NCBI GenBank assembly: GCA_034437275.1
Contig: DAOTUD010000185.1
Span: forward strand, 17,702-81,701
Length of the DNA stretch: 64,000 nt
Reading direction: 5' to 3'
From: Anaerolineae bacterium
GTDB lineage: Bacteria; Chloroflexota; Anaerolineae; Aggregatilineales; Aggregatilineaceae
A program made the translations under genes and the position numbers. Below are positions 1 to 64,000 of this stretch, one piece after another (positions within the stretch are counted from its first letter, which is position 1; each line of letters begins with the position of its first letter). The notes beneath the pieces were generated by a model that ran no database searches, was not told the origin of the DNA, and saw only the letters and a list, made by a program, of their open reading frames with translations.

Positions 1-1
1 G

Positions 2-145
2 GCCGAATTCGTCACCGAAGATCTGCCGACGCTGCGTAATGTGCTCAAGAGCAAGCGCTGGCAGCAGCTCGAAGAAAAGCTCCAGGAGCACGTGACCAAT
101 TACCATTGGAAGATCATCCCTTTTCGGCAGGGTTTCCAGCTTTGA
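2..145 (+). CDS. 3' end of an unidentified CDS entering from the left edge (...LEEKLQEHVTNYHWKIIPFRQGFQL*)
   Basis: The frame is open from the window edge to TGA at 143-145. A GC hairpin follows 17 nt later. No recognisable motif. Confidence 0.3.
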   Translation, partial: AEFVTEDLPTLRNVLKSKRWQQLEEKLQEHVTNYHWKIIPFRQGFQL

Positions 146-161
146 GGCCGGACATGAAAAA

Positions 162-190
162 ACGCCCGGCATCGTCCGGGCGTTTGGATT
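162..190. terminator. Bidirectional rho-independent-like terminator between convergent genes
   Basis: Hairpin acgcccgg-catcgt-ccgggcgt (162-183), flanked by an A-run upstream and tttgg downstream. It lies between the stop at 145 (+) and the kbl stop at 207 (-). Confidence 0.5.
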
Positions 191-206
191 CGGGAGGTAA
201 CGCCGG

Positions 207-1391
207 TTAGCTGACCACGTTCAGATCGCGCCCGACGGTCGCGAAGATATCCAGCGCCTGGTCGAGATCGTCCCGGGTGTGGGTGGCGCTGTTCATCACG
301 CGGATGCGCGCCAGCCCGCGCGGCACCGTCGGGAAGCCAATCGCCATCGCAAACACCCCGGCCTCGTACAACCGCTTGCTGAATTCCTGGGCCAGCGGCG
401 CTTCGCCCAACATGACCGGCACAATCGGCGTTTCGGTGTGCCCGGTGTCGAAGCCCAGGTCGTTCATCTTCTGCTTGAAGTATTCCGCATTGCTCCACAG
501 CCGGTCGACCAGTTCGGTGCTTTCCTCCAGCACGTCGACCGCCGCGATACACGCGGCGACGTCTGGCACCGTCATCGCGCTGCTGAACAGGAAAGGCCGC
601 CCGCGCTGGCGCAGCCAGTCGACAATCGCCTGCTTGCCGGCCACCACGCCGCCCACCACGCCAAACGCCTTGCTCAGCGTGCCGACCTCAACATCGACCC
701 GGCCATGCAGGTCGAAATGATCCACGATGCCGCGCCCGCCCTTGCCGAGCACACCTTCGCCGTGCGCATCGTCAACCATCAGCAGGATATCGTGCTGCTC
801 GGCGATGTCCGCCAGGGCCGGCAGCGGGGCGACATCCCCATCCATGCTGAACACGCCGTCGGTGATGATCATGCGTCGCCCGTATTCGCTGGTGGCCGCG
901 ATCTGCTGGCACAGGTCGTCGGGGTTGCCGTGCCCAAAGCGCACGACCCTGGCGCGCGACAGACGGCAGCCGTCGATGATGCTGGCGTGGTTCAGTTCAT
1001 CCGAGAAGATCACGTCGCCGCGCCCGACCAGCGCCGGGATCGCGGCCAGGTTGGCTGTAAACCCACTCTGGAACGTGACGGCGGCCTCGGCTCCTTTGAA
1101 CTTCGCCAGCCGGTCCTCCAGTTCGAGATGCAGGTCCATCGTACCCGCAATGGTGCGCACCGCCGCCGGGCCGACCCCGTACTCGTCCATTTTCTGCTTG
1201 GCCGCCGCGACCAGTTGGGAATGGTTGGCCAGCCCGAGGTAGTTATTGGACGAAAAGTTCAGCACGCGCCGTCCGTCCACCTCCAGCCAGGCTCCCTGCG
1301 CGCTGCCCAGCGTGCGGATGGTGGTGAACAGGCCCTGTTCCTTCAAACCGGCGATTTCGTCATGAATCCAATCTATTTTGGTTTCGGACAT
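207..1391 (-). CDS. kbl: 2-amino-3-ketobutyrate CoA ligase (glycine C-acetyltransferase), PLP-dependent; BioF/Kbl family
   Basis: 394 aa, colinear with E. coli Kbl as I recall it. Motifs: NNYLGLANH, DELNHASIIDG, DGVFSMDG, PLP-lysine context GTLSKAFG, RPFLFS. Confidence 0.85.
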   Translation of the reverse strand: MSETKIDWIHDEIAGLKEQGLFTTIRTLGSAQGAWLEVDGRRVLNFSSNNYLGLANHSQLVAAAKQKMDEYGVGPAAVRTIAGTMDLHLELEDRLAKFKGAEAAVTFQSGFTANLAAIPALVGRGDVIFSDELNHASIIDGCRLSRARVVRFGHGNPDDLCQQIAATSEYGRRMIITDGVFSMDGDVAPLPALADIAEQHDILLMVDDAHGEGVLGKGGRGIVDHFDLHGRVDVEVGTLSKAFGVVGGVVAGKQAIVDWLRQRGRPFLFSSAMTVPDVAACIAAVDVLEESTELVDRLWSNAEYFKQKMNDLGFDTGHTETPIVPVMLGEAPLAQEFSKRLYEAGVFAMAIGFPTVPRGLARIRVMNSATHTRDDLDQALDIFATVGRDLNVVS

Positions 1392-1636
1392 GCAATGCTC
1401 CTCATAGATACCACTGGTAAAGTCTAGTTGTGCAGATATTTTAGCATACCTGCGACCCGCGCTCTGGTTACGAATATCATCTTTTGGGAATTCGCCCAGC
1501 CTTCAGAGTTGGTCTAGAGTCAGTCAGCAACCAAAAAACAGCCCACGACAGACAAGGAGCTAACCGCATGAGCGACAAACCACAGGCGTATGCCCCCAGC
1601 GTATATGGCGTGCTGGGCGACGGCGCTGCCCGGCGA

Positions 1637-2008
1637 TCAGGAACAGTAGCAAATTTCGCGGGTGGCGGCGAACGCGGCAGCGTTGGGGTGGTGGGGCACT
1701 TTCAAGGACGGGTCGAAGTAGATGTCGATCACCGAATCCAGCCCGACCAGTTCCAGCAGTTTTTGGACGCGATCAGACGGGTTGGCGATCTTGAGTTGGC
1801 CGCCGGTGTGCTGCATGCGCTTGTAGAGCAGCATCAGTTCGCGCAGCCCGGCGCTGTTGATGTACTCAACGCCGCCCAGGTCCAGGATGACGGTGGTGCA
1901 GCCGGAGGCCAGCGCGTTATCCAACGCCTGCGCCAACGCCAGCGAATTATTGCCCGCCATCCGGCCCAGCACTTCGACCAGTTGTGTTTGTGATGCATCG
2001 GAATACAT
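1637..2008 (-). CDS. STAS-domain protein (anti-sigma-factor antagonist, SpoIIAA-like)
   Basis: 123 aa. Typical STAS core: VILDLGGVEYINSAGLRELMLLYKRM...GGQLKIANPSDRVQKLLELVGLDSV. Confidence 0.75.
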   Translation of the reverse strand: MYSDASQTQLVEVLGRMAGNNSLALAQALDNALASGCTTVILDLGGVEYINSAGLRELMLLYKRMQHTGGQLKIANPSDRVQKLLELVGLDSVIDIYFDPSLKVPHHPNAAAFAATREICYCS

Positions 2009-2110
2009 AATCGTTTCTCCCTGCTTTCCTACACCAGTATACGCAGCAGAGAGCCAAAAGGTTACGGTTTTTTGCAGCTCCCCTAATAGTTGGGGGGAGA
2101 ATGAGCGAGG

Positions 2111-3100
2111 CTAGGAAGCAACTCCGGCGATCAACAGGTCCAGCGCGAGGTGATCGTGGACCTTGCCGGTCTTGATGCCAAAGTCCGTTTCCAGCAAGAA
2201 GTGGTAGATCATCTCGAGCTGGTCGAGGGTGAAGCGTTTGGCCTGCACGCTGAGCTTTTCGCCGACGAAGGGATGCACGCCAATCGCCTGCGCGATCTGC
2301 TGCGGTGATCCGCCGCTGTCCAGGTGTTCGCGGGCCAGGATCAACAGGCGGAACTGGCGCACGATCATGCCGAACAGGCGCAGCGGTTCGTCGTCGCGCA
2401 GCAGGCGATGCAGCAGGCGCAGCGCAGCAGTCCCGTCGCGCTGCCCGATGGCGTCCACCATCGCGAAGATGTCTGGCTCGGCGACGTAGGTCGTCAGCAG
2501 CGCGACATCCGCCGGGGCAATTGGGCGCTCCCCGGCGACATACGCCGTCAGCTTGACGAGTTCGTTATCCGCCGCGCGCAGGTCGTCGCTCACCACATCG
2601 GCCAGCGCCGCCGCTGCCTGTGCCTCGATCTCGGCATCGTATTCGTCGCGGGCCTGGTTGATGATCCAGCGCACGGTGTTACGCGGTGGTTCAAATTTCT
2701 TGTGGAATCCGCCGGGGGCTGTTTTGGCCAGCTTGAGGATCGCGTTTCGCTCGGAGAGGGTGGCGGTCTCGACGAACACCACCCGCGCGAAGTCCGGCAG
2801 TGCGGGCAGTTCGTCCGCCAGCGTGTCGAGTTGGGCTTTGCCGGTTTTGCCCGCGCCTTTGCGCGACAACCACGCCAACATGCCGTGCACAATCACCAGC
2901 CGCTTGTCGCTGAGGAAGGGCATGGCGCTGGCCGCCGCGATCACATCCGCCGCGCTGGCCTCTTTGCCGTCCAGCACCGTGATGTTAAGCTCCGCCGTCG
3001 CCGGGTCGCCCATCTGGTCGCGCATGGTCTGGAGCTGCGCCTGGCGGCTGAACTCGTCCGGGCCGTGCAGCACGTAAAATGTGGGGTGACGGTTTGCCAT
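2111..3100 (-). CDS. holA: DNA polymerase III subunit delta
   Basis: 329 aa. The N-terminus FYVLHGPDEF...ELNITVLDG and the overall length and architecture are typical of HolA. Confidence 0.75.
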   Translation of the reverse strand: MANRHPTFYVLHGPDEFSRQAQLQTMRDQMGDPATAELNITVLDGKEASAADVIAAASAMPFLSDKRLVIVHGMLAWLSRKGAGKTGKAQLDTLADELPALPDFARVVFVETATLSERNAILKLAKTAPGGFHKKFEPPRNTVRWIINQARDEYDAEIEAQAAAALADVVSDDLRAADNELVKLTAYVAGERPIAPADVALLTTYVAEPDIFAMVDAIGQRDGTAALRLLHRLLRDDEPLRLFGMIVRQFRLLILAREHLDSGGSPQQIAQAIGVHPFVGEKLSVQAKRFTLDQLEMIYHFLLETDFGIKTGKVHDHLALDLLIAGVAS

Positions 3101-3117
3101 TGGACTGTTCCCTGGCG

Positions 3118-3672
3118 CTAGCCGCCGTTGGTCCGGATAAAATGCACCGTCAGGCGCTGCCCGCCCAGCGGGATCGGAAACTCGGTGCGGCTGATGTTGA
3201 CGACTTCCATTTGACCGGGATCGCCCAGCGTCGTAAAGTGCTGCTGCAGCGCGAGGCCGAGCGGCTGCGACACGATCAGCGATAGGGTCGCCAGCAGCAC
3301 GACTGTCGGCAGGCGCGCGAGGCGTTCCGCAAACCCGCCTTTCATGCCGGTGGTGCCCATCAAGGTCGCTGTCCCGGTCATCACCCCGGCAGTGACCAGC
3401 CCGGTGCCGCAGTTGGGATGGATCGCCAGCCGGTGCTCGCCGCTGCGCATCCGGTGCAGCGCCTCGTGGACCGCCGTTTCAACGTCCTCGGTGGCGACGT
3501 TGCCGTACAGATAAAAGCCGCCCACCGTCGACCGGCCCGCCATGCTCAAGTTTTTCACGCGGCGGCTCAGCAGGTGGATCGTGGCGTGTTCCAGCCCATG
3601 ATTCCGCCGGATGCGGCGTATCACCGGCAGATTGAGGATCGGAGCCGTAAGAAGGGCCAGATATTGGATCAT
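3118..3672 (-). CDS. Conserved hypothetical protein with RRNHGLEHAT and HPNCGT motifs and a hydrophobic C-terminal half
   Basis: Internal ATG at 3672 (MIQYLALL...) chosen over the ORF-track start at 3708. The His/Cys motifs suggest metal binding. Function unknown. Confidence 0.5.
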   Translation of the reverse strand: MIQYLALLTAPILNLPVIRRIRRNHGLEHATIHLLSRRVKNLSMAGRSTVGGFYLYGNVATEDVETAVHEALHRMRSGEHRLAIHPNCGTGLVTAGVMTGTATLMGTTGMKGGFAERLARLPTVVLLATLSLIVSQPLGLALQQHFTTLGDPGQMEVVNISRTEFPIPLGGQRLTVHFIRTNGG

Positions 3673-3708
3673 AATTTTCTCGCTTCGTTTTGTTAGCAGC
3701 CAACACAA

Positions 3709-4653
3709 TCAAGGGAGTGCATCCGACAGGCCCACCACATCCGGCGGCAGCGCAACGACCACCAGCCGGTGCGAGTTGGCGTTGTAGGGCCAGCATGTTA
3801 CGAGCGTAACACGTTCATCATCTGTCGGCAATATCCAGCGGGCATTTTCCTGGCGCACACTGACCGGCTGGTATTCCTCGGCCAGCGTCATGATCTGCGC
3901 CACGACATAGTAGTGTCTTTCCCCCTGCGCGTCCAGCGTCACGACATCGCCCGGTTCCAGGCGGATCAAATGCCGGAATACCGCGCCGTACACGTTGTGA
4001 TGCCCGTTGAGGACGATGTTCCCCGGCTGGTTGAGCGGGCTGGAGTTGTGGTGCCACCCGGCGGCGTACTCGTTGGGGACATCCCACTGGCTGTACGTCT
4101 GCCCGCCGAGCGTGATGGCGTGCTGCCCGACCAGCACCACCGGCGCATCCAACTCGATGGCGTCGATCACGATGCGCTCCGGGATCAGCGGGCGGGGGGT
4201 GGCCGTGGGGGGCGGCGTGGGGCTGGGGGCGGGGGTAGGGGTGAGGCTGGCGGTCACGGTGACAGTGATCGTGGCGGTGTGTGTCAGCGTGGGGGCAGGC
4301 GTCGCGCGGCGGGTGGGGCGCGCGGTATTGGCTGGGGGCACAGTTGCGGCGGCGAAAGACGTCGCGCTGGGGGGCGGTGTGCGTGTGGGCGTGGCCGGGA
4401 CTGGCGACTCGCGCGGGCTGACCGGCAGCATCGCGAGCTGGTCGGCCCGCAGCGCGGGCGGCGCCAGCGGCGAGCCGAGCAAACCGGGGGTGGGCGTCGC
4501 CTCGGCAGTCCCCGCTGCGCCGGGTGGCAGCAGCACCGCTTCGTCCGGCTCCAGCAGTCGCCACCCCAGCAGCGCGATCCCGCCCCCCAGGCAGCTCAAC
4601 CCCACGAGGGCGATGAGCGTGCCCATCACCAACGCCCGGCGCGGGTGGGACAT
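3709..4653 (-). CDS. Sortase-family transpeptidase with N-terminal TM anchor and long Pro/Thr/Ala-rich linker
   Basis: Start chosen at MSHPRRALVMGTLIALVGL (ATG 4653-4651), which overlaps the upstream gene's TGA as ATGA. C-terminal catalytic domain has NIVLNGHH and the TLVTCWP (TLxTC) cysteine motif. Confidence 0.8.
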   Translation of the reverse strand: MSHPRRALVMGTLIALVGLSCLGGGIALLGWRLLEPDEAVLLPPGAAGTAEATPTPGLLGSPLAPPALRADQLAMLPVSPRESPVPATPTRTPPPSATSFAAATVPPANTARPTRRATPAPTLTHTATITVTVTASLTPTPAPSPTPPPTATPRPLIPERIVIDAIELDAPVVLVGQHAITLGGQTYSQWDVPNEYAAGWHHNSSPLNQPGNIVLNGHHNVYGAVFRHLIRLEPGDVVTLDAQGERHYYVVAQIMTLAEEYQPVSVRQENARWILPTDDERVTLVTCWPYNANSHRLVVVALPPDVVGLSDALP

Positions 4654-5357
4654 CAGGGCCGGGTGCCGTTGTTGAGGATGGCGGCCAGGACCGTGTCCGG
4701 ATCGGCCAGCGAGTCGAAGACATGATCCGGGCCGTGCGCCTGCAGTTCCGCCGTGCTGTATGGCCCGGTGGCGACGGCAATCGTCCGCGCCTGCACGCTG
4801 GCGGCACACGCGATATCGCCCGGCGTATCGCCGATGATCACGATCTGGTCGGGCCGGAAGTCCGCGCCGCTCAGGTCCCGGGCGCGCTCCAGCGCCAGCG
4901 GCGGCAGCATGGAACGCTCCCAGCCTTCCGAGCCAAACGCGCCGATTTTGAAGTCCTGCGGATCGTAACCGGCGGCGTGCAGCTTGATCGGCACCAGCGT
5001 GGCCATGTTGCCAGTCACCAGACCGAGCAGCACATCCGGGTTGGCCTTGAGCCGGGCGACGAGTTCCGGCGCGCCCAGGCACGGGCGCACGGGGAAATCG
5101 CCGATGATGGCGGACAGGTGACGCGCCACCGTCTGGATGTAGGTGTCCAGCCTGGCCTGCACTTCCTCCGCCGCGATCCCCGCCGGTTCCAGCGCATCGC
5201 GCACAATACCCCAGTCCGTCATTCCGGCGAAGGTGACGCGGTCCACGTCGCCCTGGGTGCCGAAGACATCCTGCAGCGCCAGCCGGGTCGCCGCGCGCCC
5301 GCAGCCACCAGAGTGGAGCAGTGTGCCGTCGATGTCAAACAAAACCAACTGTTTCAT
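4653..5357 (-). CDS. HAD-superfamily hydrolase (phosphoglycolate phosphatase-like)
   Basis: Start at MKQLVLFDIDGTLLHSGG (DxDGT motif), with an AAGGAAAG RBS upstream. Contains LVTGN and the IIGDTPGD motif IV. Confidence 0.75.
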   Translation of the reverse strand: MKQLVLFDIDGTLLHSGGCGRAATRLALQDVFGTQGDVDRVTFAGMTDWGIVRDALEPAGIAAEEVQARLDTYIQTVARHLSAIIGDFPVRPCLGAPELVARLKANPDVLLGLVTGNMATLVPIKLHAAGYDPQDFKIGAFGSEGWERSMLPPLALERARDLSGADFRPDQIVIIGDTPGDIACAASVQARTIAVATGPYSTAELQAHGPDHVFDSLADPDTVLAAILNNGTRP

Positions 5358-5696
5358 GATACTTTCCTTGCATGTTCCTTTGCCGCAACGTTTAGCGGGC
5401 ACGGTTTCACCGTCGATTATAGCGCGAATCGGGCACCGGCCCGCCACCGGATGTGACCATTCTCTAAGGCTCGAATAGCAAAAGTGACACTCCTCTACCA
5501 TATAGCGACATTCCACACTACTGATAACCCGTCAAACTGTCTACACTCAGGACGAAAATCGCAGTTTGTCCAAAAAGTGATCCGCTCAGATCCGCATGTT
5601 TTTGGTTAAACTCTCCAGTTTGCCCACAACTCTGCACGCAGGCGTTAACCTCCTACAATCCTGCGCGCGGGGTATGGGATGTATTAGGAGGAATTG

Positions 5697-8600
5697 ATGT
5701 CAAACGATTCTAAACGCAAAATGGTAACCATTGATGGCAATACCGCTGCAGCGCAGATCGGTCATACCCTCAATGAAGTTATCGCTATCTACCCCATTAC
5801 GCCCTCGTCCCCGATGGGCGAGCTGGCCGACGAAATGTCGGCAGCCCGGGAGACGAACCTGTGGGGAACCATTCCAGACGTTACCGAAATGCAGGCCGAA
5901 GGGGGCGCCGCCGGCGCCGTGCACGGGGCCTTGACGGCAGGTGCACTGACCACGACCTTTACTGCGTCGCAGGGCTTGCTGCTGATGATCCCCAATATGT
6001 ACAAGATCGCAGGCGAGTTGCTGCCAACCTGTTTCCATGTCGCGGCTCGTTCGCTCGCGGCACAGGCGCTCTCCATTTTTGGCGATCACTCCGATATCAC
6101 CGCCGCCCGCGCGACCGGGTTTGGCTTCCTGGCCTCCGGCAGCATTCAGGAAGTTCACGACATGGCGCTGATCGGCACGGCAGCCTCGCTCGAATCGCGG
6201 GTGCCGTTTGTCCACTTCTTCGATGGCTTCCGCTCGTCGCACGAGATTCAGAAGATCGAAAAGCTGAATCGTGAAGACCTGGGCGCGGTGATCGACGATG
6301 AGGCCGTGCTGGCCCATCGTGGACGCGGCATGTCGCCCGATCACCCGGTGCTGCGCGGTACCGCGCAGAACCCTGATGTGTTCTTCCAGGGGCGTGAGTC
6401 GGTGAACCCGTACTACGTCAAAACGCCGCAGGTCGTGCAGGACGTGATGGACCGCTTCGCGAAGGTCGTTGGCCGCCAGTACCACCTGTTTGATTACTTC
6501 GGCGCGGAGGACGCGGAATACGTCGTCGTGCTGATGGGGTCCGGGGCCGAGGCTGCACACGAAGCCGTCGATTACATGGTTGAGGAAATGGGCGAGAAGG
6601 TCGGCGTGGTCAAAGTCCGCCTGTTCCGCCCGTTCGACAACAAAGCGTTGATCAACGCCATCCCGGATAGTGTCAAGGGGATCGCCGTGCTGGACCGCAC
6701 GAAGGAACCCGGTGCCGGCGGCGAACCGCTGTACCTCGACATTGTCTTGGCCTTCAACGAAGCCGTGAGCGACGGCGATATCAAGTCCATGCCCAAGATT
6801 GTTGGTGGGCGCTATGGGCTTAGCTCCAAAGAATTCACGCCGGCGATGGTCAAGGGCGTGTTTGATAATCTCGCGAAGGACAAGCCCAAGAATCACTTCA
6901 CGGTCGGCATTTACGACGATGTGACCGACACCAGCCTGGAATGGGACCCGGACTTCTCCACCGAAGGCGAAGACGTGCACCGCATGATGTTCTGGGGCCT
7001 GGGGGCGGACGGCACGGTCGGCGCGAACAAGAACTCGATCAAGATTATCGGCAAGGCGACCGATAACTACTGCCAGGGCTTCTTTGTGTACGACTCCAAG
7101 AAATCGGGGGCGCGCACGATCTCGCACCTGCGCTTCAGCAAGAAGCCGATCCGCAGCACTTACCTGATCAACAAAGCCGACTTCGTGGCCTGCCACAACT
7201 TCAGCTTCCTGGAACGCTACGATATGCTCACCCCGCTGGAAAAGGGCGGCACCTTCCTGCTCAACAGCCCCTATGCGGCGGACGAGGTGTGGGACCACAT
7301 GCCGCGCGAAGTCCAGCAGCAGCTTGTGGACAAAGCGGCCAAATTCTACGTGATCGATGCGACCAGCATCGCCAAGCAGGTGGGCCTGGGTGGCCGCATC
7401 AACGTGATCATGCAGGCGGCGTTCTTCCAGATTTCCGGTGTGCTGCCCGAAGAGCAGGCGATGGAAATGATCGAAGCTGCCGTCGAGGACACCTATGGCC
7501 TCAAGGGCGCAAAAGTCGTCGATATGAACATCAAGGCGGCGGAAATCGCGGTCGACCGCATCGAAACCGTCGACTACCCGAAGAAGGTCACCAGCGACCT
7601 GACCATGCGCAAGCCGGTTCCCGACGATGCGCCAGACTTTGTCCGCGACGTGCTGGGCGAGATCATCGCCGGGCGCGGCGACCAACTGCCGGTGTCGGCA
7701 ATGCCTGCCGACGGGACCTTCCCGACCGGCACGACCCAATACGAAAAGCGCAATGTGGCCATTGAGATCCCCGTCTGGGACCCCGATGTGTGCATCCAGT
7801 GCAACCAGTGCGCCTTCGTGTGCCCCCACGCGACGATCCGCATGAAGGTTTACGACGCGGAATATGCCAACGGCAATGCCCCGGCGACCTTCAAGTCGAT
7901 GGACGCGCGTGGCCGTTCCTGGAAGGGCATGAAGTACACCGTCCAGGTCGCGCCCGAAGACTGCACCGGCTGCGGGGTATGCGTGGAAACGTGCCCGGCC
8001 CACGCCAAAGACGAGAATGGCAAGAAGACCGATCGCAAAGCGATCAACATGGAGCCGCTCACCGAAGAACTGCGGCGCAACGAGGCCGAAAACTGGGACT
8101 ACTTCCTGTCCTTGCCCGAAACCGATCCCGCGACCTTCAACCGTTTCACGGTCAAAGGGTCGCAGTTCCTGCCGCCGCTGTTTGAGTTCTCCGGCGCGTG
8201 TGCAGGCTGTGGCGAAACGCCGGTGGTCAAGCTGATGACGCAGTTGTACGGCGACCGTGCGATCATCGCCAACGCGACTGGCTGCTCCTCGATTTTCGGC
8301 GGTAACCTGCCGACCACGCCCTACGCCAAGCGCGAAGATGGACGCGGGCCGACCTGGTCGAACTCGCTGTTCGAGGACGCGGCAGAGTTCGGCATGGGGA
8401 TGCGGCTGACGGTCGATAAACTGACCAAGTACGCCTACGAAATGCTCGACAAGCTGAACAAGACGGCAGACAATCACACCGAACTGCTCACCGCGATCCG
8501 CGACGCTGAGATGGACGAGCAAGAACAGATCGAAGAACAGCGCGCGCGCGTCGAAGAGCTGAAGTCCTTGCTCAAGCAGGACGACAGCGATCTGGCGCAG

Positions 8601-9281
8601 CAACTGCTGAGCGTGGCCGACTACCTGGCGCGCAAATCAGTGTGGATCGTCGGTGGCGATGGCTGGGGCTACGACATCGGCTACGGGGGGTTGGACCACG
8701 TGCTGGCGTCCGGGCGCAATGTGAACGTGCTGCTGCTGGACACCGGCGTCTACTCGAACACGGGGGGCCAGATGTCCAAAGCGACGCCGCGCGGTGCCGT
8801 TGCCAAGTTTGCAGCAGCCGGCAAGAGCCTGCCCAAGAAGGACCTGGGCATGATCGCCATGACGTACGGCAACATCTACGTGGCGCAGATCGCGCACGGG
8901 GCAAACATGAACCAGGCGATCAAAGCCTTCCGCGAAGCCGAAGCCTACGACGGTCCGTCGCTGATCATTGCTTACACGCAGTGCATCGCGCACGGGTACG
9001 ACCTGCTGTACGGTAACCAGGTCCAGCAAGATGCGGTGGACTCCGGCTTCTGGCCGCTGTACCGCTTCAACCCGGACAACGCCCGCGTGGGCAAGCAGCC
9101 GCTGACGCTCGACTCCAAAGCGCCGACCGAGGATATCGAAACGTTCATGTACAAGCAGAACCGCTTCCGTATCCTGCGGAATTCGGACCCGGATCGTGCC
9201 GAAAAGCTGGCGGATGCCCTGCGCGACGATGTCCAGACACGCTGGAAGATGTACGAACAGTGGGCCCAGTTCGATCTCTAA
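5697..9281 (+). CDS. nifJ: Pyruvate:ferredoxin (flavodoxin) oxidoreductase, single-polypeptide type
   Basis: About 1194 aa. Two ferredoxin-type 4Fe-4S motifs (CIQCNQCAFVCP and CTGCGVCVETCP) and a TPP-binding region (GGDGWGYDIGYGGLDHV). AGGAGG RBS 7 nt before the ATG at 5697. Confidence 0.9.
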   Translation: MSNDSKRKMVTIDGNTAAAQIGHTLNEVIAIYPITPSSPMGELADEMSAARETNLWGTIPDVTEMQAEGGAAGAVHGALTAGALTTTFTASQGLLLMIPNMYKIAGELLPTCFHVAARSLAAQALSIFGDHSDITAARATGFGFLASGSIQEVHDMALIGTAASLESRVPFVHFFDGFRSSHEIQKIEKLNREDLGAVIDDEAVLAHRGRGMSPDHPVLRGTAQNPDVFFQGRESVNPYYVKTPQVVQDVMDRFAKVVGRQYHLFDYFGAEDAEYVVVLMGSGAEAAHEAVDYMVEEMGEKVGVVKVRLFRPFDNKALINAIPDSVKGIAVLDRTKEPGAGGEPLYLDIVLAFNEAVSDGDIKSMPKIVGGRYGLSSKEFTPAMVKGVFDNLAKDKPKNHFTVGIYDDVTDTSLEWDPDFSTEGEDVHRMMFWGLGADGTVGANKNSIKIIGKATDNYCQGFFVYDSKKSGARTISHLRFSKKPIRSTYLINKADFVACHNFSFLERYDMLTPLEKGGTFLLNSPYAADEVWDHMPREVQQQLVDKAAKFYVIDATSIAKQVGLGGRINVIMQAAFFQISGVLPEEQAMEMIEAAVEDTYGLKGAKVVDMNIKAAEIAVDRIETVDYPKKVTSDLTMRKPVPDDAPDFVRDVLGEIIAGRGDQLPVSAMPADGTFPTGTTQYEKRNVAIEIPVWDPDVCIQCNQCAFVCPHATIRMKVYDAEYANGNAPATFKSMDARGRSWKGMKYTVQVAPEDCTGCGVCVETCPAHAKDENGKKTDRKAINMEPLTEELRRNEAENWDYFLSLPETDPATFNRFTVKGSQFLPPLFEFSGACAGCGETPVVKLMTQLYGDRAIIANATGCSSIFGGNLPTTPYAKREDGRGPTWSNSLFEDAAEFGMGMRLTVDKLTKYAYEMLDKLNKTADNHTELLTAIRDAEMDEQEQIEEQRARVEELKSLLKQDDSDLAQQLLSVADYLARKSVWIVGGDGWGYDIGYGGLDHVLASGRNVNVLLLDTGVYSNTGGQMSKATPRGAVAKFAAAGKSLPKKDLGMIAMTYGNIYVAQIAHGANMNQAIKAFREAEAYDGPSLIIAYTQCIAHGYDLLYGNQVQQDAVDSGFWPLYRFNPDNARVGKQPLTLDSKAPTEDIETFMYKQNRFRILRNSDPDRAEKLADALRDDVQTRWKMYEQWAQFDL

Positions 9282-9307
9282 ACCGGCCCCACGTCTAGAA
9301 ATATCAC

Positions 9308-9340
9308 AACGCCCCGGAGCAATCTGGGGCGTTGTTTTTA
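9308..9340. terminator. Rho-independent terminator after nifJ (possibly bidirectional)
   Basis: Hairpin aacgcccc-ggagcaatct-ggggcgtt followed by gttttta. Confidence 0.6.
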
Positions 9341-9402
9341 GTTAGGGATTATGCCAAAACGTGCTGGGTCTACATGCCAGCCTGCATAGGACCGTGGCAG
9401 CG

Positions 9403-9765
9403 TCAGGGCCGGTAGTCGTTGAGCACTTCCACCAGCTCCGGCACGCTCACCGGCTTGACCAGGTAGAGATCGCCGCCGACTTCGCGGCAGCGCGCGATAT
9501 AGTCCGGCAGATCGTAGGCAGTGATCATGATCACCGGCGCGTTCACGCCATTGCGGCGCAGAATATCGGTCATATCCAGCCCGTTCAGATCGCCGGGCAA
9601 GTGAATATCGACCAGGAACAAATCTGCATCCCAGACATATTCGCTGTCTAAGGCACTTTCGGCATCACTGAATGTCAACAGCGAATCGCCAGTCGAGTGG
9701 GTGACTCGCTCCAACAGCAGAATATTCGTCGGATCGTCCTCAATATAGATGATGTTCATTAACAC
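9403..9765 (-). CDS. Single-domain response regulator (CheY-like receiver)
   Basis: 120 aa. Has the acidic pair (YIEDDP), the phospho-acceptor context (LFLVDIHLPG), ITAY and the LVKP lysine. Confidence 0.8.
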   Translation of the reverse strand: MLMNIIYIEDDPTNILLLERVTHSTGDSLLTFSDAESALDSEYVWDADLFLVDIHLPGDLNGLDMTDILRRNGVNAPVIMITAYDLPDYIARCREVGGDLYLVKPVSVPELVEVLNDYRP

Positions 9766-9850
9766 CCTACTTCAACCGCATTATCCAGGAGATGGCATCC
9801 ATTATACGCTAAAAGTCGGCTGGTTTCCAAGATAATCGAGTTGCAGCCAG

Positions 9851-9892
9851 AAAAAAGACCTTCTGAGTGCTCGTGTCACGCTCAGAAGGTCT
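9851..9892 (-). terminator. Rho-independent terminator of the ABC operon
   Basis: On the minus strand: 12-bp stem agaccttctgag/ctcagaaggtct followed by UUUUUU, 26 nt after the permease stop. Confidence 0.75.
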
Positions 9893-9917
9893 TGCTTGGT
9901 ATTCACTACACGGTGCT

Positions 9918-11744
9918 TTAGTCGAACCGGATGCGGGGGTCGAGCCAGGTGTACATGATGTCCACCAGGATATTCCCCAGGATCAGGAAGACGGAGTAGA
10001 GCAGCGAGACCCCCATGATCATGGTGTAGTCACGGGCGGCCACACTTTCCACAAACACCTTGCCCAGCCCCGGGATGACGAAGATCAGTTCGACCACGAA
10101 CGTACCGGTCAGCACGGCGGCCAGCAACGGCCCCAGGATCGTCGTTACCGGGATCATGGCGTTCTTGAGCGCGTGGACGTAAACCACAACACGCTCGCGC
10201 AGGCCCTTCGCGCGTGCCGTGCGCACATAGTCTTCGTGCAGCACCTGGAGCAGGCTGGCGCGCGTCAGGCGGGCGATACCGGCGCTCATGCCGGTGCCCA
10301 GCGTGATGACAGGCAGCGCCATGATCTTGATGTAGTACGACGACAGTTCTGGGCCTTCACGCCAGGCATTGTCCGTCGCCGCGACCGGCACCCATCCCAG
10401 TTCCACCGCGAAAATGATGATCAGGATGGGGGCCAGTACAATCGAGGGTGTGGACTGTCCCATCACAGCGAAGAACATCGCCACATAGTCGATCGCACTG
10501 TTATGATAGACTGCTGCCAAGACGCCGAGCGGAACCCCCAACAGGAAGCCCAACGCGACCGCGAACAGGCCGACCTGCAAGGAGACGGGCAGACGTTCGG
10601 AGATTTCCTCGCTCACCTGGATGTTCCGGGTGCGGTTCGACACGTTCAGCGAAGGGCCGAAGTCCATGTGCATCGCGTCCCACATGTAGTTGAAGAACTG
10701 CGAGTCCAGCAGGTCGATGCGCGTGACCTTCACCGTGTTACGCGTGGTGGCGGTCGCATCGCCGCCGCTCTCTGTCAAGGTCTCGTACCGGGTGATCGGA
10801 AGCAGGCTCCACGACTTGGGCCTCTTGGGTTCTTCTTCGATCACAAATTCCGGCTCGGCAGGTTCTTCCGGGGCCTCAATTGCCAGGGCTTTCACCTCGG
10901 CTTTAGCCTCATTCACCCCCTCTTGGAGTTTGGGGATTCTCTCTTCCTCTTTAAAGCTGCCGCTGGTGCGTACCTGGGCCAGGGTGCTCTGCAGCTCGTT
11001 CAGGCGCTCAACAGCCGCGTCGTATTCTGCCAGGCTTTCCTCGGCTTCCACCAAATACTGCTGGTGCTCGGTGAGCTTGGTCGCGGCATAGTCCTGCATG
11101 GCATCCGCGTCGAACTGGTCCAGCGCCATACTGGCTGCGACCAGTCGCTCGCCAGCCTCATTCATCTGCGCTTCGAGCTGGTCAACCTCGGCGCCCACCC
11201 CTTGCAGGGACAGGGCGGCGTTGTACTTCTCGACGGCAGCCACATACTCGGCTTCGGCGGCTTCGTATTCGGTCAGAGCCGCCTGGTGCGCCTGATACTG
11301 CTCGTACTGCGCCTTGATGTCCTCGTATTCCTGGTAGTGGTCTACGCCGACCAGATAGGCCTGGTAGTCCGCGTGCCGTGCCAGGTCCTTGTTATATTCG
11401 TCGTAGCATCCAGCCGCTTCCATCTGATCTTCAGCTTCGGGGCATTTGCCGTCGTTCCAGGTGTTGAAGATCAGCGGCTTGTCCAGGCCAAACTGCTGCT
11501 CGAGCTGTTCCTTCACATAATCCGGCATCCGGCGCTGGCCGACCGCATTGAACGGGCCACCGGGCAGCAGATGGGACAATGTGAAGGTCACCAGCAAGAT
11601 CGCAAGCAGGACCGGGATGGCTGCCAGCAATCGCCGGATCAGGAACTTGAGCATGCTGGTGCCCCCTATGGCCCGCAGAATGCCGGTCAGGAAGTCCCAG
11701 ATGCTTTTCAGTAACCCGAAAACTATTCTTTGTACTTCTTGCAT
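9918..11744 (-). CDS. ABC transporter permease, OppB/DppB-like, with a coiled-coil insertion of about 255 aa in the first extracytoplasmic loop
   Basis: The ends match the DppB pattern: MLKFLIRRLLAAIPVLL..., FGLDKPL, then DFGPSL...ISERLPVSLQ, and a C-terminal EDYVRTARAKGL. An alternative start is the ATG at 11654. Confidence 0.8.
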   Translation of the reverse strand: MQEVQRIVFGLLKSIWDFLTGILRAIGGTSMLKFLIRRLLAAIPVLLAILLVTFTLSHLLPGGPFNAVGQRRMPDYVKEQLEQQFGLDKPLIFNTWNDGKCPEAEDQMEAAGCYDEYNKDLARHADYQAYLVGVDHYQEYEDIKAQYEQYQAHQAALTEYEAAEAEYVAAVEKYNAALSLQGVGAEVDQLEAQMNEAGERLVAASMALDQFDADAMQDYAATKLTEHQQYLVEAEESLAEYDAAVERLNELQSTLAQVRTSGSFKEEERIPKLQEGVNEAKAEVKALAIEAPEEPAEPEFVIEEEPKRPKSWSLLPITRYETLTESGGDATATTRNTVKVTRIDLLDSQFFNYMWDAMHMDFGPSLNVSNRTRNIQVSEEISERLPVSLQVGLFAVALGFLLGVPLGVLAAVYHNSAIDYVAMFFAVMGQSTPSIVLAPILIIIFAVELGWVPVAATDNAWREGPELSSYYIKIMALPVITLGTGMSAGIARLTRASLLQVLHEDYVRTARAKGLRERVVVYVHALKNAMIPVTTILGPLLAAVLTGTFVVELIFVIPGLGKVFVESVAARDYTMIMGVSLLYSVFLILGNILVDIMYTWLDPRIRFD

Positions 11745-11803
11745 ATTGTCCTCTTGTAGTCTATAACCCGGGGCAACCTCAGGTGGGCTGCCCCGGAGTG
11801 TCG

Positions 11804-14194
11804 TTACTGCCCTGCGGGTGCATCTGACTCAACGGGTTCTAGATCGCGGGGCAAGGCCAGCCCTTCGATCTTCTCAAGTTCACCTTCACGATAGAATGTC
11901 TGTGGCTCGCGGGTGCCATCGGCGTCTTCGTAGTATTCGATGTAGGCCGGTTCCCCGTTGCACGACACCTCGTAGAAGATTTCGTAGTCGGTGCTGGTTT
12001 CGGCCTGGCTCAGGCGCACCCCTTCGACCACAATCGGCTCCATAGGCAGGCAGCGCCCCGCGTACTCGCTGCGCTTGCCAAAGCCCGACGCACCTACCTC
12101 GGTCTTGGGGATACGCACATAGCGGCGGTCACCGTCATCGTCTTCGATCCAGGCGTCGCTGTCTTCGATATAGCGGGTGACATCGCCCGGCACAAAGGCC
12201 AATGGCCCCTTGAGGTTGTCCTGCATGATCCATCCCTCAAGCACCTGTTCTTCCAGGCAGATCGAGCGGACGGTGGTGGTACCGCGCAAGCCCTCGAAGG
12301 CCACCTCGACGGTCAGTTCCGCCTGATCCAGCTGGCAGCCGGTGCAGGTGATGTAGTAGTAGATCGTGTCGACCCCTTCATATTCCTGGATCGACGCGAC
12401 TGTGTCCGGCGTGCACTGTCCCAGGACGTTGGCATCGTCACCTGCGGGGATGGCCAGGGCGGGGTCAGTCGTCAGGTACAACGGCTGGGCGAAGTCGATC
12501 ACGAAACGCTTGGCATCTTCCGCGCCCCCAGCCGCCGCCACATCATCACCGGTGTCGGCTGCGACGTCGTCTGCCGCGGCATCACCGGCGTCGTCTTCAA
12601 CTTCGGTTGTGCCTTGTTCCGCCGCAGTGCGAGCCTGCTCGGCGATCTCTTCGGGCAGTTCGTCGGCAAAGAAGGGCACCGGCGAAGCCAACAGGAGCAC
12701 ATCTATCCCTGGATCGTAAAGCAGCGGACCGACGAAGTAGCGCTGGTCCAGCCAGCCTTCAGCTTCCTGCGGGGTTCCGTCGTCTCCTTCGTACATACAG
12801 GTAAATTTATAGTAAATCTCGCTGTCATCAATCAACTGGGCATCCGTCGCACGCAGCACCGCGTCCATCGGGCAGTCCACAAATTCGACGTTGGGGTCTG
12901 TCCGGGGCATTGGTTCGGTCGTGAGCTGGAAGTCCGGTCCGGCATCAGGCGGCAAGATCGGCAGCGCACGCTGCTGAACCTTGATCTCGGCGGGGCCAGC
13001 CAGGTCGTTGTTCGTGAGCCAGCCCTTCTGATAGCCGGCGAAGTTGCCCATTGTGTCGTACAGGGGACATTCGGCCCGGTAGTAGATTTCCCGGATGCCG
13101 TCGCCGTCTTTGTCAAACGCATGGATGCGCAAAATCGGCACAATGGTGCCGGGGGCGCACTGCGGGCCAAACGCGACGGCGGGCTGCGGCTCGAACTGGT
13201 CATCCAGCAGCGTCACGACATCGCTGTCGTCCTGGGTCAGGGTCAGGGCCAACTGGCCGCGCGGGAAGTCCAACGGCCCGGCCAAACGCTCTTCGACTAC
13301 CCAGCCGACCGATCCGACGCAGTCCGCCAGATAGTAAATATTGGCGACGGCGATGGTGACCTTGGTGCCGTGCAGCGTGCTCACCGTCTCCATCTGAGCC
13401 AGGTCTTCCTGGAGCAACTGCCCCTCAGCGACATGGTACAGCAGGATCTCCGCCAAGGCATCGGGGTCGCTGGCCAGAAATTCATCGACCGTCAGACCTT
13501 GCAGGCTCAACATATTCTCGAAGGCTTCGTCGGGCGGGGCAAAGAGCGTGAAGGGGCCATCGCCCTGCAGCGTAGCGGCCAGCCCGGCTTTCTCGAGGGC
13601 CGCCGTCAAGATCGCAAAGTCGAAGCGATCGTCTTGCTGGAGCAGGCTGAGCATGTCCTGTCCATCGCCCGCCCCAGCGGCAGCATCCACCGCCGCGCCG
13701 TCCGCAGCGGGGGTGCCGCGGGGCAGTTGGTCCACGCCTTCCGGCAGCAGTACGCCGTTGAGCACATGAATGACCCCGTTATCCGCCTCGATATCAGGGA
13801 TCATCACCCGGCCTTCGTATTCGCCCTCGTTCAGGTACAGGTCGCCGCCTTCTTCATAGATGCGGCCTGCGTACAAGATGTCTGCCGCCGAGTTACCCTC
13901 GCACAAGGCTTTGGTGTTGGTTTTGTTGTCCAGCAAGGGTTCTGGCTTCAGCGTCATGTAGAAGAACGCTTCGCCCTCCTCGTTGGGAGCCAGCACAGTC
14001 TCCAAAACGTCAAACTGTGCGTTTTCATCGACGGGAAGGGGCGTTGGTGTATAGAACGGGGTCAGTTCGAACAACCCCAAATCGCCCGAATAACAGGCCA
14101 GGCTGGCCAGCATCAACATCATGATGACCAGCATCAATGCGCCTGAAAGTCCTAAAGTTTTTTTGTTCACGTTCACGTTTCTCCTCTTCTTCAT
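11804..14194 (-). CDS. Secreted or membrane-anchored 796-aa protein: fasciclin (FAS1) motifs plus five Cys-bracketed SH3b-like repeats and an acidic linker
   Basis: N-terminal hydrophobic anchor (LMLVIMMLMLASLAC). FAS1 signatures NGVIHVLNGVLLP and GPFTLFAPPDEAF...LLYHV. Recurring module C..(I/L)YY...C...GW...L.GP. Confidence 0.7.
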   Translation of the reverse strand: MKKRRNVNVNKKTLGLSGALMLVIMMLMLASLACYSGDLGLFELTPFYTPTPLPVDENAQFDVLETVLAPNEEGEAFFYMTLKPEPLLDNKTNTKALCEGNSAADILYAGRIYEEGGDLYLNEGEYEGRVMIPDIEADNGVIHVLNGVLLPEGVDQLPRGTPAADGAAVDAAAGAGDGQDMLSLLQQDDRFDFAILTAALEKAGLAATLQGDGPFTLFAPPDEAFENMLSLQGLTVDEFLASDPDALAEILLYHVAEGQLLQEDLAQMETVSTLHGTKVTIAVANIYYLADCVGSVGWVVEERLAGPLDFPRGQLALTLTQDDSDVVTLLDDQFEPQPAVAFGPQCAPGTIVPILRIHAFDKDGDGIREIYYRAECPLYDTMGNFAGYQKGWLTNNDLAGPAEIKVQQRALPILPPDAGPDFQLTTEPMPRTDPNVEFVDCPMDAVLRATDAQLIDDSEIYYKFTCMYEGDDGTPQEAEGWLDQRYFVGPLLYDPGIDVLLLASPVPFFADELPEEIAEQARTAAEQGTTEVEDDAGDAAADDVAADTGDDVAAAGGAEDAKRFVIDFAQPLYLTTDPALAIPAGDDANVLGQCTPDTVASIQEYEGVDTIYYYITCTGCQLDQAELTVEVAFEGLRGTTTVRSICLEEQVLEGWIMQDNLKGPLAFVPGDVTRYIEDSDAWIEDDDGDRRYVRIPKTEVGASGFGKRSEYAGRCLPMEPIVVEGVRLSQAETSTDYEIFYEVSCNGEPAYIEYYEDADGTREPQTFYREGELEKIEGLALPRDLEPVESDAPAGQ

Positions 14195-14203
14195 GGTATC
14201 CGG

Positions 14204-15349
14204 TTATGTCCCGCGCATACGTGGGTCGAGCGCGTCACGTAGACCGTCACCCAAGAAGTTAAAGGACAAGGTGGTAATTACCAGCGCCACACTTGGTACT
14301 AGCAGAATATGACGATTGGAAAGGAAACCGCCCCGTTCGCGGACGGTGCTGATCATCGCGCCCCACGAGGGCGTGCCGGGCTGGATGCCCAGGCCAATGA
14401 AACTCAGGAAGGCCTCGGTGAAGATGTATCCGGGGATAGCCAGCGTTTCGGCGACGATCAACGGGCCGATCACGTTCGGCAGCAAGTGCACGAAGATGAT
14501 GCGGCGGTTGCTGGCGCCGACGGCACGGGCTGCTTCGACAAATTCCTTCTCGCGGTAGGACAAGACCTGCCCGCGTGCCAGACGTGCCATGCCGATCCAG
14601 CTCAGCGCACCCAGCGCAATGAACAGGAACAGCAGCCCACCCATGTCCTGGTTCAGGTCCAGGATGAAGCCGACAAACCCACCGCGTGCTTCGTCCTGGT
14701 ACTCGTGGGCGATCTCGGTGAAGAACACCTGTAGCAAGATCACCAGCACCAGGTAGGGGATACCGTACAGGAAGTCGATGACGCGCATCATCACATTGTC
14801 GATGCGGCCCCCGTAAAATCCCGAAATCACGCCGTAGATCAGGCCGACGATCAGACTCATCGTCGCACCCAACACGCCAACGGACAGTGATACCTGAGCC
14901 CCGTAGACTGTCTGCGACAGCCAGTCCTTACCACTGCTGTCCGCCCCCAGCAAGTAGCACCACTGCTCCTGAGAATAGTCTGGAGTATCACGGAAGCAGT
15001 GTTGGGTTTGGACTTCGACCAGGGCTTGCTGGCTCAGCCAGCCGCACCAATACGGGTTACTGTTGAGGTTGTCGCGTGCACACAAGCCGGGGTCTGGATA
15101 GGAGTCTTGCCTTTCCAGATTGACCGGGTTGATCGTGTGCATCGACTTGGCCCCCGTCCGGTTATCGAGCAGCCCGACGCGGGTCCAGAGTTGGGCTGTG
15201 ATGGCGATGAAAAACAAGATGCTAAGCACCACCAGGGCGACGACTGCCGCTCGATTCCGCCTGAACAAGTGCCAGGCGTCGACCCAGGGGTTCGCTACTC
15301 GTTCTTCTTCCTCCAAAGAGATTGGCTCTGCGCCTTCCGCAACGGCCAT
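14204..15349 (-). CDS. ABC transporter permease, OppC/DppC-like, with a Cys-rich N-terminal loop insertion
   Basis: 381 aa. LLGADSSGKDWLSQTVYGAQVSL matches the OppC N-domain pattern, and EFVEAARAVGASNRRIIFVHLLPN matches the EAA loop. Confidence 0.8.
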   Translation of the reverse strand: MAVAEGAEPISLEEEERVANPWVDAWHLFRRNRAAVVALVVLSILFFIAITAQLWTRVGLLDNRTGAKSMHTINPVNLERQDSYPDPGLCARDNLNSNPYWCGWLSQQALVEVQTQHCFRDTPDYSQEQWCYLLGADSSGKDWLSQTVYGAQVSLSVGVLGATMSLIVGLIYGVISGFYGGRIDNVMMRVIDFLYGIPYLVLVILLQVFFTEIAHEYQDEARGGFVGFILDLNQDMGGLLFLFIALGALSWIGMARLARGQVLSYREKEFVEAARAVGASNRRIIFVHLLPNVIGPLIVAETLAIPGYIFTEAFLSFIGLGIQPGTPSWGAMISTVRERGGFLSNRHILLVPSVALVITTLSFNFLGDGLRDALDPRMRGT

Positions 15350-15417
15350 ATCTTTATTTCTCCTTCATTGTCATAACCGCCCCCGATCAAAGTCGAACAG
15401 GGGAGGCCGGTCTTCAA

Positions 15418-16452
15418 TCAGATCACGCGATGACAGGCGACCCAATGTTCGGGCAGGACCTCGACCAATTCGGGGTCTTCGTCATAGCAAACATCAACCG
15501 ATACCGGGCACCGCGTGTTAAAGTTGCACCCGGTCGGCGGGTTGATTGGGCTGGGCACATCACCTTTGAGGATGATCCGCTGGCGTTTTTCTTCCACCGC
15601 CGGATCGGGCACCGGCACCGCCGACAGCAGCGCCTGGGTGTAGGGATGCAGCGGGTTGGTGTACAGTTCTTCGCTCTCGGCGATCTCGACGATCTTGCCC
15701 AGATACATCACCGCTACCCGGTTGCACAGGTGCCGCACCATGCTCAGGTCGTGCGCAATGAACAGGTACGTCAGGCCGAGTTCGTCCTGGAGTTTCTCCA
15801 GCAGGTTGACCACCTGGGCCTGGATCGACACATCCAGGGCCGAGATCGGCTCGTCGGCCACGATGAACGACGGGTTGAGGGCCAACGCACGGGCCAACCC
15901 GATACGCTGGCGCTGGCCGCCGGAAAACTCGTGCGGGTAACGCCGCACAAAGTACGGGTTCAGCCCCACCAGGTCCAGCAGGTCGGCTACGCGCTCGCGG
16001 CGTTCCCGTTTGGTGCCAATGTTGTGGACCACCAACGGCTCGGCCACGATGCGGCCTACCGACATACGCGGGTTGAGCGATGCGTAGGGGTCCTGGAAGA
16101 TCATCTGCATTTTGCGCCGCATGCGACGCATCTTCGAACCCGAAAGTTCGGTGATCTCCTGCCCGTCGAACTGTACGCTGCCTGCGGTCGCTTCGTAGAG
16201 CTGCAGGATTGTGCGTCCTGACGTGGACTTGCCGCAGCCGCTTTCACCGACCAGACCCAGCGTTTCGCCTTCGTAGATGTCAAAGCTGATCCCATCAACC
16301 GCTTTTACGGCGGCGACTTCGCGCTGGAACAAAATGCCAGAGTGGATCGGAAAATGCTTCTTCAGGTTCTTGACCCGCACCAACACTTTTTTGCCGTCCC
16401 GCGAGGTGGGCGTAGTCGTGGCGGTTTGCGTATCAGGCTTGGCTTGGTTCAT
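15418..16452 (-). CDS. ABC transporter ATP-binding protein, OppF/DppF-like
   Basis: Start at MNQAKPD (ATG 16452). Walker [10 protein letters not shown], signature FSGGQRQR, Walker B FIVADEP. The C-terminal oligopeptide-type extension has Cys residues. Confidence 0.85.
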
Positions 16453-17443
16453 GTTCTTGTTCCTTCTTACGAATGTCCACCCAACAAGCTGTGGTATGCC
16501 CTTCGATCGAGTTGGCGACCGGGGCCAGCGGGGGATTCGTGGTTGTGCATTTGTCAATGCTGTAGACACAACGTGATGCGAATGGGCAGCCCTTCGGCAG
16601 ATAGCGCATGTCCGGCGGGGCCCCTTCGATGGAAAACAGTTCCTCGTTTTTCTGGTCCAGGCGGGGCAGCGACCCCAGCAGGCCCAGGGTGTAAGGATGG
16701 CGTGGATCACCATAGACCGCTTTGGCCGGGCCACGCTCGATAATATAGCCGGCGTACATCACGTTGACGGTGTCGGCCAGCCCGGCGACCACGCCGAGAT
16801 CGTGCGAAATCCAGATCATCGCCATGCCGATTTTGTCGCGCAGACGGCGCACCAGGTCCAGAATCTGAGCCTGGATGGTCACATCCAGCGCGGTGGTCGG
16901 CTCGTCGGCGATCAACAGCTGCGGATTGCACGACAGTGCCATCGCGATCATGGCGCGCTGGCGCATCCCACCGGAAAACTGGTGTGGATAATCATCCAGT
17001 CGATCGGCTGCCGATGAAATGCCGACCATCGAGAGCAGTTCTGCCGCACGTGCGCGGGCCTGTTCGTTATCCATGCCCAGGTGCAGCTTCAACGCTTCGG
17101 TGATCTGCCGCCCAACCGTCAGCACGGGGTTGAGCGAGGTCATCGGGTCCTGGAAGACCATCGCGATCTCGGCCCCACGCACCAGGCGCTGCTTATTCTT
17201 GGATAACTTCAGGAGGTCCCGCCCGCGAAAATGGACTTCGCCAGCGGTGATCTCGCCAGGCGGCTTGGGGATCAGGCCCATGATCGAAAGGGCATGCACA
17301 CTCTTTCCGCAGCCACTTTCGCCCACTACCCCCAGCGTTTCCCCCTCTTCGAGGATGTAGGAAACGCCGTTGACAGCGTAGACCGTCCCTTCTTCGGTAT
17401 GAAATTTTGTTGTGAGGTCCTTGACCTCCATTAAGACTGTCAA
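16433..17443 (-). CDS. ABC transporter ATP-binding protein, OppD/DppD-like
   Basis: Walker [10 protein letters not shown], signature FSGGMRQR, Walker [15 protein letters not shown] start sits 6-7 nt after an AAGGAGAGG RBS. Confidence 0.85.
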
Positions 17444-17460
17444 AAGCCTACCTCTCCTTT

Positions 17461-17489
17461 GTCACTTTTCTTAGACGCACAAAAGTGAC
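17461..17489. repeat. Perfect 9-bp inverted repeat in the 5' UTR of the ABC operon
   Basis: gtcactttt-N11-aaaagtgac, between the predicted promoter (17524-17552) and the RBS. Confidence 0.6.
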
Positions 17490-17523
17490 AGAACAAACGC
17501 ACTGCCTAGAAAAGTTTTGCGGA

Positions 17524-17552
17524 ATTGTATTTTAGTTTCGGGTGCTTGACAA
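17524..17552 (-). promoter_or_regulatory. Sigma-70-like promoter of the ABC operon
   Basis: Minus strand reads TTGTCA-17 nt-TACAAT (plus-strand tgacaa 17547-17552, attgta 17524-17529). Confidence 0.55.
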
Positions 17553-17717
17553 ATTTTTTGTAAAAAATGACAAGAAGCCGACTACCGCGTTTAGCTTATC
17601 GATTGCCCCCCCTCGTGCAAAGTGACGTCTGGCCTTTATTCGGCATGATCTGAGATACTTTCCGTTAATGGTACAACTGGGCACCCTGTTTGGTTCAAAA
17701 TTCGTGCCAGCCCGTGC

Positions 17718-17746
17718 TTGACAGCCCCCGCCCGGTTTGCTACACT
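17718..17746 (+). promoter_or_regulatory. Sigma-70-like promoter of the serS leader
   Basis: TTGACA (17718-17723), 17-nt spacer, TACACT (17741-17746). Confidence 0.65.
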
Positions 17747-17752
17747 GCTGCC

Positions 17753-17999
17753 AATGACTTTGAGGGAGCCAAGTAAGGGGCCGCGTGTTCCCAGCGAGCT
17801 GCCGGTTGGTGCAAGGCAGCAGCACCGCCCCCTGAAATCCACTCCTGAGTACGTCGCCGCCGACACAAGGCAGGCCGGGTACGCCCGTTAGCGCGTGCGA
17901 GTCGCTGACTCGCTGAGGTCCCTGCCGCGAGGTAGGGATAAAATCCAGGTGGCACCACGAGCCGCTCGTCCTGGTTGATCCGGATGAGGGGCTTTTTTT
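17753..17999 (+). promoter_or_regulatory. T-box riboswitch leader (Ser specifier UCC) with intrinsic terminator
   Basis: Stem I base GGGAG (17765-17769) pairs with CUCCU (17842-17846). The specifier loop has AAGUAA on the 5' side and CUGAAAUCCA on the 3' side, i.e. UCC at 17838-17840 followed by a purine. T-box sequence AAAUCCAGGUGGCACCACG at 17941-17959. Terminator stem 17961-17971/17982-17992 followed by U7. Confidence 0.8.
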
Positions 18000-18020
18000 G
18001 TTTGTCAGGAGCACAGACCT

Positions 18021-18185
18021 ATGACGTTTGATTTCATGAAACCGGATATCTGGGATGGCCTGGTGATCGGGGTCATCCTGATCGGGCTGGCGTTGGCTGC
18101 GCTGCAAATTTACAGCGACTACACGGCCTATCAACGCCGCCAGGCCAAAGCCCAGCGACGCCACAAGCAGCCAAAGGAGGAATAA
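18021..18185 (+). CDS. Small (54 aa) single-TM protein between the T-box terminator and serS
   Basis: The ATG is preceded by AGGAG. Sequence MTFDFMKPDIWDGLVIGVILIGLALAALQIY... with a basic tail. Its last codons contain the AAGGAGG RBS of serS. It is below the ORF-track length cut-off. Confidence 0.4.
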   Translation: MTFDFMKPDIWDGLVIGVILIGLALAALQIYSDYTAYQRRQAKAQRRHKQPKEE

Positions 18186-18189
18186 GGCA

Positions 18190-19635
18190 ATGCTCGATAT
18201 TGCAACTATTCGTGAAAACCCCGACGAGGTAAAACGCCAGCTTCGCAACCTGAACGACGAAGAGGCCATTCCCCGCATCGATTCGATTCTGGCGTTAGAC
18301 CAGCGGCGTCGTGAGTTGATCACGACGGTCGAGCAGATCAAGGCCAACCGCAACAAGCTCAACAAGCAGATGGGACGCTTCCGGGGCAACAAGTCGCTGT
18401 CGCCCGCGCAGACCATCGGCGGGGCCAGGCGCGCGGCCCAGGCGCTCGATGCCGGGGATATCGACGGCTTCCTGGCGGCGCTGGCCGATCCGCAGCCGCT
18501 GCCCGGCGAAAGCGATGAGTCGGAGGAGGCGGTCAAGGTCGCGCTGGACACGCTGACCGACAGCATGAAGAACCTCGGCCAGCGCGTCAACGAGCTTGAC
18601 GAGGAGATTCGCGAGGTTGAGGCGCAGCTTGAGGAGCATATGCTGTGGATTCCTAACATGCCACACGAGAGCGTGCCGGTCGGCCTCAGCGAAGAGGACA
18701 ACGTGATCCACGACGCGGAGGGCGAACCGCGCTCCTTCGACTTCCAGCCGCAGCCCCATTGGGATCTCGGGCCGGCGCTGGACATCATCGACTTCGAGCG
18801 CGGGGTGAAGCTCTCCGGCACGCGCTTCTACGTCCTCAAGCGCATGGGCGCACGCCTGTACCGGGCGATGATCGCCTGGCTGATGGATGTGCACACCACG
18901 CAGCACGGCTACACCGAGGTGTACCCGCCGTTTATGGTGCGCGAGGAGGCGATGTTCGGCTCGGCGCAGTTCCCCAAGTTCCGGGACGTGGTATATTTCG
19001 ACGATGAGTCGCAGCTTTATATGCTGCCGACGGCGGAGGTCGCGCTGACGAACATGCACGCCGACGAGATCTTCGACGAGGCCGCGCTGCCGGTGAACTA
19101 CGTCGCGCATACGCCGTGCTTCCGCCGCGAGAAATTCAGTGCCGGGCGCGACACGCGCGGGATCAAGCGGGTGCACCAGTTCGAGAAGGTTGAACTGTAC
19201 AAGTTCACCACGCCGGAGACCAGCTACGACGCGCTCGAAGAACTGGTCCAGCACGCGGAGAACGTGTGCCGCCTGTTGGACATTCCCTTCCGGCGCAACG
19301 AAATGGTGACCGGTGATCTGGGCTTTTCCGCCGCCAAGAAGTTCGACCTGGAAATGTGGGCCCCCGGCAGCGGGGAATGGCTGGAGGTCAGCTCGTGCAG
19401 CAACACCGAAGCCTTCCAGGCGCGCCGCGCCAACATCCGCTACCGGCCCGACGGCGGCGGCAAGCCCCGCTATGTGCACACCCTCAACGGGTCGGGCCTG
19501 GGCATGGTGCGCGCGCTGATCGCCGTGCTGGAGAACTACCAGCAGCGCGATGGCAGCGTGGTGGTGCCGGCTGTGCTGCGCCCGTACATGGGCGGGCTGG
19601 AAGTGATCGCGCCGCAGGGCCAGGTTCAAACGTAA
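18190..19635 (+). CDS. serS: Seryl-tRNA synthetase
   Basis: 481 aa. N-terminal coiled-coil arm and class II core (FRRE, GSGLGMVRALIAVLENYQ). Confidence 0.9.
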   Translation: MLDIATIRENPDEVKRQLRNLNDEEAIPRIDSILALDQRRRELITTVEQIKANRNKLNKQMGRFRGNKSLSPAQTIGGARRAAQALDAGDIDGFLAALADPQPLPGESDESEEAVKVALDTLTDSMKNLGQRVNELDEEIREVEAQLEEHMLWIPNMPHESVPVGLSEEDNVIHDAEGEPRSFDFQPQPHWDLGPALDIIDFERGVKLSGTRFYVLKRMGARLYRAMIAWLMDVHTTQHGYTEVYPPFMVREEAMFGSAQFPKFRDVVYFDDESQLYMLPTAEVALTNMHADEIFDEAALPVNYVAHTPCFRREKFSAGRDTRGIKRVHQFEKVELYKFTTPETSYDALEELVQHAENVCRLLDIPFRRNEMVTGDLGFSAAKKFDLEMWAPGSGEWLEVSSCSNTEAFQARRANIRYRPDGGGKPRYVHTLNGSGLGMVRALIAVLENYQQRDGSVVVPAVLRPYMGGLEVIAPQGQVQT

Positions 19636-19661
19636 TATTAACGCGGGGCTGGTATAATAGC

Positions 19662-20043
19662 GGCAGGCTCAAGTCGACCGGGTGATCGCGCCCTGCCACG
19701 CGGCAGGGTGAGGAAAGTCCGCGCTCCACAGGGCACGGTGCTGGCTAACGGCCAGGCGGGGTAACCCGACGGCATAGTGCAACAGAGAGGTGTATTGCCT
19801 CCGCCCATTGGGCGCGAGGTGAGGGTGAAACGGTGCGGTAAGCGCGCACCGGCGCCGGTGGTGACATCGGCGGCCAGGCAAACCCCACCGGGAGCAATAC
19901 CAAGCAGGAACCAGGGGCGGCCCGTCCCGTTATGAGTTCCGGGTCGGTTGCTAGAGATGGCGGGTAACCGTCATCCTAGATAGATGATCACCACCTGCCA
20001 CCGCAGGTACAGAACGCGGCTTACAGGCTGGCTTGAGTCTGCG
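19662..20043 (+). ncRNA. rnpB: RNase P RNA, bacterial type A
   Basis: Universal GAGGAAAGUCCG (about 19712), and the 3' conserved ACAGAACGCGGCUUACAG. P1 pairing of GCAGGCUCAAGUC with GGCUUGAGUCUGC. A TATAAT box at 19653-19658 lies just upstream. Confidence 0.9.
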
Positions 20044-20068
20044 CCATGTTTGTTAAAGGTAACGGATT

Positions 20069-20776
20069 ATGATCAAAGGATATCTTATTCTCAACGGCGG
20101 CGAAGCATTCTCGGCACGCAGCAGGCAAACCGACCACAACTGGTTGCAACTGGTGCGCGGGAATGAGCGCCCCCGGGTTGCCATCGTTCCGACGGCTGCC
20201 GTCCAAAACCCGGAGCGCGAGGCCAGCAAAATCGCGCGTTACTTCAAAAACCTCAGCGCACATACCGAACTCAGCCTGATCAAAAACCAGCAAGACGCCA
20301 ACACCCGCCTGAACTACGAAGTGCTGGATAAGGTGAGCGCGATTGTGCTGCCCGATGGCAGTCCGCTTGATCTCGTCGAGCGCCTGCAAGGCACCAAAAC
20401 CGAGGACGCGCTGCACCGCGCGCTGCGGCGCAAGGCGGCGGTCATGGCGACCGGGGCGAGTGCGATGGCGCTGGGGGCGATGTATTGGTTTGCGAACGAC
20501 TGGGAAAGCGGGCTGGGGCTTGCGCCGCATCTGGCGATTGTGCCCCATCACAACCTGGTCCAGATGCGTCTGACGCCCGACATCTTGCTGAAGGATTGTC
20601 CCAATGACGTGACCCTGCTGGGCGTCGACCAGGCGACGTCGTTGATCTGCCATCCGGACGGCAGCTATCACATCGATGGCTATGGGGCTGTCACGGTCTA
20701 CCGCGATGTCGAGATGCAGGATGTGTACCCTGCCGGGGAAAGCTTCCGGCTGCCGGAGGATTCCACGCCGGCCTAA
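20069..20776 (+). CDS. Peptidase S51 / cyanophycinase-like (type 1 glutamine-amidotransferase-like fold) protein
   Basis: 235 aa. Pattern LILNGGE...VAIVPTAA...VLPDGSP...ATGASAMALG resembles the cyanophycinase/peptidase E layout, with a Ser nucleophile position. Confidence 0.55.
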   Translation: MIKGYLILNGGEAFSARSRQTDHNWLQLVRGNERPRVAIVPTAAVQNPEREASKIARYFKNLSAHTELSLIKNQQDANTRLNYEVLDKVSAIVLPDGSPLDLVERLQGTKTEDALHRALRRKAAVMATGASAMALGAMYWFANDWESGLGLAPHLAIVPHHNLVQMRLTPDILLKDCPNDVTLLGVDQATSLICHPDGSYHIDGYGAVTVYRDVEMQDVYPAGESFRLPEDSTPA

Positions 20777-20798
20777 CCACCATAGACCGCACAACAAA

Positions 20799-20830
20799 CA
20801 GCGCCGGGAACGTTGCCGCTTCCGGCGCTG
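20799..20830. terminator. Bidirectional terminator between convergent S51-like gene and leuS
   Basis: Stem cagcgccggGaa / ttccggcgctg, flanked by A-rich and T-rich runs. Confidence 0.55.
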
Positions 20831-20874
20831 TTGTGTATTCATATCTTCACAATATCGCGTGATGGCGTTAGCAG

Positions 20875-23664
20875 TTAGACTACGATATTCACCATGCCGC
20901 GATTGCCGATGTAGATCACTTTGCGCGGCGCTTTGCCGTCCATGTGGCGCTTGGCTCCGTCGGATTCCAGCGCCAGTTGCTTGGCGTCCTCTTCGGAGAT
21001 ATCGGCGGGCACCTGGATGCGGTCGCGGACCTTGCCGTTGACCTGCACCACCAGCGTGATTTCCTCCTCCGCCGCGATCTCGGGGTCGAACGCCGGCCAC
21101 GGCTGGCTGTGGACGCTGTATGCGTGGCCGATGCGCTCCCACAGCTCTTCGGCGATGAATGGCGTGAAGGGGGCCATCAGCACCAGCATCGTGCCCAGCG
21201 CATCGCCCCAGGCCTGCGGGCTGACGTTGTTGGCGCGCTGCACGTCTTGCAGCGTGTTCTTCAGCTCCATCAGGCCGGCGACGGCAGTGTTGAACCCGAA
21301 CGTCTCCAGGCTATCCGACACCTTTTCAATCGTCTGGTGGACCCGGCGCGCCAGGTCACGCTCGGCCTTGTCGTCGACTTTGCCATCCGGCGTATCTGCT
21401 GTGGCCAGCGCCCACACGTCGTGCAGCCAGCGTACCACGCCCTGCATACCCTGGCTGTCCCAGGGGCCGCCCTGCTCCCAGCGGAAGGCGAACATCAGGT
21501 ACGCGCGCACCGCGTCGGCTCCGTATTCCTCGACCAACTCGTCCGGCGCGACGACGTTGCCCTTGCTCTTGGACATCTTCTCGGCTTCCAGCCGGTAGTA
21601 GACATCTTCCACCGTAGCACCTTCGCCCACGCGCGGAATCTCGAACACGGTGTCGTCGGTGGTGCTCACCACCAGCGAGCGCCCGTCCGGCGTCTGGACC
21701 TTCAGCACCATTTCGGTACGCGCCATCACCTCGCCGGCGACCTGGTTCGCGCCGGGCTGCGGCAGGGCTTCGGGTGTCGCCATCACCTTGACGTGCGAGG
21801 CGTGCAGTTTTTCGCCCTGGAACTCGCCGGTTGCCACGATCAGGTCCCCGTCGCGCGGCTCGCCCAGGATCATGCCCTGGTTGAACAGCGCGGTCATCGG
21901 CTCGTCGAACAGGTGCTCGGTGTCGCGCCCCATCGTGCGGGCGATGGCCTCGGCCTCGTCGAAGATGCCGCAGTCGCGCATCGCCTTTGTAAAGAAGCGG
22001 GTATAGATCAGGTGCATGGTGGCGTGCTCGATGCCGCCGGTGTACTGGTCGACCGGCAGCCAGTACGCGCCCTCGCGCGGGTCGAACGGGCCGCCGTCGT
22101 AGTCCGGGCTTAGATAGCGGTACTGGTACCAGGACGAACACATGAAGGTGTCCATCGTGTCCGTCTCGCGGTGGGCCGGGCCGCCACACTGCGGACAGGT
22201 CGTGTGCAGGAAGTCCTCGTTATATTTCAGCGGGCTTTCGCCGGTCGGCTTGAAGTCGATATCATCGGGCAGCAGTACCGGCAGGTCTTCCTCCGGCACC
22301 GGGACCGCGCCGCACTTGTCGCAGTACACGATCGGGATCGGCGCGCCCCAGTAGCGCTGGCGGCTGATCAGCCAGTCGCGCAGGCGGTAATTGACCGCAC
22401 CGTGCCCGATGCCCTGTTCTTCCAGCCATTCCGTGACCACGCGGACCGCCTCGTTTTTGGTGCCGTCTGCGCTGTAGCGGGCGGGCGTGCCGTCGAACTG
22501 GCCGCTGTTGACCATCACGCCCTCGCCGGGCCAGGCTGCGGTCATGTTGTCGGGATTCAGGTCGTCGACGCCTTCCGGCTGGATCACGATGCGGATCGGC
22601 AGATCGAACTGCCGCGCAAATTCGAAATCGCGCTGATCGTGGGCGGGTACGGCCATGATCGCGCCGCTGCCGTAGCTGATCAGCACGTAGTCCGCGATCC
22701 AGATCGGGATGCGTTCGTTGTTGACCGGGTTGATCGCGTAGCCGCCGGTGAAGACGCCGGTTTTTTCTTTGCCCTCGGCGGTGCGGTCGATCTCGGACTT
22801 GCGCGCGGCCTGGGCGACGTACTCGTCGACCTCGGCGCGGTTTTCCGCCGTGGTCACTTTGTCCACCAGCGGGTGCTCCGGGGCCAGCACCATGAAGGTC
22901 GCGCCCCACAGCGTATCGGGCCGCGTGGTGAAAACTTCCATCGAATCGCCGTCTTCGGTCTTGAAGACCACGTGCGCGCCTTCGCTGCGTCCGATCCAGT
23001 TGGTCTGCATCGTCTTGACGCGCTCCGGCCAGTCGATCTGGCTGTGGTCCAGCAGTTCTTCGGCGTAATTGGTCGTGCGGAAGAACCACTGCTCCAGGTC
23101 CTTCTTGATCACGGGCGTGCCGCAGCGCTCGCAGTGGCGATCCTCGCCCCAGACCTGCTCGCGGGCCAGGGTCGTGTTGCAGCGCGGGCAGAAGTCAACC
23201 GCCGACAGATGCCGGTAGGCCAGCCCGGTGTGGTAGAACTGCAGGAAAAACCACTGCGTCCACTTGTAGTAGGACGGATCGCTGGTGACCGTTTCGCGCT
23301 CCCAGTCGAAGATGGCGCCCATCGTTTTCAACTGGTGGCGCATGCGCTTGATGTTCTGCGCGGTCCACGTCTTGGGGTGAATGTTGCGCTGGATTGCGGC
23401 GTTTTCTGCCGGCAGCCCAAACGCATCAAAGCCCATTGGGAACAGGACGTTGTAGCCCTTCATCTGCAGCCACCGCGCGCGCGCATCGGATGGGGTCATC
23501 GCGTACCAGTGCCCGATGTGCAGATCGCCGCTGGGATAGGGCAGCATCGTCAGCGCGTAGAACTTCGGCCTGTCTTCATCCACTACCGAACGATACAGCC
23601 CGTCGCTTTCCCAACGTGTTTGCCATTTAGGTTCGATTTCTTGCGGGTGATATTTGTCAGCCAT
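20875..23664 (-). CDS. leuS: Leucyl-tRNA synthetase
   Basis: 929 aa. HIGH motif (DLHIGHWY), KMSKS (KMSKSKGN), CP1 editing domain, zinc-type CxxC pairs. Confidence 0.95.
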   Translation of the reverse strand: MADKYHPQEIEPKWQTRWESDGLYRSVVDEDRPKFYALTMLPYPSGDLHIGHWYAMTPSDARARWLQMKGYNVLFPMGFDAFGLPAENAAIQRNIHPKTWTAQNIKRMRHQLKTMGAIFDWERETVTSDPSYYKWTQWFFLQFYHTGLAYRHLSAVDFCPRCNTTLAREQVWGEDRHCERCGTPVIKKDLEQWFFRTTNYAEELLDHSQIDWPERVKTMQTNWIGRSEGAHVVFKTEDGDSMEVFTTRPDTLWGATFMVLAPEHPLVDKVTTAENRAEVDEYVAQAARKSEIDRTAEGKEKTGVFTGGYAINPVNNERIPIWIADYVLISYGSGAIMAVPAHDQRDFEFARQFDLPIRIVIQPEGVDDLNPDNMTAAWPGEGVMVNSGQFDGTPARYSADGTKNEAVRVVTEWLEEQGIGHGAVNYRLRDWLISRQRYWGAPIPIVYCDKCGAVPVPEEDLPVLLPDDIDFKPTGESPLKYNEDFLHTTCPQCGGPAHRETDTMDTFMCSSWYQYRYLSPDYDGGPFDPREGAYWLPVDQYTGGIEHATMHLIYTRFFTKAMRDCGIFDEAEAIARTMGRDTEHLFDEPMTALFNQGMILGEPRDGDLIVATGEFQGEKLHASHVKVMATPEALPQPGANQVAGEVMARTEMVLKVQTPDGRSLVVSTTDDTVFEIPRVGEGATVEDVYYRLEAEKMSKSKGNVVAPDELVEEYGADAVRAYLMFAFRWEQGGPWDSQGMQGVVRWLHDVWALATADTPDGKVDDKAERDLARRVHQTIEKVSDSLETFGFNTAVAGLMELKNTLQDVQRANNVSPQAWGDALGTMLVLMAPFTPFIAEELWERIGHAYSVHSQPWPAFDPEIAAEEEITLVVQVNGKVRDRIQVPADISEEDAKQLALESDGAKRHMDGKAPRKVIYIGNRGMVNIVV

Positions 23665-23843
23665 CGCTGTTTTCTAGCTCCATGCATTCAGGTCTCTCAC
23701 CACAAACTGGATAACGAAACATGCTGCTCATGCTCGCGGCCCGTTGCTCCGACAACGGCGGACCGCGAAAAGGCAGTATACACATTCTGGATAATAACCG
23801 GCCATATTGCAGAGCATGTCGTCCTCCACATCGGATACAGGCC

Positions 23844-23880
23844 TATAATAATAACAAGCCCCTGGGTATTCACCAGGGGC
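23844..23880 (-). terminator. Rho-independent terminator upstream of leuS
   Basis: On the minus strand: gcccctgg-tgaatac-ccaggggc followed by UUGUUAUUAUUAUA. Confidence 0.55.
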
Positions 23881-24285
23881 CACGCAATTATACACAACGG
23901 GGGGCCGCTGATGAGGCAAGGATCACGCCTTGCGCGGCACCCCGTACAGGATGATTAGCTATTCAGGCCAGCATACACACATCCCCGATTAACGCCGGGG
24001 CGGCTCGTCTGTGCGCACTGGAACAGGAGCAGGGGCAGGCCGCGAATGCGCGAGCGCATCAAGAAGTCGATCAAGCAGTTCAGAGATCCGTTTTGCTAAC
24101 GAGCGCCGGTCGGTGTTCTTGGCCACGATAAAGCCCCTTTGCTGTTACAGTCGAACGCAGACGGTATGTGTCGTTCCTTACTTTAAATGTACACCAAAAT
24201 TCACCAATATAACTACCCAAAAATGGGGGGTGAGCAAACTTTAACAAGTTTTTAATGTTGCGCGCCATCTGCCGGCGGGCACCAG

Positions 24286-24319
24286 CTAAAACAAAGTCCC
24301 CTATGCCCGGTCAGGGACT
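24286..24319 (-). terminator. Rho-independent terminator of tRNA-Ala
   Basis: On the minus strand: AGUCCCU-loop-AGGGGACU followed by UUUGUUUUAG, 28 nt after the tRNA 3' end. Confidence 0.6.
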
Positions 24320-24346
24320 ACAGAGGACGATGGTGGGTGATTATGT

Positions 24347-24422
24347 TGGTGGACCTGAAGGGGCTCGAACCCTTGGCCTCCACAATGCCATTGTGGCGCT
24401 CTCCCAGCTGAGCTACAGGCCC
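24347..24422 (-). tRNA. tRNA-Ala (anticodon GGC)
   Basis: The reverse complement GGGCCUGUAGCUCAGCUGGGAGAGCGCCACAAUGGCAUUGUGGAGGCCAAGGGUUCGAGCCCCUUCAGGUCCACCA folds as a cloverleaf. It has the G3:U70 Ala identity pair, anticodon loop AUGGCAU and an encoded CCA. Confidence 0.95.
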
Positions 24423-24466
24423 AACTCGTAGTGCTGACGGCGGACCTTGCCGCCGTCGCAGCCCAC

Positions 24467-24495
24467 ATTCTAGCCGGGTCGCGGGTGATTGTCAA
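24467..24495 (-). promoter_or_regulatory. Sigma-70-like promoter of tRNA-Ala
   Basis: Minus strand reads TTGACA-17 nt-TAGAAT, ending about 45 nt upstream of the tRNA 5' end. Confidence 0.65.
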
Positions 24496-24680
24496 GTCCC
24501 TTTCGGCTGCCGGAGCCGGTAGGACCGGCGTGTGTGCGGGATGTATGCGACCGGATGCGCTCAGAGCCGCCTGGGGCGCTGCGGGCGATAAATTACTCCT
24601 GATAAGTTGCATTATCACGACTAATTCGCTTAAAGCGCCATTTTGAGGCGCAGAGAGCCTATCACGCTGCGAATGAGCGT

Positions 24681-25499
24681 TTAGGGGAGTGAATCGTCGA
24701 TATCTGGCTGGAGGGCGGCCCACTCTGCGAGGTGTGTGACAAACGCTGTATGGTGATCAGGCAGCACCAACACCGCCGGAGTGACGTACATCGTCGCCAG
24801 CCAACGGTCCATCACTTCCTGCGTGCCGAAGTCGGCGTTCCAGAACTGGCCGGGGCGGCCATAACGCACTTCCAGATGCAGGTGGATTTCTTCGGAGTAG
24901 CCGGTATTGCCCACCACGCCGATCAGGTCATCGGCGGTTACGTAATCGCCCAGGCTGACCACGTCGCGGTTCAGGTGGGCGTACATCACGTAGATCGAGA
25001 TGTTAGGGCTGTATGGGGTTTCGACGACTACCATCCCGCCAAAGCCGAAATTGTATTTCGGCAATTTCGACCTGATGCAGCCCTGCGCGTCACCATCGAC
25101 GAAACACGGCACGCACGCTGAGCGCGCCGTCACGTAGCCCGAGCCGATCGAATGCACCCAGGTGTCCTTACCCTGCAAATAATCGCCCGGCGTGGTGTAA
25201 TCAATGCCATAGTGTGGTCCGGCGTGCAGCGGGTCCATAAACAGCCCACCTGCGGGGATAATGTACTCATCCAGGGGCCGCCGCGTGAAGCCCGCCAGCG
25301 GATCGTCGGGGTTGTCACGGGTAATGTAGTTGCCATGCGCCGGGTTGTCCAGCCCGGTGTAGCCCCGCAGTGGGACGGGTGGCGCGTCGGGTTGGGGCGT
25401 GGGCGGGTCCTTCGGGCCGGGGTAAGCGGCGGCAGCGTGTGAGGCCACGACTATTCCTGTGATGGTGATGGCGATGAGTGCCAGGAATATTTTGCGCAT
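24681..25499 (-). CDS. Secreted M23-family (LytM-like) metallopeptidase
   Basis: Signal peptide MRKIFLALIAITITGIVVASHAAAA. M23 motifs HYGIDY and GNTGYSEEIHLHLEV. Confidence 0.85.
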   Translation of the reverse strand: MRKIFLALIAITITGIVVASHAAAAYPGPKDPPTPQPDAPPVPLRGYTGLDNPAHGNYITRDNPDDPLAGFTRRPLDEYIIPAGGLFMDPLHAGPHYGIDYTTPGDYLQGKDTWVHSIGSGYVTARSACVPCFVDGDAQGCIRSKLPKYNFGFGGMVVVETPYSPNISIYVMYAHLNRDVVSLGDYVTADDLIGVVGNTGYSEEIHLHLEVRYGRPGQFWNADFGTQEVMDRWLATMYVTPAVLVLPDHHTAFVTHLAEWAALQPDIDDSLP

Positions 25500-25608
25500 G
25501 ACGAGTCCCATTCAATTTGCCGGAAGTTCCAAATCATACTATAAGATAAAGTCAAGATCACGTCCAGCTTAACCATCATCCGGCCAGTCAGAGTATGAGG
25601 AGCACATT

Positions 25609-25899
25609 ATGTCGCGCAAAGCGTTAGCGTCTATCGTCAGTCGCGCCCTGACCGACGAAGAATTCCGCAGCCAGTTACTCAGCGATCTCGAGACCGCCCT
25701 GTCCGACTACAATCTGAGCGACAACGAGCAGCAGATGGTCAGCAAGCTTGATGCCGAAGCCTTCGACGAGTTGACGATGGATCTGGAGGCCCGGCAGTCC
25801 AAGAGTGGATTCCTGGGCAGCCTGTCCATGCTCGGCTCCAAAGATGCGGTTGATGCCGGTACGCTGCTTGACCTGCTGAACAACAAATACGGCAGCTAA
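25609..25899 (+). CDS. Small protein with NHLP/Nif11-like leader-type N-terminus
   Basis: 96 aa. MSRKALASIVSRALTDEEFRSQLLSDLETALSDYNLSDNE resembles nitrile-hydratase-leader-peptide-clan N-termini. RBS GAGGAG upstream and a terminator downstream. Confidence 0.55.
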   Translation: MSRKALASIVSRALTDEEFRSQLLSDLETALSDYNLSDNEQQMVSKLDAEAFDELTMDLEARQSKSGFLGSLSMLGSKDAVDAGTLLDLLNNKYGS

Positions 25900-25937
25900 A
25901 CGACGGCTGACCCGGCCCATCCCATCCGACAAAAACC

Positions 25938-25973
25938 GGGCATACCCCGCGTGGCGTATGCCCGTGCTTTTTG
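25938..25973. terminator. Terminator between convergent genes
   Basis: Hairpin gggcatac-N10-gtatgccc followed by gtgcttttt; an A-run lies on the other side. Confidence 0.6.
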
Positions 25974-25990
25974 CCTGATTTTCGCGGCGT

Positions 25991-26941
25991 CTATTCCCGC
26001 ACCGGGGGCGGGATCACGAGTTCCTGGCCCACCTGGATAATCGGGGTGTCGCCATACATGGGCAGATTGTTGGCCGCGATGATGTCCTCGGGAGACACGC
26101 CGGGATACTGTTGGGCGATGCCAAAGACTGTTTCCCCTGCTTTGACGGTATGCCGCACCTTGCCATCAACCGGGACCGGGCTGGCCGTTACCGGCTGCGC
26201 AGTGGCCAGGTCAATGGGTGGCGCTTCCGTCGCGGCGGGCGTGCTGGTGCTGCTCACACAGCCGGGCAGTTGCAATTCCCATCCGGGCTGGATCAGGTCG
26301 CTAAAGCCGATCAGCGACGAGTTGGCCGCGCGCAGGTCGTCCAGCTCGACCTCATTGTCCTCGGCGATAGAGAACAGCGTGTCGCCCCCCTGCACCACAT
26401 AGACACACGGGTCTTCCTGGATCATGGTGGTCGGGGTGGGTTCCAGGTCGGAAGCGGGCGGCGGGGATGGGATCGGCGTTGGCGAAGGCAGCAGATCGCT
26501 GCGGCTCGGCGTGACGATGCCCGGCGACGTTGCGGTCAGGTCGGCAGGTTTAGGAGTGAAGCTGGGCTGCACCTGGGGCGAGGCGTCAATCGGCACGACG
26601 GCGATGGTACTGGTGGCCCCGGGTTTGGTGGGGGTCGGCACCAGCGTCTTGGTCGCCAGTGCGCTGGCGGGCGTGTCGGGCAGATCAGCGGACGGTTCGG
26701 TCGGTGTCCCGGTCGGCGGGTTGGCGTCTGTGCTCAGCGCGCCCAGGTCGCCGTCAGCCGAGGGGGACGCGGTCAGCGTCGGCGGCACCGGTGTCGACGT
26801 GCTGGTGCTGATATCGTTCAAATCAACCCGGTTAGGGCGGGTCGGCTCGACATTCTCCCCCGCATCCTTATAACAAGCCGTAGCTCCCAGCCCAACCAGC
26901 AGGAGTATCGCTGCCAATAACCATCTTTTTTGGGTGCACAT
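25991..26941 (-). CDS. Secreted protein with two LysM domains and a long Pro/Thr/Ser linker
   Basis: Signal or lipoprotein-like N-terminus LLLVGLGATAC. LysM repeats YVVQGGDTLFSIAEDNEV...LQLPG and HTVKAGETVFGIAQQY...GQELVIP. Confidence 0.85.
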   Translation of the reverse strand: MCTQKRWLLAAILLLVGLGATACYKDAGENVEPTRPNRVDLNDISTSTSTPVPPTLTASPSADGDLGALSTDANPPTGTPTEPSADLPDTPASALATKTLVPTPTKPGATSTIAVVPIDASPQVQPSFTPKPADLTATSPGIVTPSRSDLLPSPTPIPSPPPASDLEPTPTTMIQEDPCVYVVQGGDTLFSIAEDNEVELDDLRAANSSLIGFSDLIQPGWELQLPGCVSSTSTPAATEAPPIDLATAQPVTASPVPVDGKVRHTVKAGETVFGIAQQYPGVSPEDIIAANNLPMYGDTPIIQVGQELVIPPPVRE

Positions 26942-27152
26942 TGTTACGTCTCTCCTTCATATCCCCGCTGCCCACGAGCATACACCGAACGCCGGGTTTA
27001 TACAATGTACGGCCTTCATCTGTGCGGCGTCAACGGCCCATTCACACCGTGGCCTGTTGCAAACGCTTCTCACATCTTCTATAGTTGATTCTGTTCGGCT
27101 TATAGACGATATCGCCGAGTCAAATTGAGGGGCCGAACACAGGAAGGTATTG

Positions 27153-28154
27153 ATGGCTGTTCATAATGATCATGCGCCACACGCCGCCGCGAATTGGATT
27201 GCGGGTGTGCGCTTTTTCGAAATAGGGAAACTGTACCACTTTAGCTGCCGGCACGTGCCAGAACTGCGTGTCGGGGACTACGTTATCGTCGAGACCACAC
27301 GCGGGCGGCAGTTGGGCCAGGTGATGAATCTGGTCTCGCCAGACGAGGTGGGAAACGGGCGAAGTTACAAGCCCATCTTGCGCAAGGCGACCCCCGCCGA
27401 CTTGCTGAGCCAGAAGACCTGGAAAGGGCGCGAAGCCGAAGCCCTGGTCAACTGCCGGGAAAAAGCGGCAGAGGTGGGCGGCTTTGGGGATGCCAAGTTC
27501 ATCGCCGCCCAGTACAACTTCGACGGCACGCTGCTCACGTTCCTGTTCAGCGCCGAGGACAAGCTCAACACGTCGCGGCTGCGGACGCAGCTGCAGCGCA
27601 GCTACAAAGCCAAAGTCGAGCTGCGTCAGGTCGGCCCGCGCGATGTCGCCAAAGTGATCGGCGGCATGGGGGCCTGCGGCATTCCGCGCTGCTGCAGCAC
27701 ATTCCTGACCGACTTCAGCCCGATCTCGATCCGCATGGCGAAGTCGCAGGGCATTTCGCTGAACCCGTCGGAGATCACCGGGATGTGCGGGCGGCTGCGC
27801 TGCTGCCTGCTGTACGAGTACGAGCAGTACGTCGAGGCGCGTAAGCACCTCCCCAAGCGCAAGAAGCGCATTGGCACGCCGTACGGTGAAGGCCGCGTGA
27901 TCGATGTGCTGCCGATGAGCGATTCGGTTGTGGTGCTCATCGACGACACCCGCTACACGGTCAAGCGTGAAGAAATCATCCCGATGGAAGAATGGGAGGC
28001 GCTCAAGCAAAAGGCCGGCGGCGGGGGCCAACCATCGGACCGCGCGCCCGACGACAACGACGACGAGCAGAAATCGAACAGACGCTCGAGCCGCAGCAAA
28101 AAATCATCGCGCCACCGCGGTCGCCAGAGAAAATCGCGCCGGAAGAAGGACTGA
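27153..28154 (+). CDS. PSP1 domain protein (RicT/YaaT-like) with basic C-terminal tail
   Basis: The conserved PSP1 C-terminal Cys cluster is present: GACGIPRCCSTFL...GMCGRLRCCLLYE. Confidence 0.75.
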   Translation: MAVHNDHAPHAAANWIAGVRFFEIGKLYHFSCRHVPELRVGDYVIVETTRGRQLGQVMNLVSPDEVGNGRSYKPILRKATPADLLSQKTWKGREAEALVNCREKAAEVGGFGDAKFIAAQYNFDGTLLTFLFSAEDKLNTSRLRTQLQRSYKAKVELRQVGPRDVAKVIGGMGACGIPRCCSTFLTDFSPISIRMAKSQGISLNPSEITGMCGRLRCCLLYEYEQYVEARKHLPKRKKRIGTPYGEGRVIDVLPMSDSVVVLIDDTRYTVKREEIIPMEEWEALKQKAGGGGQPSDRAPDDNDDEQKSNRRSSRSKKSSRHRGRQRKSRRKKD

Positions 28155-28168
28155 ACGCAGGAGCATAC

Positions 28169-28882
28169 ATGACCGAACACAATCCAGTCACCCGAGTGAT
28201 GGGCATCTTTGCCCACCCCGATGATCCCGAATTTTTCTGCGGCGGTACCTTTGCCAAATGGGCCGCCGAGGGCAAACACATCACGTTTGTGCTGGCCACC
28301 AGCGGCGACAAAGGGTCTGCCGATCTGGCGGCCACGTCCGAAGATCTGATCCCGGTCCGCGAAGCCGAGGAGCGCGCCGCTGCCGCTGCGCTGGGGGCGC
28401 AGGATGTCATTTTCCTGCGCTACCCGGATGGTGAACTCCAGCCCACGCTGGAACTGCGCCGCCGGTTGACGCGCCTGATCCGGCTCAAAACGCCGGATGC
28501 CCTGGTCACTAACGATCCGACCGCGCGCTGGTACGGCAGGCACTACATCAACCATCCCGACCACCGCGCGATCGGGGATGCGGCGCTCGATGCGGTGTTC
28601 CCTTCGGCGCGCGACCACCTGACGTTTCCCGAACTGTACCGGGACGAAGGGTTAGCTCCGCACAAGGTCAAGCACGTTTACCTGTGCGGCACCCACGAGC
28701 CGGATGTGAAGGTGGATGTAACGGACTACCTGGAGACAAAAATCACGGCCCTGCGCGAGCATAAAAGCCAGATCGACGATATGGAGGCAATGGCCCAGCG
28801 CCAGCGCGACAACGTCGATCCTGAGTTCGCGCACGATGCGCCGCGTTATACCGAGTTTTTCCGCGTGTTTCATCTGCGGTAG
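28169..28882 (+). CDS. PIG-L/LmbE-family N-acetylglucosaminyl deacetylase
   Basis: Start at MTEHNP, after an AGGAG RBS. Contains the AHPDDPEF zinc motif and HPDH. Confidence 0.8.
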   Translation: MTEHNPVTRVMGIFAHPDDPEFFCGGTFAKWAAEGKHITFVLATSGDKGSADLAATSEDLIPVREAEERAAAAALGAQDVIFLRYPDGELQPTLELRRRLTRLIRLKTPDALVTNDPTARWYGRHYINHPDHRAIGDAALDAVFPSARDHLTFPELYRDEGLAPHKVKHVYLCGTHEPDVKVDVTDYLETKITALREHKSQIDDMEAMAQRQRDNVDPEFAHDAPRYTEFFRVFHLR

Positions 28883-28890
28883 GAGCTGCT

Positions 28891-30075
28891 ATGACAACAA
28901 TAGACTTTAAACCGGCGATCCAGGCCCGCCAGGCCGATTGGATCACCCGCCGCCGCGACCTGCACCGCCACCCGGAACTGGGCTTCCAGGAAGTGCGCAC
29001 CGCCGGCATCGTGGCCGATGAGCTGACGCGCCTGGGGTTGGACATCCGGACCGGCGTCGGCAAAACCGGCGTCGTGGGCCTGCTGGAAGGGGCCGCGGAC
29101 GGGCCGACGGTGCTGGTCCGCGCCGATATGGACGCGCTGCCGGTCCAGGAAGAAAATGACGTCGATTACGCCTCAGAAACGCCGGGCAAGATGCACGCCT
29201 GCGGTCATGATGGGCACACCACCATCGCGCTGGCCGTGGCCGAACTGCTCAGCGCGCACCGCGACCAGATCGCCGGATGGGTGAAGTTCGTCTTCCAGCC
29301 TGCCGAAGAGATCGGCAAGGGGGCTGCCGCGATGCTGGCCGACGGTGTGTTAGACAACCCGGAGCCGGATGTCGCGCTGGGGCTGCACATCTGGAACGAA
29401 GTCCCGGTTGGCTCGGTGGCGCTGGTCGATGGGCCGATGATGGCCGGGGCCAACGATTTCCGGGTGCGCGTGACCGGGCAGGGCGGGCACGGCGGGCTGC
29501 CGCACGAAACCCGCGACCCCATCGTCGCCGCCAGCCAGATCGTGAATGCGTTCCAGAGCATCGTCAGCCGCAACGTCTGCCCGACCGACGTGGCGGTCAT
29601 CTCCGTGACGTCGTTCCATGCCGGGGATTCGTTCAATGTGATCCCGCCCGAAGCCAAACTGCGCGGCACGGTGCGCGCGTTTCGGCCCGAAGTCCGCGAC
29701 ATGGTCACGGCACGGATGCGGGAGATCGCCGAGGGCATCGCGGCGTCGATGGGCTGCCAGGCCGAACTGTCGATGGAGCACCTCACGCTGCCGGTGGTTA
29801 ACGCGCCCGCCGTCAACGCCCAACTGCGCGCCGTGTTCGCCAACGTTGCCCCCCACCTCACGCTCATTCAGGACTACCAGACGATGGCCGCCGAAGATAT
29901 GTCCTACTTTCTGGATGCGGTGCCGGGTACGTTTTTCTTCGTCGGCTCGGCGGACCCGTCGCGCGGGCTGGATTATCCGCACCACCATCCCCGCTTTAAC
30001 TGGGATGACGAGGCCGTGATCCCGCTGGCGGTGGAACTGATGGCCGCCGGCGTGGCGTCCTACGTGCTTCGCTAA
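28891..30075 (+). CDS. M20D-family amidohydrolase (N-acyl-amino-acid amidohydrolase / hippurate hydrolase-like)
   Basis: 394 aa. Motifs HRHPELGFQE, MHACGHDGH, FQPAEE. Confidence 0.85.
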   Translation: MTTIDFKPAIQARQADWITRRRDLHRHPELGFQEVRTAGIVADELTRLGLDIRTGVGKTGVVGLLEGAADGPTVLVRADMDALPVQEENDVDYASETPGKMHACGHDGHTTIALAVAELLSAHRDQIAGWVKFVFQPAEEIGKGAAAMLADGVLDNPEPDVALGLHIWNEVPVGSVALVDGPMMAGANDFRVRVTGQGGHGGLPHETRDPIVAASQIVNAFQSIVSRNVCPTDVAVISVTSFHAGDSFNVIPPEAKLRGTVRAFRPEVRDMVTARMREIAEGIAASMGCQAELSMEHLTLPVVNAPAVNAQLRAVFANVAPHLTLIQDYQTMAAEDMSYFLDAVPGTFFFVGSADPSRGLDYPHHHPRFNWDDEAVIPLAVELMAAGVASYVLR

Positions 30076-30100
30076 ACCACAGGACGAACGGGGGGATAAC

Positions 30101-30754
30101 ATGCCACAGGTTAACATTTTCCGCTGGCAGGCCGGTAACGGCTGGCTGGTGCTTTCGGGCGGTGGCGCGCACGACTCCAGCGATGTGCTGGATATCGAAG
30201 CGCACACGCTGCGCCGCACCGTGTCCCAGGGGCCGCTGGCTTACATCTGGGCCGCCGGGGATATCGAAACGGCGGACCGGCACATGGATTCACTGCGCGA
30301 GCTTGGTGCGCGCACCGGCTATCTGGTGGATGTGCTGGCCGAGGCCGACGATACGCTGTCCCGCCGGCTGCGCGAAGCCGGGATGATCATCCTGGGCGAC
30401 GGGCCGCGGGTCGATACGCTGCGCGATGCGCTGGACGGTGTGGTGCTGGACAGCATGGCTGAGGCGTTCCAGCGCGGGGCGACGGTCTACGCTGCTGGCA
30501 GCAGCACCATGGCGTTCGGCGAACACATGCCGGACGGAGCCGGAACCAACTGGCTGCAGGGCAGCATCATCGTGCCCGGCTACACCGCCGAGGCTGCCGA
30601 CCAGCTTCACGAGCGCGTCCAGGCGCACCCGCGCAGTTATGGCCTGGGGCTGGGCGCGGGAGCGGCGCTGGCGCTGGGGCCGCGCGGCGAAGTCGAAGTG
30701 TGGGGCAACGAATCGATCACGGTCGCGTTGGGGCAGGATTTGCAGCCTGATTAG
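30101..30754 (+). CDS. Peptidase S51 / cyanophycinase-like protein (paralogue of 20069-20776)
   Basis: 217 aa. Pattern VLSGGGA...ILGDGPRVDTL...AAGSSTMAFG parallels the other S51-like ORF. Confidence 0.5.
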   Translation: MPQVNIFRWQAGNGWLVLSGGGAHDSSDVLDIEAHTLRRTVSQGPLAYIWAAGDIETADRHMDSLRELGARTGYLVDVLAEADDTLSRRLREAGMIILGDGPRVDTLRDALDGVVLDSMAEAFQRGATVYAAGSSTMAFGEHMPDGAGTNWLQGSIIVPGYTAEAADQLHERVQAHPRSYGLGLGAGAALALGPRGEVEVWGNESITVALGQDLQPD

Positions 30755-30777
30755 CCCGGTGAGGGAGTGAGGATACG

Positions 30778-31644
30778 ATGTCAACAGCGGGGCAACTGCC
30801 GGACCTCGACGCCGTACCGCAGCGGGTGGTATCGCTGGTCCCCAGCCTGACGGAATCATTGTTCGATCTCGATTTGGGGGACCGCTTAATCGCGGTAACC
30901 GATTATTGCGTGAGACCGGCAAAGGGTGTAGAGTCATTGCCAAAGGTAAGTGGGCCGAAAAATCCAGACCTTGATCGAATCATCAACCTGAATCCGGACC
31001 TGGTTTTGCTCAACGACGAGGAAAACCGCCGGGACGCTGCAGCAGCATTGCAGTCAGCCAATATGCCGGTATGGGTAACAGGGCCACGTACCGTGTTTGA
31101 TGCGTTAAATGTGCTGTGGGCGATCATGGACGTTTTTGAGCATTCAGTCATGGTGCCGCGTGTGCGGGAAATCGAGCGGGCCTATGATTACACGCTGGGG
31201 GCATCGCGCGCCGAAACACCGGTTACGGTGTTTGCACCGATCTGGCGCGATCCCTGGATGACGTTCAACGCTGACACGTACGCACACGACATCTTACGGG
31301 TGTGTGGCGGGGCCAATGTATTCGCGGCCCGGGAGCGCCAGTTTCCACTAGAAGCCGATCTCGGGCAGACTGACCCGCTGCCGGACGACGATCCGCGCGT
31401 TGCCGGGCGTGACCGGCGTTACCCACGCATTACCCTGGATGAGGTTATCGACGCACAACCGGATGTGGTGTTGCTCCCCGACGAACCCTGCGCGTTTGAG
31501 GAAAACGATGCGGAGTTGTTCCGGTCTCTGGACATACCGGCGGCTCATACGGGGCGAATCCACCGGGTTGATGGCAGCTTGTTAACCTGGCATGGCACAC
31601 GTATCGCGTACGCGCTGCGTGATCTGCCGCCCTTGTTAGAATAG
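30778..31644 (+). CDS. Periplasmic-binding-protein type 2 (BtuF/TroA-like, cobalamin/iron-siderophore type) protein without an obvious signal peptide
   Basis: RVVSLVPSLTESLFDLDLGDRLIAVTDYC...NPDLVLL is typical of the PBP fold of FecB/BtuF-type proteins. Confidence 0.65.
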   Translation: MSTAGQLPDLDAVPQRVVSLVPSLTESLFDLDLGDRLIAVTDYCVRPAKGVESLPKVSGPKNPDLDRIINLNPDLVLLNDEENRRDAAAALQSANMPVWVTGPRTVFDALNVLWAIMDVFEHSVMVPRVREIERAYDYTLGASRAETPVTVFAPIWRDPWMTFNADTYAHDILRVCGGANVFAARERQFPLEADLGQTDPLPDDDPRVAGRDRRYPRITLDEVIDAQPDVVLLPDEPCAFEENDAELFRSLDIPAAHTGRIHRVDGSLLTWHGTRIAYALRDLPPLLE

Positions 31645-31654
31645 GCCATGAACA

Positions 31655-32641
31655 ATGAATGTCCTTGAGGATTTATGTGATTATATTTCCGATGCCGTTA
31701 TTGTTGTTGACAGCGATAACCGCATCATACTGTTTAATTCGGCAGCCGAAACGGCGTTTGCGACCTCTGCTCACGCTGTCATCGGCCAACCGTTGGATGC
31801 TTCTCCCGCTACACGTTCGCTTGTGGCGTTATTCGAGCAAGAGGGTTCCCAGCCGCTGACACTCCCCTCGGGGATGGTTTACCAAAGCCGGCGCTACCAA
31901 ATTGGGTCCGGCGAGCGCATCGCGGTGCTGCAACCGGCGCAGCGGCATTTCGCCGAGCAGATCGGCGAGATCGCGCATGCCCTCAAGACGCCGCTGTCGT
32001 CGACCAAGAGCTTCATCGACCTGATCGGCGAGGTCGGCAGCCTGAATGACCAGCAGGCCGCGTTCGCCAAGCGTGCCCTCGGCAGCCTGCAATATGCGTT
32101 TACCGTGGTGCGGGAAACGATCAACATGGCCTGGCTGCAATCTGGCCAGGCGCTGCACGTGACCCAGGTCGATTTACATGCCCTGGCGCGCGAGGTCGTC
32201 ACGCAGTTCGACGCGGTGGCCCAGTTGCAGGACGTGCAGATCGACCTGGAGTTGTGCGACGATGAATGCACCGTCGAAGGGGACAAGCGCCGGCTGGGGG
32301 ATGTGCTCAATAACCTGGTCAGCAACGGCATCAAGTATTCGCCGCACGGCGGCACCGTGCAGATATCGGTGCACACCAACGGCGACACCGCGCAGGTACA
32401 GGTCCAGGATGAGGGGCTGGGCATCAGCCCGGAGCATCTCCCGTACATCTTCGACTACTTTTACCGCGTGCATTCGCCAGACACCCAGCGCATCGAAGGC
32501 AGCGGGTTGGGGCTGGCCATCGTTAAGGGCGTGGTCGAAAAGCACGGTGGCTCGGTGTCGGTCGAGAGTACGCTGGGGGACGGCAGCGTGTTCGCGGTGG
32601 AACTGCCGCGCGTTCAGTCCTCCGACAACCACTCCAGGTAG
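31655..32641 (+). CDS. Cytoplasmic PAS-domain sensor histidine kinase
   Basis: H-box EIAHALKTPLSS, N-box NLVSNGIKYSP, G-boxes DEGLGI and GSGLGLAI. No TM segment. Confidence 0.85.
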   Translation: MNVLEDLCDYISDAVIVVDSDNRIILFNSAAETAFATSAHAVIGQPLDASPATRSLVALFEQEGSQPLTLPSGMVYQSRRYQIGSGERIAVLQPAQRHFAEQIGEIAHALKTPLSSTKSFIDLIGEVGSLNDQQAAFAKRALGSLQYAFTVVRETINMAWLQSGQALHVTQVDLHALAREVVTQFDAVAQLQDVQIDLELCDDECTVEGDKRRLGDVLNNLVSNGIKYSPHGGTVQISVHTNGDTAQVQVQDEGLGISPEHLPYIFDYFYRVHSPDTQRIEGSGLGLAIVKGVVEKHGGSVSVESTLGDGSVFAVELPRVQSSDNHSR

Positions 32642-33588
32642 GCATCCGCTGCCGACTGGCGCTGCTCGCTGGAGACAAGGATCGGCAGCGCGCGCGGCAT
32701 CAGGTCGGCGATGATCGGCGTGGTGCCGAGGGGGTCGCCGTCGATCTGCGTTAGTTCCGGTTTTTCGGTGTCGATCACGATCCGTTTGCGTGCCGAAAAA
32801 TACATGATCGCTTCGGGGGGGAGACCGTTCCCGGCGAAGAAGTGCGTCATGCTGCTCAGCACGCGCAGCGGGTTCAGCGGACGCAGCACCCCGGCATACA
32901 ACAAGCCGTCGTCGGGCTGAATGGCCTCGTTGATCACTGACAGGGCATTGATCCAGGTCAGCGCGCCGGTCGCGGTGATGAAGGCCAGGATGCCCTCGAC
33001 GCGGATCGGGGCCTGCCCGTCGAGTGAGATCAGGTACTCGCGGGGTTCAACCTGGCGCAGCGAGCGCAGCCCCGACAGGCCATAGGCCAACACCCCCAGC
33101 CGGTCCTTATCTTCGCGCGTGACGTTGTGCGCGGCTTCGGCCTCAAAGCTGGTCGAGATCCGCAGCACAGAACAGCGCTCCCCGACTTTGGCCAGATCGA
33201 TGTGCCGCAGCGAGCCAGCACCCAGCGCCAGCTTCAGCGCCGGATCCAGGCGGTGCGGGATGCCCAAAAAGCCGGATACCACGTTGCCCGTGCCGACCGG
33301 CACCCACGCGAACGGCGGCACTTTTTCTCCCAAGACATGTTTGGCTCCGGATACCCCCTCCATCAAGGTGCCATCTCCACCGGCCACCAGGATACGGTCT
33401 GCCCCCTCGGCGATACCGTCCTTGATCGCGCCGATGAAGTCAAAATCCGGGGTGGTGATGTGCATTGTGATCCGGGGCTGGCGAATGTCGCGCAGCCGTG
33501 CGATCAATTCCTGGCCGCGCCTGGTACCCGATGCCGGATTCACAATCGCCAGAACATGCTCGGGCGCTTCGACTGGAGTCCGTTTCAT
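32614..33588 (-). CDS. Diacylglycerol/lipid kinase family protein (YegS/DagK-like)
   Basis: 324 aa. NPASG N-terminus and the GGDGT motif (VAGGDGTLMEG). Confidence 0.8.
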   Translation of the reverse strand: MKRTPVEAPEHVLAIVNPASGTRRGQELIARLRDIRQPRITMHITTPDFDFIGAIKDGIAEGADRILVAGGDGTLMEGVSGAKHVLGEKVPPFAWVPVGTGNVVSGFLGIPHRLDPALKLALGAGSLRHIDLAKVGERCSVLRISTSFEAEAAHNVTREDKDRLGVLAYGLSGLRSLRQVEPREYLISLDGQAPIRVEGILAFITATGALTWINALSVINEAIQPDDGLLYAGVLRPLNPLRVLSSMTHFFAGNGLPPEAIMYFSARKRIVIDTEKPELTQIDGDPLGTTPIIADLMPRALPILVSSEQRQSAADAYLEWLSED

Positions 33589-33646
33589 AAAGGTATTACC
33601 CTTGCACAGAGTAAACGCAATTTCAGTATACCGCGATCACGCGGTT

Positions 33647-34288
33647 CTAAATAGTGATGTCCGAGGGCGTGGCAGAAGGCGTGAGTGTCGGTGTCGGTCC
33701 TGCCGGGGGATTGTTGTCACCGTCTGGGGGCGGCGTTCCCGGCGTGGACGATGCTGGTCCAGGTGGCCCCGGTGTGTACGATGGCGTTGGGCTGATGGTG
33801 GGCAGCGGTGTCATGGTCTGGCTCGGGGTTGGTGTAGGGTTGGCGGCCTCGACGACGCTTTCGTGCACGAAGACGATATCACGAAATGCGCCATCCGGGT
33901 TCAGATCGACCACGTACCATTCCATATTCTCCCGCGCCTGCGTGTATACACATAGTTCGGTCCCATACTCAACGATCTCGCGAAAAGGGCACTGATTGTC
34001 GTCCATGCTGGGGCACTCGCGCAGCTTGGCGCGTTCCACACTGATGGCGAATAGCTGGCAGGGCGGCAGCGGTGTATACGTGGGGGGCCGGGTGGGGATG
34101 CCGGAGGTTGGCGCGGGCGTGGTGGCCAGGGCCGCATCGCGCGCATCTGCGGTGGCACCCGCTGTGATGTCGCCGCCGCTCTCTAGAAAGTTCAGCATCC
34201 CGGTCCAGATCAAATAGCCTCCAAACACCAGCAGTGCGCCGATGGTGACGACCAGCATGGGCGATGGCCCGGTTGTATTGCGAGACAT
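33647..34288 (-). CDS. Membrane-anchored protein with a Cys-containing SH3b-like domain flanked by Pro/Thr-rich linkers
   Basis: TM segment MLVVTIGALLVFGGYLIW. Core CQLFAISVERAKLRECPS...MEWYVVDL...VFVHESVV resembles bacterial SH3. Confidence 0.5.
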   Translation of the reverse strand: MSRNTTGPSPMLVVTIGALLVFGGYLIWTGMLNFLESGGDITAGATADARDAALATTPAPTSGIPTRPPTYTPLPPCQLFAISVERAKLRECPSMDDNQCPFREIVEYGTELCVYTQARENMEWYVVDLNPDGAFRDIVFVHESVVEAANPTPTPSQTMTPLPTISPTPSYTPGPPGPASSTPGTPPPDGDNNPPAGPTPTLTPSATPSDITI

Positions 34289-34325
34289 ACCTCTACCCTA
34301 TGATGACTGTGTTGGCGTATTCCCC

Positions 34326-35390
34326 CTATTCCCGCAGCGCGTGCAGTTCGTATACGGTGATCGGCTCACGCTTGCCGGGCAGCCGCCGCGCGTCGAGGCG
34401 ACTGGCCTCGATGTGGCCCTGGGCCTGGCGGAACGTGTCTTTGCTGATCAAAATCTGGTCCGGTGCGGCAGTTTGCTGCAACCGGCGCGCAATGTTGACC
34501 GTATCGCCGATCACAGTGTAACTCATGACCCGTTCCGATCCCACATTTCCGACCGCGGCTTCCCCGGTGTGCAGCCCCATCCCCAACGCCAGTTGGCTCA
34601 GGTCGATCTGCTGGCTGGAGGACTTCAACTGCTGGAACAGGGCGCGCATGTCCAGCGCCATCCGCAGCGCGTTGAGTGTGTCGTCGTTGGTCGCGACCGG
34701 CGCACCGAAAAACGCCATGATCTCGTCGCCGATGTATTTGTCGAACGTTCCCTGGTATTCGAACACGACTTCCGTCAGCGCGGAGAAGATGCGGTTCAAG
34801 ACGGTGATCACGGCTCCGGCGCTGTATTGTTCGGCGAAGGCGGAAAACCCCCGGATATCGCTGAAGAACACCGTTACGCAGCGCGTTTCGCCGCCCAACT
34901 GCAAGTATTTTTCCGGGTCAGACAGGATCACTTTGGTCACGTCCTCGTCGACATAGCGCATCAACACCTGCCGCAGCAGCCGGTTACGAGCTTCGACCTC
35001 ATCGTGAAGCTGCTTGATGCGCAGCAGCGACTTGACGCGCGTCAGCATCAGCAGCGAGTTAAACGGCTTGGTCACAAAATCGTCGGCCCCGGCCTCGATG
35101 GCTTTGAGCTTGTCCTCGTCGGATTCCAGCGCGGTGACCATCACGACCGGCGTGAAGCGGGTGCGCGGGTCCTGCTTGAGCTGGCGGCAGACTTCGTAGC
35201 CGTCCATGCCGGTCATGCGCACGTCGAGCATCACCAGATCGGGCGGATCGTCGAACGCCAGTTCCAGCGCTTTTTCGCCACTGTGCGCGGTGCCGACCCG
35301 GTAACCGCTCGTCTTGAGATACGTCTCCAGCACTTCGCGGTTCATCCAGTCATCGTCCACGACCAGCACGTAGGGGGCTTCCTGGCTCAT
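34326..35390 (-). CDS. Response regulator receiver fused to class III adenylate/guanylate cyclase
   Basis: Start at MSQEAPYVLVVDDD, overlapping the upstream gene's stop as ATGA. Receiver motifs DVRMTGMDG and KP. Cyclase domain VTVFFSDIRGFSAF...GDEIMAFFGAP...GLHTGEAAVGNVG. Confidence 0.85.
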   Translation of the reverse strand: MSQEAPYVLVVDDDWMNREVLETYLKTSGYRVGTAHSGEKALELAFDDPPDLVMLDVRMTGMDGYEVCRQLKQDPRTRFTPVVMVTALESDEDKLKAIEAGADDFVTKPFNSLLMLTRVKSLLRIKQLHDEVEARNRLLRQVLMRYVDEDVTKVILSDPEKYLQLGGETRCVTVFFSDIRGFSAFAEQYSAGAVITVLNRIFSALTEVVFEYQGTFDKYIGDEIMAFFGAPVATNDDTLNALRMALDMRALFQQLKSSSQQIDLSQLALGMGLHTGEAAVGNVGSERVMSYTVIGDTVNIARRLQQTAAPDQILISKDTFRQAQGHIEASRLDARRLPGKREPITVYELHALRE

Positions 35391-36010
35391 GCGTTGGACT
35401 TTTCTCGCATCACCGCCGCCAGCCGGCGCTGCACCTCGTCGACGGCCCACTGCTGCGTGCCGTCCAGCACCACGACCGGCGCTTCGGCGCGATCAGCATT
35501 CAGCAGCCACTCGTCGTGATGGTCCTCAAGCTGCTGGAGATATGCCCGCGCGATGGACTTTTCCTCCGCGCGCCCGCGCATTTGCAGCCGTCGGAAGCAT
35601 TCCTCGGCGGGGGTGCGCAGGTAGAGAATCGCATCCGGGATGGGCACCGTCGGCGCGAAGTGCTCCCAAAAGTGGCGATACACCGCCCATTCGGTGTCGT
35701 CCATCACCCCTTGCGCGTGCAGGTTTTTGGCGAATACATGCCGGTCACAGTAGATCGAGCGCTCGTAGACGACCGGCTGCTCGCCGGTCACGTCCAGCAG
35801 GGCCTGCGCCCGGGTCACAAACGCGCCAATCTGCAGCGTAAAGGCCCAGCGCGGCGTATCGGCGTAGAAGCGTTCGAGCAGGTTGGTGTCGAAGCCGGTC
35901 TGCCAGCGCCCGACCGGCTCGGGGATAAACGTAAAGCGGTCGCTGGCCTCGAGCATGGTCCCCAGGGTTGTTTTTCCGGCGGCGATGTTGCCTTCAATGA
36001 GAACAAGCAT
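35387..36010 (-). CDS. Deoxynucleoside kinase
   Basis: P-loop MLVLIEGNIAAGKTT, ERSIYCDRHVFA (ERS motif), lid RGRAEE. AAGGAAG RBS before the ATG at 36010. Confidence 0.8.
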   Translation of the reverse strand: MLVLIEGNIAAGKTTLGTMLEASDRFTFIPEPVGRWQTGFDTNLLERFYADTPRWAFTLQIGAFVTRAQALLDVTGEQPVVYERSIYCDRHVFAKNLHAQGVMDDTEWAVYRHFWEHFAPTVPIPDAILYLRTPAEECFRRLQMRGRAEEKSIARAYLQQLEDHHDEWLLNADRAEAPVVVLDGTQQWAVDEVQRRLAAVMREKSNA

Positions 36011-36144
36011 TCGTAGTCTTCCTTTTCCCAGCAAAACGACCGGCGAGACAGCACGCTATCTCGCCGGGAAAGATCGGAATTGGCTGCCGTCTTGCCTTGA
36101 ATTCTACGAAACAATTGACGGACGTGCCACAAACCGGTGCCGCG

Positions 36145-36876
<732 letters not shown>

Positions 36877-36885
36877 GGTATCCCT

Positions 36886-38685
36886 CTAATAGACTCGCTC
36901 TTTTGGCTTGAACTTGTCGTCTTTTTCGGCCAACGACATATCGACCGGTTTGTCGTGGTTCAATGCGACGGTGCCGTCGTCTTGCTGGGTGGCCAGTGTG
37001 TGCACCATCCACTGCTCGTCGTCCCGATCCGGGTAGTCATCGCGCGAATGTGCGCCGCGACTCTCCTGGCGCACCAGAGCGCTGGCGGCTGTCACTTCGG
37101 CGATATCCAGCAGGCAGCCTAGCTCCCACGCTTCGAGCAGGTCGGTGTTGAAGCGGCGGCCCCGGTCGTCGATGGACAGGTCGGTTTTGAACTGCTCTTG
37201 CAGGCGGCGGATGGCCTCGACAGCTTCCTGCATCCCCTCCTCGGTGCGGAACACGCCCACGTCGTCCATCATCACCGACTGCATCTCCTCACGGATCTGG
37301 TACGGCTTGCGCGATCCAGCGGCGGTGCGGATGCGTTCCAGTTCGGCTTCGACCTCGGCGGCGGGGTTGTCGGGCAGCGGGGTGAAGCCCGCGCCCTGGC
37401 AGTATTCCGCGATGTGCTTGCCGGAGCGCAGCCCGAACACGATCAGGTCGGTCAGGCTGTTGGTGCCCAGGCGATTCGCGCCGTGCACGCTGACGCACGC
37501 ACATTCCCCAGCGGCGTACAGGCCGGGCAGCGGTGTGCGCTGGGCATCGATCACCACGCGGCCATCCAGGTCGGTCGGGATGCCGCCCATGCCGTAATGT
37601 GCCGTTGGCTGGACGGGCATCGGCTCGCGCACCGGGTCGACGTTCAGGTAGGTGCGGCAGAAGTCCAGGATATCCGGCAGCTTGGATTCGACGTACTCGC
37701 GGTCGATGCGGTGTGTTTCCCCGGCTTCGGCCAGGTAGCGGTTGACCGTTTCCGGCGTGATATCCAGGTGCACGTAGCGCTGGCCCTTGATGCCGCGCCC
37801 TTCTTTGATCTCCAGGTAGATCGCGCGGGAGACCACGTCGCGGCTGGCAAGGTCCTTGATGTTCGGGGCGTAGAATTCCATGAAGCGCTCGCCCCGGTCG
37901 TTGAGCAGCACGCCGCCTTCGCCGCGCACGCCCTCGGTGATCAGGATGCCCATCTTGTAGATGCCGGTGGGGTGGAACTGGAAAAATTCCATGTCCTGCA
38001 TCGGGACGCCGCGTCGGTAGGTGATCGCGTTGCCGTCGCCGGTCATGGCGTGGGCGTTGCTGGTGATCTCCCACACGCGGCCCCAGCCGCCGGTCGCAAA
38101 CAAGACGGCTTTGCTGTGGAAGATATGCAGCTCGCCGCTGTCGATGTGCAGCGCGACCACGCCGACCACCGTGTCGCCGCTGCGGACCAGGTCCACGACG
38201 TGGAATTCGTCAAAGAAGGTGACCTCGTTTTTGATGCACTGCTGGTACAGCGTTTGCAGGATCATGTGGCCGGTGCGGTCGGCGGCGTGGCAGGCCCGGC
38301 GCACGAGTTTATCGCCAAACTGGCTGGTGTGGCCGCCAAAGCGCCGCTGCGAGATGCGGCCCTCGCCGGTGCGGTCAAACGGCAGCCCCAGGTGTTCGAG
38401 TTCGATCACCGCTTCGATCGCGCCCTCGGCCAGCACCAGCGCCGCGTCCTGGTCGGCCAGATAGTCGCTGCCTTTGATGGTGTCGAAAGCGTGCCATTCG
38501 GGGCGGTCTTCTTCCAGGTTGCCCAGCGCCGCACCGATGCCGCCCTGGGCCGTGCCAGTGTGGGAACGGGAGGGGTAGAGCTTGCTGAGCACGGCGGTTT
38601 TGGCCCCGCGCGAGGCGTACAGCGCCGCCATCAGGCCCGCGCCGCCACCGCCGATAATGAGTGCTTCGTATTGGTGTGTTTGCAT
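36886..38685 (-). CDS. sdhA: Succinate dehydrogenase flavoprotein subunit
   Basis: FAD fold IIGGGGAGLMAAL, covalent-FAD histidine context RSHTGTAQGGI, catalytic HPTG and RLGTNSL. Confidence 0.95.
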   Translation of the reverse strand: MQTHQYEALIIGGGGAGLMAALYASRGAKTAVLSKLYPSRSHTGTAQGGIGAALGNLEEDRPEWHAFDTIKGSDYLADQDAALVLAEGAIEAVIELEHLGLPFDRTGEGRISQRRFGGHTSQFGDKLVRRACHAADRTGHMILQTLYQQCIKNEVTFFDEFHVVDLVRSGDTVVGVVALHIDSGELHIFHSKAVLFATGGWGRVWEITSNAHAMTGDGNAITYRRGVPMQDMEFFQFHPTGIYKMGILITEGVRGEGGVLLNDRGERFMEFYAPNIKDLASRDVVSRAIYLEIKEGRGIKGQRYVHLDITPETVNRYLAEAGETHRIDREYVESKLPDILDFCRTYLNVDPVREPMPVQPTAHYGMGGIPTDLDGRVVIDAQRTPLPGLYAAGECACVSVHGANRLGTNSLTDLIVFGLRSGKHIAEYCQGAGFTPLPDNPAAEVEAELERIRTAAGSRKPYQIREEMQSVMMDDVGVFRTEEGMQEAVEAIRRLQEQFKTDLSIDDRGRRFNTDLLEAWELGCLLDIAEVTAASALVRQESRGAHSRDDYPDRDDEQWMVHTLATQQDDGTVALNHDKPVDMSLAEKDDKFKPKERVY

Positions 38686-38716
38686 GATTTCCTCAACTAC
38701 TCTTTCTGACGTGGCC

Positions 38717-39703
38717 TTACTCGGCCAGGATGTCTCTGGCAGTTTCGACCGCGGCTTCGTCTGCCCCCATAACCAGGGCGACAGTGCCGACCGCGATCAG
38801 GGCGATGGTCCCGAAAATGATGGCCCAGTTCAGTGCCCGGTTGATCAGGGGACGGTGGGCATAGTCATTGACGATGTAGCGCAGGCCGTTGAAGCCGTGA
38901 GTGGCCGCCAGCGCCAGCAGCAGCCCGTCGTACAGCCGCCAGATCGTCACGCCAGCCACCAGCATATCCCAGCGCGCGCCGACGAATTCGACCGCCGAGG
39001 CGTTCTGGGTGGTGGCGTCGGTACCCACGACCTGCACATCCGCCATGTTGATCTCGAACACGCCCTGAATGACGTGCAGCATCGCCAGGTGGCCAAACAC
39101 CAGCGGCAGGATCAACACGCCGGAGATGCGCATGAACGACCACAGGGTCGCCTCGACCCGGCCCGGCAGCCGCATCCCGCTGTCGCTGCCGGTGATCAGG
39201 CCATAGAGCGCCGACAGCACCAGCGCCCCCGCGATAATGACGACAAAGCCCAGCACAAACTGCGCCTGGGTTTCGATGATCTCGCCGACCGTAGCCAGTT
39301 CGGGGTCGTGATCATAGAAGTCGAGTACGTGGCCGACCATCGCGGCGAACGTGGGCAGCAGCACAAGCCCCGTCGCCACAAACACGAGTGTCGCCGCGCG
39401 CTGCTGGTAAGCCCACCACTCCGGCTTGTAGTCCAGCAGCACGATGCGCAGCCCGTTAAAGGCGTGGAACACCACGCACGCAATCAATATGAATTCGCCG
39501 ATGGTAAACAACGGGCTTTGATACTGCTGGATCGCTTTTTCGTATTCTTCGGGGGCATAGGCCGCCCAAGAGGTGTCGATAACGTGGATGATCAGGAAGA
39601 GAATCGTGCCCAGCCCAGACAGCCGGTGCAGCACCCAACTCCACTGCCCGATCTTGCCGCGATATCGCAGGGTTTCGGTGACAGTTGTAACCAAAGTTGT
39701 CAT
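38717..39703 (-). CDS. sdhC: Succinate dehydrogenase membrane anchor; apparent SdhC-SdhD fusion/duplication (328 aa)
   Basis: Sits immediately upstream of sdhA. Two homologous halves each carry a ...HR(L/I)SG... helix and an H(A/G)FNGLR motif. Confidence 0.7.
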   Translation of the reverse strand: MTTLVTTVTETLRYRGKIGQWSWVLHRLSGLGTILFLIIHVIDTSWAAYAPEEYEKAIQQYQSPLFTIGEFILIACVVFHAFNGLRIVLLDYKPEWWAYQQRAATLVFVATGLVLLPTFAAMVGHVLDFYDHDPELATVGEIIETQAQFVLGFVVIIAGALVLSALYGLITGSDSGMRLPGRVEATLWSFMRISGVLILPLVFGHLAMLHVIQGVFEINMADVQVVGTDATTQNASAVEFVGARWDMLVAGVTIWRLYDGLLLALAATHGFNGLRYIVNDYAHRPLINRALNWAIIFGTIALIAVGTVALVMGADEAAVETARDILAE

Positions 39704-39949
39704 AATGATTTGTCTCCACCAAACAAGTAAAATGCTTTGAGGCCCAGAGGGCGTTCACGCAATATAAGCGCCTAGTGCCCTCCATAATACTTTGATCCCA
39801 TACTATCTGACCAATGTGAAACGTAATGCGCTGCCGTGTCGATCTTCCACACATAAGAAACCCACAAAGTGTTGCCCCTGTAAGTGGCGTCTTGCTATAT
39901 TTTGAGAGGGAGCGGAGCAACTGTCATTGATTTATCTTCACTGGCTCCA

Positions 39950-39985
39950 TGCATCCAATCATATGCAATGTGCATCTAATCATAT
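39950..39985. repeat. Two 15-nt direct repeats, 21-nt period, in the sdh/citrate-synthase divergent intergenic region
   Basis: tgcatcCaatcatat (39950-39964) and tgcatcTaatcatat (39971-39985), with one mismatch. Confidence 0.6.
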
Positions 39986-40020
39986 AGCTAACCCTCTTCG
40001 AATGCAGGTAAGGAGCGGAA

Positions 40021-41163
40021 ATGTCCGAACAGAAAAAAGGCTTAGAAGGCATTGTCATTGCTGATACCAAACTCAGCCGCGTCCAGGGCGACATCGGCAA
40101 GCTCACCTACTGCGGCTACGACATTATGGACCTGGCCAAGCATGCGTCGTTTGAGGAAGTGGTGTTCCTGCTGTGGAACACCAAACTCCCCACCAAAACC
40201 GAGTTGGCCCGGTTCAAGGCAACACTCACCAACGAGATGACGCTGCCGGCGTCTGTGCTGGAAAACATGAAAACCTACCCCACCGGCGCACACCCGATGG
40301 CCGTGGTGCGCACGGCGGTATCGGCGTTGGGGCTGCACGATTCGGCAGCCGAAGACAACAGTGTCGATGCCAACGTGCGTAAGGCGATGCACATCACGGC
40401 CAAGCTGCCGACCATCGTCGCCGCCTGGGCGCGCATCCGCAACGGCAAAGAGCCAATCGTCCCGCGCGATGACCTGGGGCTGGCCGCCAACTTCGTTTAC
40501 ATGCTCAAGGGCCAGGAACCCAACCAGACCGAAGTCGACGCGGTGAATGTGTACCTGGTGCTGCTGGCCGACCACGGCATGAACGCCAGCACGTTCACCA
40601 GCCGCGTGGTGACCAGCACCGACGGCGACATGTACAGCGCCGTCACCGCTGCTATCGGCGCGCTGAAGGGGCCGAAGCACGGGGGGGCCAACGAAGCCGC
40701 GATGCGCATGTTCTACGAGGTGAGCAAAGCCAACAGCGCCGAAGACTGGTTCAAGAACGAGGTCAAGGGCAAGAGTCGCCGCATTATGGGCATCGGCCAT
40801 CGCGTGTACAAGGCCCCCGATCCGCGCGCGACCGCGCTCAAGAAGCACGCCGAAGACCTGTGCGGCCTGAAGGAAAAATGCTTGCTGCTGGATATCGCGA
40901 TGGAACTGGAAGACCTGGCACGCGCCGACGATTTCTTCATCGAGCGCAATCTGTACCCCAACGTAGATTACTACAGCGCGATCGTGCTGGATGCGGTTGG
41001 TATCGACACCGACATGATGACGCCGCTGTTCGCCATGTCGCGGATTGCCGGCTGGACCGCGCACATCATCGAGCAGTGGGCCGACAATCGCCTGATCCGC
41101 CCGCGCGGCCAGTACGTTGGTGAGGAAAACCTGGAGTGGGTGCCGCTGGGCGAACGCAAGTAG
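40021..41163 (+). CDS. gltA: Citrate synthase (small, CitZ-type)
   Basis: 380 aa. Signature GIGHRVYKAPDPR, with catalytic His/Asp contexts conserved. Confidence 0.9.
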   Translation: MSEQKKGLEGIVIADTKLSRVQGDIGKLTYCGYDIMDLAKHASFEEVVFLLWNTKLPTKTELARFKATLTNEMTLPASVLENMKTYPTGAHPMAVVRTAVSALGLHDSAAEDNSVDANVRKAMHITAKLPTIVAAWARIRNGKEPIVPRDDLGLAANFVYMLKGQEPNQTEVDAVNVYLVLLADHGMNASTFTSRVVTSTDGDMYSAVTAAIGALKGPKHGGANEAAMRMFYEVSKANSAEDWFKNEVKGKSRRIMGIGHRVYKAPDPRATALKKHAEDLCGLKEKCLLLDIAMELEDLARADDFFIERNLYPNVDYYSAIVLDAVGIDTDMMTPLFAMSRIAGWTAHIIEQWADNRLIRPRGQYVGEENLEWVPLGERK

Positions 41164-41190
41164 CCCCCCCACCGAAAACACGAACCTGGA

Positions 41191-41221
41191 AGCCAGGTCG
41201 CGGCTGTGATCTGGCTTTTTT
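41191..41221 (+). terminator. Rho-independent terminator after citrate synthase
   Basis: agccag-N14-ctggct followed by ttttt. Confidence 0.55.
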
Positions 41222-41265
41222 AGTACCACTTGTGGTAAGTTTGGCATGTTGTTAAGGATCAACAC

Positions 41266-42060
41266 ATGCCAGATGACAAACTGATTTCCCTGTCCGACGC
41301 CGCCGCAATGGTCCAATCCGGGCACACCCTGGCCCTTGGCGGCAATTTGCTTTATCGTCGACCGATTGCGTTCGTGCGCGAACTGCTGCACCGGACTGCC
41401 CCGCCCGCCGACCTGACCCTGCTGGCGTTTACCGCCGGCTACGGCTGCGACCTGTTGGTTGGGATGGGCTGTGTGAGCCGGGTGCGGACCTGTTACTTCG
41501 GGCTGGAAGCGTTCGGCTTCGCGCCGATGTTCACCCAGCAGGCGCGCCAGGGCCACCTGACCATCATCGAGGAAACCGAAGCCAGCCTGGCGTTCGGCAT
41601 CCGGGCCAGCCTGGCCGGGGTGGGCTTCATGCCCTCGACGGCGTGGCTTGGCACCGACCTGCTCGCGCTGCGCCCCGATGTCAAGACGATCACCGACCCG
41701 TACAGCGGCGAGGAGTTGGTCGCGTTTCCCGCGATCCCCTGCGATGTGGCGGTCGTTCATGCCCTGGTCGCCGACCAGCACGGCAATGCGCGCCTGAACA
41801 AAAACCTGGGCATCGATCAGGAGTTGGCTGTGCTGGCCGATTACGTGATCGTCACGGCGGAGGAGGTCGTGGACACCCTGACGCATGACGCCCAACTGGC
41901 CGCGCCGATGGTGCAGGCCGTGGTCCATGCGCCGCGTGGGGCGTGGCCGACGTCGTGCTACCCGCACTATCCGATAGCCGGGCGGGAACTGTTACGGTAT
42001 ATTGAGATGTGCACCGATGGCGAGTTTGATGCTTATGTGCGGGGCGCTACCGGCGCGTAG
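41266..42060 (+). CDS. Family I CoA-transferase, subunit A-like (glutaconate/3-oxoacid CoA-transferase type)
   Basis: 264 aa. N-terminus LSDAAAMVQSGHTLALGGN and its length fit alpha subunits. Confidence 0.6.
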   Translation: MPDDKLISLSDAAAMVQSGHTLALGGNLLYRRPIAFVRELLHRTAPPADLTLLAFTAGYGCDLLVGMGCVSRVRTCYFGLEAFGFAPMFTQQARQGHLTIIEETEASLAFGIRASLAGVGFMPSTAWLGTDLLALRPDVKTITDPYSGEELVAFPAIPCDVAVVHALVADQHGNARLNKNLGIDQELAVLADYVIVTAEEVVDTLTHDAQLAAPMVQAVVHAPRGAWPTSCYPHYPIAGRELLRYIEMCTDGEFDAYVRGATGA

Positions 42061-42145
42061 CGGGGTTTTTTCAGGCATCTTTCATCTTTTTATCGCAAAA
42101 TTCTGCTTATAATCTACGTACGAAATGTGGTTGACGGAGTAATGT

Positions 42146-43555
42146 ATGTGGCGTTTGACAAATGCGAAACGAATGCTAACTGCCAGCACCCTGGTGGTGC
42201 TGTTGATTGGCGTGCTGGTGGGCGGTTATCTGCTCAATACGCGCCCGAACAGCGATTTTGTGCAGGCCCAGGGAGACCAGCCCCCGGCTGTGCAGGAATT
42301 GTTCCAGCCATTTTGGGAAACCTGGAATCTGCTGCATGACAACTACGTCGATCCCATCAACGATCAGTCGTTGATGGAAAGTGCGCTGCAAGGGATGGTC
42401 GCGGCAGCCGAGCAGCCCGATGCACAGGACGTGATCGACCCGGCCTTGCCGGAGAGCTTCGGGCAGGCGGTCGGCGAGCAGACGACGGACGATATCAATG
42501 AGTTGTTCGCGCCGTTCTGGGCAAGCTGGGACCTGCTGCACGACGCCTATGGCGACGTCTTGGACGACACCGCGCTGATGGAAGGCGCACTGCGCGGGAT
42601 GTTGGAATCGCTGGGCGATCCGCACACGGATTACATGGACCCGGAGACGTATGCCCAGATTATGCAGGCCATGAGCAGCGAATACGAGGGCATTGGGGCC
42701 ACCGTGCGCCAGAACGAGGACACCGGCGGGCTGGAGTTGATCTCGATCATGGAAGGCTCCCCGGCAGAAAAGGCGGGCCTGCGCGCGGGCGACGAGATCG
42801 TGATGGTCGATGGCGAAGACGTCACCGAACTGTCGCAGAACGAAATTATCGCGCTGGTCCGTGGGCCTGCCGGGTCGACGGTGGAGCTTGGCATTCGCCG
42901 CCCGAAGGAGTCGAATCTGTTGGATTTTGACGTGGTGCGCGAGCGCATCAACGTGCCCAGCGTGTCGTCCGAAATGCTGGAAGACGATATCGCCTATGTT
43001 CGTCTGAGCCAGTTCGACCTGGACACCGGCACGCTGCTGCGCGGCGTCATCAACGAACTGGACGCCAACACACTCAACGGCCTGGTGCTGGATGTGCGCA
43101 GTAACCCCGGCGGCTACCTGACCACCTCGATTGACGTGGCAAGCGTGTTCATCTCAGAAGGGCCGGTCGTGATCGAACGCGGCCCCAACCGCGAGCAGAC
43201 CTACCAGGCGCTCGGCAACGCCAACGCCGCAGATGTGCCGATGGTGGTGCTGGTCGACCAGGGCAGCGCCAGTGCGTCAGAGTTGATCGCCGGCGCGCTC
43301 CAGGATCGGGGACGTGCGACCGTTGTGGGGATGCCGACCTTTGGCAAAGGCTCGGTCCAGACCTGGCGCGAACTGTCGAACGGCGGTGGGGTGCGCATCA
43401 CGATCTCGCGCTGGTACACGCCCGACGGCAGGTCGGTCAGCGCGGCGGGCATCGATCCGGACATCGTCGTGCCCTTCGAGGTCGACAGTCCCGACGATGA
43501 AGACCCGCAGCTCCAGACAGCACTCAGCGTGCTGAAAGGGACCTATTCTGAGTAG
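42146..43555 (+). CDS. ctpA: S41A C-terminal processing (tail-specific) peptidase with PDZ domain
   Basis: TM/signal N-terminus. PDZ (GSPAEKAGLRAGDEIVMVDG). Catalytic region RSNPGGYL...GSASASELIAGALQD...GKGSVQ. Confidence 0.85.
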   Translation: MWRLTNAKRMLTASTLVVLLIGVLVGGYLLNTRPNSDFVQAQGDQPPAVQELFQPFWETWNLLHDNYVDPINDQSLMESALQGMVAAAEQPDAQDVIDPALPESFGQAVGEQTTDDINELFAPFWASWDLLHDAYGDVLDDTALMEGALRGMLESLGDPHTDYMDPETYAQIMQAMSSEYEGIGATVRQNEDTGGLELISIMEGSPAEKAGLRAGDEIVMVDGEDVTELSQNEIIALVRGPAGSTVELGIRRPKESNLLDFDVVRERINVPSVSSEMLEDDIAYVRLSQFDLDTGTLLRGVINELDANTLNGLVLDVRSNPGGYLTTSIDVASVFISEGPVVIERGPNREQTYQALGNANAADVPMVVLVDQGSASASELIAGALQDRGRATVVGMPTFGKGSVQTWRELSNGGGVRITISRWYTPDGRSVSAAGIDPDIVVPFEVDSPDDEDPQLQTALSVLKGTYSE

Positions 43556-43649
43556 CATCTATCGCGTTTCTTAGCGAAATCTGATGTAACTCTTATTCCC
43601 TGGGAGTATCGTAGAGTGATGGGTCTAGTTACTGTGTAGAGAGGTGGCC

Positions 43650-44345
43650 ATGTTCTTCTTTGACCCAATGTACATCTTGATTGTCATGCTCCCCACGTTG
43701 GTGCTGACCGGCCTGGCGCAAGCCTGGGTCAGTTCGGCCTACCAGAAGTGGAGCGAGATTTCCAACAGCCGCCGCGTCACCGGCCAGCAGACCGCGCAAA
43801 TCCTGATGCGCGACGGCGGCATCCAGCGCGTGGGGCTGGAAGTAACACGCGGCCAGATGAGCGATCATTACGATCCGACCAGCAAGACGGTCCGGCTGTC
43901 GCAGGGCGTCGCTATGCGGCCCTCAGTTGCGGCGATGGCGATTGCGGCCCACGAGTTCGGCCACGTCCAGCAGCACCAGCAAAACAGCCCGCTGATGGCG
44001 CTGCGCTCGATGCTGGTGCCGGCGGCGCGGTTGGGGCCGAGCGTCGGCGTCGGCATGATCATCGTCGGGTTGATCATCAACTTTACCGGGCTGGCGATGA
44101 TTGGCTTGATCCTGTTTGCCGGAGTGACGGCGTTCACCATTGCGACGCTGCCCGTCGAACTGGACGCCAGCCGCCGCGCGATGAGCCTGCTGCGCGATAC
44201 CGGCCTGATCGACAATGATCAGGATGCTGCCGGGGCCAAGGCGGTGCTGCGTGCGGCAGCCTTTACCTATGTCGCGGCGGTCGCCAGCTCGATCCTGACG
44301 CTGATGTATTACGCGATGTTGGTTTTCGGCGGCAGCCGTGATTAG
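43650..44345 (+). CDS. Membrane zinc metallopeptidase (putative neutral zinc metallopeptidase family)
   Basis: HEFGH motif (AAHEFGHVQQ) and several TM helices. ATG at 43650 is preferred over the GTG at 43644. Confidence 0.75.
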   Translation: MFFFDPMYILIVMLPTLVLTGLAQAWVSSAYQKWSEISNSRRVTGQQTAQILMRDGGIQRVGLEVTRGQMSDHYDPTSKTVRLSQGVAMRPSVAAMAIAAHEFGHVQQHQQNSPLMALRSMLVPAARLGPSVGVGMIIVGLIINFTGLAMIGLILFAGVTAFTIATLPVELDASRRAMSLLRDTGLIDNDQDAAGAKAVLRAAAFTYVAAVASSILTLMYYAMLVFGGSRD

Positions 44346-44358
44346 GCCCCGCTAGGCG

Positions 44359-45204
44359 ATGGACCACACCGCGCAACCTGCTGCCGAGTACGCCGTCGAT
44401 GAATTGATGGCGGTGTGCATTGCGCGGCAGGTGCAGGACGGCGACCTGCTGGTGCATGGGCTGGCGACGCCACTGGTCGCGGCGGGGTATATCCTGGCGC
44501 ATCGCACCCATGCCCCGCGCGCGCATTTTGCGTCGGCCATCGGCCAGGGCATGGTCCAGGGGTGGGCACCGTTGGGCATTGCGCGTGCGGAAGAGTTGTG
44601 GCTGGGAAAGGCGCTCGCCAACGCCAGCTTCATCGTGACCGTCGCCGATGCCCTGCATACGCTCGCGCCCAAAGAGTTCTTCCGCCCCGCCCAGGTGGAC
44701 CCCCAGGGTAATTTTAACAATATCGCCATCGGTAAGAACTACCACACGCCGCGCCTGCGGCTGCCGGGGACCGGCGGCATCCCGGATGTATCGGTCTATT
44801 CCAGCAAAATGTACATGTACGTGCCACGCCACTCGCGCGCGATCTTTGTCCCGAAGGTGGACTGGGTGAGTGGGTTGGGTCACGACCCGGCGCGCAAACG
44901 CGGCAGCGGGCCGGTCTATCTGGTGACTGACCTGGGACAGTTCGATTGGGCGGAAGGCCGGATGCGGCTGGTCAGCATGCATCGCGGGGTGTCGCTCCAG
45001 CGTATTCAGGCCAAGACCGGGTTTGAGCTGGCGGTTGCGCCGGACGTGCACGAAACCCCGCCGCCCACGCAGCACGAACTCCACCTGCTGCGCGAGGAGA
45101 TCGACCCGCTGGCGGTGCGCCGTTTGGAGACGCTGGCCGGTACGGCGCGGCGTAACCACCTGCGCGCCATCCTGGAGCAGGAAGACCGGCACGCGCCCGG
45201 CTAG
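44359..45204 (+). CDS. Family I CoA-transferase, subunit B-like
   Basis: 281 aa. DELMAVCIARQVQDGDLLVHGLATPL resembles beta-subunit N-termini. Presumed partner of 41266-42060. Confidence 0.55.
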   Translation: MDHTAQPAAEYAVDELMAVCIARQVQDGDLLVHGLATPLVAAGYILAHRTHAPRAHFASAIGQGMVQGWAPLGIARAEELWLGKALANASFIVTVADALHTLAPKEFFRPAQVDPQGNFNNIAIGKNYHTPRLRLPGTGGIPDVSVYSSKMYMYVPRHSRAIFVPKVDWVSGLGHDPARKRGSGPVYLVTDLGQFDWAEGRMRLVSMHRGVSLQRIQAKTGFELAVAPDVHETPPPTQHELHLLREEIDPLAVRRLETLAGTARRNHLRAILEQEDRHAPG

Positions 45205-45818
45205 GCCTCGTCTTCCTCGCCGTTGTCTTCTAGCTCGCGCTCCAGCATACTGAGCGCCTCCCCTGCAAAGCGACAGAATAACCAGATCAGGGCTTTGTCG
45301 GTTTCGTCAAATGGCTCGCTGCCGGTCTTGTTGATGGCCTCGACTACGCCCAGCACATGCTCATCGCCGACCAGCGGCACGGCCAGAATCGAATGGGTGT
45401 GGAAGCCGGTTTGCTCGTCGATGCGCTGGGAGAAGCGCTCGTCCAGGCGGGCATTGAGGACGATGGTCGGCTGGCGGTGCTGGACGACCCATCCGGCGAC
45501 CCCTTCCCCGGCGGGGATGCGGTAGCCTTTGAGTTGGGGCGCAACCTGCCCGCGCACAATCACAAACGTGAGTTCGCTGGCCTCCTCATCCAGCAAGGCC
45601 AGGGACCCGTCCTCAACCTCGACGATGGCGAGCGCATCGGTCAAGATGCGCGCCAGGAGATGCAGCAGTTGGTCGCTGCTGCGGGCACGGAGCGCTTCGC
45701 GGTCAAGCTCCAGCAGGGTCGCGATAAACTCACGATAGCGCACCACCTGGTCACGGAGCTGTTCGTTTTCCTGCTTCAAACGGGCAAGTTCGCCGGACAT
45801 GAACTGGTGGGAAGACAT
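45201..45818 (-). CDS. Coiled-coil plus GAF-domain protein
   Basis: 205 aa. N-terminal heptad-like LARLKQENEQLRDQVVRYREFI. GAF core GSLALLDEE...GYRIPAGEGVAGWVV...ILAVPLV. Confidence 0.7.
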   Translation of the reverse strand: MSSHQFMSGELARLKQENEQLRDQVVRYREFIATLLELDREALRARSSDQLLHLLARILTDALAIVEVEDGSLALLDEEASELTFVIVRGQVAPQLKGYRIPAGEGVAGWVVQHRQPTIVLNARLDERFSQRIDEQTGFHTHSILAVPLVGDEHVLGVVEAINKTGSEPFDETDKALIWLFCRFAGEALSMLERELEDNGEEDEA

Positions 45819-45836
45819 TGCCGTTCCCTTTCCACT

Positions 45837-47048
45837 CTACATATTCGGTGTTTTTATCGGCAGCAGGACCTTGAAGGCGCTGCCGGGGAGTTTTTCCTCG
45901 TTATACCCTTCGCTTTCGACCCACACCATGCCGCCGTGCGCTTCGACCGCGCCCTTGACCAGCGCCAACCCTAACCCCGGGCCACCGCCCTTGAACGACG
46001 TCCGGCCCGACGAATGCAGCGCGACCTGCCCGATCTGGTAGAACTTCTCGAAAATGGCGGAGTGGTGCTTCGGTTCGATGCCGATGCCGGTGTCCTGGAC
46101 CATAATCGCGACTGCTTCGCCCAGCCCTTCGACATCCGTCGTCCAGTACGTGATCGTGATCTCGCCGCCGTCGGGCGTGTACTTGATGGCGTTGACCAAC
46201 AGTTGGTAGAACACCTTGTACATCATGTTGGGGTCGGCTTCGATGTAGGGGACGTCGCCGATGCGCTTGATGTGCAGCGTCAGGTTGCGCTCATCCAGGG
46301 AGGCGCTGAAGGCTTTCTTCAACTCGGTCAGGATGCTCTGCAGCAGCACCGGCACGTGCGACACCTGGAGTGATTCGCTGTCCAGCTTGGTGATATCCAG
46401 CATACTGTTGACGATCTCGTGCAGCCGGGTGGTGCCGCGCACAATGCCTTCGACCACTTCCACCAGCGAGGTAGTGCCCTGGATCACGCCGCTGTTGCGC
46501 AGCACATCCGCATAGCCTTGAATGACGGTCAGCGGGGTGCGCAGTTCGTGCGCCGCGATCTCGATGAAGTCCAGCTTGGCTTTGTCCAGGCGGGCGAGTG
46601 TCTGGTAAGCGTCGCGCAGATCGGAGAGCGCGGTCTGGTCGTTGGCGCGCAGGCGGTCGAAGGTGATGCGCACCATCCGCCAGGCCAGGCTGGGGCTGGA
46701 GGCCATCAGGTGCTCGAACACGTCGCGGTCGAACTCCAGCACGGTCGTGTCGCGCGTGGTGCGCACATTAGCCGAACGCGGCGCATCCTGGATCAACGCC
46801 ATCTCGCCAAAGAATTCACCCGCCCCGCTGTGCCGCAGCACACGCTCTTCGGCCCCTTCAAAATGCTTGGTGATCGCTACCTCGCCGGACACGATCAGGT
46901 AAAAAACGTACTCGTAAGCCCCTTCCTTGCAGATCAACGTGTTGGGCGGATAGGTCTTGATGCGGACCAGGTCCGCGATCTCTTGCAGTGTATTCGATTC
47001 CAGGTCAGGAAAAGCATCCTGGAGCGTTTGAATGACATTGACTTCCAT
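45837..47048 (-). CDS. Cyclic-nucleotide-binding domain fused to histidine kinase (soluble)
   Basis: Start at MEVNVIQ, after a GGGAGG RBS. cNMP motif FGEMALIQDAPRSANVRT. H-box AAHELRTPLT, and G-boxes DTGIGI and GPGLGLAL. Confidence 0.85.
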   Translation of the reverse strand: MEVNVIQTLQDAFPDLESNTLQEIADLVRIKTYPPNTLICKEGAYEYVFYLIVSGEVAITKHFEGAEERVLRHSGAGEFFGEMALIQDAPRSANVRTTRDTTVLEFDRDVFEHLMASSPSLAWRMVRITFDRLRANDQTALSDLRDAYQTLARLDKAKLDFIEIAAHELRTPLTVIQGYADVLRNSGVIQGTTSLVEVVEGIVRGTTRLHEIVNSMLDITKLDSESLQVSHVPVLLQSILTELKKAFSASLDERNLTLHIKRIGDVPYIEADPNMMYKVFYQLLVNAIKYTPDGGEITITYWTTDVEGLGEAVAIMVQDTGIGIEPKHHSAIFEKFYQIGQVALHSSGRTSFKGGGPGLGLALVKGAVEAHGGMVWVESEGYNEEKLPGSAFKVLLPIKTPNM

Positions 47049-47188
47049 GACTTGCCTCCCGCAGCGTTCTTGCGCGCAGTGTAGCACACTTGGCGCGTTG
47101 GCAATAGTGAACCGTCCCCTTACCAAGACAAAACGCGGGACCAACCTGGCCCCGCGCATTATCCATACCGGCGTGCGAGCCGACCAGA

Positions 47189-49192
47189 TTATGCCTGCCC
47201 CAACAGCGCCTGTACCCGCGCGACGACGTGCTCGGGTGTCAGGCCGAACTGCTGGAAAATATCCTTGTACGGAGCCGACGCGCCGAAGCGGTCGACGCCC
47301 ACAATCGCGCCCTGCGTGCCGACCCAGCGCTGCCAGCCGGACGTGACGCCGGCCTCGATGGCGACGCGCGCCGTGATGTTGGGCGGCAGCACCGAGTCCT
47401 GGTAGTTCTGGCTCTGGCGTGCGAAGCGTTCCCAGCTTGGCATACTGACCACGCGCGCGGCGATGCCCTTTTGCGCCAGCAGTTTCTTGGCATCCAGCGC
47501 GAGGTGCACCTCAGAGCCGGTGGCGATCAGGATCACGTCGATCTGCTCGCCTTCGACATCGGTCAGGACATACGCGCCCCGGTCGACGCCGCCGGTGATC
47601 TTCACGACCTGCGCGGCATCGAACACCGGCACCTTCTGCCGGGTGAGCGCGATCACGGTCGGGTGGTCGCGGTTCTGGATCGCACAGCGCCACGCGGCAG
47701 CCGTCTCGTTAGCATCCGCCGGGCGAATGACCTCCATGTGCGGGATCAGGCGCAGCGACATGATCTGCTCGACCGGCTGGTGTGTCGGGCCATCTTCGCC
47801 CAGCCCCACGCTGTCATGCGAGAAGACGAAAATCGGGGCAAAGTGGCTCAGGGCCGCCAGCCGCATCGCCGGGCGCATGTAGTCCGAGAAGACAAGGAAA
47901 GTGGCGCTGTACGGGATCAGGCCGCCATGCGCCGCCATGCCGTTCACGATGCCGCCCATCGCGTGCTCGCGGACGCCAAAACGAAGGTTGCGCTGGTCGT
48001 AGTGCCCGGCCTGGAAGTCATCATCGCTGTCAATATAGGTTTTGGTGGACGAATCCAGGTCCGCCGCGCCGCCGATCAGGCCCGGCAGGTGCGGCGTCAG
48101 GGCATTGATGACTTTGTTCGAGGCGTTGCGCGTGGCCAGCTGGTCGTCGTTGAAGACCGGAATGTCACGGTCCCACCCTTCGGGCAGTTCGCCGGCCATC
48201 ATGTGCTGCCAGTCGGCGGCCTGCTCGGGGTTGGCGGCGGCCCACTTGTCCCACATCGCCTGCCATTCGGCCTGCCACGCCTTGCCGCGCTCGACCGCCT
48301 GCCGGAAGTGCTCGCGCACGTCGTCCGGTACGAGGAAGGTCGGTTCCTGGGGCCAGCCGAGGGCGTCTTTGGTCAGCGCGACTTCCTCCTCGCCCAGTGC
48401 CGAGCCGTGTGCTTTGGCGGTGCCGGCTTTGTTCGGGCTGCCGTAGCCGATGGTGGTCGTGACCATCAGCAGCGAGGGGCGCTCGGTTTCGTCGCGGGCG
48501 GCCTGGATCGCGTGCTCGATGGCGTCCAGGTCGTTGCCGTCCTCGACGCTCAGCACATGCCAACCGTAGGCCTCGAAGCGCTGCGCGACATCCTCGGTGA
48601 AGGCCATCTCGGTGCTGCCGTCGAGCGACACGGAGTTATTGTCGAACAGGTAGATCAGCTTGCCGAGCTTGAGATGCCCGGCCAGCGAGGCCGCCTCGGC
48701 AGCGACGCCCTCCATCAGGTCGCCGTCGCTGACGAGCGCGTAGATGTAATGGTCCATGACGGCGTGCGCGCCGGTGTTGAAACGCGCGGCGAGATGCGCC
48801 TCAGCGATGGCCATCCCGACCCCGTTGGCGAAGCCCTGGCCCAGCGGGCCGGTCGTCGTCTCGACGCCTGGCGTCAGGCCGTATTCGGGGTGGCCGGGCG
48901 TGATGCTGTCCCACTGGCGGAACTGCTTGATCTGCTCCATCGGCAGGTCGTAGCCAGTCAGGTGCAGCAGCGCGTACAGCAGCATCGAGCCGTGCCCGGC
49001 GGACAGCACAAACCGGTCGCGGTCGATCCAGTCTGGATCGTTGGGGTTGTGCTTCAAAAAGCGCGTCCACAACACATACGCCATCGGTGCGGCTCCCAGC
49101 GGCAAGCCGGGATGCCCGGAGTTGGCCTTCTGAACCGCGTCAATTGACAGGGTTCGGAGCGTGTTAATACATTTCTGGTCAAGATCAGACAT
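47189..49192 (-). CDS. tkt: Transketolase
   Basis: 667 aa. Motifs [21 protein letters not shown] (TPP motif), [15 protein letters not shown]. Confidence 0.95.
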
Positions 49193-49321
49193 GATATCCT
49201 TCCAAGATTATGCGTGCTTTTCCCCTATCAATTGTAGCAGGCTCGTAGAGAGTGCGCATAAAAACGGCTTGTGTGTTAAGCTAGAAGCTCGCGATTAGCG
49301 CAGTATACAGGTGTTGGACAA

Positions 49322-49954
49322 ATGAGTGATAACCCTGAAGAAACTTACGATATCGACGAGCTTGAAGCTTATTGCATGACGTGCCGCCAAAAAACGCCGG
49401 TGGCGAACCCGGAGCCGATCTGGACCCGGCGCGGCGCACCCGGTACCCGCGGCACCTGTGCGGAGTGTGGAACGACGGTTTTTGTGATGGGCTGGACGAA
49501 CGCCCACGCGCGACTCAAACGGCCCGAACCGGTGCGTGTCTCCGAAGGCGCGCCGCGCGGCGGGCGCAAGATTCCCCACGACGTGACCTACATCAATTAC
49601 AGCGTGTCCGACGTAGACTTCGTCACCCGGCTGGCCGAAGACCTGAATCGAATTGGCATCCAGACCTGGCTGGCCGAAAGCAACGTGAAGGGCGTCCAGT
49701 GGGCGACCGGCGTGCATCCGGCCCTGGTTGAATGCAAACACATGATCGTGGTGCTCTCGTCGTTTGGCATCAAAGCCACCAACGTTACCGAAGCGTTGGA
49801 TTATTTCCTGGAAACCGGCAAGCCGATTGTGGTTGTCCAGGTCGAGCAGGACGCCGAGGTACCCGACGAATTACGCCGTAAACCCCGGTTCGACTTTTCC
49901 GGGGACAACTACAAATCCGCATTCCGCGAACTGGTCCAGGTGCTGACCGGCTAA
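49322..49954 (+). CDS. Zinc-ribbon (CxxC...CxxC) fused to a TIR domain
   Basis: N-terminus YCMTCRQK-x22-CAECGTTVF. The C-terminus aligns by eye along the whole TIR_2 consensus: VTYINYS..VTRLAEDLNRIGIQTWLA...HMIVVLSS...NVTEAL...GKPIVVV. Confidence 0.75.
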   Translation: MSDNPEETYDIDELEAYCMTCRQKTPVANPEPIWTRRGAPGTRGTCAECGTTVFVMGWTNAHARLKRPEPVRVSEGAPRGGRKIPHDVTYINYSVSDVDFVTRLAEDLNRIGIQTWLAESNVKGVQWATGVHPALVECKHMIVVLSSFGIKATNVTEALDYFLETGKPIVVVQVEQDAEVPDELRRKPRFDFSGDNYKSAFRELVQVLTG

Positions 49955-50985
49955 TAGGCGCGCCGGATCAAAAAGGCGGCATACTCCTGGATCAGGTCCT
50001 GTGTGTCGTTGCTGATCCCGGTGCAGTCGAGGCTGTCGAGCGCGGTGTCGTAATACTGGCGCGCGATGGTGTCGGTGTGTGTGGCCGCATCCACCCGCCC
50101 CAGGATTGCCAGTACCGCCTCGATATCCGCCTCGGTGAGCGCGTCTTGCGCATAAAGGCGCTGGAGCTGCTCCCGGTCTTGCGGCGCGGCGCGTGCAAAC
50201 GTAACCAGCACCGGATAGGACTTCTTCTTTTCACGGATATCGCTGGTGGCCGATTTGCCGGTCGTGGCCTGGTCGCCCCACACGCCCAGGTAATCGTCGC
50301 GTATCTGAAACGCGACCCCCAGGTTGCGCGCAAAACTCCCATACGCCTCGACCACCGCCGGATCGTCGGTGCTCAGCAGCGCGCCGATCTTGGCGGCGGC
50401 TTCGATGAGCGTCGCCGACTTGTTGGTGATCATGGTGATGTATTCGTCCGGCGATACCTGCGCGCGCTCCTCGAAGTCAATGTCGAGAATCTGCCCTTCG
50501 CACATCCAGACACACGCCTGAGCGAGCACCCGGCTGACCTGCACGACTTTGGCCGGGGGCGTGCCAGCTTCGAGCAGGCGCGTGGTGGCCAGGTTCGCCA
50601 GCGAGAACAACCCATCCCCGGCATTGATCGCCTGCGCCTTGCCCCACCGCGTCCAGACGGTCGGGCGGTGCCGGCGTTCCGGGGAATTGTCCATCACATC
50701 ATCGTGAATCAGCGTGAAGTTGTGGATCATTTCCAGCGCCGCGCCCGCCGGCAGCACGTGGCGATAGCCCCCGCTGATCGCCTGGGCGATCAGGGCCATC
50801 AGCAGCGGACGAATCTTCTTGCCGGACACGCGGCGGGCCTGGGCGTCGTCTTCCAGGTCCCAACCAAACTGGTAGTCGATGATCTGCCACAGGATTGGCG
50901 CGATGACGGTCTGCTCCTGGCGAATGGCGCGCAGTTCGGCGTCGATGTTGGCGATAATGGGGCCAAACGCTTCACGATATCCCAT
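49951..50985 (-). CDS. Polyprenyl diphosphate synthase (trans-isoprenyl, GGPP/long-chain type)
   Basis: Start at MGYREAF, after an AAGGAG RBS. First DDxxD motif LIHDDVMDNS, second FQIRDDYLG. Confidence 0.85.
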   Translation of the reverse strand: MGYREAFGPIIANIDAELRAIRQEQTVIAPILWQIIDYQFGWDLEDDAQARRVSGKKIRPLLMALIAQAISGGYRHVLPAGAALEMIHNFTLIHDDVMDNSPERRHRPTVWTRWGKAQAINAGDGLFSLANLATTRLLEAGTPPAKVVQVSRVLAQACVWMCEGQILDIDFEERAQVSPDEYITMITNKSATLIEAAAKIGALLSTDDPAVVEAYGSFARNLGVAFQIRDDYLGVWGDQATTGKSATSDIREKKKSYPVLVTFARAAPQDREQLQRLYAQDALTEADIEAVLAILGRVDAATHTDTIARQYYDTALDSLDCTGISNDTQDLIQEYAAFLIRRAY

Positions 50986-51093
50986 ATCGTTTTCTCCTTC
51001 GTGAGTACAGCATACCATCTATTGTAACTGTTTTTGCGGGAACGAGCGCAGCTCCCAACAATGCAGGGGTGCCCCAACCATCTTCTGAAGGTT

Positions 51094-51126
51094 TTGACAG
51101 GGTTTAGCACCCTACAACCCTGTCAA
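51094..51126. repeat. Perfect 11-bp inverted repeat
   Basis: ttgacagggtt-N11-aaccctgtcaa, immediately next to the recombinase remnant. Confidence 0.6.
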
Positions 51127-51132
51127 TGGCGG

Positions 51133-51628
51133 TTACCCCGTTCGTGGAAAATCATCGATTCTCCCAGCGGGGTTTTTGCGTTTCTGACCCCGGAGCAGCT
51201 CGGCAGCGGCATGCAAATCCTCATCTGCCGCGCAGTAGCCCATGGTTGTGGACACATTGGCATGGCTGAGATAGACCTGGATCACGGTCGGCAAAACGCG
51301 GGCACGCCTGGCACGCTGGCTGTCAGGCAGCACAGTAGAACTGCGCAGAATCATCAAAACGACCGTCAGCACTGACGAACTCCCCCTGATGATCGCCCTC
51401 GAAAAGGAGCGCAGCATCCCGCGCAGCACCGTGAAAGGCTGACTCAGCAGCAGTTTGATTTCTAGCGCGGGCGGGTGTGTCAATCGCTGACGGCGGCTGG
51501 TGGCGGGTCTTCCGCCATGAGACGCCGCAGGAAATGCAGTGCCCACCGTCCCTGCCTGCCGCGACAACATCGTCCGTGAACTGCGTGACAACCTTTAGTT
51601 CCGCATCAGACACAAACCGGCATACCAC
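51133..51628 (-). pseudogene. Degenerate, frameshifted tyrosine recombinase (phage-integrase family), C-terminal fragment
   Basis: The end of ORF 51133-51591 reads ...VIQVYLSHANVSTTMGYCAADEDL, matching the LGHxxxxTTxxYxH catalytic-Tyr region. Upstream similarity is spread over overlapping frames (ORF 51323-51628), and no intact N-terminal domain is present. Confidence 0.5.
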
Positions 51629-51968
51629 CCGTGGACCACCCGACCAGCATATCCCCGCCAGTGTGTTTTTGACAAACAGATCGACGAAGATGTCCGGCTC
51701 GGCAGCAGCGGCGAGCGGTTTAAGTCAGCCAATATCCTTAAATAAGACCCATCGAAGGCAGCTTGCGCCAAAAGCGTTACAAAGCTGATTTGGACCGTTC
51801 ATTCCTGCACGGCCTACTGGCTCAGATTTGATGCGGTTGCCCTGCTAGACAGGATCGCTGCGTTGCACTTTTTTTTGTTTGCTCCCATAATCAGATTTAA
51901 GCATACAATGGCGCATCTCTGGTCTGGTGGTGGATGGATACCGCTTCTTTAACATAAGGAGAACATAG

Positions 51969-53057
51969 ATGATGTTTGGCAGAGTCCTAGTCATTATCGG
52001 CCTGGTGTGCACACTGGGTCTGTCTGCCAGTTGGGCGCTGGCACAGGGCGATCCGCAGCTGCTTACCTATGGGCAAACGCGGAACGGCAGCATGACAGAA
52101 GGCGGGCAGGTAGACGCATATGCGTTCGAGGGCACAGCCGGCGATATGGCTGTGATCACGATGCGCAGCCTCAATCCAGACAGTCAATTAAATTTCAATC
52201 CGTTTGTTAGCTTGTTCGGACCGAATGGTAACGAGATCGCCAGTGATGACGACAGCGCGGGCGCGTTCGATGCGCGTATTATTGTCCGGCTGCCTGTCGA
52301 TGGACAATATACCTTCGAGGCGCGGGTTTCGGATCGCGGAGTTGATCCCACTGGAAATTACGTAGTGGGGATCGACAAGCTCGATGCCACTATGCTGGCG
52401 TACGGTGACATCGTAAGCGGGCAAATTCAGCAGGATGAGCAAGAAGTGTATTACCTGTTCGAGGGACAGGCGGGGGACGCGATCGCGGTTGAAATGCGCG
52501 CTGCCGAACCGTATGTCGCTTACGCTGCCAATAACTTCGATCCTGCTCTCCGCTTGCTAGGTCCGGGCGGCATCCTGCTAGATAGTGACAACGATTCTGG
52601 TGCGCTGGCCGATGCTGTAATCATGTTTGTGCTCCCTGAAGATGGGTTGTATACGATTCTCGCAACGGCTAACCATGCGCCCAGCGCGTATACGTTGTTG
52701 CTAGGGCCAGCCCCGCTACTGGAACCAGGCCAGGTCGTGGTCGCGCCGGCATTAACCTGGCGCACACAGAGCACGTATGGTGTGCGTGCCGAACCGGGCG
52801 ACACCATCAACCTAGTGATCCACACAATAGACCCGGTAGCTGCAAACTTCAAGAGCGAGGTGCTGATCAGAAATAATCACGGCACATTGGTCGCCGAAGC
52901 CTTTGGACAGGGAATGGCTAAATTGAACGTAACGCTGCCAGAACCGAGCTTTGCGTCATCCAGCGGTTACGACGCGGGCATCTATCTGGTACAGGTAGGC
53001 AATGATAACGAAGACTCGACAGGCAGCGTAGCGATCATGTTGGAGAGTGTGCAATGA
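51969..53057 (+). CDS. Secreted protein made of pre-peptidase C-terminal (PPC)-like repeats
   Basis: Signal peptide. At least two clear modules of the type YGQ..G.....D.Y.FEG.AGD...I.M...-(N)FDP.L.L.GP.G......D.DSG...A.I...LP.DG.YT(I/F). Confidence 0.65.
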
Positions 53058-54913
53058 AGCGTTTACTACTCATCGGTTTAGTTTGCAGTGCGCTGCTGCT
53101 GGTGGCGCTGGCGGTGTTGGCCCAGGATGGCGGGGAGATCCGCTACGGGGATCGGGTTTTCGCAACATTTACCGGCCCCGAGCAGGCCCATGTATATACC
53201 TTCACAGGTGGGACCGGAGACAAGGTGTATATTCGCGCCGAGGTCCAGGACGTAACTGCTGTGCTGGAGGGACAGGTTGGGCTTTCGCTCGATGCAACGC
53301 TGACCGCGCCTGATGGTAGTTCGGTTAGCGTGGACAAACGACAAGACACGTTCGGGCATGTGCTCCTGGATGGAACGCTGCTGGCAGATGGAACGTATAC
53401 ACTGACCATTATCAACGTTACCAAAACCGGCGAGTATAAGCTGGCGTTGGATGCTCATCGGGCAGATGCCATCATCGTTGAAGGTGACAGCGATGCTCAA
53501 CCGGCTGATGATCCGCCGGATATACCGGCTGAGGTCAACATCCCCCAGACACCGCTTATGCCGGGCACAATCCTGGCGTATGGCGAAGGCGGTACCGGCA
53601 CAATTGCGGCTGTCGAAGAGCGTGACATGTATACCTTCACCGGCAGCGAAGGTGATATTGTGCGAATCACCATGATGCATATTGAGGGCTACTCAACCGA
53701 CGTTGGCTTCGACCCTTTGCTGCGCTTGTTGGCTCCGGACGGAACCGAATTGATCAAGCGTAACACGCAGCCCAATGAATTCCTGGATGCTCAGATCATC
53801 TACCAGCTGCCTGCCAATGGCACCTATACCATTGTGGCGCAGGACTTCCTGGCATTGGGGCGAGGCAAGTACGGTTTGCTGCTGGATACCGGCACACAGG
53901 TTATGCTCGATGCAATACCCGCCACAATGCCCGATGATGGCGTGCTAGCACTGGACGGCGAGCCGGTTGTGGGCGAGATCACCGACTACGGCATGCCGCT
54001 AGAAGCAACATTCCAGGGAGCCGCCGGGCAGGATGTGCGGATTGCGATGGATGAGTTCGACTACAGCGGCATCGATCCGCTGCTGATTCTGCTGACTCCA
54101 GATGGCAGCGAACTCGCCCGCGATGACGATTCCGGTGGCGGCCTAAAAAACAACAACGCCGTGATTGTGGCGAACTTGCCGGTTGACGGCACCTATACGA
54201 TTGTCATGACCACCGGCATTACCAGTACGGATTACCTGACCGGCCCGATTGGTTTGTTCATACTGACGGTAGAACAGTCCACCAGTGCGACTTCTGGCGC
54301 TGAGTTCGTTGTCGAAGGGCTGAGCGCCAGCGAGCAGCAAGCCTTCCCATTGGATGGTGCGGCGGGGCGTGTAGTGGTGATCCAGGTTGAGCCGCAAACC
54401 GACGTTATGCCACAAGTTGGCGTCTATACCCAGGATGAACAATTGATCGCAGAAACTGTCGGTAACAAGACCTCCTATACGTTTACGGTGATGCTGCCGG
54501 ATGATGATCTGTACCTTTTGCGGGTAAGTGCCAGATATGGCACATCAGATGATCGTGTTGCGGTGCGGATTGTTTACCAGGGCGATGATCTAGTCGAAGC
54601 GGGCGTACCGGCCATTGATGAGGCAGCTATCACGGCAGCGCTGGCCGAAGCCGAAGCCCAAATTGAAGCACAGCAGCCGCCTGAATGTACTGCTACGGTG
54701 GCAAGTGGTGCGAATCTGCGCGGGGGGCCAGGCACCACTTACGCGGTGGTAGCTGGCGCTGCAGCAGGAGACATGCTGCGTGTGACAGGGCAGAATGCCG
54801 CCGGAGACTGGTACCAGCTGCAGATACCAGGCATTGAAACGGCCTGGATCGCGTCATTCCTGGTCAGCGAGCCGGCCTGTCCGGCGGATTTCACCTTGCC
54901 GGTTGTGGAATAA
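53054..54913 (+). CDS. Secreted multi-PPC-repeat protein with C-terminal SH3b-like domain
   Basis: ATGA overlap with the upstream gene. Signal peptide and four or more PPC-like modules. C-terminus [22 protein letters not shown]...[18 protein letters not shown] is typical bacterial SH3. Confidence 0.65.
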
Positions 54914-55153
54914 TTGCATTCAGGTAGTTGGTTACGTCAAATCGTAGATCGAATGGACCAGTGCGCTGTCGGAACGTGCTCGGGGGTATCATCCGTGACT
55001 ACTGCCGCGACGCTGTGTAGGGGAAAACTGGCGCATCTACAAGGTTTTTTGAGACTACGCCCCGAAGTGTCTCATATTCCTGAATAGGCGACACACCAGC
55101 ACAGTTACGTGGGGGAAAATCCTGCGCAGATGAACCAAATAGCCTGCACAAGT

Positions 55154-55921
55154 TCATTTCCCGCCATCCACGCTCAGAACCTGCCCTGTGATCCAACTCG
55201 CATACTCCGAGGCGAAAAAGAGCACACTGAACGCGATGTCCTCGGGTGTTCCTAGACGCTTGAGCGCAATCCGTTCGATCAGCGCGCGCTGCCCTGCTTC
55301 ACCGTATGATTGCCATTGGCGCTCTGTCGCCGGGTTGCTGCGCACAAAACCGGGCGCAATATTGTTTACGGTGATGTTCCAGGGGCCGAGTTCGTGAGCA
55401 AGCTGGCGTGTCAGGTTCACCTGTGCTGCTTTAGCCGCTGCATATGCCTGAATGCCAGTGAGACTTATCCCGAGTCCGGCCCCGCTGGAGATATTGATTA
55501 TGCGCCCCTGCTGGGCGGCTTTCATGCCGGGTACAACCGCCTGGCTGAATAAAAACGCCCCGGTAACATTCACATCAAAGATGCCCTGCCACTCTTCCAA
55601 GGTGACATCTTCCACAGGTTTTCCAACTTGGCCCAGGACACCACCGGCATTATTGACCAGAATGTCGATACTTGTATGTCTGTCGAGTGCTTCTGCTACG
55701 AAGGCCGTGACCTGCTCGCGGCGGGCAACATCCACTGTACGCACTTCGCACGCTCCACCGGCGTCCAGGCATAACTGACGCGTTTCTTGCAGTTCATCAC
55801 GGAGAATATCACAGGCCCACACCATTGCACTGCGACGTGCGAATTCAAGGCTGATCTGGCGACCAAACCCATGTGCTGCTCCAGTGACGATCGCGGTTTT
55901 GCCAGGAAATTCAATATTCAT
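55154..55921 (-). CDS. SDR-family oxidoreductase (FabG-like)
   Basis: TGAAHGFG cofactor motif, NNAG, and the catalytic YAAAKAA (YxxxK). Confidence 0.8.
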   Translation of the reverse strand: MNIEFPGKTAIVTGAAHGFGRQISLEFARRSAMVWACDILRDELQETRQLCLDAGGACEVRTVDVARREQVTAFVAEALDRHTSIDILVNNAGGVLGQVGKPVEDVTLEEWQGIFDVNVTGAFLFSQAVVPGMKAAQQGRIINISSGAGLGISLTGIQAYAAAKAAQVNLTRQLAHELGPWNITVNNIAPGFVRSNPATERQWQSYGEAGQRALIERIALKRLGTPEDIAFSVLFFASEYASWITGQVLSVDGGK

Positions 55922-55933
55922 AATATCCCCCGT

Positions 55934-57466
55934 TCAATCCAGATCGTAAATATCCTTGAACTTTGCGTTTAGATAGTCCAGGTACGGCTGGACGTTCAAC
56001 TCCTGCCCGGAGCAACGCTGCAAAATCTCGTTAGCGCTGTACGCGCGGCCATGACGGTAGAAGTGTTCGACTAGCCAGTTCAAGAGTGGTTGGTAATTAT
56101 CCTCGGCAAACGCCTGATCCAGATCGTTCACGTCGCGATGCGCAGCATCCAGCAATTGCGCCGACATCACATTCCCCACCGTATAGCCGGGGAAGGAACC
56201 AAACCCGCCGTCGGACCAGTGGATGTCTTGCAATACACCTTCGCTGTCGGTATGTGGTACCACTCCCAGGTATTCATCCATTTTGGCACGCCAGACGTCC
56301 GGCAAATCCTCGACCTTCAGCTTGCCCTCAAGCAGGCCCATCTCGATCTCTACACGCAGCATGATGTGCAGGTTGTAGGTTACCTCATCAGCTTCGACAC
56401 GGATCAGGCTGGGTTCGACCCGGTTCACCGCGCGATGGAACAGATCGACGTCGACACCCGCTAATTGCTCGGGGAAATAACTGCGCAGATCGTCAAAGTG
56501 CACGTCCCAGAAGGTCCGGCTGCGCCCGATCTGGTTTTCCCACAGGCGCGAAGATGCCTCGTGTGCGCCGTAGCTTGTACCACCAACGGCATACAGTCCC
56601 AGAAAATCTGTGGCGAGCGTGGTGCGCGTCAGTTGTGGATCGATGTTCTGCTCGTAGAGCGCGTGACCTGCCTCGTGCAATGTGCCAAAAAACGCCATTG
56701 GGAAGTAGTGCCGATCGTACCGTGTGGTGATACGCACGTCTTGCCGGGTGAACGAAATCTCGAACGGATGGGGCGCAACATCGAGCCTACCCCGTTCCAG
56801 ATCATATCCGATAGCCTGCGCCATTTTGAGCGCGAACGCGTACTGCTGTTCAATAGGATACGTTGCGGCCCAGAGATCTTTTTCGAGCGGTTTGTCGCGT
56901 TCCGTAATGCGGTGTAACAACGGCAGCAGTCCTGCTTTCAGATCATCGAACAGCACGCGCAGCTTCGCTGCCGTCATGCTCGGTTCGTACTCAAACACGA
57001 GTGCATCAAATGGGTGTTCCTGGTACCCGACAACATCAGCCAGTTCCTTTGCCAGATCTAGCATTTGCTGCAGGTAGGGCGCAAAACTGGCGAAGTCGTT
57101 GTTTTGTTTGGCCTGATGCCATACATGTTCTGACACGGGCGCCAGCGTTGCCTTGCGGCTGAGTAAATCAGCAGGAATTCGCTGCACGATGTCATAATAC
57201 TGGCGGGTCTGTTGAACCGCACGTGTCCGGTAAGAATCCGGGTCTTCCCCGGCAATTTCGTCTTCGGCAGCATCTAGCAATCGCGCGGTTTCATCACTGG
57301 CGAAGTGTTCGCGCGCCAGCCAGGAAAGCGTCGCCAGTTGGTGACCGCGTGTTTGCGATCCGCCAGCAGGCATCTGCGTGCGTGCATCCCACTTCAAAAT
57401 ATTGAGTGTGTTCAAAATGTCATTGAGTCGAGCAATGTGTGTATTGAGGTCGTCATAAGCTGACAT
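55934..57466 (-). CDS. M32 carboxypeptidase (Taq-type thermostable carboxypeptidase family)
   Basis: Start at MSAYDDL, after an AAGGAG RBS. Motifs HEAGHALYE, IRVEADEVTY, LQDIHWSDGGFGSFPGYTVG. Confidence 0.85.
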   Translation of the reverse strand: MSAYDDLNTHIARLNDILNTLNILKWDARTQMPAGGSQTRGHQLATLSWLAREHFASDETARLLDAAEDEIAGEDPDSYRTRAVQQTRQYYDIVQRIPADLLSRKATLAPVSEHVWHQAKQNNDFASFAPYLQQMLDLAKELADVVGYQEHPFDALVFEYEPSMTAAKLRVLFDDLKAGLLPLLHRITERDKPLEKDLWAATYPIEQQYAFALKMAQAIGYDLERGRLDVAPHPFEISFTRQDVRITTRYDRHYFPMAFFGTLHEAGHALYEQNIDPQLTRTTLATDFLGLYAVGGTSYGAHEASSRLWENQIGRSRTFWDVHFDDLRSYFPEQLAGVDVDLFHRAVNRVEPSLIRVEADEVTYNLHIMLRVEIEMGLLEGKLKVEDLPDVWRAKMDEYLGVVPHTDSEGVLQDIHWSDGGFGSFPGYTVGNVMSAQLLDAAHRDVNDLDQAFAEDNYQPLLNWLVEHFYRHGRAYSANEILQRCSGQELNVQPYLDYLNAKFKDIYDLD

Positions 57467-57485
57467 GTGAGCGCTCCTTAGCACT

Positions 57486-58499
57486 TCAGGATAACCGGTT
57501 TTTGAGCTCTTCAAGTGTTTCCAGACTTTGGGGGCGTCGCCCATTTTCGATATCGTGGATCAACTCGATCAGGCGGGCAGTCAACGGTGCTGGTACGCCT
57601 GCCTCCACACCGAGCTGCACGATCGGGCCGAGTTGTGCATCGACCTCGGTGCGTCGTTTGCGAACCGCCAGATCGCGCCAGATGCCACTGTGTGTTTTGG
57701 CTGATTTCCGATTGAACACCACCATATCATTCAGTGACTGCACTGCAATTGCCGGATCGGCATCAGGCATAAACGCCTGCGGATCGAACCCATTGAAGCC
57801 TTTCGGTGATATACTGCGTGCCTGGGCTACGGCCATTACTTCGCGTGCCAGACCGATATACACGTCCTGATAAGCAGGCCGCGCCAGGGCGTCAGCGATC
57901 GAATCATTGGTCAGCGCGGTGGCGAACAACTGCGCACCGTATGCCAGCTTGCCCCACAGATAGCCCCAGATATTGGCAGTGATAATCGCGCGGTCATCAA
58001 AGTCCAGCATCGTCTTATGCAAGGTCACCAGCCGATCAGTGGTCCGTCCGTCCAACTCGCCCAGAACGACTGCTGCCCGGTTGCCGCGCTGAATATGCCC
58101 TGGCTCGATGTAGTCTGCGCCAAAATTGACGAACGCGCCGATCGTTCGTTCCGCCCCAATGACATCAGCGATCACCCGTTCGTTGAGTCCATTCTGTATC
58201 GAGACGACATACCCCTCTGGGGCCACATGCGAAGCCAGCGCAGGCATCGCCTCGGCGGTGTGATGTGCCTTTACGCACAGCAAGATCGTGCGGTACGGGC
58301 CGCTGACGCGATCCGGGGTGAGGGCAGGCGCGTGCACGGTGAAGGTGTCCACCGGCCCGGAGATGTGCAAGCCGGATGCGTTGATCGCCGCCACATGATC
58401 GGCAGCGCGATCCACAAACGTGACGTCATGTCCGGCTCGCACCAGGTACGCCCCAATCGTGCCACCCATCGCGCCCGCGCCCCAGATCAGCAGTTTCAT
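57486..58499 (-). CDS. Ketopantoate reductase (PanE/ApbA) family oxidoreductase
   Basis: Rossmann N-terminus MKLLIWGAGAMGGTIGAYL. The ATG overlaps the upstream gene's TGA (ATGA). C-terminal ApbA-type helical domain. Confidence 0.7.
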   Translation of the reverse strand: MKLLIWGAGAMGGTIGAYLVRAGHDVTFVDRAADHVAAINASGLHISGPVDTFTVHAPALTPDRVSGPYRTILLCVKAHHTAEAMPALASHVAPEGYVVSIQNGLNERVIADVIGAERTIGAFVNFGADYIEPGHIQRGNRAAVVLGELDGRTTDRLVTLHKTMLDFDDRAIITANIWGYLWGKLAYGAQLFATALTNDSIADALARPAYQDVYIGLAREVMAVAQARSISPKGFNGFDPQAFMPDADPAIAVQSLNDMVVFNRKSAKTHSGIWRDLAVRKRRTEVDAQLGPIVQLGVEAGVPAPLTARLIELIHDIENGRRPQSLETLEELKNRLS

Positions 58500-59203
58500 G
58501 AGGTACCCCAATCCCCGGTGAGCAGCGCACGTGTTTCCTCGATCGCTACTTTCCAGATCGCTAACATCTCATCATCCGGTCGCTGGTAAACGCCGCCAAA
58601 GTTCCCATCACCGAGATAATCGCGCAGGGCCTGCGGTGCGAGAAGGCGCATCAGGTCCAGGTCGATCATCGGCTTCTGTTCGCTCGGCATCGCCGTGCTG
58701 GCGAGGCGTGTCCAGGGGAAATTCTCCGACCACGACGCATGCGAGGCGACCGGATCAGTTTCCAGCGTCTTGGCCCAGGTGCGTGGTGCATTCCACCAGT
58801 TGTGGAACTTGATCACTACTGCAGGGTGATCGGCCATCCATTCACCTGCATACGCCTGGGCAGGACTGTTGCCGCCGTGCCCGTTCACAATCAGGATGCG
58901 CTTGAAGCCCTGTTCCGCCAGGCCGTTTAGGATATCGCCAACTACACGCAGATAGGTCTCGACGCGCAGCGAGATCGTGCCCGGATATGCGCGGAAGTAG
59001 GGAGTGATCCCGTAGGCAAGCACCGGAAACACCGGAATGCCCAACGGCTCTGCGGCTTCGAGCGCCACACGTTCCGATAGGATGCTGTCGACGCTCAGGC
59101 TTAAGTAGGCGTGCTGTTCGGTGCTGCCCAGGGGCAGCACACAGCGGTCGTCGTGCTCGAGGTATTGCTCAACCTGCATCCAATTCATGTCGCTGATGCG
59201 CAT
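58496..59203 (-). CDS. Creatininase-family amidohydrolase
   Basis: Start at MRISDMNW, after a GGGAGA RBS. LPLGSTEQHAYLSL and IVNGHGGN fit the creatinine amidohydrolase family pattern. Confidence 0.7.
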   Translation of the reverse strand: MRISDMNWMQVEQYLEHDDRCVLPLGSTEQHAYLSLSVDSILSERVALEAAEPLGIPVFPVLAYGITPYFRAYPGTISLRVETYLRVVGDILNGLAEQGFKRILIVNGHGGNSPAQAYAGEWMADHPAVVIKFHNWWNAPRTWAKTLETDPVASHASWSENFPWTRLASTAMPSEQKPMIDLDLMRLLAPQALRDYLGDGNFGGVYQRPDDEMLAIWKVAIEETRALLTGDWGTS

Positions 59204-59216
59204 AGCTATGGTCTCC

Positions 59217-59999
59217 CTAAATCGAGCGCAGCTTGCCGCCATCCACGCGCAGCATTGCCCCGGTGATGTAGGATGCAGCGGGGGAAAGCAAGAATGCTGC
59301 GGCGGTGCCGTATTCATCGATAGTGCCCAGCCGCCCCAACGGGATCGAAGCGATACTCTGAGCGCGTACCTCGTCCACGCTGATGCCCAACTTGTTGGCC
59401 TTGTTTTCATCGAGTTGGGCGACACGCGCGGTGTCAATGCGGCCCGGAATCAACGTGTTTAGCCGGATACCATCCGGGGCGAGTTCGTCGGCTAATGACT
59501 TGATCAAACTGGCCACACCTGCCCGCATGACATTCGACAGAATCAACCTTCCGATCGGTTCGCGTACGCTGGACGACGTGCTGGCGACAATGGCTCCGCC
59601 GGCTGTCATGTGCGGCAAGACGGCACGGATCATGCGCACGGCGCTCATCAACGTTAACTCAAATGCCGCTTGCCACTGTTCTTCGGAGATGTCCGCGAAG
59701 GTCCCGGCAGGCGGACCTCCGGCATTGATGAACAACGCGTCGATGGTGCCCCACTCGGCAACCGTTTTCTCGACCCAGGCCTTGATAGCGGCTGGATCGC
59801 GCACATCACAGACGCTTGCCATCACGACGCCGCCGGTGTCGTCAACCAGACTGCTCGCTGCCGCCTGGATTTCGTCTTCGAGATGGCTGCAAATCGATAC
59901 GCGCGCGCCTTCGTTGGCCAGTGCACGCGCTGTACCGTATCCCAACCCTTGCCCGGCAGCGGCTACAAGCGCCACTTTACCTTTCAGTCCTAAATCCAT
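59217..59999 (-). CDS. SDR-family oxidoreductase
   Basis: VAAAGQGLGYG cofactor motif, INAGG, and the typical length of 260 aa. Confidence 0.75.
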   Translation of the reverse strand: MDLGLKGKVALVAAAGQGLGYGTARALANEGARVSICSHLEDEIQAAASSLVDDTGGVVMASVCDVRDPAAIKAWVEKTVAEWGTIDALFINAGGPPAGTFADISEEQWQAAFELTLMSAVRMIRAVLPHMTAGGAIVASTSSSVREPIGRLILSNVMRAGVASLIKSLADELAPDGIRLNTLIPGRIDTARVAQLDENKANKLGISVDEVRAQSIASIPLGRLGTIDEYGTAAAFLLSPAASYITGAMLRVDGGKLRSI

Positions 60000-60004
60000 G
60001 TCGT

Positions 60005-60934
60005 TTACCTCCCATTCTCAAAGCGCAGTTTTTGTGTCGGATCGGTGATCCCCACACGTTTGAAGATCCAGTCAATTTCTTCATGCGTTCCCTTGTCAAT
60101 CGGCGCGAAAGGATCGCGCGGTGTAGCATGTGCCATCGCCCCGCGACGGTAGAGCAGTTCCTTACGAATCGACAGATTGATCTTGGCCTGGTTCTCAAAG
60201 CGGATCAACGGCAGGTAGTGATCGAAAATTCGTTCAGCATCTGCTATACGGCCCGCCCGGTAAGCGTCGAAGACAGCGACCAGGATTTCTGTGAAAGCAA
60301 AACCTGTCATCGTGCCAGAAATGCCACGCCGGAGTTCTTCCAGCAGGAACATGCCGCCCAGGCCACCGAAGACCGCCAGCTTGTCCGTACGCGCCAGAAT
60401 CGCGCTGACCTTCTCCATTAGCGGCGGATCTTCCATCTTGATGTAACGCGTGTAGGGGTTTTGCTCCGCCAGAGTCGCCAGGAGGTCGGGGGATAAGAAT
60501 ACGTTGTTCGCCGCCGGAAAATCCTGTACCACTATCGGATTGTCAATCGCGCTGCCAATTTCGTCATACAGCGCCAGCACTTTCTCATCAGTCGGTGGAT
60601 CCATTGCAGGTGGTGCGATCATCACGCCGTTTGCACCCGCCTCAAACGCGGCTTTGCTGAGCGCGATGCAGGTTGCAAGCTCAGGATGGCTGGTCCCCAC
60701 TACAACCGGCACGCGCCCGTTTACCGTTTCCATCACGGCATCCATCACCTGCTTGCGTTCATCCACCGAAAGCTTGGCCGCTTCACCGAGGATAGCCAAA
60801 ATCGTCAGGCCGTACGCGTCCTTGTCGATCTGAAACTCGACCAGGGTGTGCAAGCTCTTCAGATCCAAACGTTGCTGTGCGTCGAAGGGTGTTGCCAGGA
60901 TGTTGAAAATACCAGCGATCTGCTGTGATTGCAT
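60005..60934 (-). CDS. Dihydrodipicolinate synthase/N-acetylneuraminate lyase family (class I aldolase)
   Basis: LAILGEAAKLSVDERKQVMDAV...GRVPVVVGTSH...AGANGVMIAPP matches the DapA-family layout. The exact reaction is unknown. Confidence 0.7.
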   Translation of the reverse strand: MQSQQIAGIFNILATPFDAQQRLDLKSLHTLVEFQIDKDAYGLTILAILGEAAKLSVDERKQVMDAVMETVNGRVPVVVGTSHPELATCIALSKAAFEAGANGVMIAPPAMDPPTDEKVLALYDEIGSAIDNPIVVQDFPAANNVFLSPDLLATLAEQNPYTRYIKMEDPPLMEKVSAILARTDKLAVFGGLGGMFLLEELRRGISGTMTGFAFTEILVAVFDAYRAGRIADAERIFDHYLPLIRFENQAKINLSIRKELLYRRGAMAHATPRDPFAPIDKGTHEEIDWIFKRVGITDPTQKLRFENGR

Positions 60935-60983
60935 GTCAAATTCCCTCCTAATTGTTATAGAGTGCTTGGCACTACAGATCTCA

Positions 60984-62312
60984 CTAAGGTGATTCAGATG
61001 TGACGTCGGGATGATACGGCATGCGTTTCCTGAAAATCAGCACGACGATCGCGCCATTCAGTAGTACGCCAGCGGCGACAATCCGCATGATCATGCCGAA
61101 CCCGTAGGTTTCCTGCCAAAACCCGCTGATCGCCGTCGCGGAGAACCAGCCGATATTCCACAGCACTATCCCGATACTGCTCGTGATATTGTGTAGATCG
61201 GGCGGTAGCGAATCCATGATCAGTGGTTGGTAAAGTGGTTGCATCATGTTGCGGAACGATATCGCGACCACATACACAACCACGCTCAATACCAAACCAG
61301 GTGCAAAACTGAGTCCCAGGAAGGCTATCGACGCTACACTCATCGCAATGCCTAAGGACCATGCACGCCCAAACTGCCGATCCCACCAGGGATTCGCCAA
61401 TGGCACCAACGCCATCCCCAGCCAACCCAGGCTGAGTATTGTGCCGACCGTCTTGTCCGGAATGGCGAAGGTGGTCCGAAAAAACAAGTTGTAAAACGGA
61501 AACGTCAGCCCGCCGGTAAAACCGAACACCAGCAAGGGTATCGACAGCCACACCAGGAGCTGCCAGGGAGTACGCCGGGAGTGGTCCAGGCCGCGAGCAT
61601 CCGTTATGATGGCGCGGATGTGCATATCCGGCACTCTGAGCAAAGGCAGCAGACTGAGTATCACGGTGATACCAGCCACCGCGATCGCAACCCGATACGC
61701 GAATGGCGTTTGCTCTGCGGTTACTCCTGATACCTGGGTGGCCCCAGGAAACAACTGAACAGCCATCAAGGGCAGCAGACCACCGATGAAGCTCCCCAAG
61801 GCCGTGGCCCCCATGCTCATCATGTTCAGGTACGCAAACGCGTGTGTTTCGTGTTCGCGCGATGACAGGCTGATCAACAGCGGTGCTGTCGCGATCTGCA
61901 CGGCACCCCAAAAAAAGCCCAGCAAAAAACGACTTACGCCTAGCACACCCAGGCTAGGCCAGATGATCAGCATGCCGAACGTAGCAGCGATCCCCCCGGT
62001 CGAATAGATGGTGATGCGCCGCGTACCGATACGGTTTGCCAGCAATCCCACCGGGAAGCTGGTCAGAAAACCACCCAGGCGAGGCAGAGATTGCAACAAC
62101 CCGATGGTTTCTGGACCATACCCCAGACTGACAAAGTAGAAGTTCAGAATCGCGTCACTGATACCAAGCAGACCAATATGCAATAGCGCCTGGAATACCA
62201 GGAACCACGCGACCCGCTGGTCAACGCCCGGCGGCGCAAACCGCACGCGTGGCACCGGAGTTGAAGTATCTGCACGTTCAGTCAAGATCGGTTTTTCAGT
62301 CACCAATGCCAA
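60984..62312 (-). CDS. MFS transporter
   Basis: 442 aa, about 12 predicted hydrophobic helices. GLLANRIGTRR loop (MFS motif A-like). Confidence 0.75.
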   Translation of the reverse strand: MALVTEKPILTERADTSTPVPRVRFAPPGVDQRVAWFLVFQALLHIGLLGISDAILNFYFVSLGYGPETIGLLQSLPRLGGFLTSFPVGLLANRIGTRRITIYSTGGIAATFGMLIIWPSLGVLGVSRFLLGFFWGAVQIATAPLLISLSSREHETHAFAYLNMMSMGATALGSFIGGLLPLMAVQLFPGATQVSGVTAEQTPFAYRVAIAVAGITVILSLLPLLRVPDMHIRAIITDARGLDHSRRTPWQLLVWLSIPLLVFGFTGGLTFPFYNLFFRTTFAIPDKTVGTILSLGWLGMALVPLANPWWDRQFGRAWSLGIAMSVASIAFLGLSFAPGLVLSVVVYVVAISFRNMMQPLYQPLIMDSLPPDLHNITSSIGIVLWNIGWFSATAISGFWQETYGFGMIMRIVAAGVLLNGAIVVLIFRKRMPYHPDVTSESP

Positions 62313-63546
62313 TCATCTTTTTACCTGCGATGAACGTTATTTTGACCTGTTCTAACGAGTCCAGATCATCCAGTGGATTGCCTGCGACGACAATCAGGTC
62401 TGCCGCTTTGCCGGGTTCCAGCGTGCCCAGTTTGCTTTCGAGCTTGCTTACTTGCGCGGCGATTATGGTTGCGCTGCGCAGCGCGTCGTAATTGTCACGT
62501 TTCACGCCCAGCTTGACCATAAACTTTAATTCAGGCGCGACCACGTCATGTCCTACGACGGGGCTGCCTGCATCGGTCCCAAATGCGATGGGGACGCCCG
62601 CTGCGGCAGCGTTGATGATCCCCGCATAGCGCGTGGAGTCCGCGACCGCCTTTTGCCGTTCCTCGATTTTCCATTCGGGAATGTTGTACTGACGCGCTAT
62701 CTCGGCCTGGGATTGCATCACCAGCGGGGCAAACGTGGTTACAATCGGGATACGCTTGTCGAGCAGCAGTTGGATTGTTTCCTCGGTCATCGAGCCGCCA
62801 TGCTCGATCACGTCCACACCGAAGGAGGCCATACGCTGAATGCAGTCGTTATAAGTGGCATGCGCGGTGACGGGCAGCCCGTGCCGGTGTGCTTCATCGA
62901 TCACGGCAGTGAGTTCGTCATCGGTGAATTCCAGCGTATCATGGCAGCCCATGATCTTGATCAGGTCGGCCCCCGCGCGCACCTGTTCACGCACGGCGCG
63001 GCGCATTTCATCCGCGCCGCTTGCTTCGCGGCAGCACCAGTAAGTGTGTCCGCCGGTCTGGATGATTGCTTCACCGGTGATCAGCAAGCGCGGCCCGGGG
63101 AATATACCCTGTTCGACTGCTTGCTTGGTGTAGATGTTAGCTTGATTCATGCCCAGGTCGCGCACGAGCGTGACCCCGGCACGCAGGCTCTTGAGCATGT
63201 TGGCGGCTGATTTATAGGCGCTGATCTCCGGCGGATCGTCCATCGACTGCCGCGCGAGGTCGTGTACGCCATCCCACGCCAGATGTGCGTGCGAGTTCAT
63301 CAGACCGGGCAGGATCGTCATCCCGTCACAATCAGTGATCTCGGTGCCTGCTTCGATCGCACCCCGATCGCTGAGCGCCCCAACAGCTTTTAGTTTGCCA
63401 TGTTCGATTTCAACAAATCCATTTTCGATAATCTCATCACCGACGCAAGTTAACACTCGCGCGTTTTTCAGTATGCGTTGGGGTGCTGGAATATCGAAAA
63501 TCGGCTTGATAATCTTCTGGTAACGCCATGCTGGTGGTTCGGGCAT
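62296..63546 (-). CDS. Amidohydrolase-superfamily metal-dependent hydrolase
   Basis: Start at MPEPPAW, after an AAAGGA RBS. HxH motif LMNSHAHLAW, then VTAHA, IEHG and the terminal FGTDAG Asp. Confidence 0.8.
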   Translation of the reverse strand: MPEPPAWRYQKIIKPIFDIPAPQRILKNARVLTCVGDEIIENGFVEIEHGKLKAVGALSDRGAIEAGTEITDCDGMTILPGLMNSHAHLAWDGVHDLARQSMDDPPEISAYKSAANMLKSLRAGVTLVRDLGMNQANIYTKQAVEQGIFPGPRLLITGEAIIQTGGHTYWCCREASGADEMRRAVREQVRAGADLIKIMGCHDTLEFTDDELTAVIDEAHRHGLPVTAHATYNDCIQRMASFGVDVIEHGGSMTEETIQLLLDKRIPIVTTFAPLVMQSQAEIARQYNIPEWKIEERQKAVADSTRYAGIINAAAAGVPIAFGTDAGSPVVGHDVVAPELKFMVKLGVKRDNYDALRSATIIAAQVSKLESKLGTLEPGKAADLIVVAGNPLDDLDSLEQVKITFIAGKKMIGIGD

Positions 63547-63599
63547 CGATGTTAATCCTTTCAAATCACAATGGGAGCACACGTTGTTCAGGTGGATGC

Positions 63600-64000
63600 G
63601 CAGCCAGAAAACGACTCGCAACCCGCGCATCGCTCGCTGTGACGATTACGCTGTTGATCGTGCGGTAGCCGTTCACGCCGGAGCGATATACTCCTCCTGT
63701 CCTAGCAGCGGCACAAACAGCCACGGATCACCGCTAGCCGGGACGTACAGGCCGAGCGGTCGTTCTGAAGGGCTGTGCACAAAGCCGGACGCATACACTA
63801 CGTTGTGCGCCGGTAGAATGCTTCACCCAGCGGCATCATGACAGCGTACTCTCCTGGCGCTGCATACCGGCACGCTCTGCCCGTGCGACGATACTGATCG
63901 CTGTGCCAGAAGGCGCGCGTACCACCCATTCAACTGGTTTGCGTGTCTGGTTCCATTGGCGCAGCCAGGGAGACCAGGTCGCCTTACGTTCGTCGCGCCC
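63600..64000 (-). pseudogene. Possible decayed fragment of an M24/creatinase-type N-terminal domain gene, running off the right edge
   Basis: Three short minus-strand reading segments lie in different frames. One is ...ARAERAGMQRQESTLS*. Another is MMPLGEAFYRRTT*. The third is VYASGFVHSPSERPLGLYVPASGDPWLFVPLLGQEE. Together they resemble the ...YLTGF...L.VP..G.P.L.VP..E pattern. There is no room for a catalytic domain before 63546. Confidence 0.25.

Follow-up and report, generated by a model that had tools for sequence, protein, structure and literature searches.

The window, i.e., the entire 64-kb stretch of DNA analysed here, contains five co-directional minus-strand genes that are preceded by a promoter and followed by a terminator (hairpin and T6), as the initial annotation had described, and all of the ORFs were found where it had placed them. 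All features given below lie on the minus strand. The genes encode an OppD-type ATPase (16433–17443; 336 aa, TTG start), an OppF-type ATPase (15418–16452; 344 aa if translation starts at the ATG at 16452, with a 20-nt overlap with OppD), an OppC-type permease (14204–15349; 381 aa), a 796-aa protein termed X (11804–14194), which starts 9 nt past the OppC stop, and an OppB-type permease (9918–11744; a 608-aa ORF), which starts 59 nt past the X stop. The sigma-70-type promoter TTGTCA-17-TACAAT (17552–17524), identified by reading the sequence and by a scan, has 10/12 matches and ties for the top score of the seven promoter-like sites found in the 9-kb region 9300–18300, in which 3.4 sites are expected by chance; it diverges from the T-box/serS promoter. 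A hairpin in the 5' UTR (17461–17489), with a 9-bp stem (GTCACTTTT/AAAAGTGAC) and an 11-nt loop, was read directly from the sequence and lies immediately upstream of the ribosome-binding site AAAGGAGAGG. The intrinsic terminator (9892–9850), also read directly, consists of a 12-bp stem (AGACCTTCTGAG/CTCAGAAGGTCT), a 13-nt loop, and T6; it was missed by the automatic scan because the latter is limited to loops of at most 8 nt.

The operon encodes an ABC transporter of the Opp/Dpp type (type I, PepT family) with an intact engine. Similar to the known importers of this family (TC 3.A.1.5), such as OppABCDF and DppABCDF of E. coli and OppABCD of M. tuberculosis, it combines two ATPases, each with Pfam ABC_tran and oligo_HPY domains and intact motifs, with two BPD_transp_1 permeases that carry OppB-type (BPD_transp_1_N) and OppC-type (OppC_N) N-termini. 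The catalytic and coupling motifs are all retained in ATPases and permeases, including the Walker A (GESGCGKS), signature (FSGGM), and Walker B (LLIADE) motifs of OppD, and four C-terminal cysteines in OppD (286, 292, 299, and 320) and OppF (309, 315, 322, and 340) show the spacing of the [4Fe-4S] ligands in DppD and DppF of E. coli. None of the transporter proteins reaches the NCBIfam equivalog cut-off of its own family, and the sole NCBIfam cut-off passed is that of a dipeptide ATPase subfamily model by OppF (416.8 vs 408 bits).

Both permeases display extracytoplasmic elements that set them apart from the known Opp/Dpp importers. In OppC, alignments place a TM1–TM2 loop at residues ~56–128 (14966–15184) that is ~55 aa longer than that of E. 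coli OppC/DppC, contains four conserved cysteines, and is shared by the entire family. OppB carries an N-terminal extension ahead of MLKFLIRR that is kept in relatives, followed by the equivalent of the scoop motif (residues 62–91, 11472–11561; GGPFNAVGQRRMPDYVKEQLEQQFGLDKPL), which aligns with residues 32–62 of E. coli DppB, including G-E41-R42, nearly without gaps, single-residue gaps flanking the loop; the dibasic scoop loop is conserved in 26 loci. In E. coli, the scoop motif of DppB inserts into the DppA cleft and contacts the residues that bind the peptide termini, and DppBCDF is inactive without DppA (PMC12136057). Since the scoop and the other transporter motifs are retained, an SBP_bac_5 protein whose gene lies in another part of the genome may still dock on OppB. 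Directly after the scoop motif, the TM1–TM2 loop of OppB contains an insertion of ~205 aa (residues ~107–311, 10812–11426) that is absent from 402-aa orthologues and is lineage-specific, with counterparts of ~250 aa in locus L026 and ~500 aa in L024. By composition, it is acidic and rich in A, E, Q, and Y, with a Cys-x12-Cys at its base; it is probably helical and weakly matches coiled-coil families, while a search for heptad periodicity did not demonstrate any in the insertion.

X is predicted to be a lipoprotein with five SH3b-like repeats, into which a FAS1 domain is inserted. Conserved columns define a signal peptide with the lipobox-like LASLAC (Cys34; 14093–14194), after which the family alignment shows a strongly conserved tether, CYSGQxxGxFELTPxYTxTP. 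A lipobox-type pattern is found in 57/67 family members; among eight listed of the ten that fail it, six have a truncated or extended N-terminus, and the other two depart from the pattern in some other way. The 796-aa protein, initially annotated as secreted, is predicted to be membrane-anchored rather than freely secreted. Repeat 1 is split into an N-terminal part (residues 52–113, 13856–14041) and a C-terminal part (residues 284–312, 13259–13345; IYYLADCVGSVGW...LAGP) by the FAS1 domain (residues 114–283, 13346–13855). It is followed by repeat 2 (residues 313–403, 12986–13258; pLDDT > 90) and repeat 3 (residues 404–497, 12704–12985), and an acidic, low-confidence linker (residues 498–563, 12506–12703) parts these from repeat 4 (residues 564–668, 12191–12505), which contains two Cys pairs, and repeat 5 (residues 669–790, 11825–12190; pLDDT ~90), a larger and more divergent beta domain. 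Repeats 1–4 are mutually homologous, with hhalign probabilities of 96–98.5% (96.6% for repeats 1 and 2; 98.5%, E 2e-15, for repeats 3 and 4), while repeat 5 reaches 5–55% against them. A Cys pair is conserved in each repeat, exactly 12 cysteines follow the lipobox cysteine in 61/62 members, and the mature length is ~540 aa in most members.

The initial annotation of X as a FAS1/SH3b-repeat protein holds for FAS1, in the form of a single, circularly permuted domain inside repeat 1, but SH3_3 is not matched in the window's X by Pfam even at E<=1; Fasciclin is the only family that matches (E 2.9e-25, in two stretches). The SH3b-like assignment relies instead on the structure prediction, together with weak matches among the 67 family members (SH3_3 in 16 and GW in seven, below or barely at the Pfam thresholds). 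The AlphaFold2 model (pLDDT 78.9, pTM 0.73) is all-beta except for the FAS1 insert and the linker. Its best Foldseek match in the PDB is the multi-SH3b amidase YrvJ (E 1.6e-5, probability 1.0), and the next is a gamma-D-Glu-L-diamino-acid endopeptidase that contains SH3b; the best structural matches by PDB entry are 9a7d_A (YrvJ) and 3m1u. The TM-scores are low because the domain arrangement differs. AtlE (4epc) was the top match of the first X model and is also the only PDB sequence match, which is non-significant. The possibility that X is a divergent SBP_bac_5 or Venus-flytrap binding protein was ruled out by Pfam across the 67 members and by the all-beta model; no SBP occurs among the 50 Foldseek matches listed.

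The absence of a family-5 binding protein from the operon and the window, proposed at the outset, is borne out by profile and sequence searches. Pfam revealed no SBP_bac_5 match in the window's X at E<=1, in any of the 67 family members, or in those of the window's other large ORFs that were scanned, a set without serS and the PFOR gene, and a tblastn search that used DppA and OppA of E. coli as queries gave no match in the window and the related loci retrieved by then. Furthermore, no SBP_bac_5 gene lies within 8–10 kb of the operon (less at contig ends) in six annotated related loci.

The SH3b-like lipoprotein gene is always located between the two permease genes in the 36 retrieved Chloroflexota loci, which sample two clades, and the order OppD-OppF-OppC-X-OppB, which differs from that of known Opp/Dpp operons, is found in every locus complete enough to show it. 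Among the Anaerolineae, 31/32 retrieved loci show the order, 28 of them from one-genome-per-species records; the second clade (Phototrophicales, Anaerolineales, and a 3.7-Mb MAG) shares it at an OppC identity of 60–66%. Accordingly, X is not sporadic beside a conserved canonical binding-protein gene: it is present in all retrieved operons, and no such gene was found at the annotated loci. The ORF-based gaps in relatives are mostly < 90 nt. Identities across related loci are 80–89% for OppD, 83–88% for OppF, and 74–81% for OppC, and the transporter proteins overall (74–88% identity) are at least as conserved as the adjacent LeuS and SerS (61–81%). X evolves faster, with 33–40% identity over the repeats and 42–58% over the first ~120 aa, the membrane-proximal tether and repeat 1 being its most conserved part. 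The downstream neighbour in most relatives is an FHA-domain membrane protein; at one locus, a class A PBP lies ~2.5 kb downstream, past three unannotated ORFs.

The FAS1 insert sits in the beta-hairpin of repeat 1 and runs from C-terminal FAS1 strands through an Ala/Gly/Asp-rich linker to the N-terminal FAS1 part. It resembles other FAS1 proteins in its Pfam score (89 bits vs a cut-off of 22) and in its 35–45% identity to the FAS1 domains of multi-FAS1 surface proteins. Unlike a usual FAS1 domain, it is placed inside a hairpin of another domain, is confined to a small subclade (it is shared with L024 and L027 but absent from ~65 relatives), and corresponds to one domain-length slice over the junction of two tandem FAS1 domains, with which it is collinear in P0054 and P0079; it is therefore regarded as a circular permutant. 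Other modules occupy the same hairpin, namely the galactose-binding-like Mann_GBD_bact in L033, L034, P0132, P0134, P0135, and P0140 and a PsbP-like segment in P0131, so that this hairpin is a hotspot at which binding modules are inserted; in addition, P0127 has a C-terminal CARDB domain. The synteny survey also revealed that insertions in X and in the OppB loop co-occur. In the 21 core loci in which both genes are complete and measurable, X comprises 554–611 aa and OppB 372–374 aa (counted from the MxKF start), compared with 796/608 aa (OppB as ORF) in the window, 735/906 aa in L024, 725/511 aa in L033, and 690/505 aa in L034. The insertions coincide in two independent lineages, a co-occurrence that comes down to only two or three independent events.

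Several characterized systems share parts of this arrangement. In E. coli MppA-OppBCDF, an Opp-type engine recycles a wall-derived peptide, the murein tripeptide, and the receptor is encoded apart from the permease genes (PMC3173086, PMC10622912). That receptor, MppA, belongs to the conventional cluster-C binding proteins, whereas the operon-linked extracytoplasmic protein here has an SH3b-like fold. For the present operon, a role in murein peptide uptake is only tentatively inferred. X resembles tandem SH3b/GW modules (B. subtilis YrvJ, the S. epidermidis AtlE R repeats, and the SH3b domains of NlpC/P60 endopeptidases) in its tandem arrangement of small beta-barrels and in a Y-Y ... G-W ... 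L signature, but differs from them in its N-terminal lipobox anchor, the lack of a hydrolase domain, one invariant Cys pair per repeat, SH3_3/GW scores at or below threshold, and its location inside an ABC transporter operon. In the B. subtilis wall teichoic acid exporter TagGH, the ATPase subunit (called TagG there) carries an extracellular SH3b-like domain (PMC11466899). The present system would likewise couple an ABC transporter to an extracytoplasmic SH3b-like module, for which wall binding is proposed; however, TagGH is a type V exporter with the domain fused to the ATPase, while here a type I importer fold is combined with a separate five-repeat lipoprotein.

Based on these observations, we tentatively propose, with somewhat less than even confidence, that the Opp/Dpp-type transporter has in X a dedicated subunit that binds the envelope, acts in capture or docking, and serves wall-peptide recycling; this may represent an as yet undescribed form of coupling between transporter and cell envelope. 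SH3b domains are established binders of peptidoglycan peptides. X would co-evolve with the transporter as its dedicated subunit, with the tether and repeat 1 beside the enlarged loops that OppB and OppC expose on the extracytoplasmic side, while the faster-evolving outer repeats and the module in the repeat-1 hairpin, here the permuted FAS1, would bind an envelope polymer, possibly peptidoglycan or a secondary wall glycan. In this way, X could tie the importer to the wall and could capture or enrich peptides released from the wall as ligands for import. OppB keeps the Dpp-type scoop motif, and the last transfer step to the permeases would probably still follow the canonical docking geometry, possibly via an SBP_bac_5 protein encoded elsewhere. 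Such a substrate is consistent with SH3b-containing NlpC/P60 enzymes that act on free murein peptides (PMC4600125) and with the import of murein tripeptide by E. coli OppBCDF (PMC10622912, PMC3173086). As regards the ligand, the inserted FAS1, galactose-binding-like, and CARDB modules suggest glycan or surface binding, and the ligand of X could differ from peptidoglycan; no murein-peptide-processing enzyme was seen in the operon. The earlier suggestion of a non-canonical capture component, or of a transporter that is not a simple importer, is supported in part: the non-SBP nature of X, its conservation in the operon, and the co-occurring insertions agree with it, whereas the retention of the scoop and all transporter motifs leaves a canonical binding protein and peptide import plausible. 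The retained scoop would also fit a canonical SBP that performs all delivery, with X peripheral.

How far X itself participates in delivery distinguishes two further readings. X might have displaced the Venus-flytrap protein as the sole receptor, docking on the loops of OppB and OppC, delivering the substrate, and triggering ATP hydrolysis alone. It is a lipoprotein of SBP-like size, encoded at the sort of operon position that SBP genes can take, no SBP_bac_5 gene is found in the 64-kb window or near the six annotated loci, and its two domain blocks (repeats 1–3 and 4–5) are joined by a flexible linker; its evolution is faster than that of the permeases, as is usual for receptors, and both permeases carry family-specific extracytoplasmic elements. 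Nonetheless, we consider this unlikely, since a non-Venus-flytrap receptor is not known from any type I ABC importer and large adhesion or glycan-binding insertions would be odd in a receptor for small peptides. Moreover, DppBCDF needs DppA, and the motif that contacts DppA is kept here almost gap-free (PMC12136057). Conversely, X could be unrelated to transport: a cell-wall-associated lipoprotein with a structural or adhesive role, whose gene is simply cotranscribed with those of an ordinary peptide importer, the binding proteins of the latter being encoded elsewhere. Opp/Dpp permease operons with unlinked binding proteins are well known, e.g., MppA-OppBCDF (PMC3173086), the retained scoop suits such an arrangement, and the domains and inserted modules of X are typical of surface and wall proteins; yet an unrelated gene is not expected to persist between permease genes across two clades, its insertions co-occur with those of the OppB loop, and its conservation peaks in the membrane-proximal tether and repeat 1, which makes this reading doubtful as well.

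It appears more improbable still that the system is not an importer and that ATP hydrolysis drives export or is converted, via X and the long OppB loop, into mechanical work on the envelope. Parallels are the Opp-family SapBCDF, reported to export putrescine, and FtsEX, respectively. The aminoacyl-tRNA synthetase-level conservation of the transporter suggests a housekeeping envelope role. Further points in favour are the downstream FHA-domain protein in most relatives, the class A PBP near one locus, and the long, probably helical insertions in the OppB loop; in NCBIfam, moreover, SapB/C/D/F, the nearest such relatives within the Opp family, are named as putrescine exporters. Against this, no hydrolase partner was seen in the operon, the permeases combine the scoop with the BPD_transp_1 type I importer fold and EAA coupling motifs rather than the FtsX/MacB type VII folds, and their best NCBIfam matches are the importer permeases Opp3B and Opp4C, not Sap.

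As the initial annotation had proposed, the ORF listing shows five co-directional minus-strand genes in the order OppD-OppF-OppC-X-OppB. The two ATPase genes (OppD, 16433–17443; OppF, 15418–16452, with its ATG at 16452 and a 20-nt overlap with OppD) are followed by the OppC permease gene (14204–15349), the gene of X, a predicted lipoprotein of 796 aa (11804–14194, starting 9 nt past the OppC stop), and the OppB permease gene (9918–11744, starting 59 nt past the X stop). The promoter and the 12-bp hairpin terminator said to bracket the operon are both present in the sequence, the former as TTGTCA-17-TACAAT at 17552–17524 and the latter at 9892–9850 as a 12-bp stem with a 13-nt loop and T6, both on the minus strand. 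The promoter holds a joint top score in a 9-kb promoter scan that returned seven promoter-like sites, 3.4 being expected by chance. In the 5′ UTR, a 9-bp hairpin (GTCACTTTT / AAAAGTGAC, 17461–17489, minus strand) lies directly 5′ of the ribosome-binding site and could act as a translational or regulatory element.

The engine of the transporter is of the Opp/Dpp type. Both permeases are BPD_transp_1 proteins in Pfam (E 6.8e-40 and 1.3e-36), the N-termini of OppB and OppC match BPD_transp_1_N (34.5 bits) and OppC_N (36.3 bits), respectively, all above the Pfam cut-offs, and the two proteins align over their full length with E. coli OppB/C and DppB/C. Permeases of the FtsX/MacB type consist of four TM helices and an extracytoplasmic domain; such an FtsEX/MacB-type (type VII) permease is ruled out here by the BPD_transp_1 assignment and the full-length alignments. 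OppD and OppF each combine ABC_tran with an oligo_HPY C-terminal domain, with intact Walker A, signature, and Walker B motifs, and each carries four C-terminal cysteines (286, 292, 299, and 320 in OppD; 309, 315, 322, and 340 in OppF) with the same spacing as the [4Fe-4S] ligands of E. coli DppD/DppF (PMC12136057). In NCBIfam, the four transporter proteins are closest to Opp/Dpp-family models, and all fall short of the equivalog cut-offs of their own families among the Opp, Dpp, Nik, Gsi, and Sap subunits: against Opp3B, OppB reaches 264.9 bits (cut-off 480), and OppF has 437.6 bits against the OppF model (cut-off 540), the sole pass for OppF being a dipeptide ATPase subfamily model (416.8 versus 408 bits).

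Dependence on a Venus-flytrap binding protein is the defining trait of type I ABC importers, and the operon had been described as lacking a family-5 member of this kind, a claim that is borne out among the scanned ORFs. Pfam detects SBP_bac_5, the Opp/Dpp binding-protein family, neither in X, where its presence had been set beforehand as the refuting condition, nor in the other large window ORFs scanned, among them a sortase, leuS, an sdhA-like gene, an S41 peptidase, a histidine kinase, a transketolase, a PPC/SH3_3 protein, an M32 carboxypeptidase, an MFS protein, an amidohydrolase, citrate synthase, and an M20 peptidase; serS and the PFOR gene, outside the Pfam scan, were recognised by their translations and by synteny. 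The family is likewise missing from all 67 X-family members (0/67, Pfam) and from the flanks (up to 8–10 kb per side) of six Pfam-annotated loci, and tblastn searches with DppA and OppA of E. coli yielded no match below E 0.4 (best E at least 0.45).

X begins with a hydrophobic helix closing in LASLAC, in which Cys34 is the lipobox cysteine. A lipobox pattern like PROSITE PS51257 is found in 57 of the 67 members, and Cys34 is nearly invariant (at least 90%) in one X-family alignment (A3) and invariant in another of 14 sequences (A1); X is thus predicted to be a membrane-anchored lipoprotein. The anchor is followed by a strongly conserved tether, CYSGQxxGxFELTPxYTxTP, and a core of five repeats, each closing in YYxxxC…GW…LxGP with a conserved cysteine upstream; exactly 12 cysteines past the lipobox cysteine are present in 61/62 members. 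Repeats 1–4 are mutually homologous in profile-profile comparison (probability 96–98.5%, E down to 2e-15), repeat 5 being more divergent, a relationship that needed profiles to be seen, as BLASTP self-comparison of X and of the family member P0003 revealed no internal repeats.

The AlphaFold2 model of X built on a 67-sequence alignment (pLDDT 78.9, pTM 0.73) supersedes an earlier 14-sequence model (pLDDT 52; marginal fold matches, with 4epc at the top) and shows all-beta repeats above 90 pLDDT, helices or low scores being confined to the FAS1 insert and an acidic linker. Its first Foldseek match in the PDB, at a low whole-chain TM-score like the other fold matches, is 9a7d_A, YrvJ of B. subtilis (E 1.6e-5, probability 1.0), an amidase with several SH3b domains; the second is 3m1u_B, an SH3b-containing gamma-D-Glu-L-diamino-acid endopeptidase (E 0.01). 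Cluster-C (Venus-flytrap) binding proteins are built of two alpha/beta lobes and a hinge, and no solute-binding protein occurs among the 50 Foldseek matches listed for the X model. The search against viral structures returned nothing informative. The family profile and the pooled-repeat profile found nothing significant among PDB sequences, the sole repeat-profile match being AtlE (4epc, E 0.8). Window X has no SH3_3 or GW match at E<=1 in Pfam and no NCBIfam match, and its relatives match weakly, SH3_3 in 16/67 (best E 0.0027) and GW in 7/67. Borderline scores are reached by the X-like protein of locus L034 (SH3_3 25.4 bits, cut-off 27; GW 21.8, cut-off 21) and by the family member P0131 (GW 22.0 bits). 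From the YrvJ fold match, the weak SH3_3/GW matches, and the lack of a binding-protein match, X is read, on its model, as an SH3b-like repeat lipoprotein and not as a divergent binding protein, a candidate rejected for want of sequence or fold support in Pfam, AlphaFold2, and Foldseek. The name FAS1/SH3b-repeat protein given in the initial annotation therefore stands for FAS1 (Pfam) and for SH3b-like repeats (fold match), and not for membership in the Pfam families SH3_3 or GW.

The sole Pfam family of window X is Fasciclin (PF02469; E 2.9e-25, 89.3 bits versus a cut-off of 22), matched in two stretches of an insert placed in the beta-hairpin of repeat 1. The C-terminal strands (…ADNGVIHVLNGVLLP) come first, at aa ~114–155, followed by an Ala/Gly/Asp-rich linker and then the N-terminal part, profile positions 2–92 corresponding to aa 192–285, so that the domain departs from the canonical N-to-C order. 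BLAST against multi-FAS1 proteins shows the segment to be collinear with the junction of two tandem FAS1 domains; as a slice spanning this junction, the insert is a domain-length piece taken out of register, i.e., a circular permutant. The same type of insert is found in loci L024 and L027, and relatives of ~545–580 aa from Anaerolineae MAGs, without a Pfam domain and covering ~63% of X, align as X minus residues ~114–283. Elsewhere the repeat-1 hairpin carries a galactose-binding-like Mann_GBD_bact domain (E 1e-9; L033, L034, and several representatives) or, in P0131, a PsbP-like segment, this protein also being much richer in repeats (roughly nine GW motifs or more, counted by eye); the family member P0127 bears an additional C-terminal CARDB domain. 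A hairpin that hosts three unrelated domains, one of them a permuted FAS1, offers a clean natural case of domain insertion and permutation. An identical X was recovered by database search from four independent assemblies, and these sources, together with homologous insertions in L024, L026, and L027, lead us to reject assembly artefacts as the origin of the FAS1 and OppB insertions.

In a scan limited to one genome per species, 28 loci were retrieved, all from Chloroflexota (labelled Anaerolineae, Aggregatilineaceae, ‘Thermoflexus’, Ardenticatenia, and Chloroflexia), and the family HMM picks out no more than 61 representatives from 1.84 billion proteins, the family including one from the cultured Aggregatilinea lenta (WP_119072414.1). 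By tblastn, the order OppD-OppF-OppC-X-OppB is kept wherever a retrieved locus is complete enough for the order to be read, which answers the question of whether the X gene co-occurs with orthologous permeases and rejects X as a sporadic hitch-hiker. In most loci the upstream neighbours are leuS and a divergently transcribed serS. Identity to the window proteins is 80–89% for OppD, 83–88% for OppF, 74–81% for OppC, and 76–83% for the membrane core of OppB, next to 61–79% for SerS and 61–81% for LeuS; it is 42–58% over the first ~120 aa of X and 33–40% over its repeats. A second clade (Phototrophicales, Anaerolineales, and a 3.7-Mb MAG) keeps the gene order, with OppC at 60–66% identity and X-like proteins of 503–725 aa. 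Across both clades the transporter is conserved to the degree of the neighbouring tRNA synthetases, which suggests a housekeeping role; X itself evolves fast.

The B permease retains the element that, in E. coli DppB, enters the DppA cleft. This scoop motif (DppB residues 32–62) lies between TM1 and alpha3 and aligns with OppB aa 62–91 with single-residue gaps only, flanking the loop, where G-Q-R-R-M-P-D of the window stands opposite G-E41-R42-G-I-S-P-E of DppB; a dibasic scoop loop was read by eye in 26/26 loci inspected. Between the scoop motif and helix alpha3, the OppB family has an extra ~45 aa relative to E. coli OppB/DppB, and window OppB a further ~205 aa, rich in A/E/Q/Y, acidic, and with a Cys-x12-Cys base. 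Since a crude Fourier test gave no clear 3.5-residue signal of heptad periodicity, this insertion is called probably helical or coiled-coil-like rather than a demonstrated coiled coil. The corresponding expansion is ~250 aa in L026 and ~500 aa in L024, and L033 and L034 carry at the same position an unrelated segment of ~110 aa beyond the core (~150 aa beyond E. coli). Of the window-type insertion, the 432-aa OppB ORF of L028, whose X is without FAS1, shows just the short base with its cysteine (…DGDCPES…), and this orthologue may represent an intermediate stage of loop expansion. OppC, too, has family-wide additions relative to E. coli: a TM1–TM2 loop ~55 aa longer, with four conserved cysteines, and ~25 residues more between TM3 and TM4.

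X and OppB covary in length. In the 21 core loci in which both genes are complete and measurable, X has 554–611 aa and OppB 372–374 aa from the MxKF start, compared with ORFs of 796 and 608 aa in the window, 735 and 906 aa in L024, 725 and 511 aa in L033, and 690 and 505 aa in L034. Two independent lineages thus combine insertions in X with an enlarged OppB loop, which bears out for OppB the co-occurrence raised by the initial annotation.

Several observations make X look, at the level of sequence, like a dedicated transporter partner rather than a passenger gene: its slot between the permease genes is fixed across two clades, its membrane-proximal part is conserved while the outer repeats vary, it offers a site at which adhesion or glycan-binding modules are displayed, it co-varies with the OppB loop, and both permeases bear family-specific extracytoplasmic additions. 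With these observations, we consider it unlikely that X has no part in transport. SH3b domains serve to bind the wall. Free murein peptides are substrates of NlpC/P60 enzymes that carry SH3b (PMC4600125), and E. coli uses Opp engines for the uptake of murein peptides (PMC3173086, PMC10622912). Taken with the evidence for partnership, this wall binding and murein-peptide import lead us to favour, tentatively, X as an envelope-anchored capture or docking subunit of an importer of wall-derived peptides, in which X would hold the transporter to the envelope and capture or dock these peptides for import.

A bolder role, and an improbable one in our estimate, is that of sole receptor, in which SH3b-like barrels would take the place of a Venus-flytrap binding protein, dock on the enlarged OppB/OppC loops, and gate a type I importer, while envelope capture would be adjusted by the modules (FAS1, galactose-binding-like, PsbP-like) that the repeat-1 hairpin displays. 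The lack of SBP_bac_5 in the operon is consistent with such a receptor; the retained scoop motif, however, argues that the canonical docking geometry is preserved, which leaves a binding protein from another locus as a candidate, and E. coli DppBCDF without DppA is inactive (PMC12136057). A complex that exports something or performs mechanical work appears least probable, its permeases being of the BPD_transp_1 family.

No Pfam or NCBIfam model exists for the X family, and no description of the family or of this operon type was found in the literature; what appears to be new is the pairing of an Opp-type ABC transporter with a conserved extracytoplasmic partner, not described before, that is not a solute-binding protein. 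If X were the sole receptor, a receptor of non-SBP fold would be a first among type I ABC importers, and the binding-protein paradigm of these importers would need revision. The favoured capture or docking subunit would instead tie an importer to the cell wall in a way that has not been described before; it could, for example, serve to recycle peptidoglycan peptides in filamentous, monoderm Chloroflexota, a group about whose envelope little is known. Since the family includes a member from the cultured A. lenta, it is open to direct tests.

The surroundings of the operon differ between loci. OppB is followed by a membrane protein of 650–715 aa with FHA and Yop-YscD_cpl domains in the annotated relatives checked (L001, L002, L004, L034, and L036) and in L024, where an SH3-like motif lies at the C-terminus of this protein; next come, in L001, L002, and L004, a protein of ~830 aa and an ABC-2-type ATPase, a permease gene being annotated only in L002. 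The window is without this block and has instead, past the opp terminator, a stand-alone response-regulator receiver gene (9403–9765, minus strand) with its own promoter-like site (TTGGAA-18-TATAAT, 9801–9830, minus strand) and a convergent PFOR gene, 3′ of which lies a strong 13-bp hairpin terminator (9306–9335, plus strand). In L033, the 3.7-Mb MAG, a class A penicillin-binding protein (Transgly and Transpeptidase; 15580–17164), ~2.5 kb downstream of the OppB orthologue with three unannotated ORFs between, hints at a cell-wall context. A 457-aa sortase-domain protein (3709–5082, minus strand) and one of 619 aa that combines PPC domains with SH3_3 at its C-terminus (53054–54913, plus strand) in the window fit a monoderm envelope bearing wall-attached proteins.

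Two further window ORFs are without a Pfam match, one of 425 aa (34242–35519, plus strand) and one of 641 aa (40042–41967, minus strand), the latter antisense to citrate synthase and probably a shadow ORF in G+C-rich sequence. A tRNA gene is located at 24350–24422 (minus strand), and a bacterial class A RNase P RNA (275 bits) at 19670–20039 (plus strand), just 3′ of serS (18190–19635, plus strand). Upstream of serS, a T-box leader (17751–17976, plus strand; 93.1 bits, gathering score 93) precedes an ORF of 54 aa (18021–18185, plus strand) with one predicted TM helix. Small ORFs called at the equivalent position in two relatives (L001, 5665–5865; L002, 1738–1929) raise the prospect that it may encode a conserved micro-protein of the serS leader region.

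Follow-up and report, generated by a model that had tools for sequence, protein, structure and literature searches.

The question raised by this locus is whether a zinc-ribbon/TIR protein of Anaerolineae is an NAD-cleaving or signal-generating anti-phage enzyme, as the original prediction held, or a TIR protein of another kind. In the window, the 64,000-nucleotide stretch of DNA analysed as a whole, the proposed ORF is present at 49,322..49,954 (+); it is complete, encodes 210 aa and ends with the stop codon TAA at 49,952-49,954. Four segments can be distinguished on the plus strand: an acidic N-terminal tail (aa 1-16, 49,322..49,369, net charge -7); a DUF5679 zinc ribbon with a short C-terminal helix (aa 17-66, 49,370..49,519, net charge +5); a basic linker (aa 67-87, 49,520..49,582, net charge +2), where the model confidence is lower than in the rest (pLDDT about 70); and the TIR domain (aa 88-210, 49,583..49,951), delimited by the TIR_2 profile, AlphaFold2, Foldseek and alignment. 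The basic string RLKRPEPVRVSEGAPRGGRK, already pointed out as a linker, was found at aa 64-83. This charge pattern is conserved across the family, with mean values of -8.9 (tail), +4.1 (ribbon), +2.7 (linker) and -4.2 (TIR).

The immediate neighbours are those described before. A divergent transketolase gene (tkt, 47,189..49,192, -), kept in the clade of at least 55% identity, lies upstream across a 129-bp intergenic region (49,193..49,321), and a polyprenyl synthase gene (49,951..51,018, -) converges from downstream, the two genes overlapping by 4 nt at their stop codons in this genome. A scan for promoters and terminators around the gene gave counts at chance level; the sole sigma-70-like match (49,144-49,173, +) falls within the coding region of tkt and is no better than expected by chance. 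An identical protein (P0001) is present in public microbial-mat metagenome contigs. The NCBIfam search with the 210-aa protein assigned no family.

The C-terminal domain has a true TIR fold. The Pfam TIR_2 profile (PF13676) matches aa 90-205 from position 2 to 122 of 122 (E 3.2e-15; 57.1 bits, cut-off 28), and the predicted end-to-end agreement with its consensus thus holds. The AlphaFold2 model of the whole protein (pLDDT 89.4, pTM 0.79) was matched by Foldseek to the solved TIR structures of MyD88 (the top match), SARM1, TIR-1, SPARTA-TIR, TRR-2 and ThsB with probability 1.00 and target-normalised TM-scores of about 0.6-0.8; TIR-STING was also among the matches. The best sequence-profile match in the PDB is Hydra TRR-2 (E 1.8e-4), aligned over the full-length TIR. 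The BFVD search gave only remote matches to TIR and nucleoside-2-deoxyribosyltransferase folds. The TIR elements are betaA (88-92), alphaA (95-110), betaB (114-117), betaC (140-145), alphaC (153-165), betaD (169-173) and alphaE (197-209).

Such a fold, with a TIR_2 score over threshold, would fit a stand-alone abortive-infection NADase with the ribbon as the sensor of a phage cue and E157 as the catalytic Glu. We consider this very improbable, and the register of the Glu is a main point against it. In TIR NADases, the catalytic Glu lies in alphaC (AbTir E208, SARM1 E642), a Gly is found in the BB loop (AbTir G174, SARM1 G601), and the WxxxE aromatic residue (AbTir W204) is required for cyclic products. 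In AbTir, the E208A variant is fully inactive and E208D is reduced, and the activity of the BB-loop mutant G174A is absent or very low (10.1101/2022.05.07.491051).

When the PDB was searched by sequence, the single protein and the family profile alike matched AbTir only weakly and over the N-terminal half (E 0.01-0.1), and these matches end before alphaC; the register was therefore settled through bridging canonical TIR_2 sequences. The hhalign comparison with a SARM1-like TIR_2-FGE-sulfatase neighbour gave no usable alignment (probability 2.5%). The hhalign comparison of the family profile with a canonical TIR_2-WD40 TIR paired NVT-E157-A158-LDYF with ICN-D-E-IDYA, and the Glu of the latter in turn falls on that of WCLDEL in the RPP1 NADase. 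The MAFFT alignment placed A158 opposite the Glu of the closest relatives that carry one (P0128, DVQDEWQYF; P0132, NVKAEWGYF), with an ungapped betaC-betaD stretch; the same stretch is ungapped in the HMMER alignment with Hydra TRR-2. Judged by these sequence alignments, the canonical catalytic-Glu position is Ala158, and E157 stands one residue earlier (codons 49,790..49,795, +). The NVTEAL Glu had been assigned to the catalytic position, and all three methods contradict this.

Conservation was calculated from 192 unique family sequences over 123 TIR columns. Column 158 is A155 G15 S10 T4 N2 H1 C1 E1, so that A/G/S account for 94%. Column 157 is E97 D34 A21 Q12 K10 T9 S5 R2 (68% acidic) and ranks only 89 of 123 in conservation. 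Among the 105 sequences of the protein's own clade (at least 55% identity), 98% have an acidic residue at position 157 (E78, D25), which favours the NADase reading; however, Glu and Asp exchange at 3:1 in this clade, the E208D change already impairs AbTir, and the distant clade is non-acidic at this column in 68%. A non-canonical catalytic role may be kept by E157 in the near clade. The other catalytic features also vary in the family. The WxxxE Trp position is N154 in the 210-aa protein (family column N/S/H/A/D/E and others, rank 114 of 123). G124 stands opposite AbTir G174 in a loop alignment that is less certain than that of alphaC, and in the family D/E/N predominate at this column, G occurring in 14/192.

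Other parts of the TIR are strictly conserved. The canonical N-terminal motif is kept (betaA Y-I-N-Y-S..D97). The BB loop/alphaB contains the invariant W127-A-x-G-V-H132-P133-A-L135, the segment after betaD contains the invariant P181-D-x-L-R185-x-x-P-R189-F-D-F, and R202 is invariant in alphaE. G112, W127, H132, P133, P181, R185, R189 and R202 are identical in 192/192 sequences. The BE interface of TIR assemblies is formed by the BB loop/alphaB surface and the alphaD-betaE-alphaE surface. From secondary-structure position and general TIR knowledge, we take the invariant residues to lie on both of these surfaces.

The N-terminal ribbon is the Pfam domain DUF5679 (PF18930), which matches aa 17-56 over all 40 profile positions (E 2.1e-12; 47.4 bits against a cut-off of 27). 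The predicted four-Cys ribbon is therefore present (C18-x2-C21 ... C46-x2-C49), although its spacer is 24 residues and not 22. The four cysteines are invariant across the family alignment, and the structural model of the ribbon alone has a pLDDT of 91.5. Chloroflexi topoisomerase I carries DUF5679 as its N-terminal module, and the topoisomerase-linked modules share 44-53% identity with this ribbon over about 59 residues; these copies also carry Lys/Arg-rich tails. In one protein (P0151), two DUF5679 copies are joined to Toprim; at two loci (L089 and L090), DUF5679 ORFs adjoin or overlap topA; in another protein (P0184), DUF5679 is joined to HhH, RNAP alphaCTD, sigma70 r4 and HARE-HTH. These fusion partners and the Lys-rich tails suggest that the ribbon may bind nucleic acid or RNAP.

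Foldseek found nothing significant for the model of the ribbon alone (best E 0.2); the Pol I A12.2/RPB9, Rpp21, Cren7 and NrdR ribbons that headed its output were discarded as evidence. The PDB sequence search with the DUF5679 profile gave no match. No functional study was found in the literature on DUF5679 or, as had been supposed for this domain arrangement, in that on TIR plus zinc ribbon. The protein is thus an uncharacterised variant on a known TIR theme.

Relatives were found in at least 159 species-representative genomes, all from Chloroflexota and mostly from Anaerolineae, and each of the 80 loci retained belongs to a different assembly. Their neighbourhoods were read from pre-called genes. 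The order tkt, gene, polyprenyl synthase is held in most of the 30 closest loci; the distant relatives lie next to recA, mreBCD or rpmH-rnpA-yidD-yidC-jag, and abhydrolase/P-type ATPase genes form a further housekeeping context in the family. Across 90 loci there is no conserved partner or neighbour gene, in agreement with the lack of an evident partner seen at this locus. Searches of the phage and plasmid collections gave no match. The gene has native composition (GC 0.597, window 0.607). From these comparisons of sequence and gene order, it looks vertically inherited, single-copy and lineage-specific in the class Anaerolineae.

This distribution also bears on the NADase reading. The patchy, mobile distribution of Thoeris, CBASS and Pycsar systems is not seen, since the family is confined to Chloroflexota, keeps its synteny over many genera and has native GC. 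Neither a ThsA-type effector, a CD-NTase or a cyclase partner nor a defence-island location was found in the 90 loci, where the neighbours are housekeeping genes. In favour of defence, PADLOC gave a match to the candidate system PDC-S66, which is weak and partial (E 1.2e-4, 61 residues), and one distant member (L084) sits between two canonical TIR_2 genes. A possible integrase fragment also lies about 1.2 kb from the gene. This piece, previously called a recombinase remnant, is a 23-aa match to the C-terminal end of Phage_integrase found in a lenient scan; it is sub-threshold (E 0.15; 12.2 bits, cut-off 27.1), and Pfam at E<=0.01 gave no match there. There is no tRNA near it, the only tRNA of the window being at 24,347. 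It lies past the conserved polyprenyl synthase gene; the zinc-ribbon/TIR gene is on the conserved syntenic side rather than at the edge of an accessory segment as first proposed. Consistent housekeeping contexts among homologues had been named in advance as evidence against defence, and such contexts, with vertical inheritance, were found. Together with Ala158 and the lack of phage or plasmid relatives, they argue against an NAD-cleaving or signal-generating anti-phage TIR.

In one sub-lineage, the family protein is fused to a ribokinase-family (PfkB) kinase. A gene-calling artefact was rejected because the fusion recurs on 13 contigs. NUDIX genes are neighbours in two sub-clade loci. The kinase fusion and the transketolase and NUDIX neighbours could point to a ribose or nucleotide ligand, a hint that runs counter to pure scaffolding.

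Ala at the catalytic-Glu position, vertical inheritance and a topoisomerase-I-type ribbon therefore give the protein the look of a nucleic-acid-tethered scaffold, not of a mobile anti-phage NADase. Our preferred explanation, in which our confidence is evenly balanced, is a topA-type ribbon and basic linker joined to a TIR that lacks the canonical NAD-glycohydrolase residues, giving a protein that would be tethered to DNA or transcription, self-associating and non-enzymatic. The basic ribbon and linker might hold the protein to DNA, or to a partner that topoisomerase I also has, for instance the transcription machinery. The TIR might work without catalysis, by head-to-tail self-association or as an adaptor module, through the two invariant surfaces that, by their secondary-structure position and general TIR knowledge, would form the BE interface. 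The conserved acidic tail may mask the basic ribbon. In outline, a module that binds DNA would be joined by a flexible linker to one that oligomerises, as in nucleoid-structuring or adaptor proteins. More tentatively, the protein may be a domesticated, non-enzymatic core-gene TIR of filamentous Anaerolineae, with a ribbon that docks on DNA or RNAP and a TIR that polymerises via the BE interface; it might also serve these bacteria as a hub for their many catalytic TIR proteins, or as a brake on them.

The same conserved surfaces would suit a protein that is catalytically dead and serves other TIR proteins as an adaptor or regulator, co-assembling with them via the BE interface while the ribbon localises the assembly on DNA. 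It could act in two modes, either as a non-catalytic partner completing composite active sites or as a filament-capping inhibitor. We think this unlikely. TIR_2-WD40, TIR_2-FGE-sulfatase and multi-TIR proteins are numerous in Anaerolineae and could be partners, and in this family both halves of the BE interface are invariant and the catalytic residues are lost. The active sites of TIR NADases are assembled from two TIRs across this interface (10.1101/2022.05.07.491051). The TIR is most closely related to Glu-bearing repeats of TIR_2 within multi-domain proteins, although one of these multi-TIR proteins belongs to Ca. Parabeggiatoa, outside Chloroflexota. The distant member between two canonical TIR_2 genes would fit such a regulator, but of about 85 distinct loci only 2 have another TIR gene within +/-8 kb, and linkage to any partner is not conserved.

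An improbable further alternative is a ligand-sensing TIR, whose degenerate pocket would bind NAD+, ADPR or a cADPR-like signal uncleaved and thereby control the binding of the ribbon to DNA or RNAP. The canonical N-terminal TIR motifs, the invariant K167, R185, R189, R202 and H132, the recurrent kinase fusion, the transketolase neighbour and the NUDIX genes are consistent with it. However, these associations are restricted to sub-clades and might reflect plain synteny, and the invariant residues, by secondary-structure position, appear spread over two surfaces and not gathered in one pocket.

Bacterial TIRs are at present seen almost wholly as enzymes of immunity that consume NAD, and scaffold-type TIRs are regarded as peculiar to animals. 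This family would be set apart in four ways: it is class-wide, it is inherited vertically with housekeeping neighbours, it lacks the catalytic Glu, and it carries a topoisomerase-type ribbon tether. If this is confirmed, non-catalytic adaptor TIRs arose in bacteria too. On the more tentative reading of a domesticated TIR, the family would match the adaptor TIRs of animals as their prokaryotic counterpart and would be the first case of a bacterial TIR with a housekeeping (non-immune) role. The finding also offers a first lead to the function of DUF5679, the ribbon at the N-terminus of Chloroflexi topoisomerase I. Genome-mining pipelines should check the catalytic register before such TIR_2 matches are scored as defence genes.

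Four groups of known systems come closest to the protein. It shares with the DUF5679 module of Chloroflexi topoisomerase I the two CxxC pairs, T-R-G, G57, T59, H62 and P68, and a basic segment comes after the ribbon in both; there the ribbon precedes Toprim/Topoisom_bac, whereas here it precedes a TIR and follows an additional acidic tail. The protein resembles nucleoid-structuring proteins of the H-NS and Lsr2 type only in its layout, in which a flexible basic linker joins a small, basic, DNA-binding-like module to a putative self-associating domain, and in being encoded by a single-copy chromosomal gene. There is no sequence or fold kinship, the domain order is reversed, and DNA binding and oligomerisation are here predicted features. 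The bacterial TIR NADases (AbTir, BtpA/TcpB and Thoeris ThsB) have the same fold, the same Pfam TIR_2 and the canonical betaA motif; unlike them, the 210-aa protein has Ala for the catalytic Glu, Asn for the WxxxE Trp and a BB-loop Gly that varies across its family, and its gene is vertically inherited, outside defence islands and without a ThsA-like effector partner. The animal scaffold and adaptor TIRs (MyD88, MAL and Hydra TRR-2) are remote homologues, at about 20% identity, and orthology is not implied; the present protein is bacterial, is fused to a zinc ribbon and has no death domain or receptor context. Like it, these TIRs lack the catalytic Glu, and in both the conservation gathers on the BB loop and alphaD-betaE-alphaE surfaces.

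The ribbon-TIR protein is the 210-aa product of an ORF at 49322..49954 (+), exactly as the original prediction had given it. It belongs to two Pfam families: DUF5679 (PF18930) at aa 17-56 (E 2.1e-12, 47.4 bits, cut-off 27) and TIR_2 (PF13676) at aa 90-205 (E 3.2e-15, 57.1 bits, cut-off 28). No NCBIfam family was matched. The TIR_2 match spans profile positions 2-122 of 122, in agreement with the end-to-end correspondence claimed earlier. The four-cysteine ribbon is present (C18-M-T-C21 ... C46-A-E-C49), although its spacer has 24 residues and not the 22 first noted; the linker RLKRPEPVRVSEGAPRGGRK was found at aa 64-83, as described. The AlphaFold2 model, which used a 33-sequence family alignment as input, is confident (pLDDT 89.4, pTM 0.79) and shows a four-stranded ribbon followed by a TIR-type βA-αE succession. 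Its PDB matches (Foldseek) include MyD88, SARM1, C. elegans TIR-1, SPARTA-TIR, Hydra TRR-2, ThsB, and TIR-STING. The zinc ribbon and TIR architecture is real. A literature search found no characterisation of it, as had been supposed, and such proteins are already in the databases under the label 'TIR domain-containing protein'. The suggested PADLOC check did match a candidate family, PDC-S66, but the match was weak and partial (E 1.2e-4, 61 residues).

In NAD-cleaving TIRs, αC carries the catalytic Glu four residues past an aromatic residue (WxxxE), the pair being W204 and E208 in AbTir (10.1101/2022.05.07.491051). In AbTir, activity is wholly abolished by E208A, lowered by E208D, and absent or very low in the BB-loop mutant G174A (10.1101/2022.05.07.491051). 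The catalytic Glu of the ribbon-TIR protein had been placed in the segment NVTEAL. Counted from the βC serine (S146 = 0), the canonical Trp is at +8 and the canonical Glu at +12; the ribbon-TIR protein has N154 at +8, E157 at +11, and A158 at +12. This register was checked four ways. In the hhalign alignment of the family profile with a canonical TIR_2-WD40 TIR, encoded beside a family member at locus L084, NVTEALDYF pairs with ICNDEIDYA, with E157 opposite Asp and A158 opposite Glu. The Glu of this bridging protein pairs with the one in the 'WCLDEL' segment of RPP1, an NADase (7crb/7xoz). Among 1.84 billion representatives searched exhaustively with HMMER, the nearest TIR_2 relatives outside the family are P0128 and P0132, which read 'SPASVKSPDVQDEWQYF' and 'SPEAIKSHNVKAEWGYF'. 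Their MAFFT alignment has no gap from βC through βD; their Glu falls over A158 and their Trp over L159, where most family members have W159. The best PDB sequence match of the family profile is Hydra TRR-2 (E 1.8e-4), and this HMMER alignment is also ungapped from βC to βD. By these comparisons, E157 is out of register, and A158 occupies the canonical catalytic Glu position, contrary to the original assignment.

Conservation was counted in an alignment of 192 unique family sequences and ranked among 123 TIR columns. At column 158, the canonical Glu position, Ala is found in 155 sequences, Gly in 15, Ser in 10, Thr in 4, Asn in 2, and His, Cys, and Glu in 1 each. The preceding column 157 (rank 89/123) holds Glu in 97, Asp in 34, Ala in 21, Gln in 12, Lys in 10, Thr in 9, Ser in 5, and Arg in 2. 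Column 154, the WxxxE Trp position, is variable (rank 114/123). Judged from sequence, the TIR lacks both the catalytic Glu and the WxxxE Trp of the NAD-cleaving enzymes. Position 157 is acidic in 98% of the near clade (at least 55% identity to the window protein, n=105; E78, D25), and in only 32% of the distant clade (n=87). This acidic residue of the near clade is the sole remaining support for a stand-alone NADase defence protein, as first proposed, in which E157 would be used non-canonically; that reading is now very unlikely.

Eight residues are invariant in 192/192 sequences (G112, W127, H132, P133, P181, R185, R189, and R202), and A128, G130, V131, L135, K167, and F162 are near-invariant. 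The conserved residues form two blocks: the end of the BB loop with αB (W-A-x-G-V-H-P-A-L), and αD-βE-αE (P-D-x-L-R-x-x-P-R-F-D-F ... R202). Their secondary-structure positions and published TIR assemblies suggest that these blocks are the two halves of the head-to-tail 'BE' interface. TIR repeats related to the family's TIR were also seen in the giant proteins P0124 (1773 aa), P0130 (2023 aa), and P0135 (2208 aa). In P0124, labelled Candidatus Parabeggiatoa and outside Chloroflexota, WD40 repeats come after a tandem array of seven TIR_2 domains; seven stretches each of P0130 and P0135 match the family profile.

A word-indexed search identified 128 relatives. Among the 120 listed, identity is 42-76%, all have both domains except one 154-aa fragment, and lengths are 203-259 aa, save this fragment and one 185-aa protein. 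Source names are given for a few of them, all Chloroflexi or Anaerolineae. When one genome was scanned for each GTDB species, at least 159 loci encoded a relative; the 80 loci retained come from 80 different assemblies, labelled Anaerolineae, Aggregatilineales, Thermoflexus, Ardenticatenia, or Chloroflexota. As originally noted, transketolase (47189..49192, -) lies divergently upstream, and polyprenyl synthase (49951..51018, -) converges downstream with a 4-nt overlap of stop codons. Most of the 30 closest loci (at least 55% identity) keep one or both neighbours, contig permitting, often with the same histidine kinase, CoA-transferase, and Zn-peptidase genes further upstream, and with mevalonate-pathway genes further downstream. 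The GC content of the gene (0.597) agrees with that of the window (0.607), and tblastn found no relatives in 50,697 phage and 72,556 plasmid records. Taxonomic spread, conserved synteny, native GC, and the lack of phage or plasmid relatives are what a core gene passed on vertically shows, and do not fit a mobile defence module. The context typical of Thoeris, CBASS, or Pycsar systems is absent. Directly beyond transketolase come two further minus-strand genes. The first encodes a cNMP-binding histidine kinase (45837-47159) and is kept throughout the syntenic clade; the second, for a stand-alone GAF-domain protein (45201-45818), was found at just one other locus, L012.

The gene had also been placed at the edge of an accessory segment, near a recombinase remnant. 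The suspected remnant (51133-51360, -) does give a Phage_integrase-like match, but only over 23 residues at the extreme C-terminus and below threshold (E 0.15, 12.2 bits, cut-off 27.1). No tRNA was found near it in the window. Over 51019-54913, GC falls to 0.55-0.57, versus 0.61 for the window. Two PPC-domain secreted proteins (51969-53057 and 53054-54913) are absent from the orthologous loci, where mevalonate-pathway genes come after polyprenyl synthase instead. This stretch is plausibly an insertion; it starts past the conserved polyprenyl synthase gene, with the ribbon-TIR gene on the conserved side.

Distant members have other contexts, also housekeeping and conserved within sub-clades: an α/β-hydrolase with a P-type ATPase, mreB-mreC-mreD, or an abhydrolase, with ECF sigma factor and NUDIX genes at a greater distance. 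Housekeeping contexts of homologues had been named beforehand as evidence against the defence reading. Two distant loci (L083 10140-12259 and L088 13135-15308) share, at 2-6 kb downstream of the family gene, an ECF sigma factor, an unknown gene, and a NUDIX hydrolase. In one sub-clade, recA is consistently followed by a small ORF (about 104-112 aa) and then by the ribbon-TIR gene (L087 6405-8648; also L062, L069, and L070); given the topoisomerase-type ribbon, this adjacency possibly indicates a DNA-metabolism link, or plain synteny. In one lineage, on 13 contigs, a ribokinase-family (PfkB) kinase is fused to the DUF5679-TIR_2 protein (L091 7001-8476; P0286/P0122, 491 aa), and the fusion gene is the last of the rpmH-rnpA-yidD-yidC-jag cluster. 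The PfkB fusion, together with the transketolase and NUDIX neighbours, hints at a ligand-sensing TIR tied to ribose or nucleotide metabolism, which seems improbable. As a dead TIR, the protein might instead regulate, or pair with, the many catalytic TIR proteins that these bacteria encode. This is unlikely; of about 85 distinct loci, only 2 have a second TIR gene within +/-8 kb of the family gene. The sole clear TIR cluster among these is L084, in which a distant member lies between TIR_2-FGE-sulfatase and TIR_2-WD40 genes (6497-7768, -, and 8766-11765, +), whose TIRs retain the canonical Glu ('DWVLCEI' and 'ICNDEI').

No functional literature on DUF5679 was found. P0151 is an in-frame fusion of two DUF5679 copies and Toprim. 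At L089 and L090, 'stand-alone' DUF5679 ORFs (6001-6189 and 2194-2505) lie directly upstream of topA (6158-8350 and 2477-4610; Toprim, Topoisom_bac, and Zn_ribbon_Top1) and overlap its start. In the source annotation these ORFs carry the name 'DNA topoisomerase I', and the overlaps may have arisen from frameshift errors where assembly coverage was low. DUF5679 forms the N-terminal zinc ribbon of DNA topoisomerase I in Chloroflexi. Other fusions are P0184 (1005 aa; two ribbons, HhH, two RNAP αCTD, sigma70 region 4, and HARE-HTH) and P0144 (1406 aa; seven tandem ribbons, then FGE-sulfatase). The window's ribbon is 44-53% identical to the topoisomerase-linked copies and keeps each position that is invariant in them, among these the ones in the short helix G57-x-T59-x-x-H62 ... 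P68. These copies often have Lys/Arg-rich C-terminal tails, with net charge up to +16. The ribbon-only model is confident (pLDDT 91.5); it has no significant structural neighbour in Foldseek (best E 0.2), and the DUF5679 profile found no PDB sequence match. Mean charges in the ribbon-TIR family follow a conserved pattern: acidic N-tail -8.9, ribbon +4.1, linker +2.7, and TIR -4.2. The DUF5679 fusions, the topA linkage, and this charge pattern suggest binding of the ribbon to DNA, or to a partner that topoisomerase I also has, such as RNA polymerase.

The most likely reading, at about even confidence, is an anchored protein with a non-catalytic TIR. The basic ribbon and linker would anchor the protein on nucleic acid or on the transcription/topology machinery. 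The TIR would serve as a self-associating or adaptor module, because it has lost the NADase catalytic apparatus and both BE-interface surfaces are invariant. The acidic N-terminal tail might have a masking role. The point of interest differs from the original one: not a novel sensor on a killer TIR, but a class-wide, housekeeping-embedded, Glu-less bacterial TIR joined to a topoisomerase-type zinc ribbon. Compared with NAD-cleaving TIRs, the protein is without their catalytic Glu and WxxxE Trp. The column aligned to their BB-loop Gly (AbTir G174; column 124, rank 103/123) is mostly D/E/N in the family, and the window protein itself has G124 there, in a loop that aligns less securely than αC. 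By analogy only, its conservation pattern is closer to that of the scaffold TIRs, such as MyD88, MAL, and TRR-2, than to that of the enzymes.
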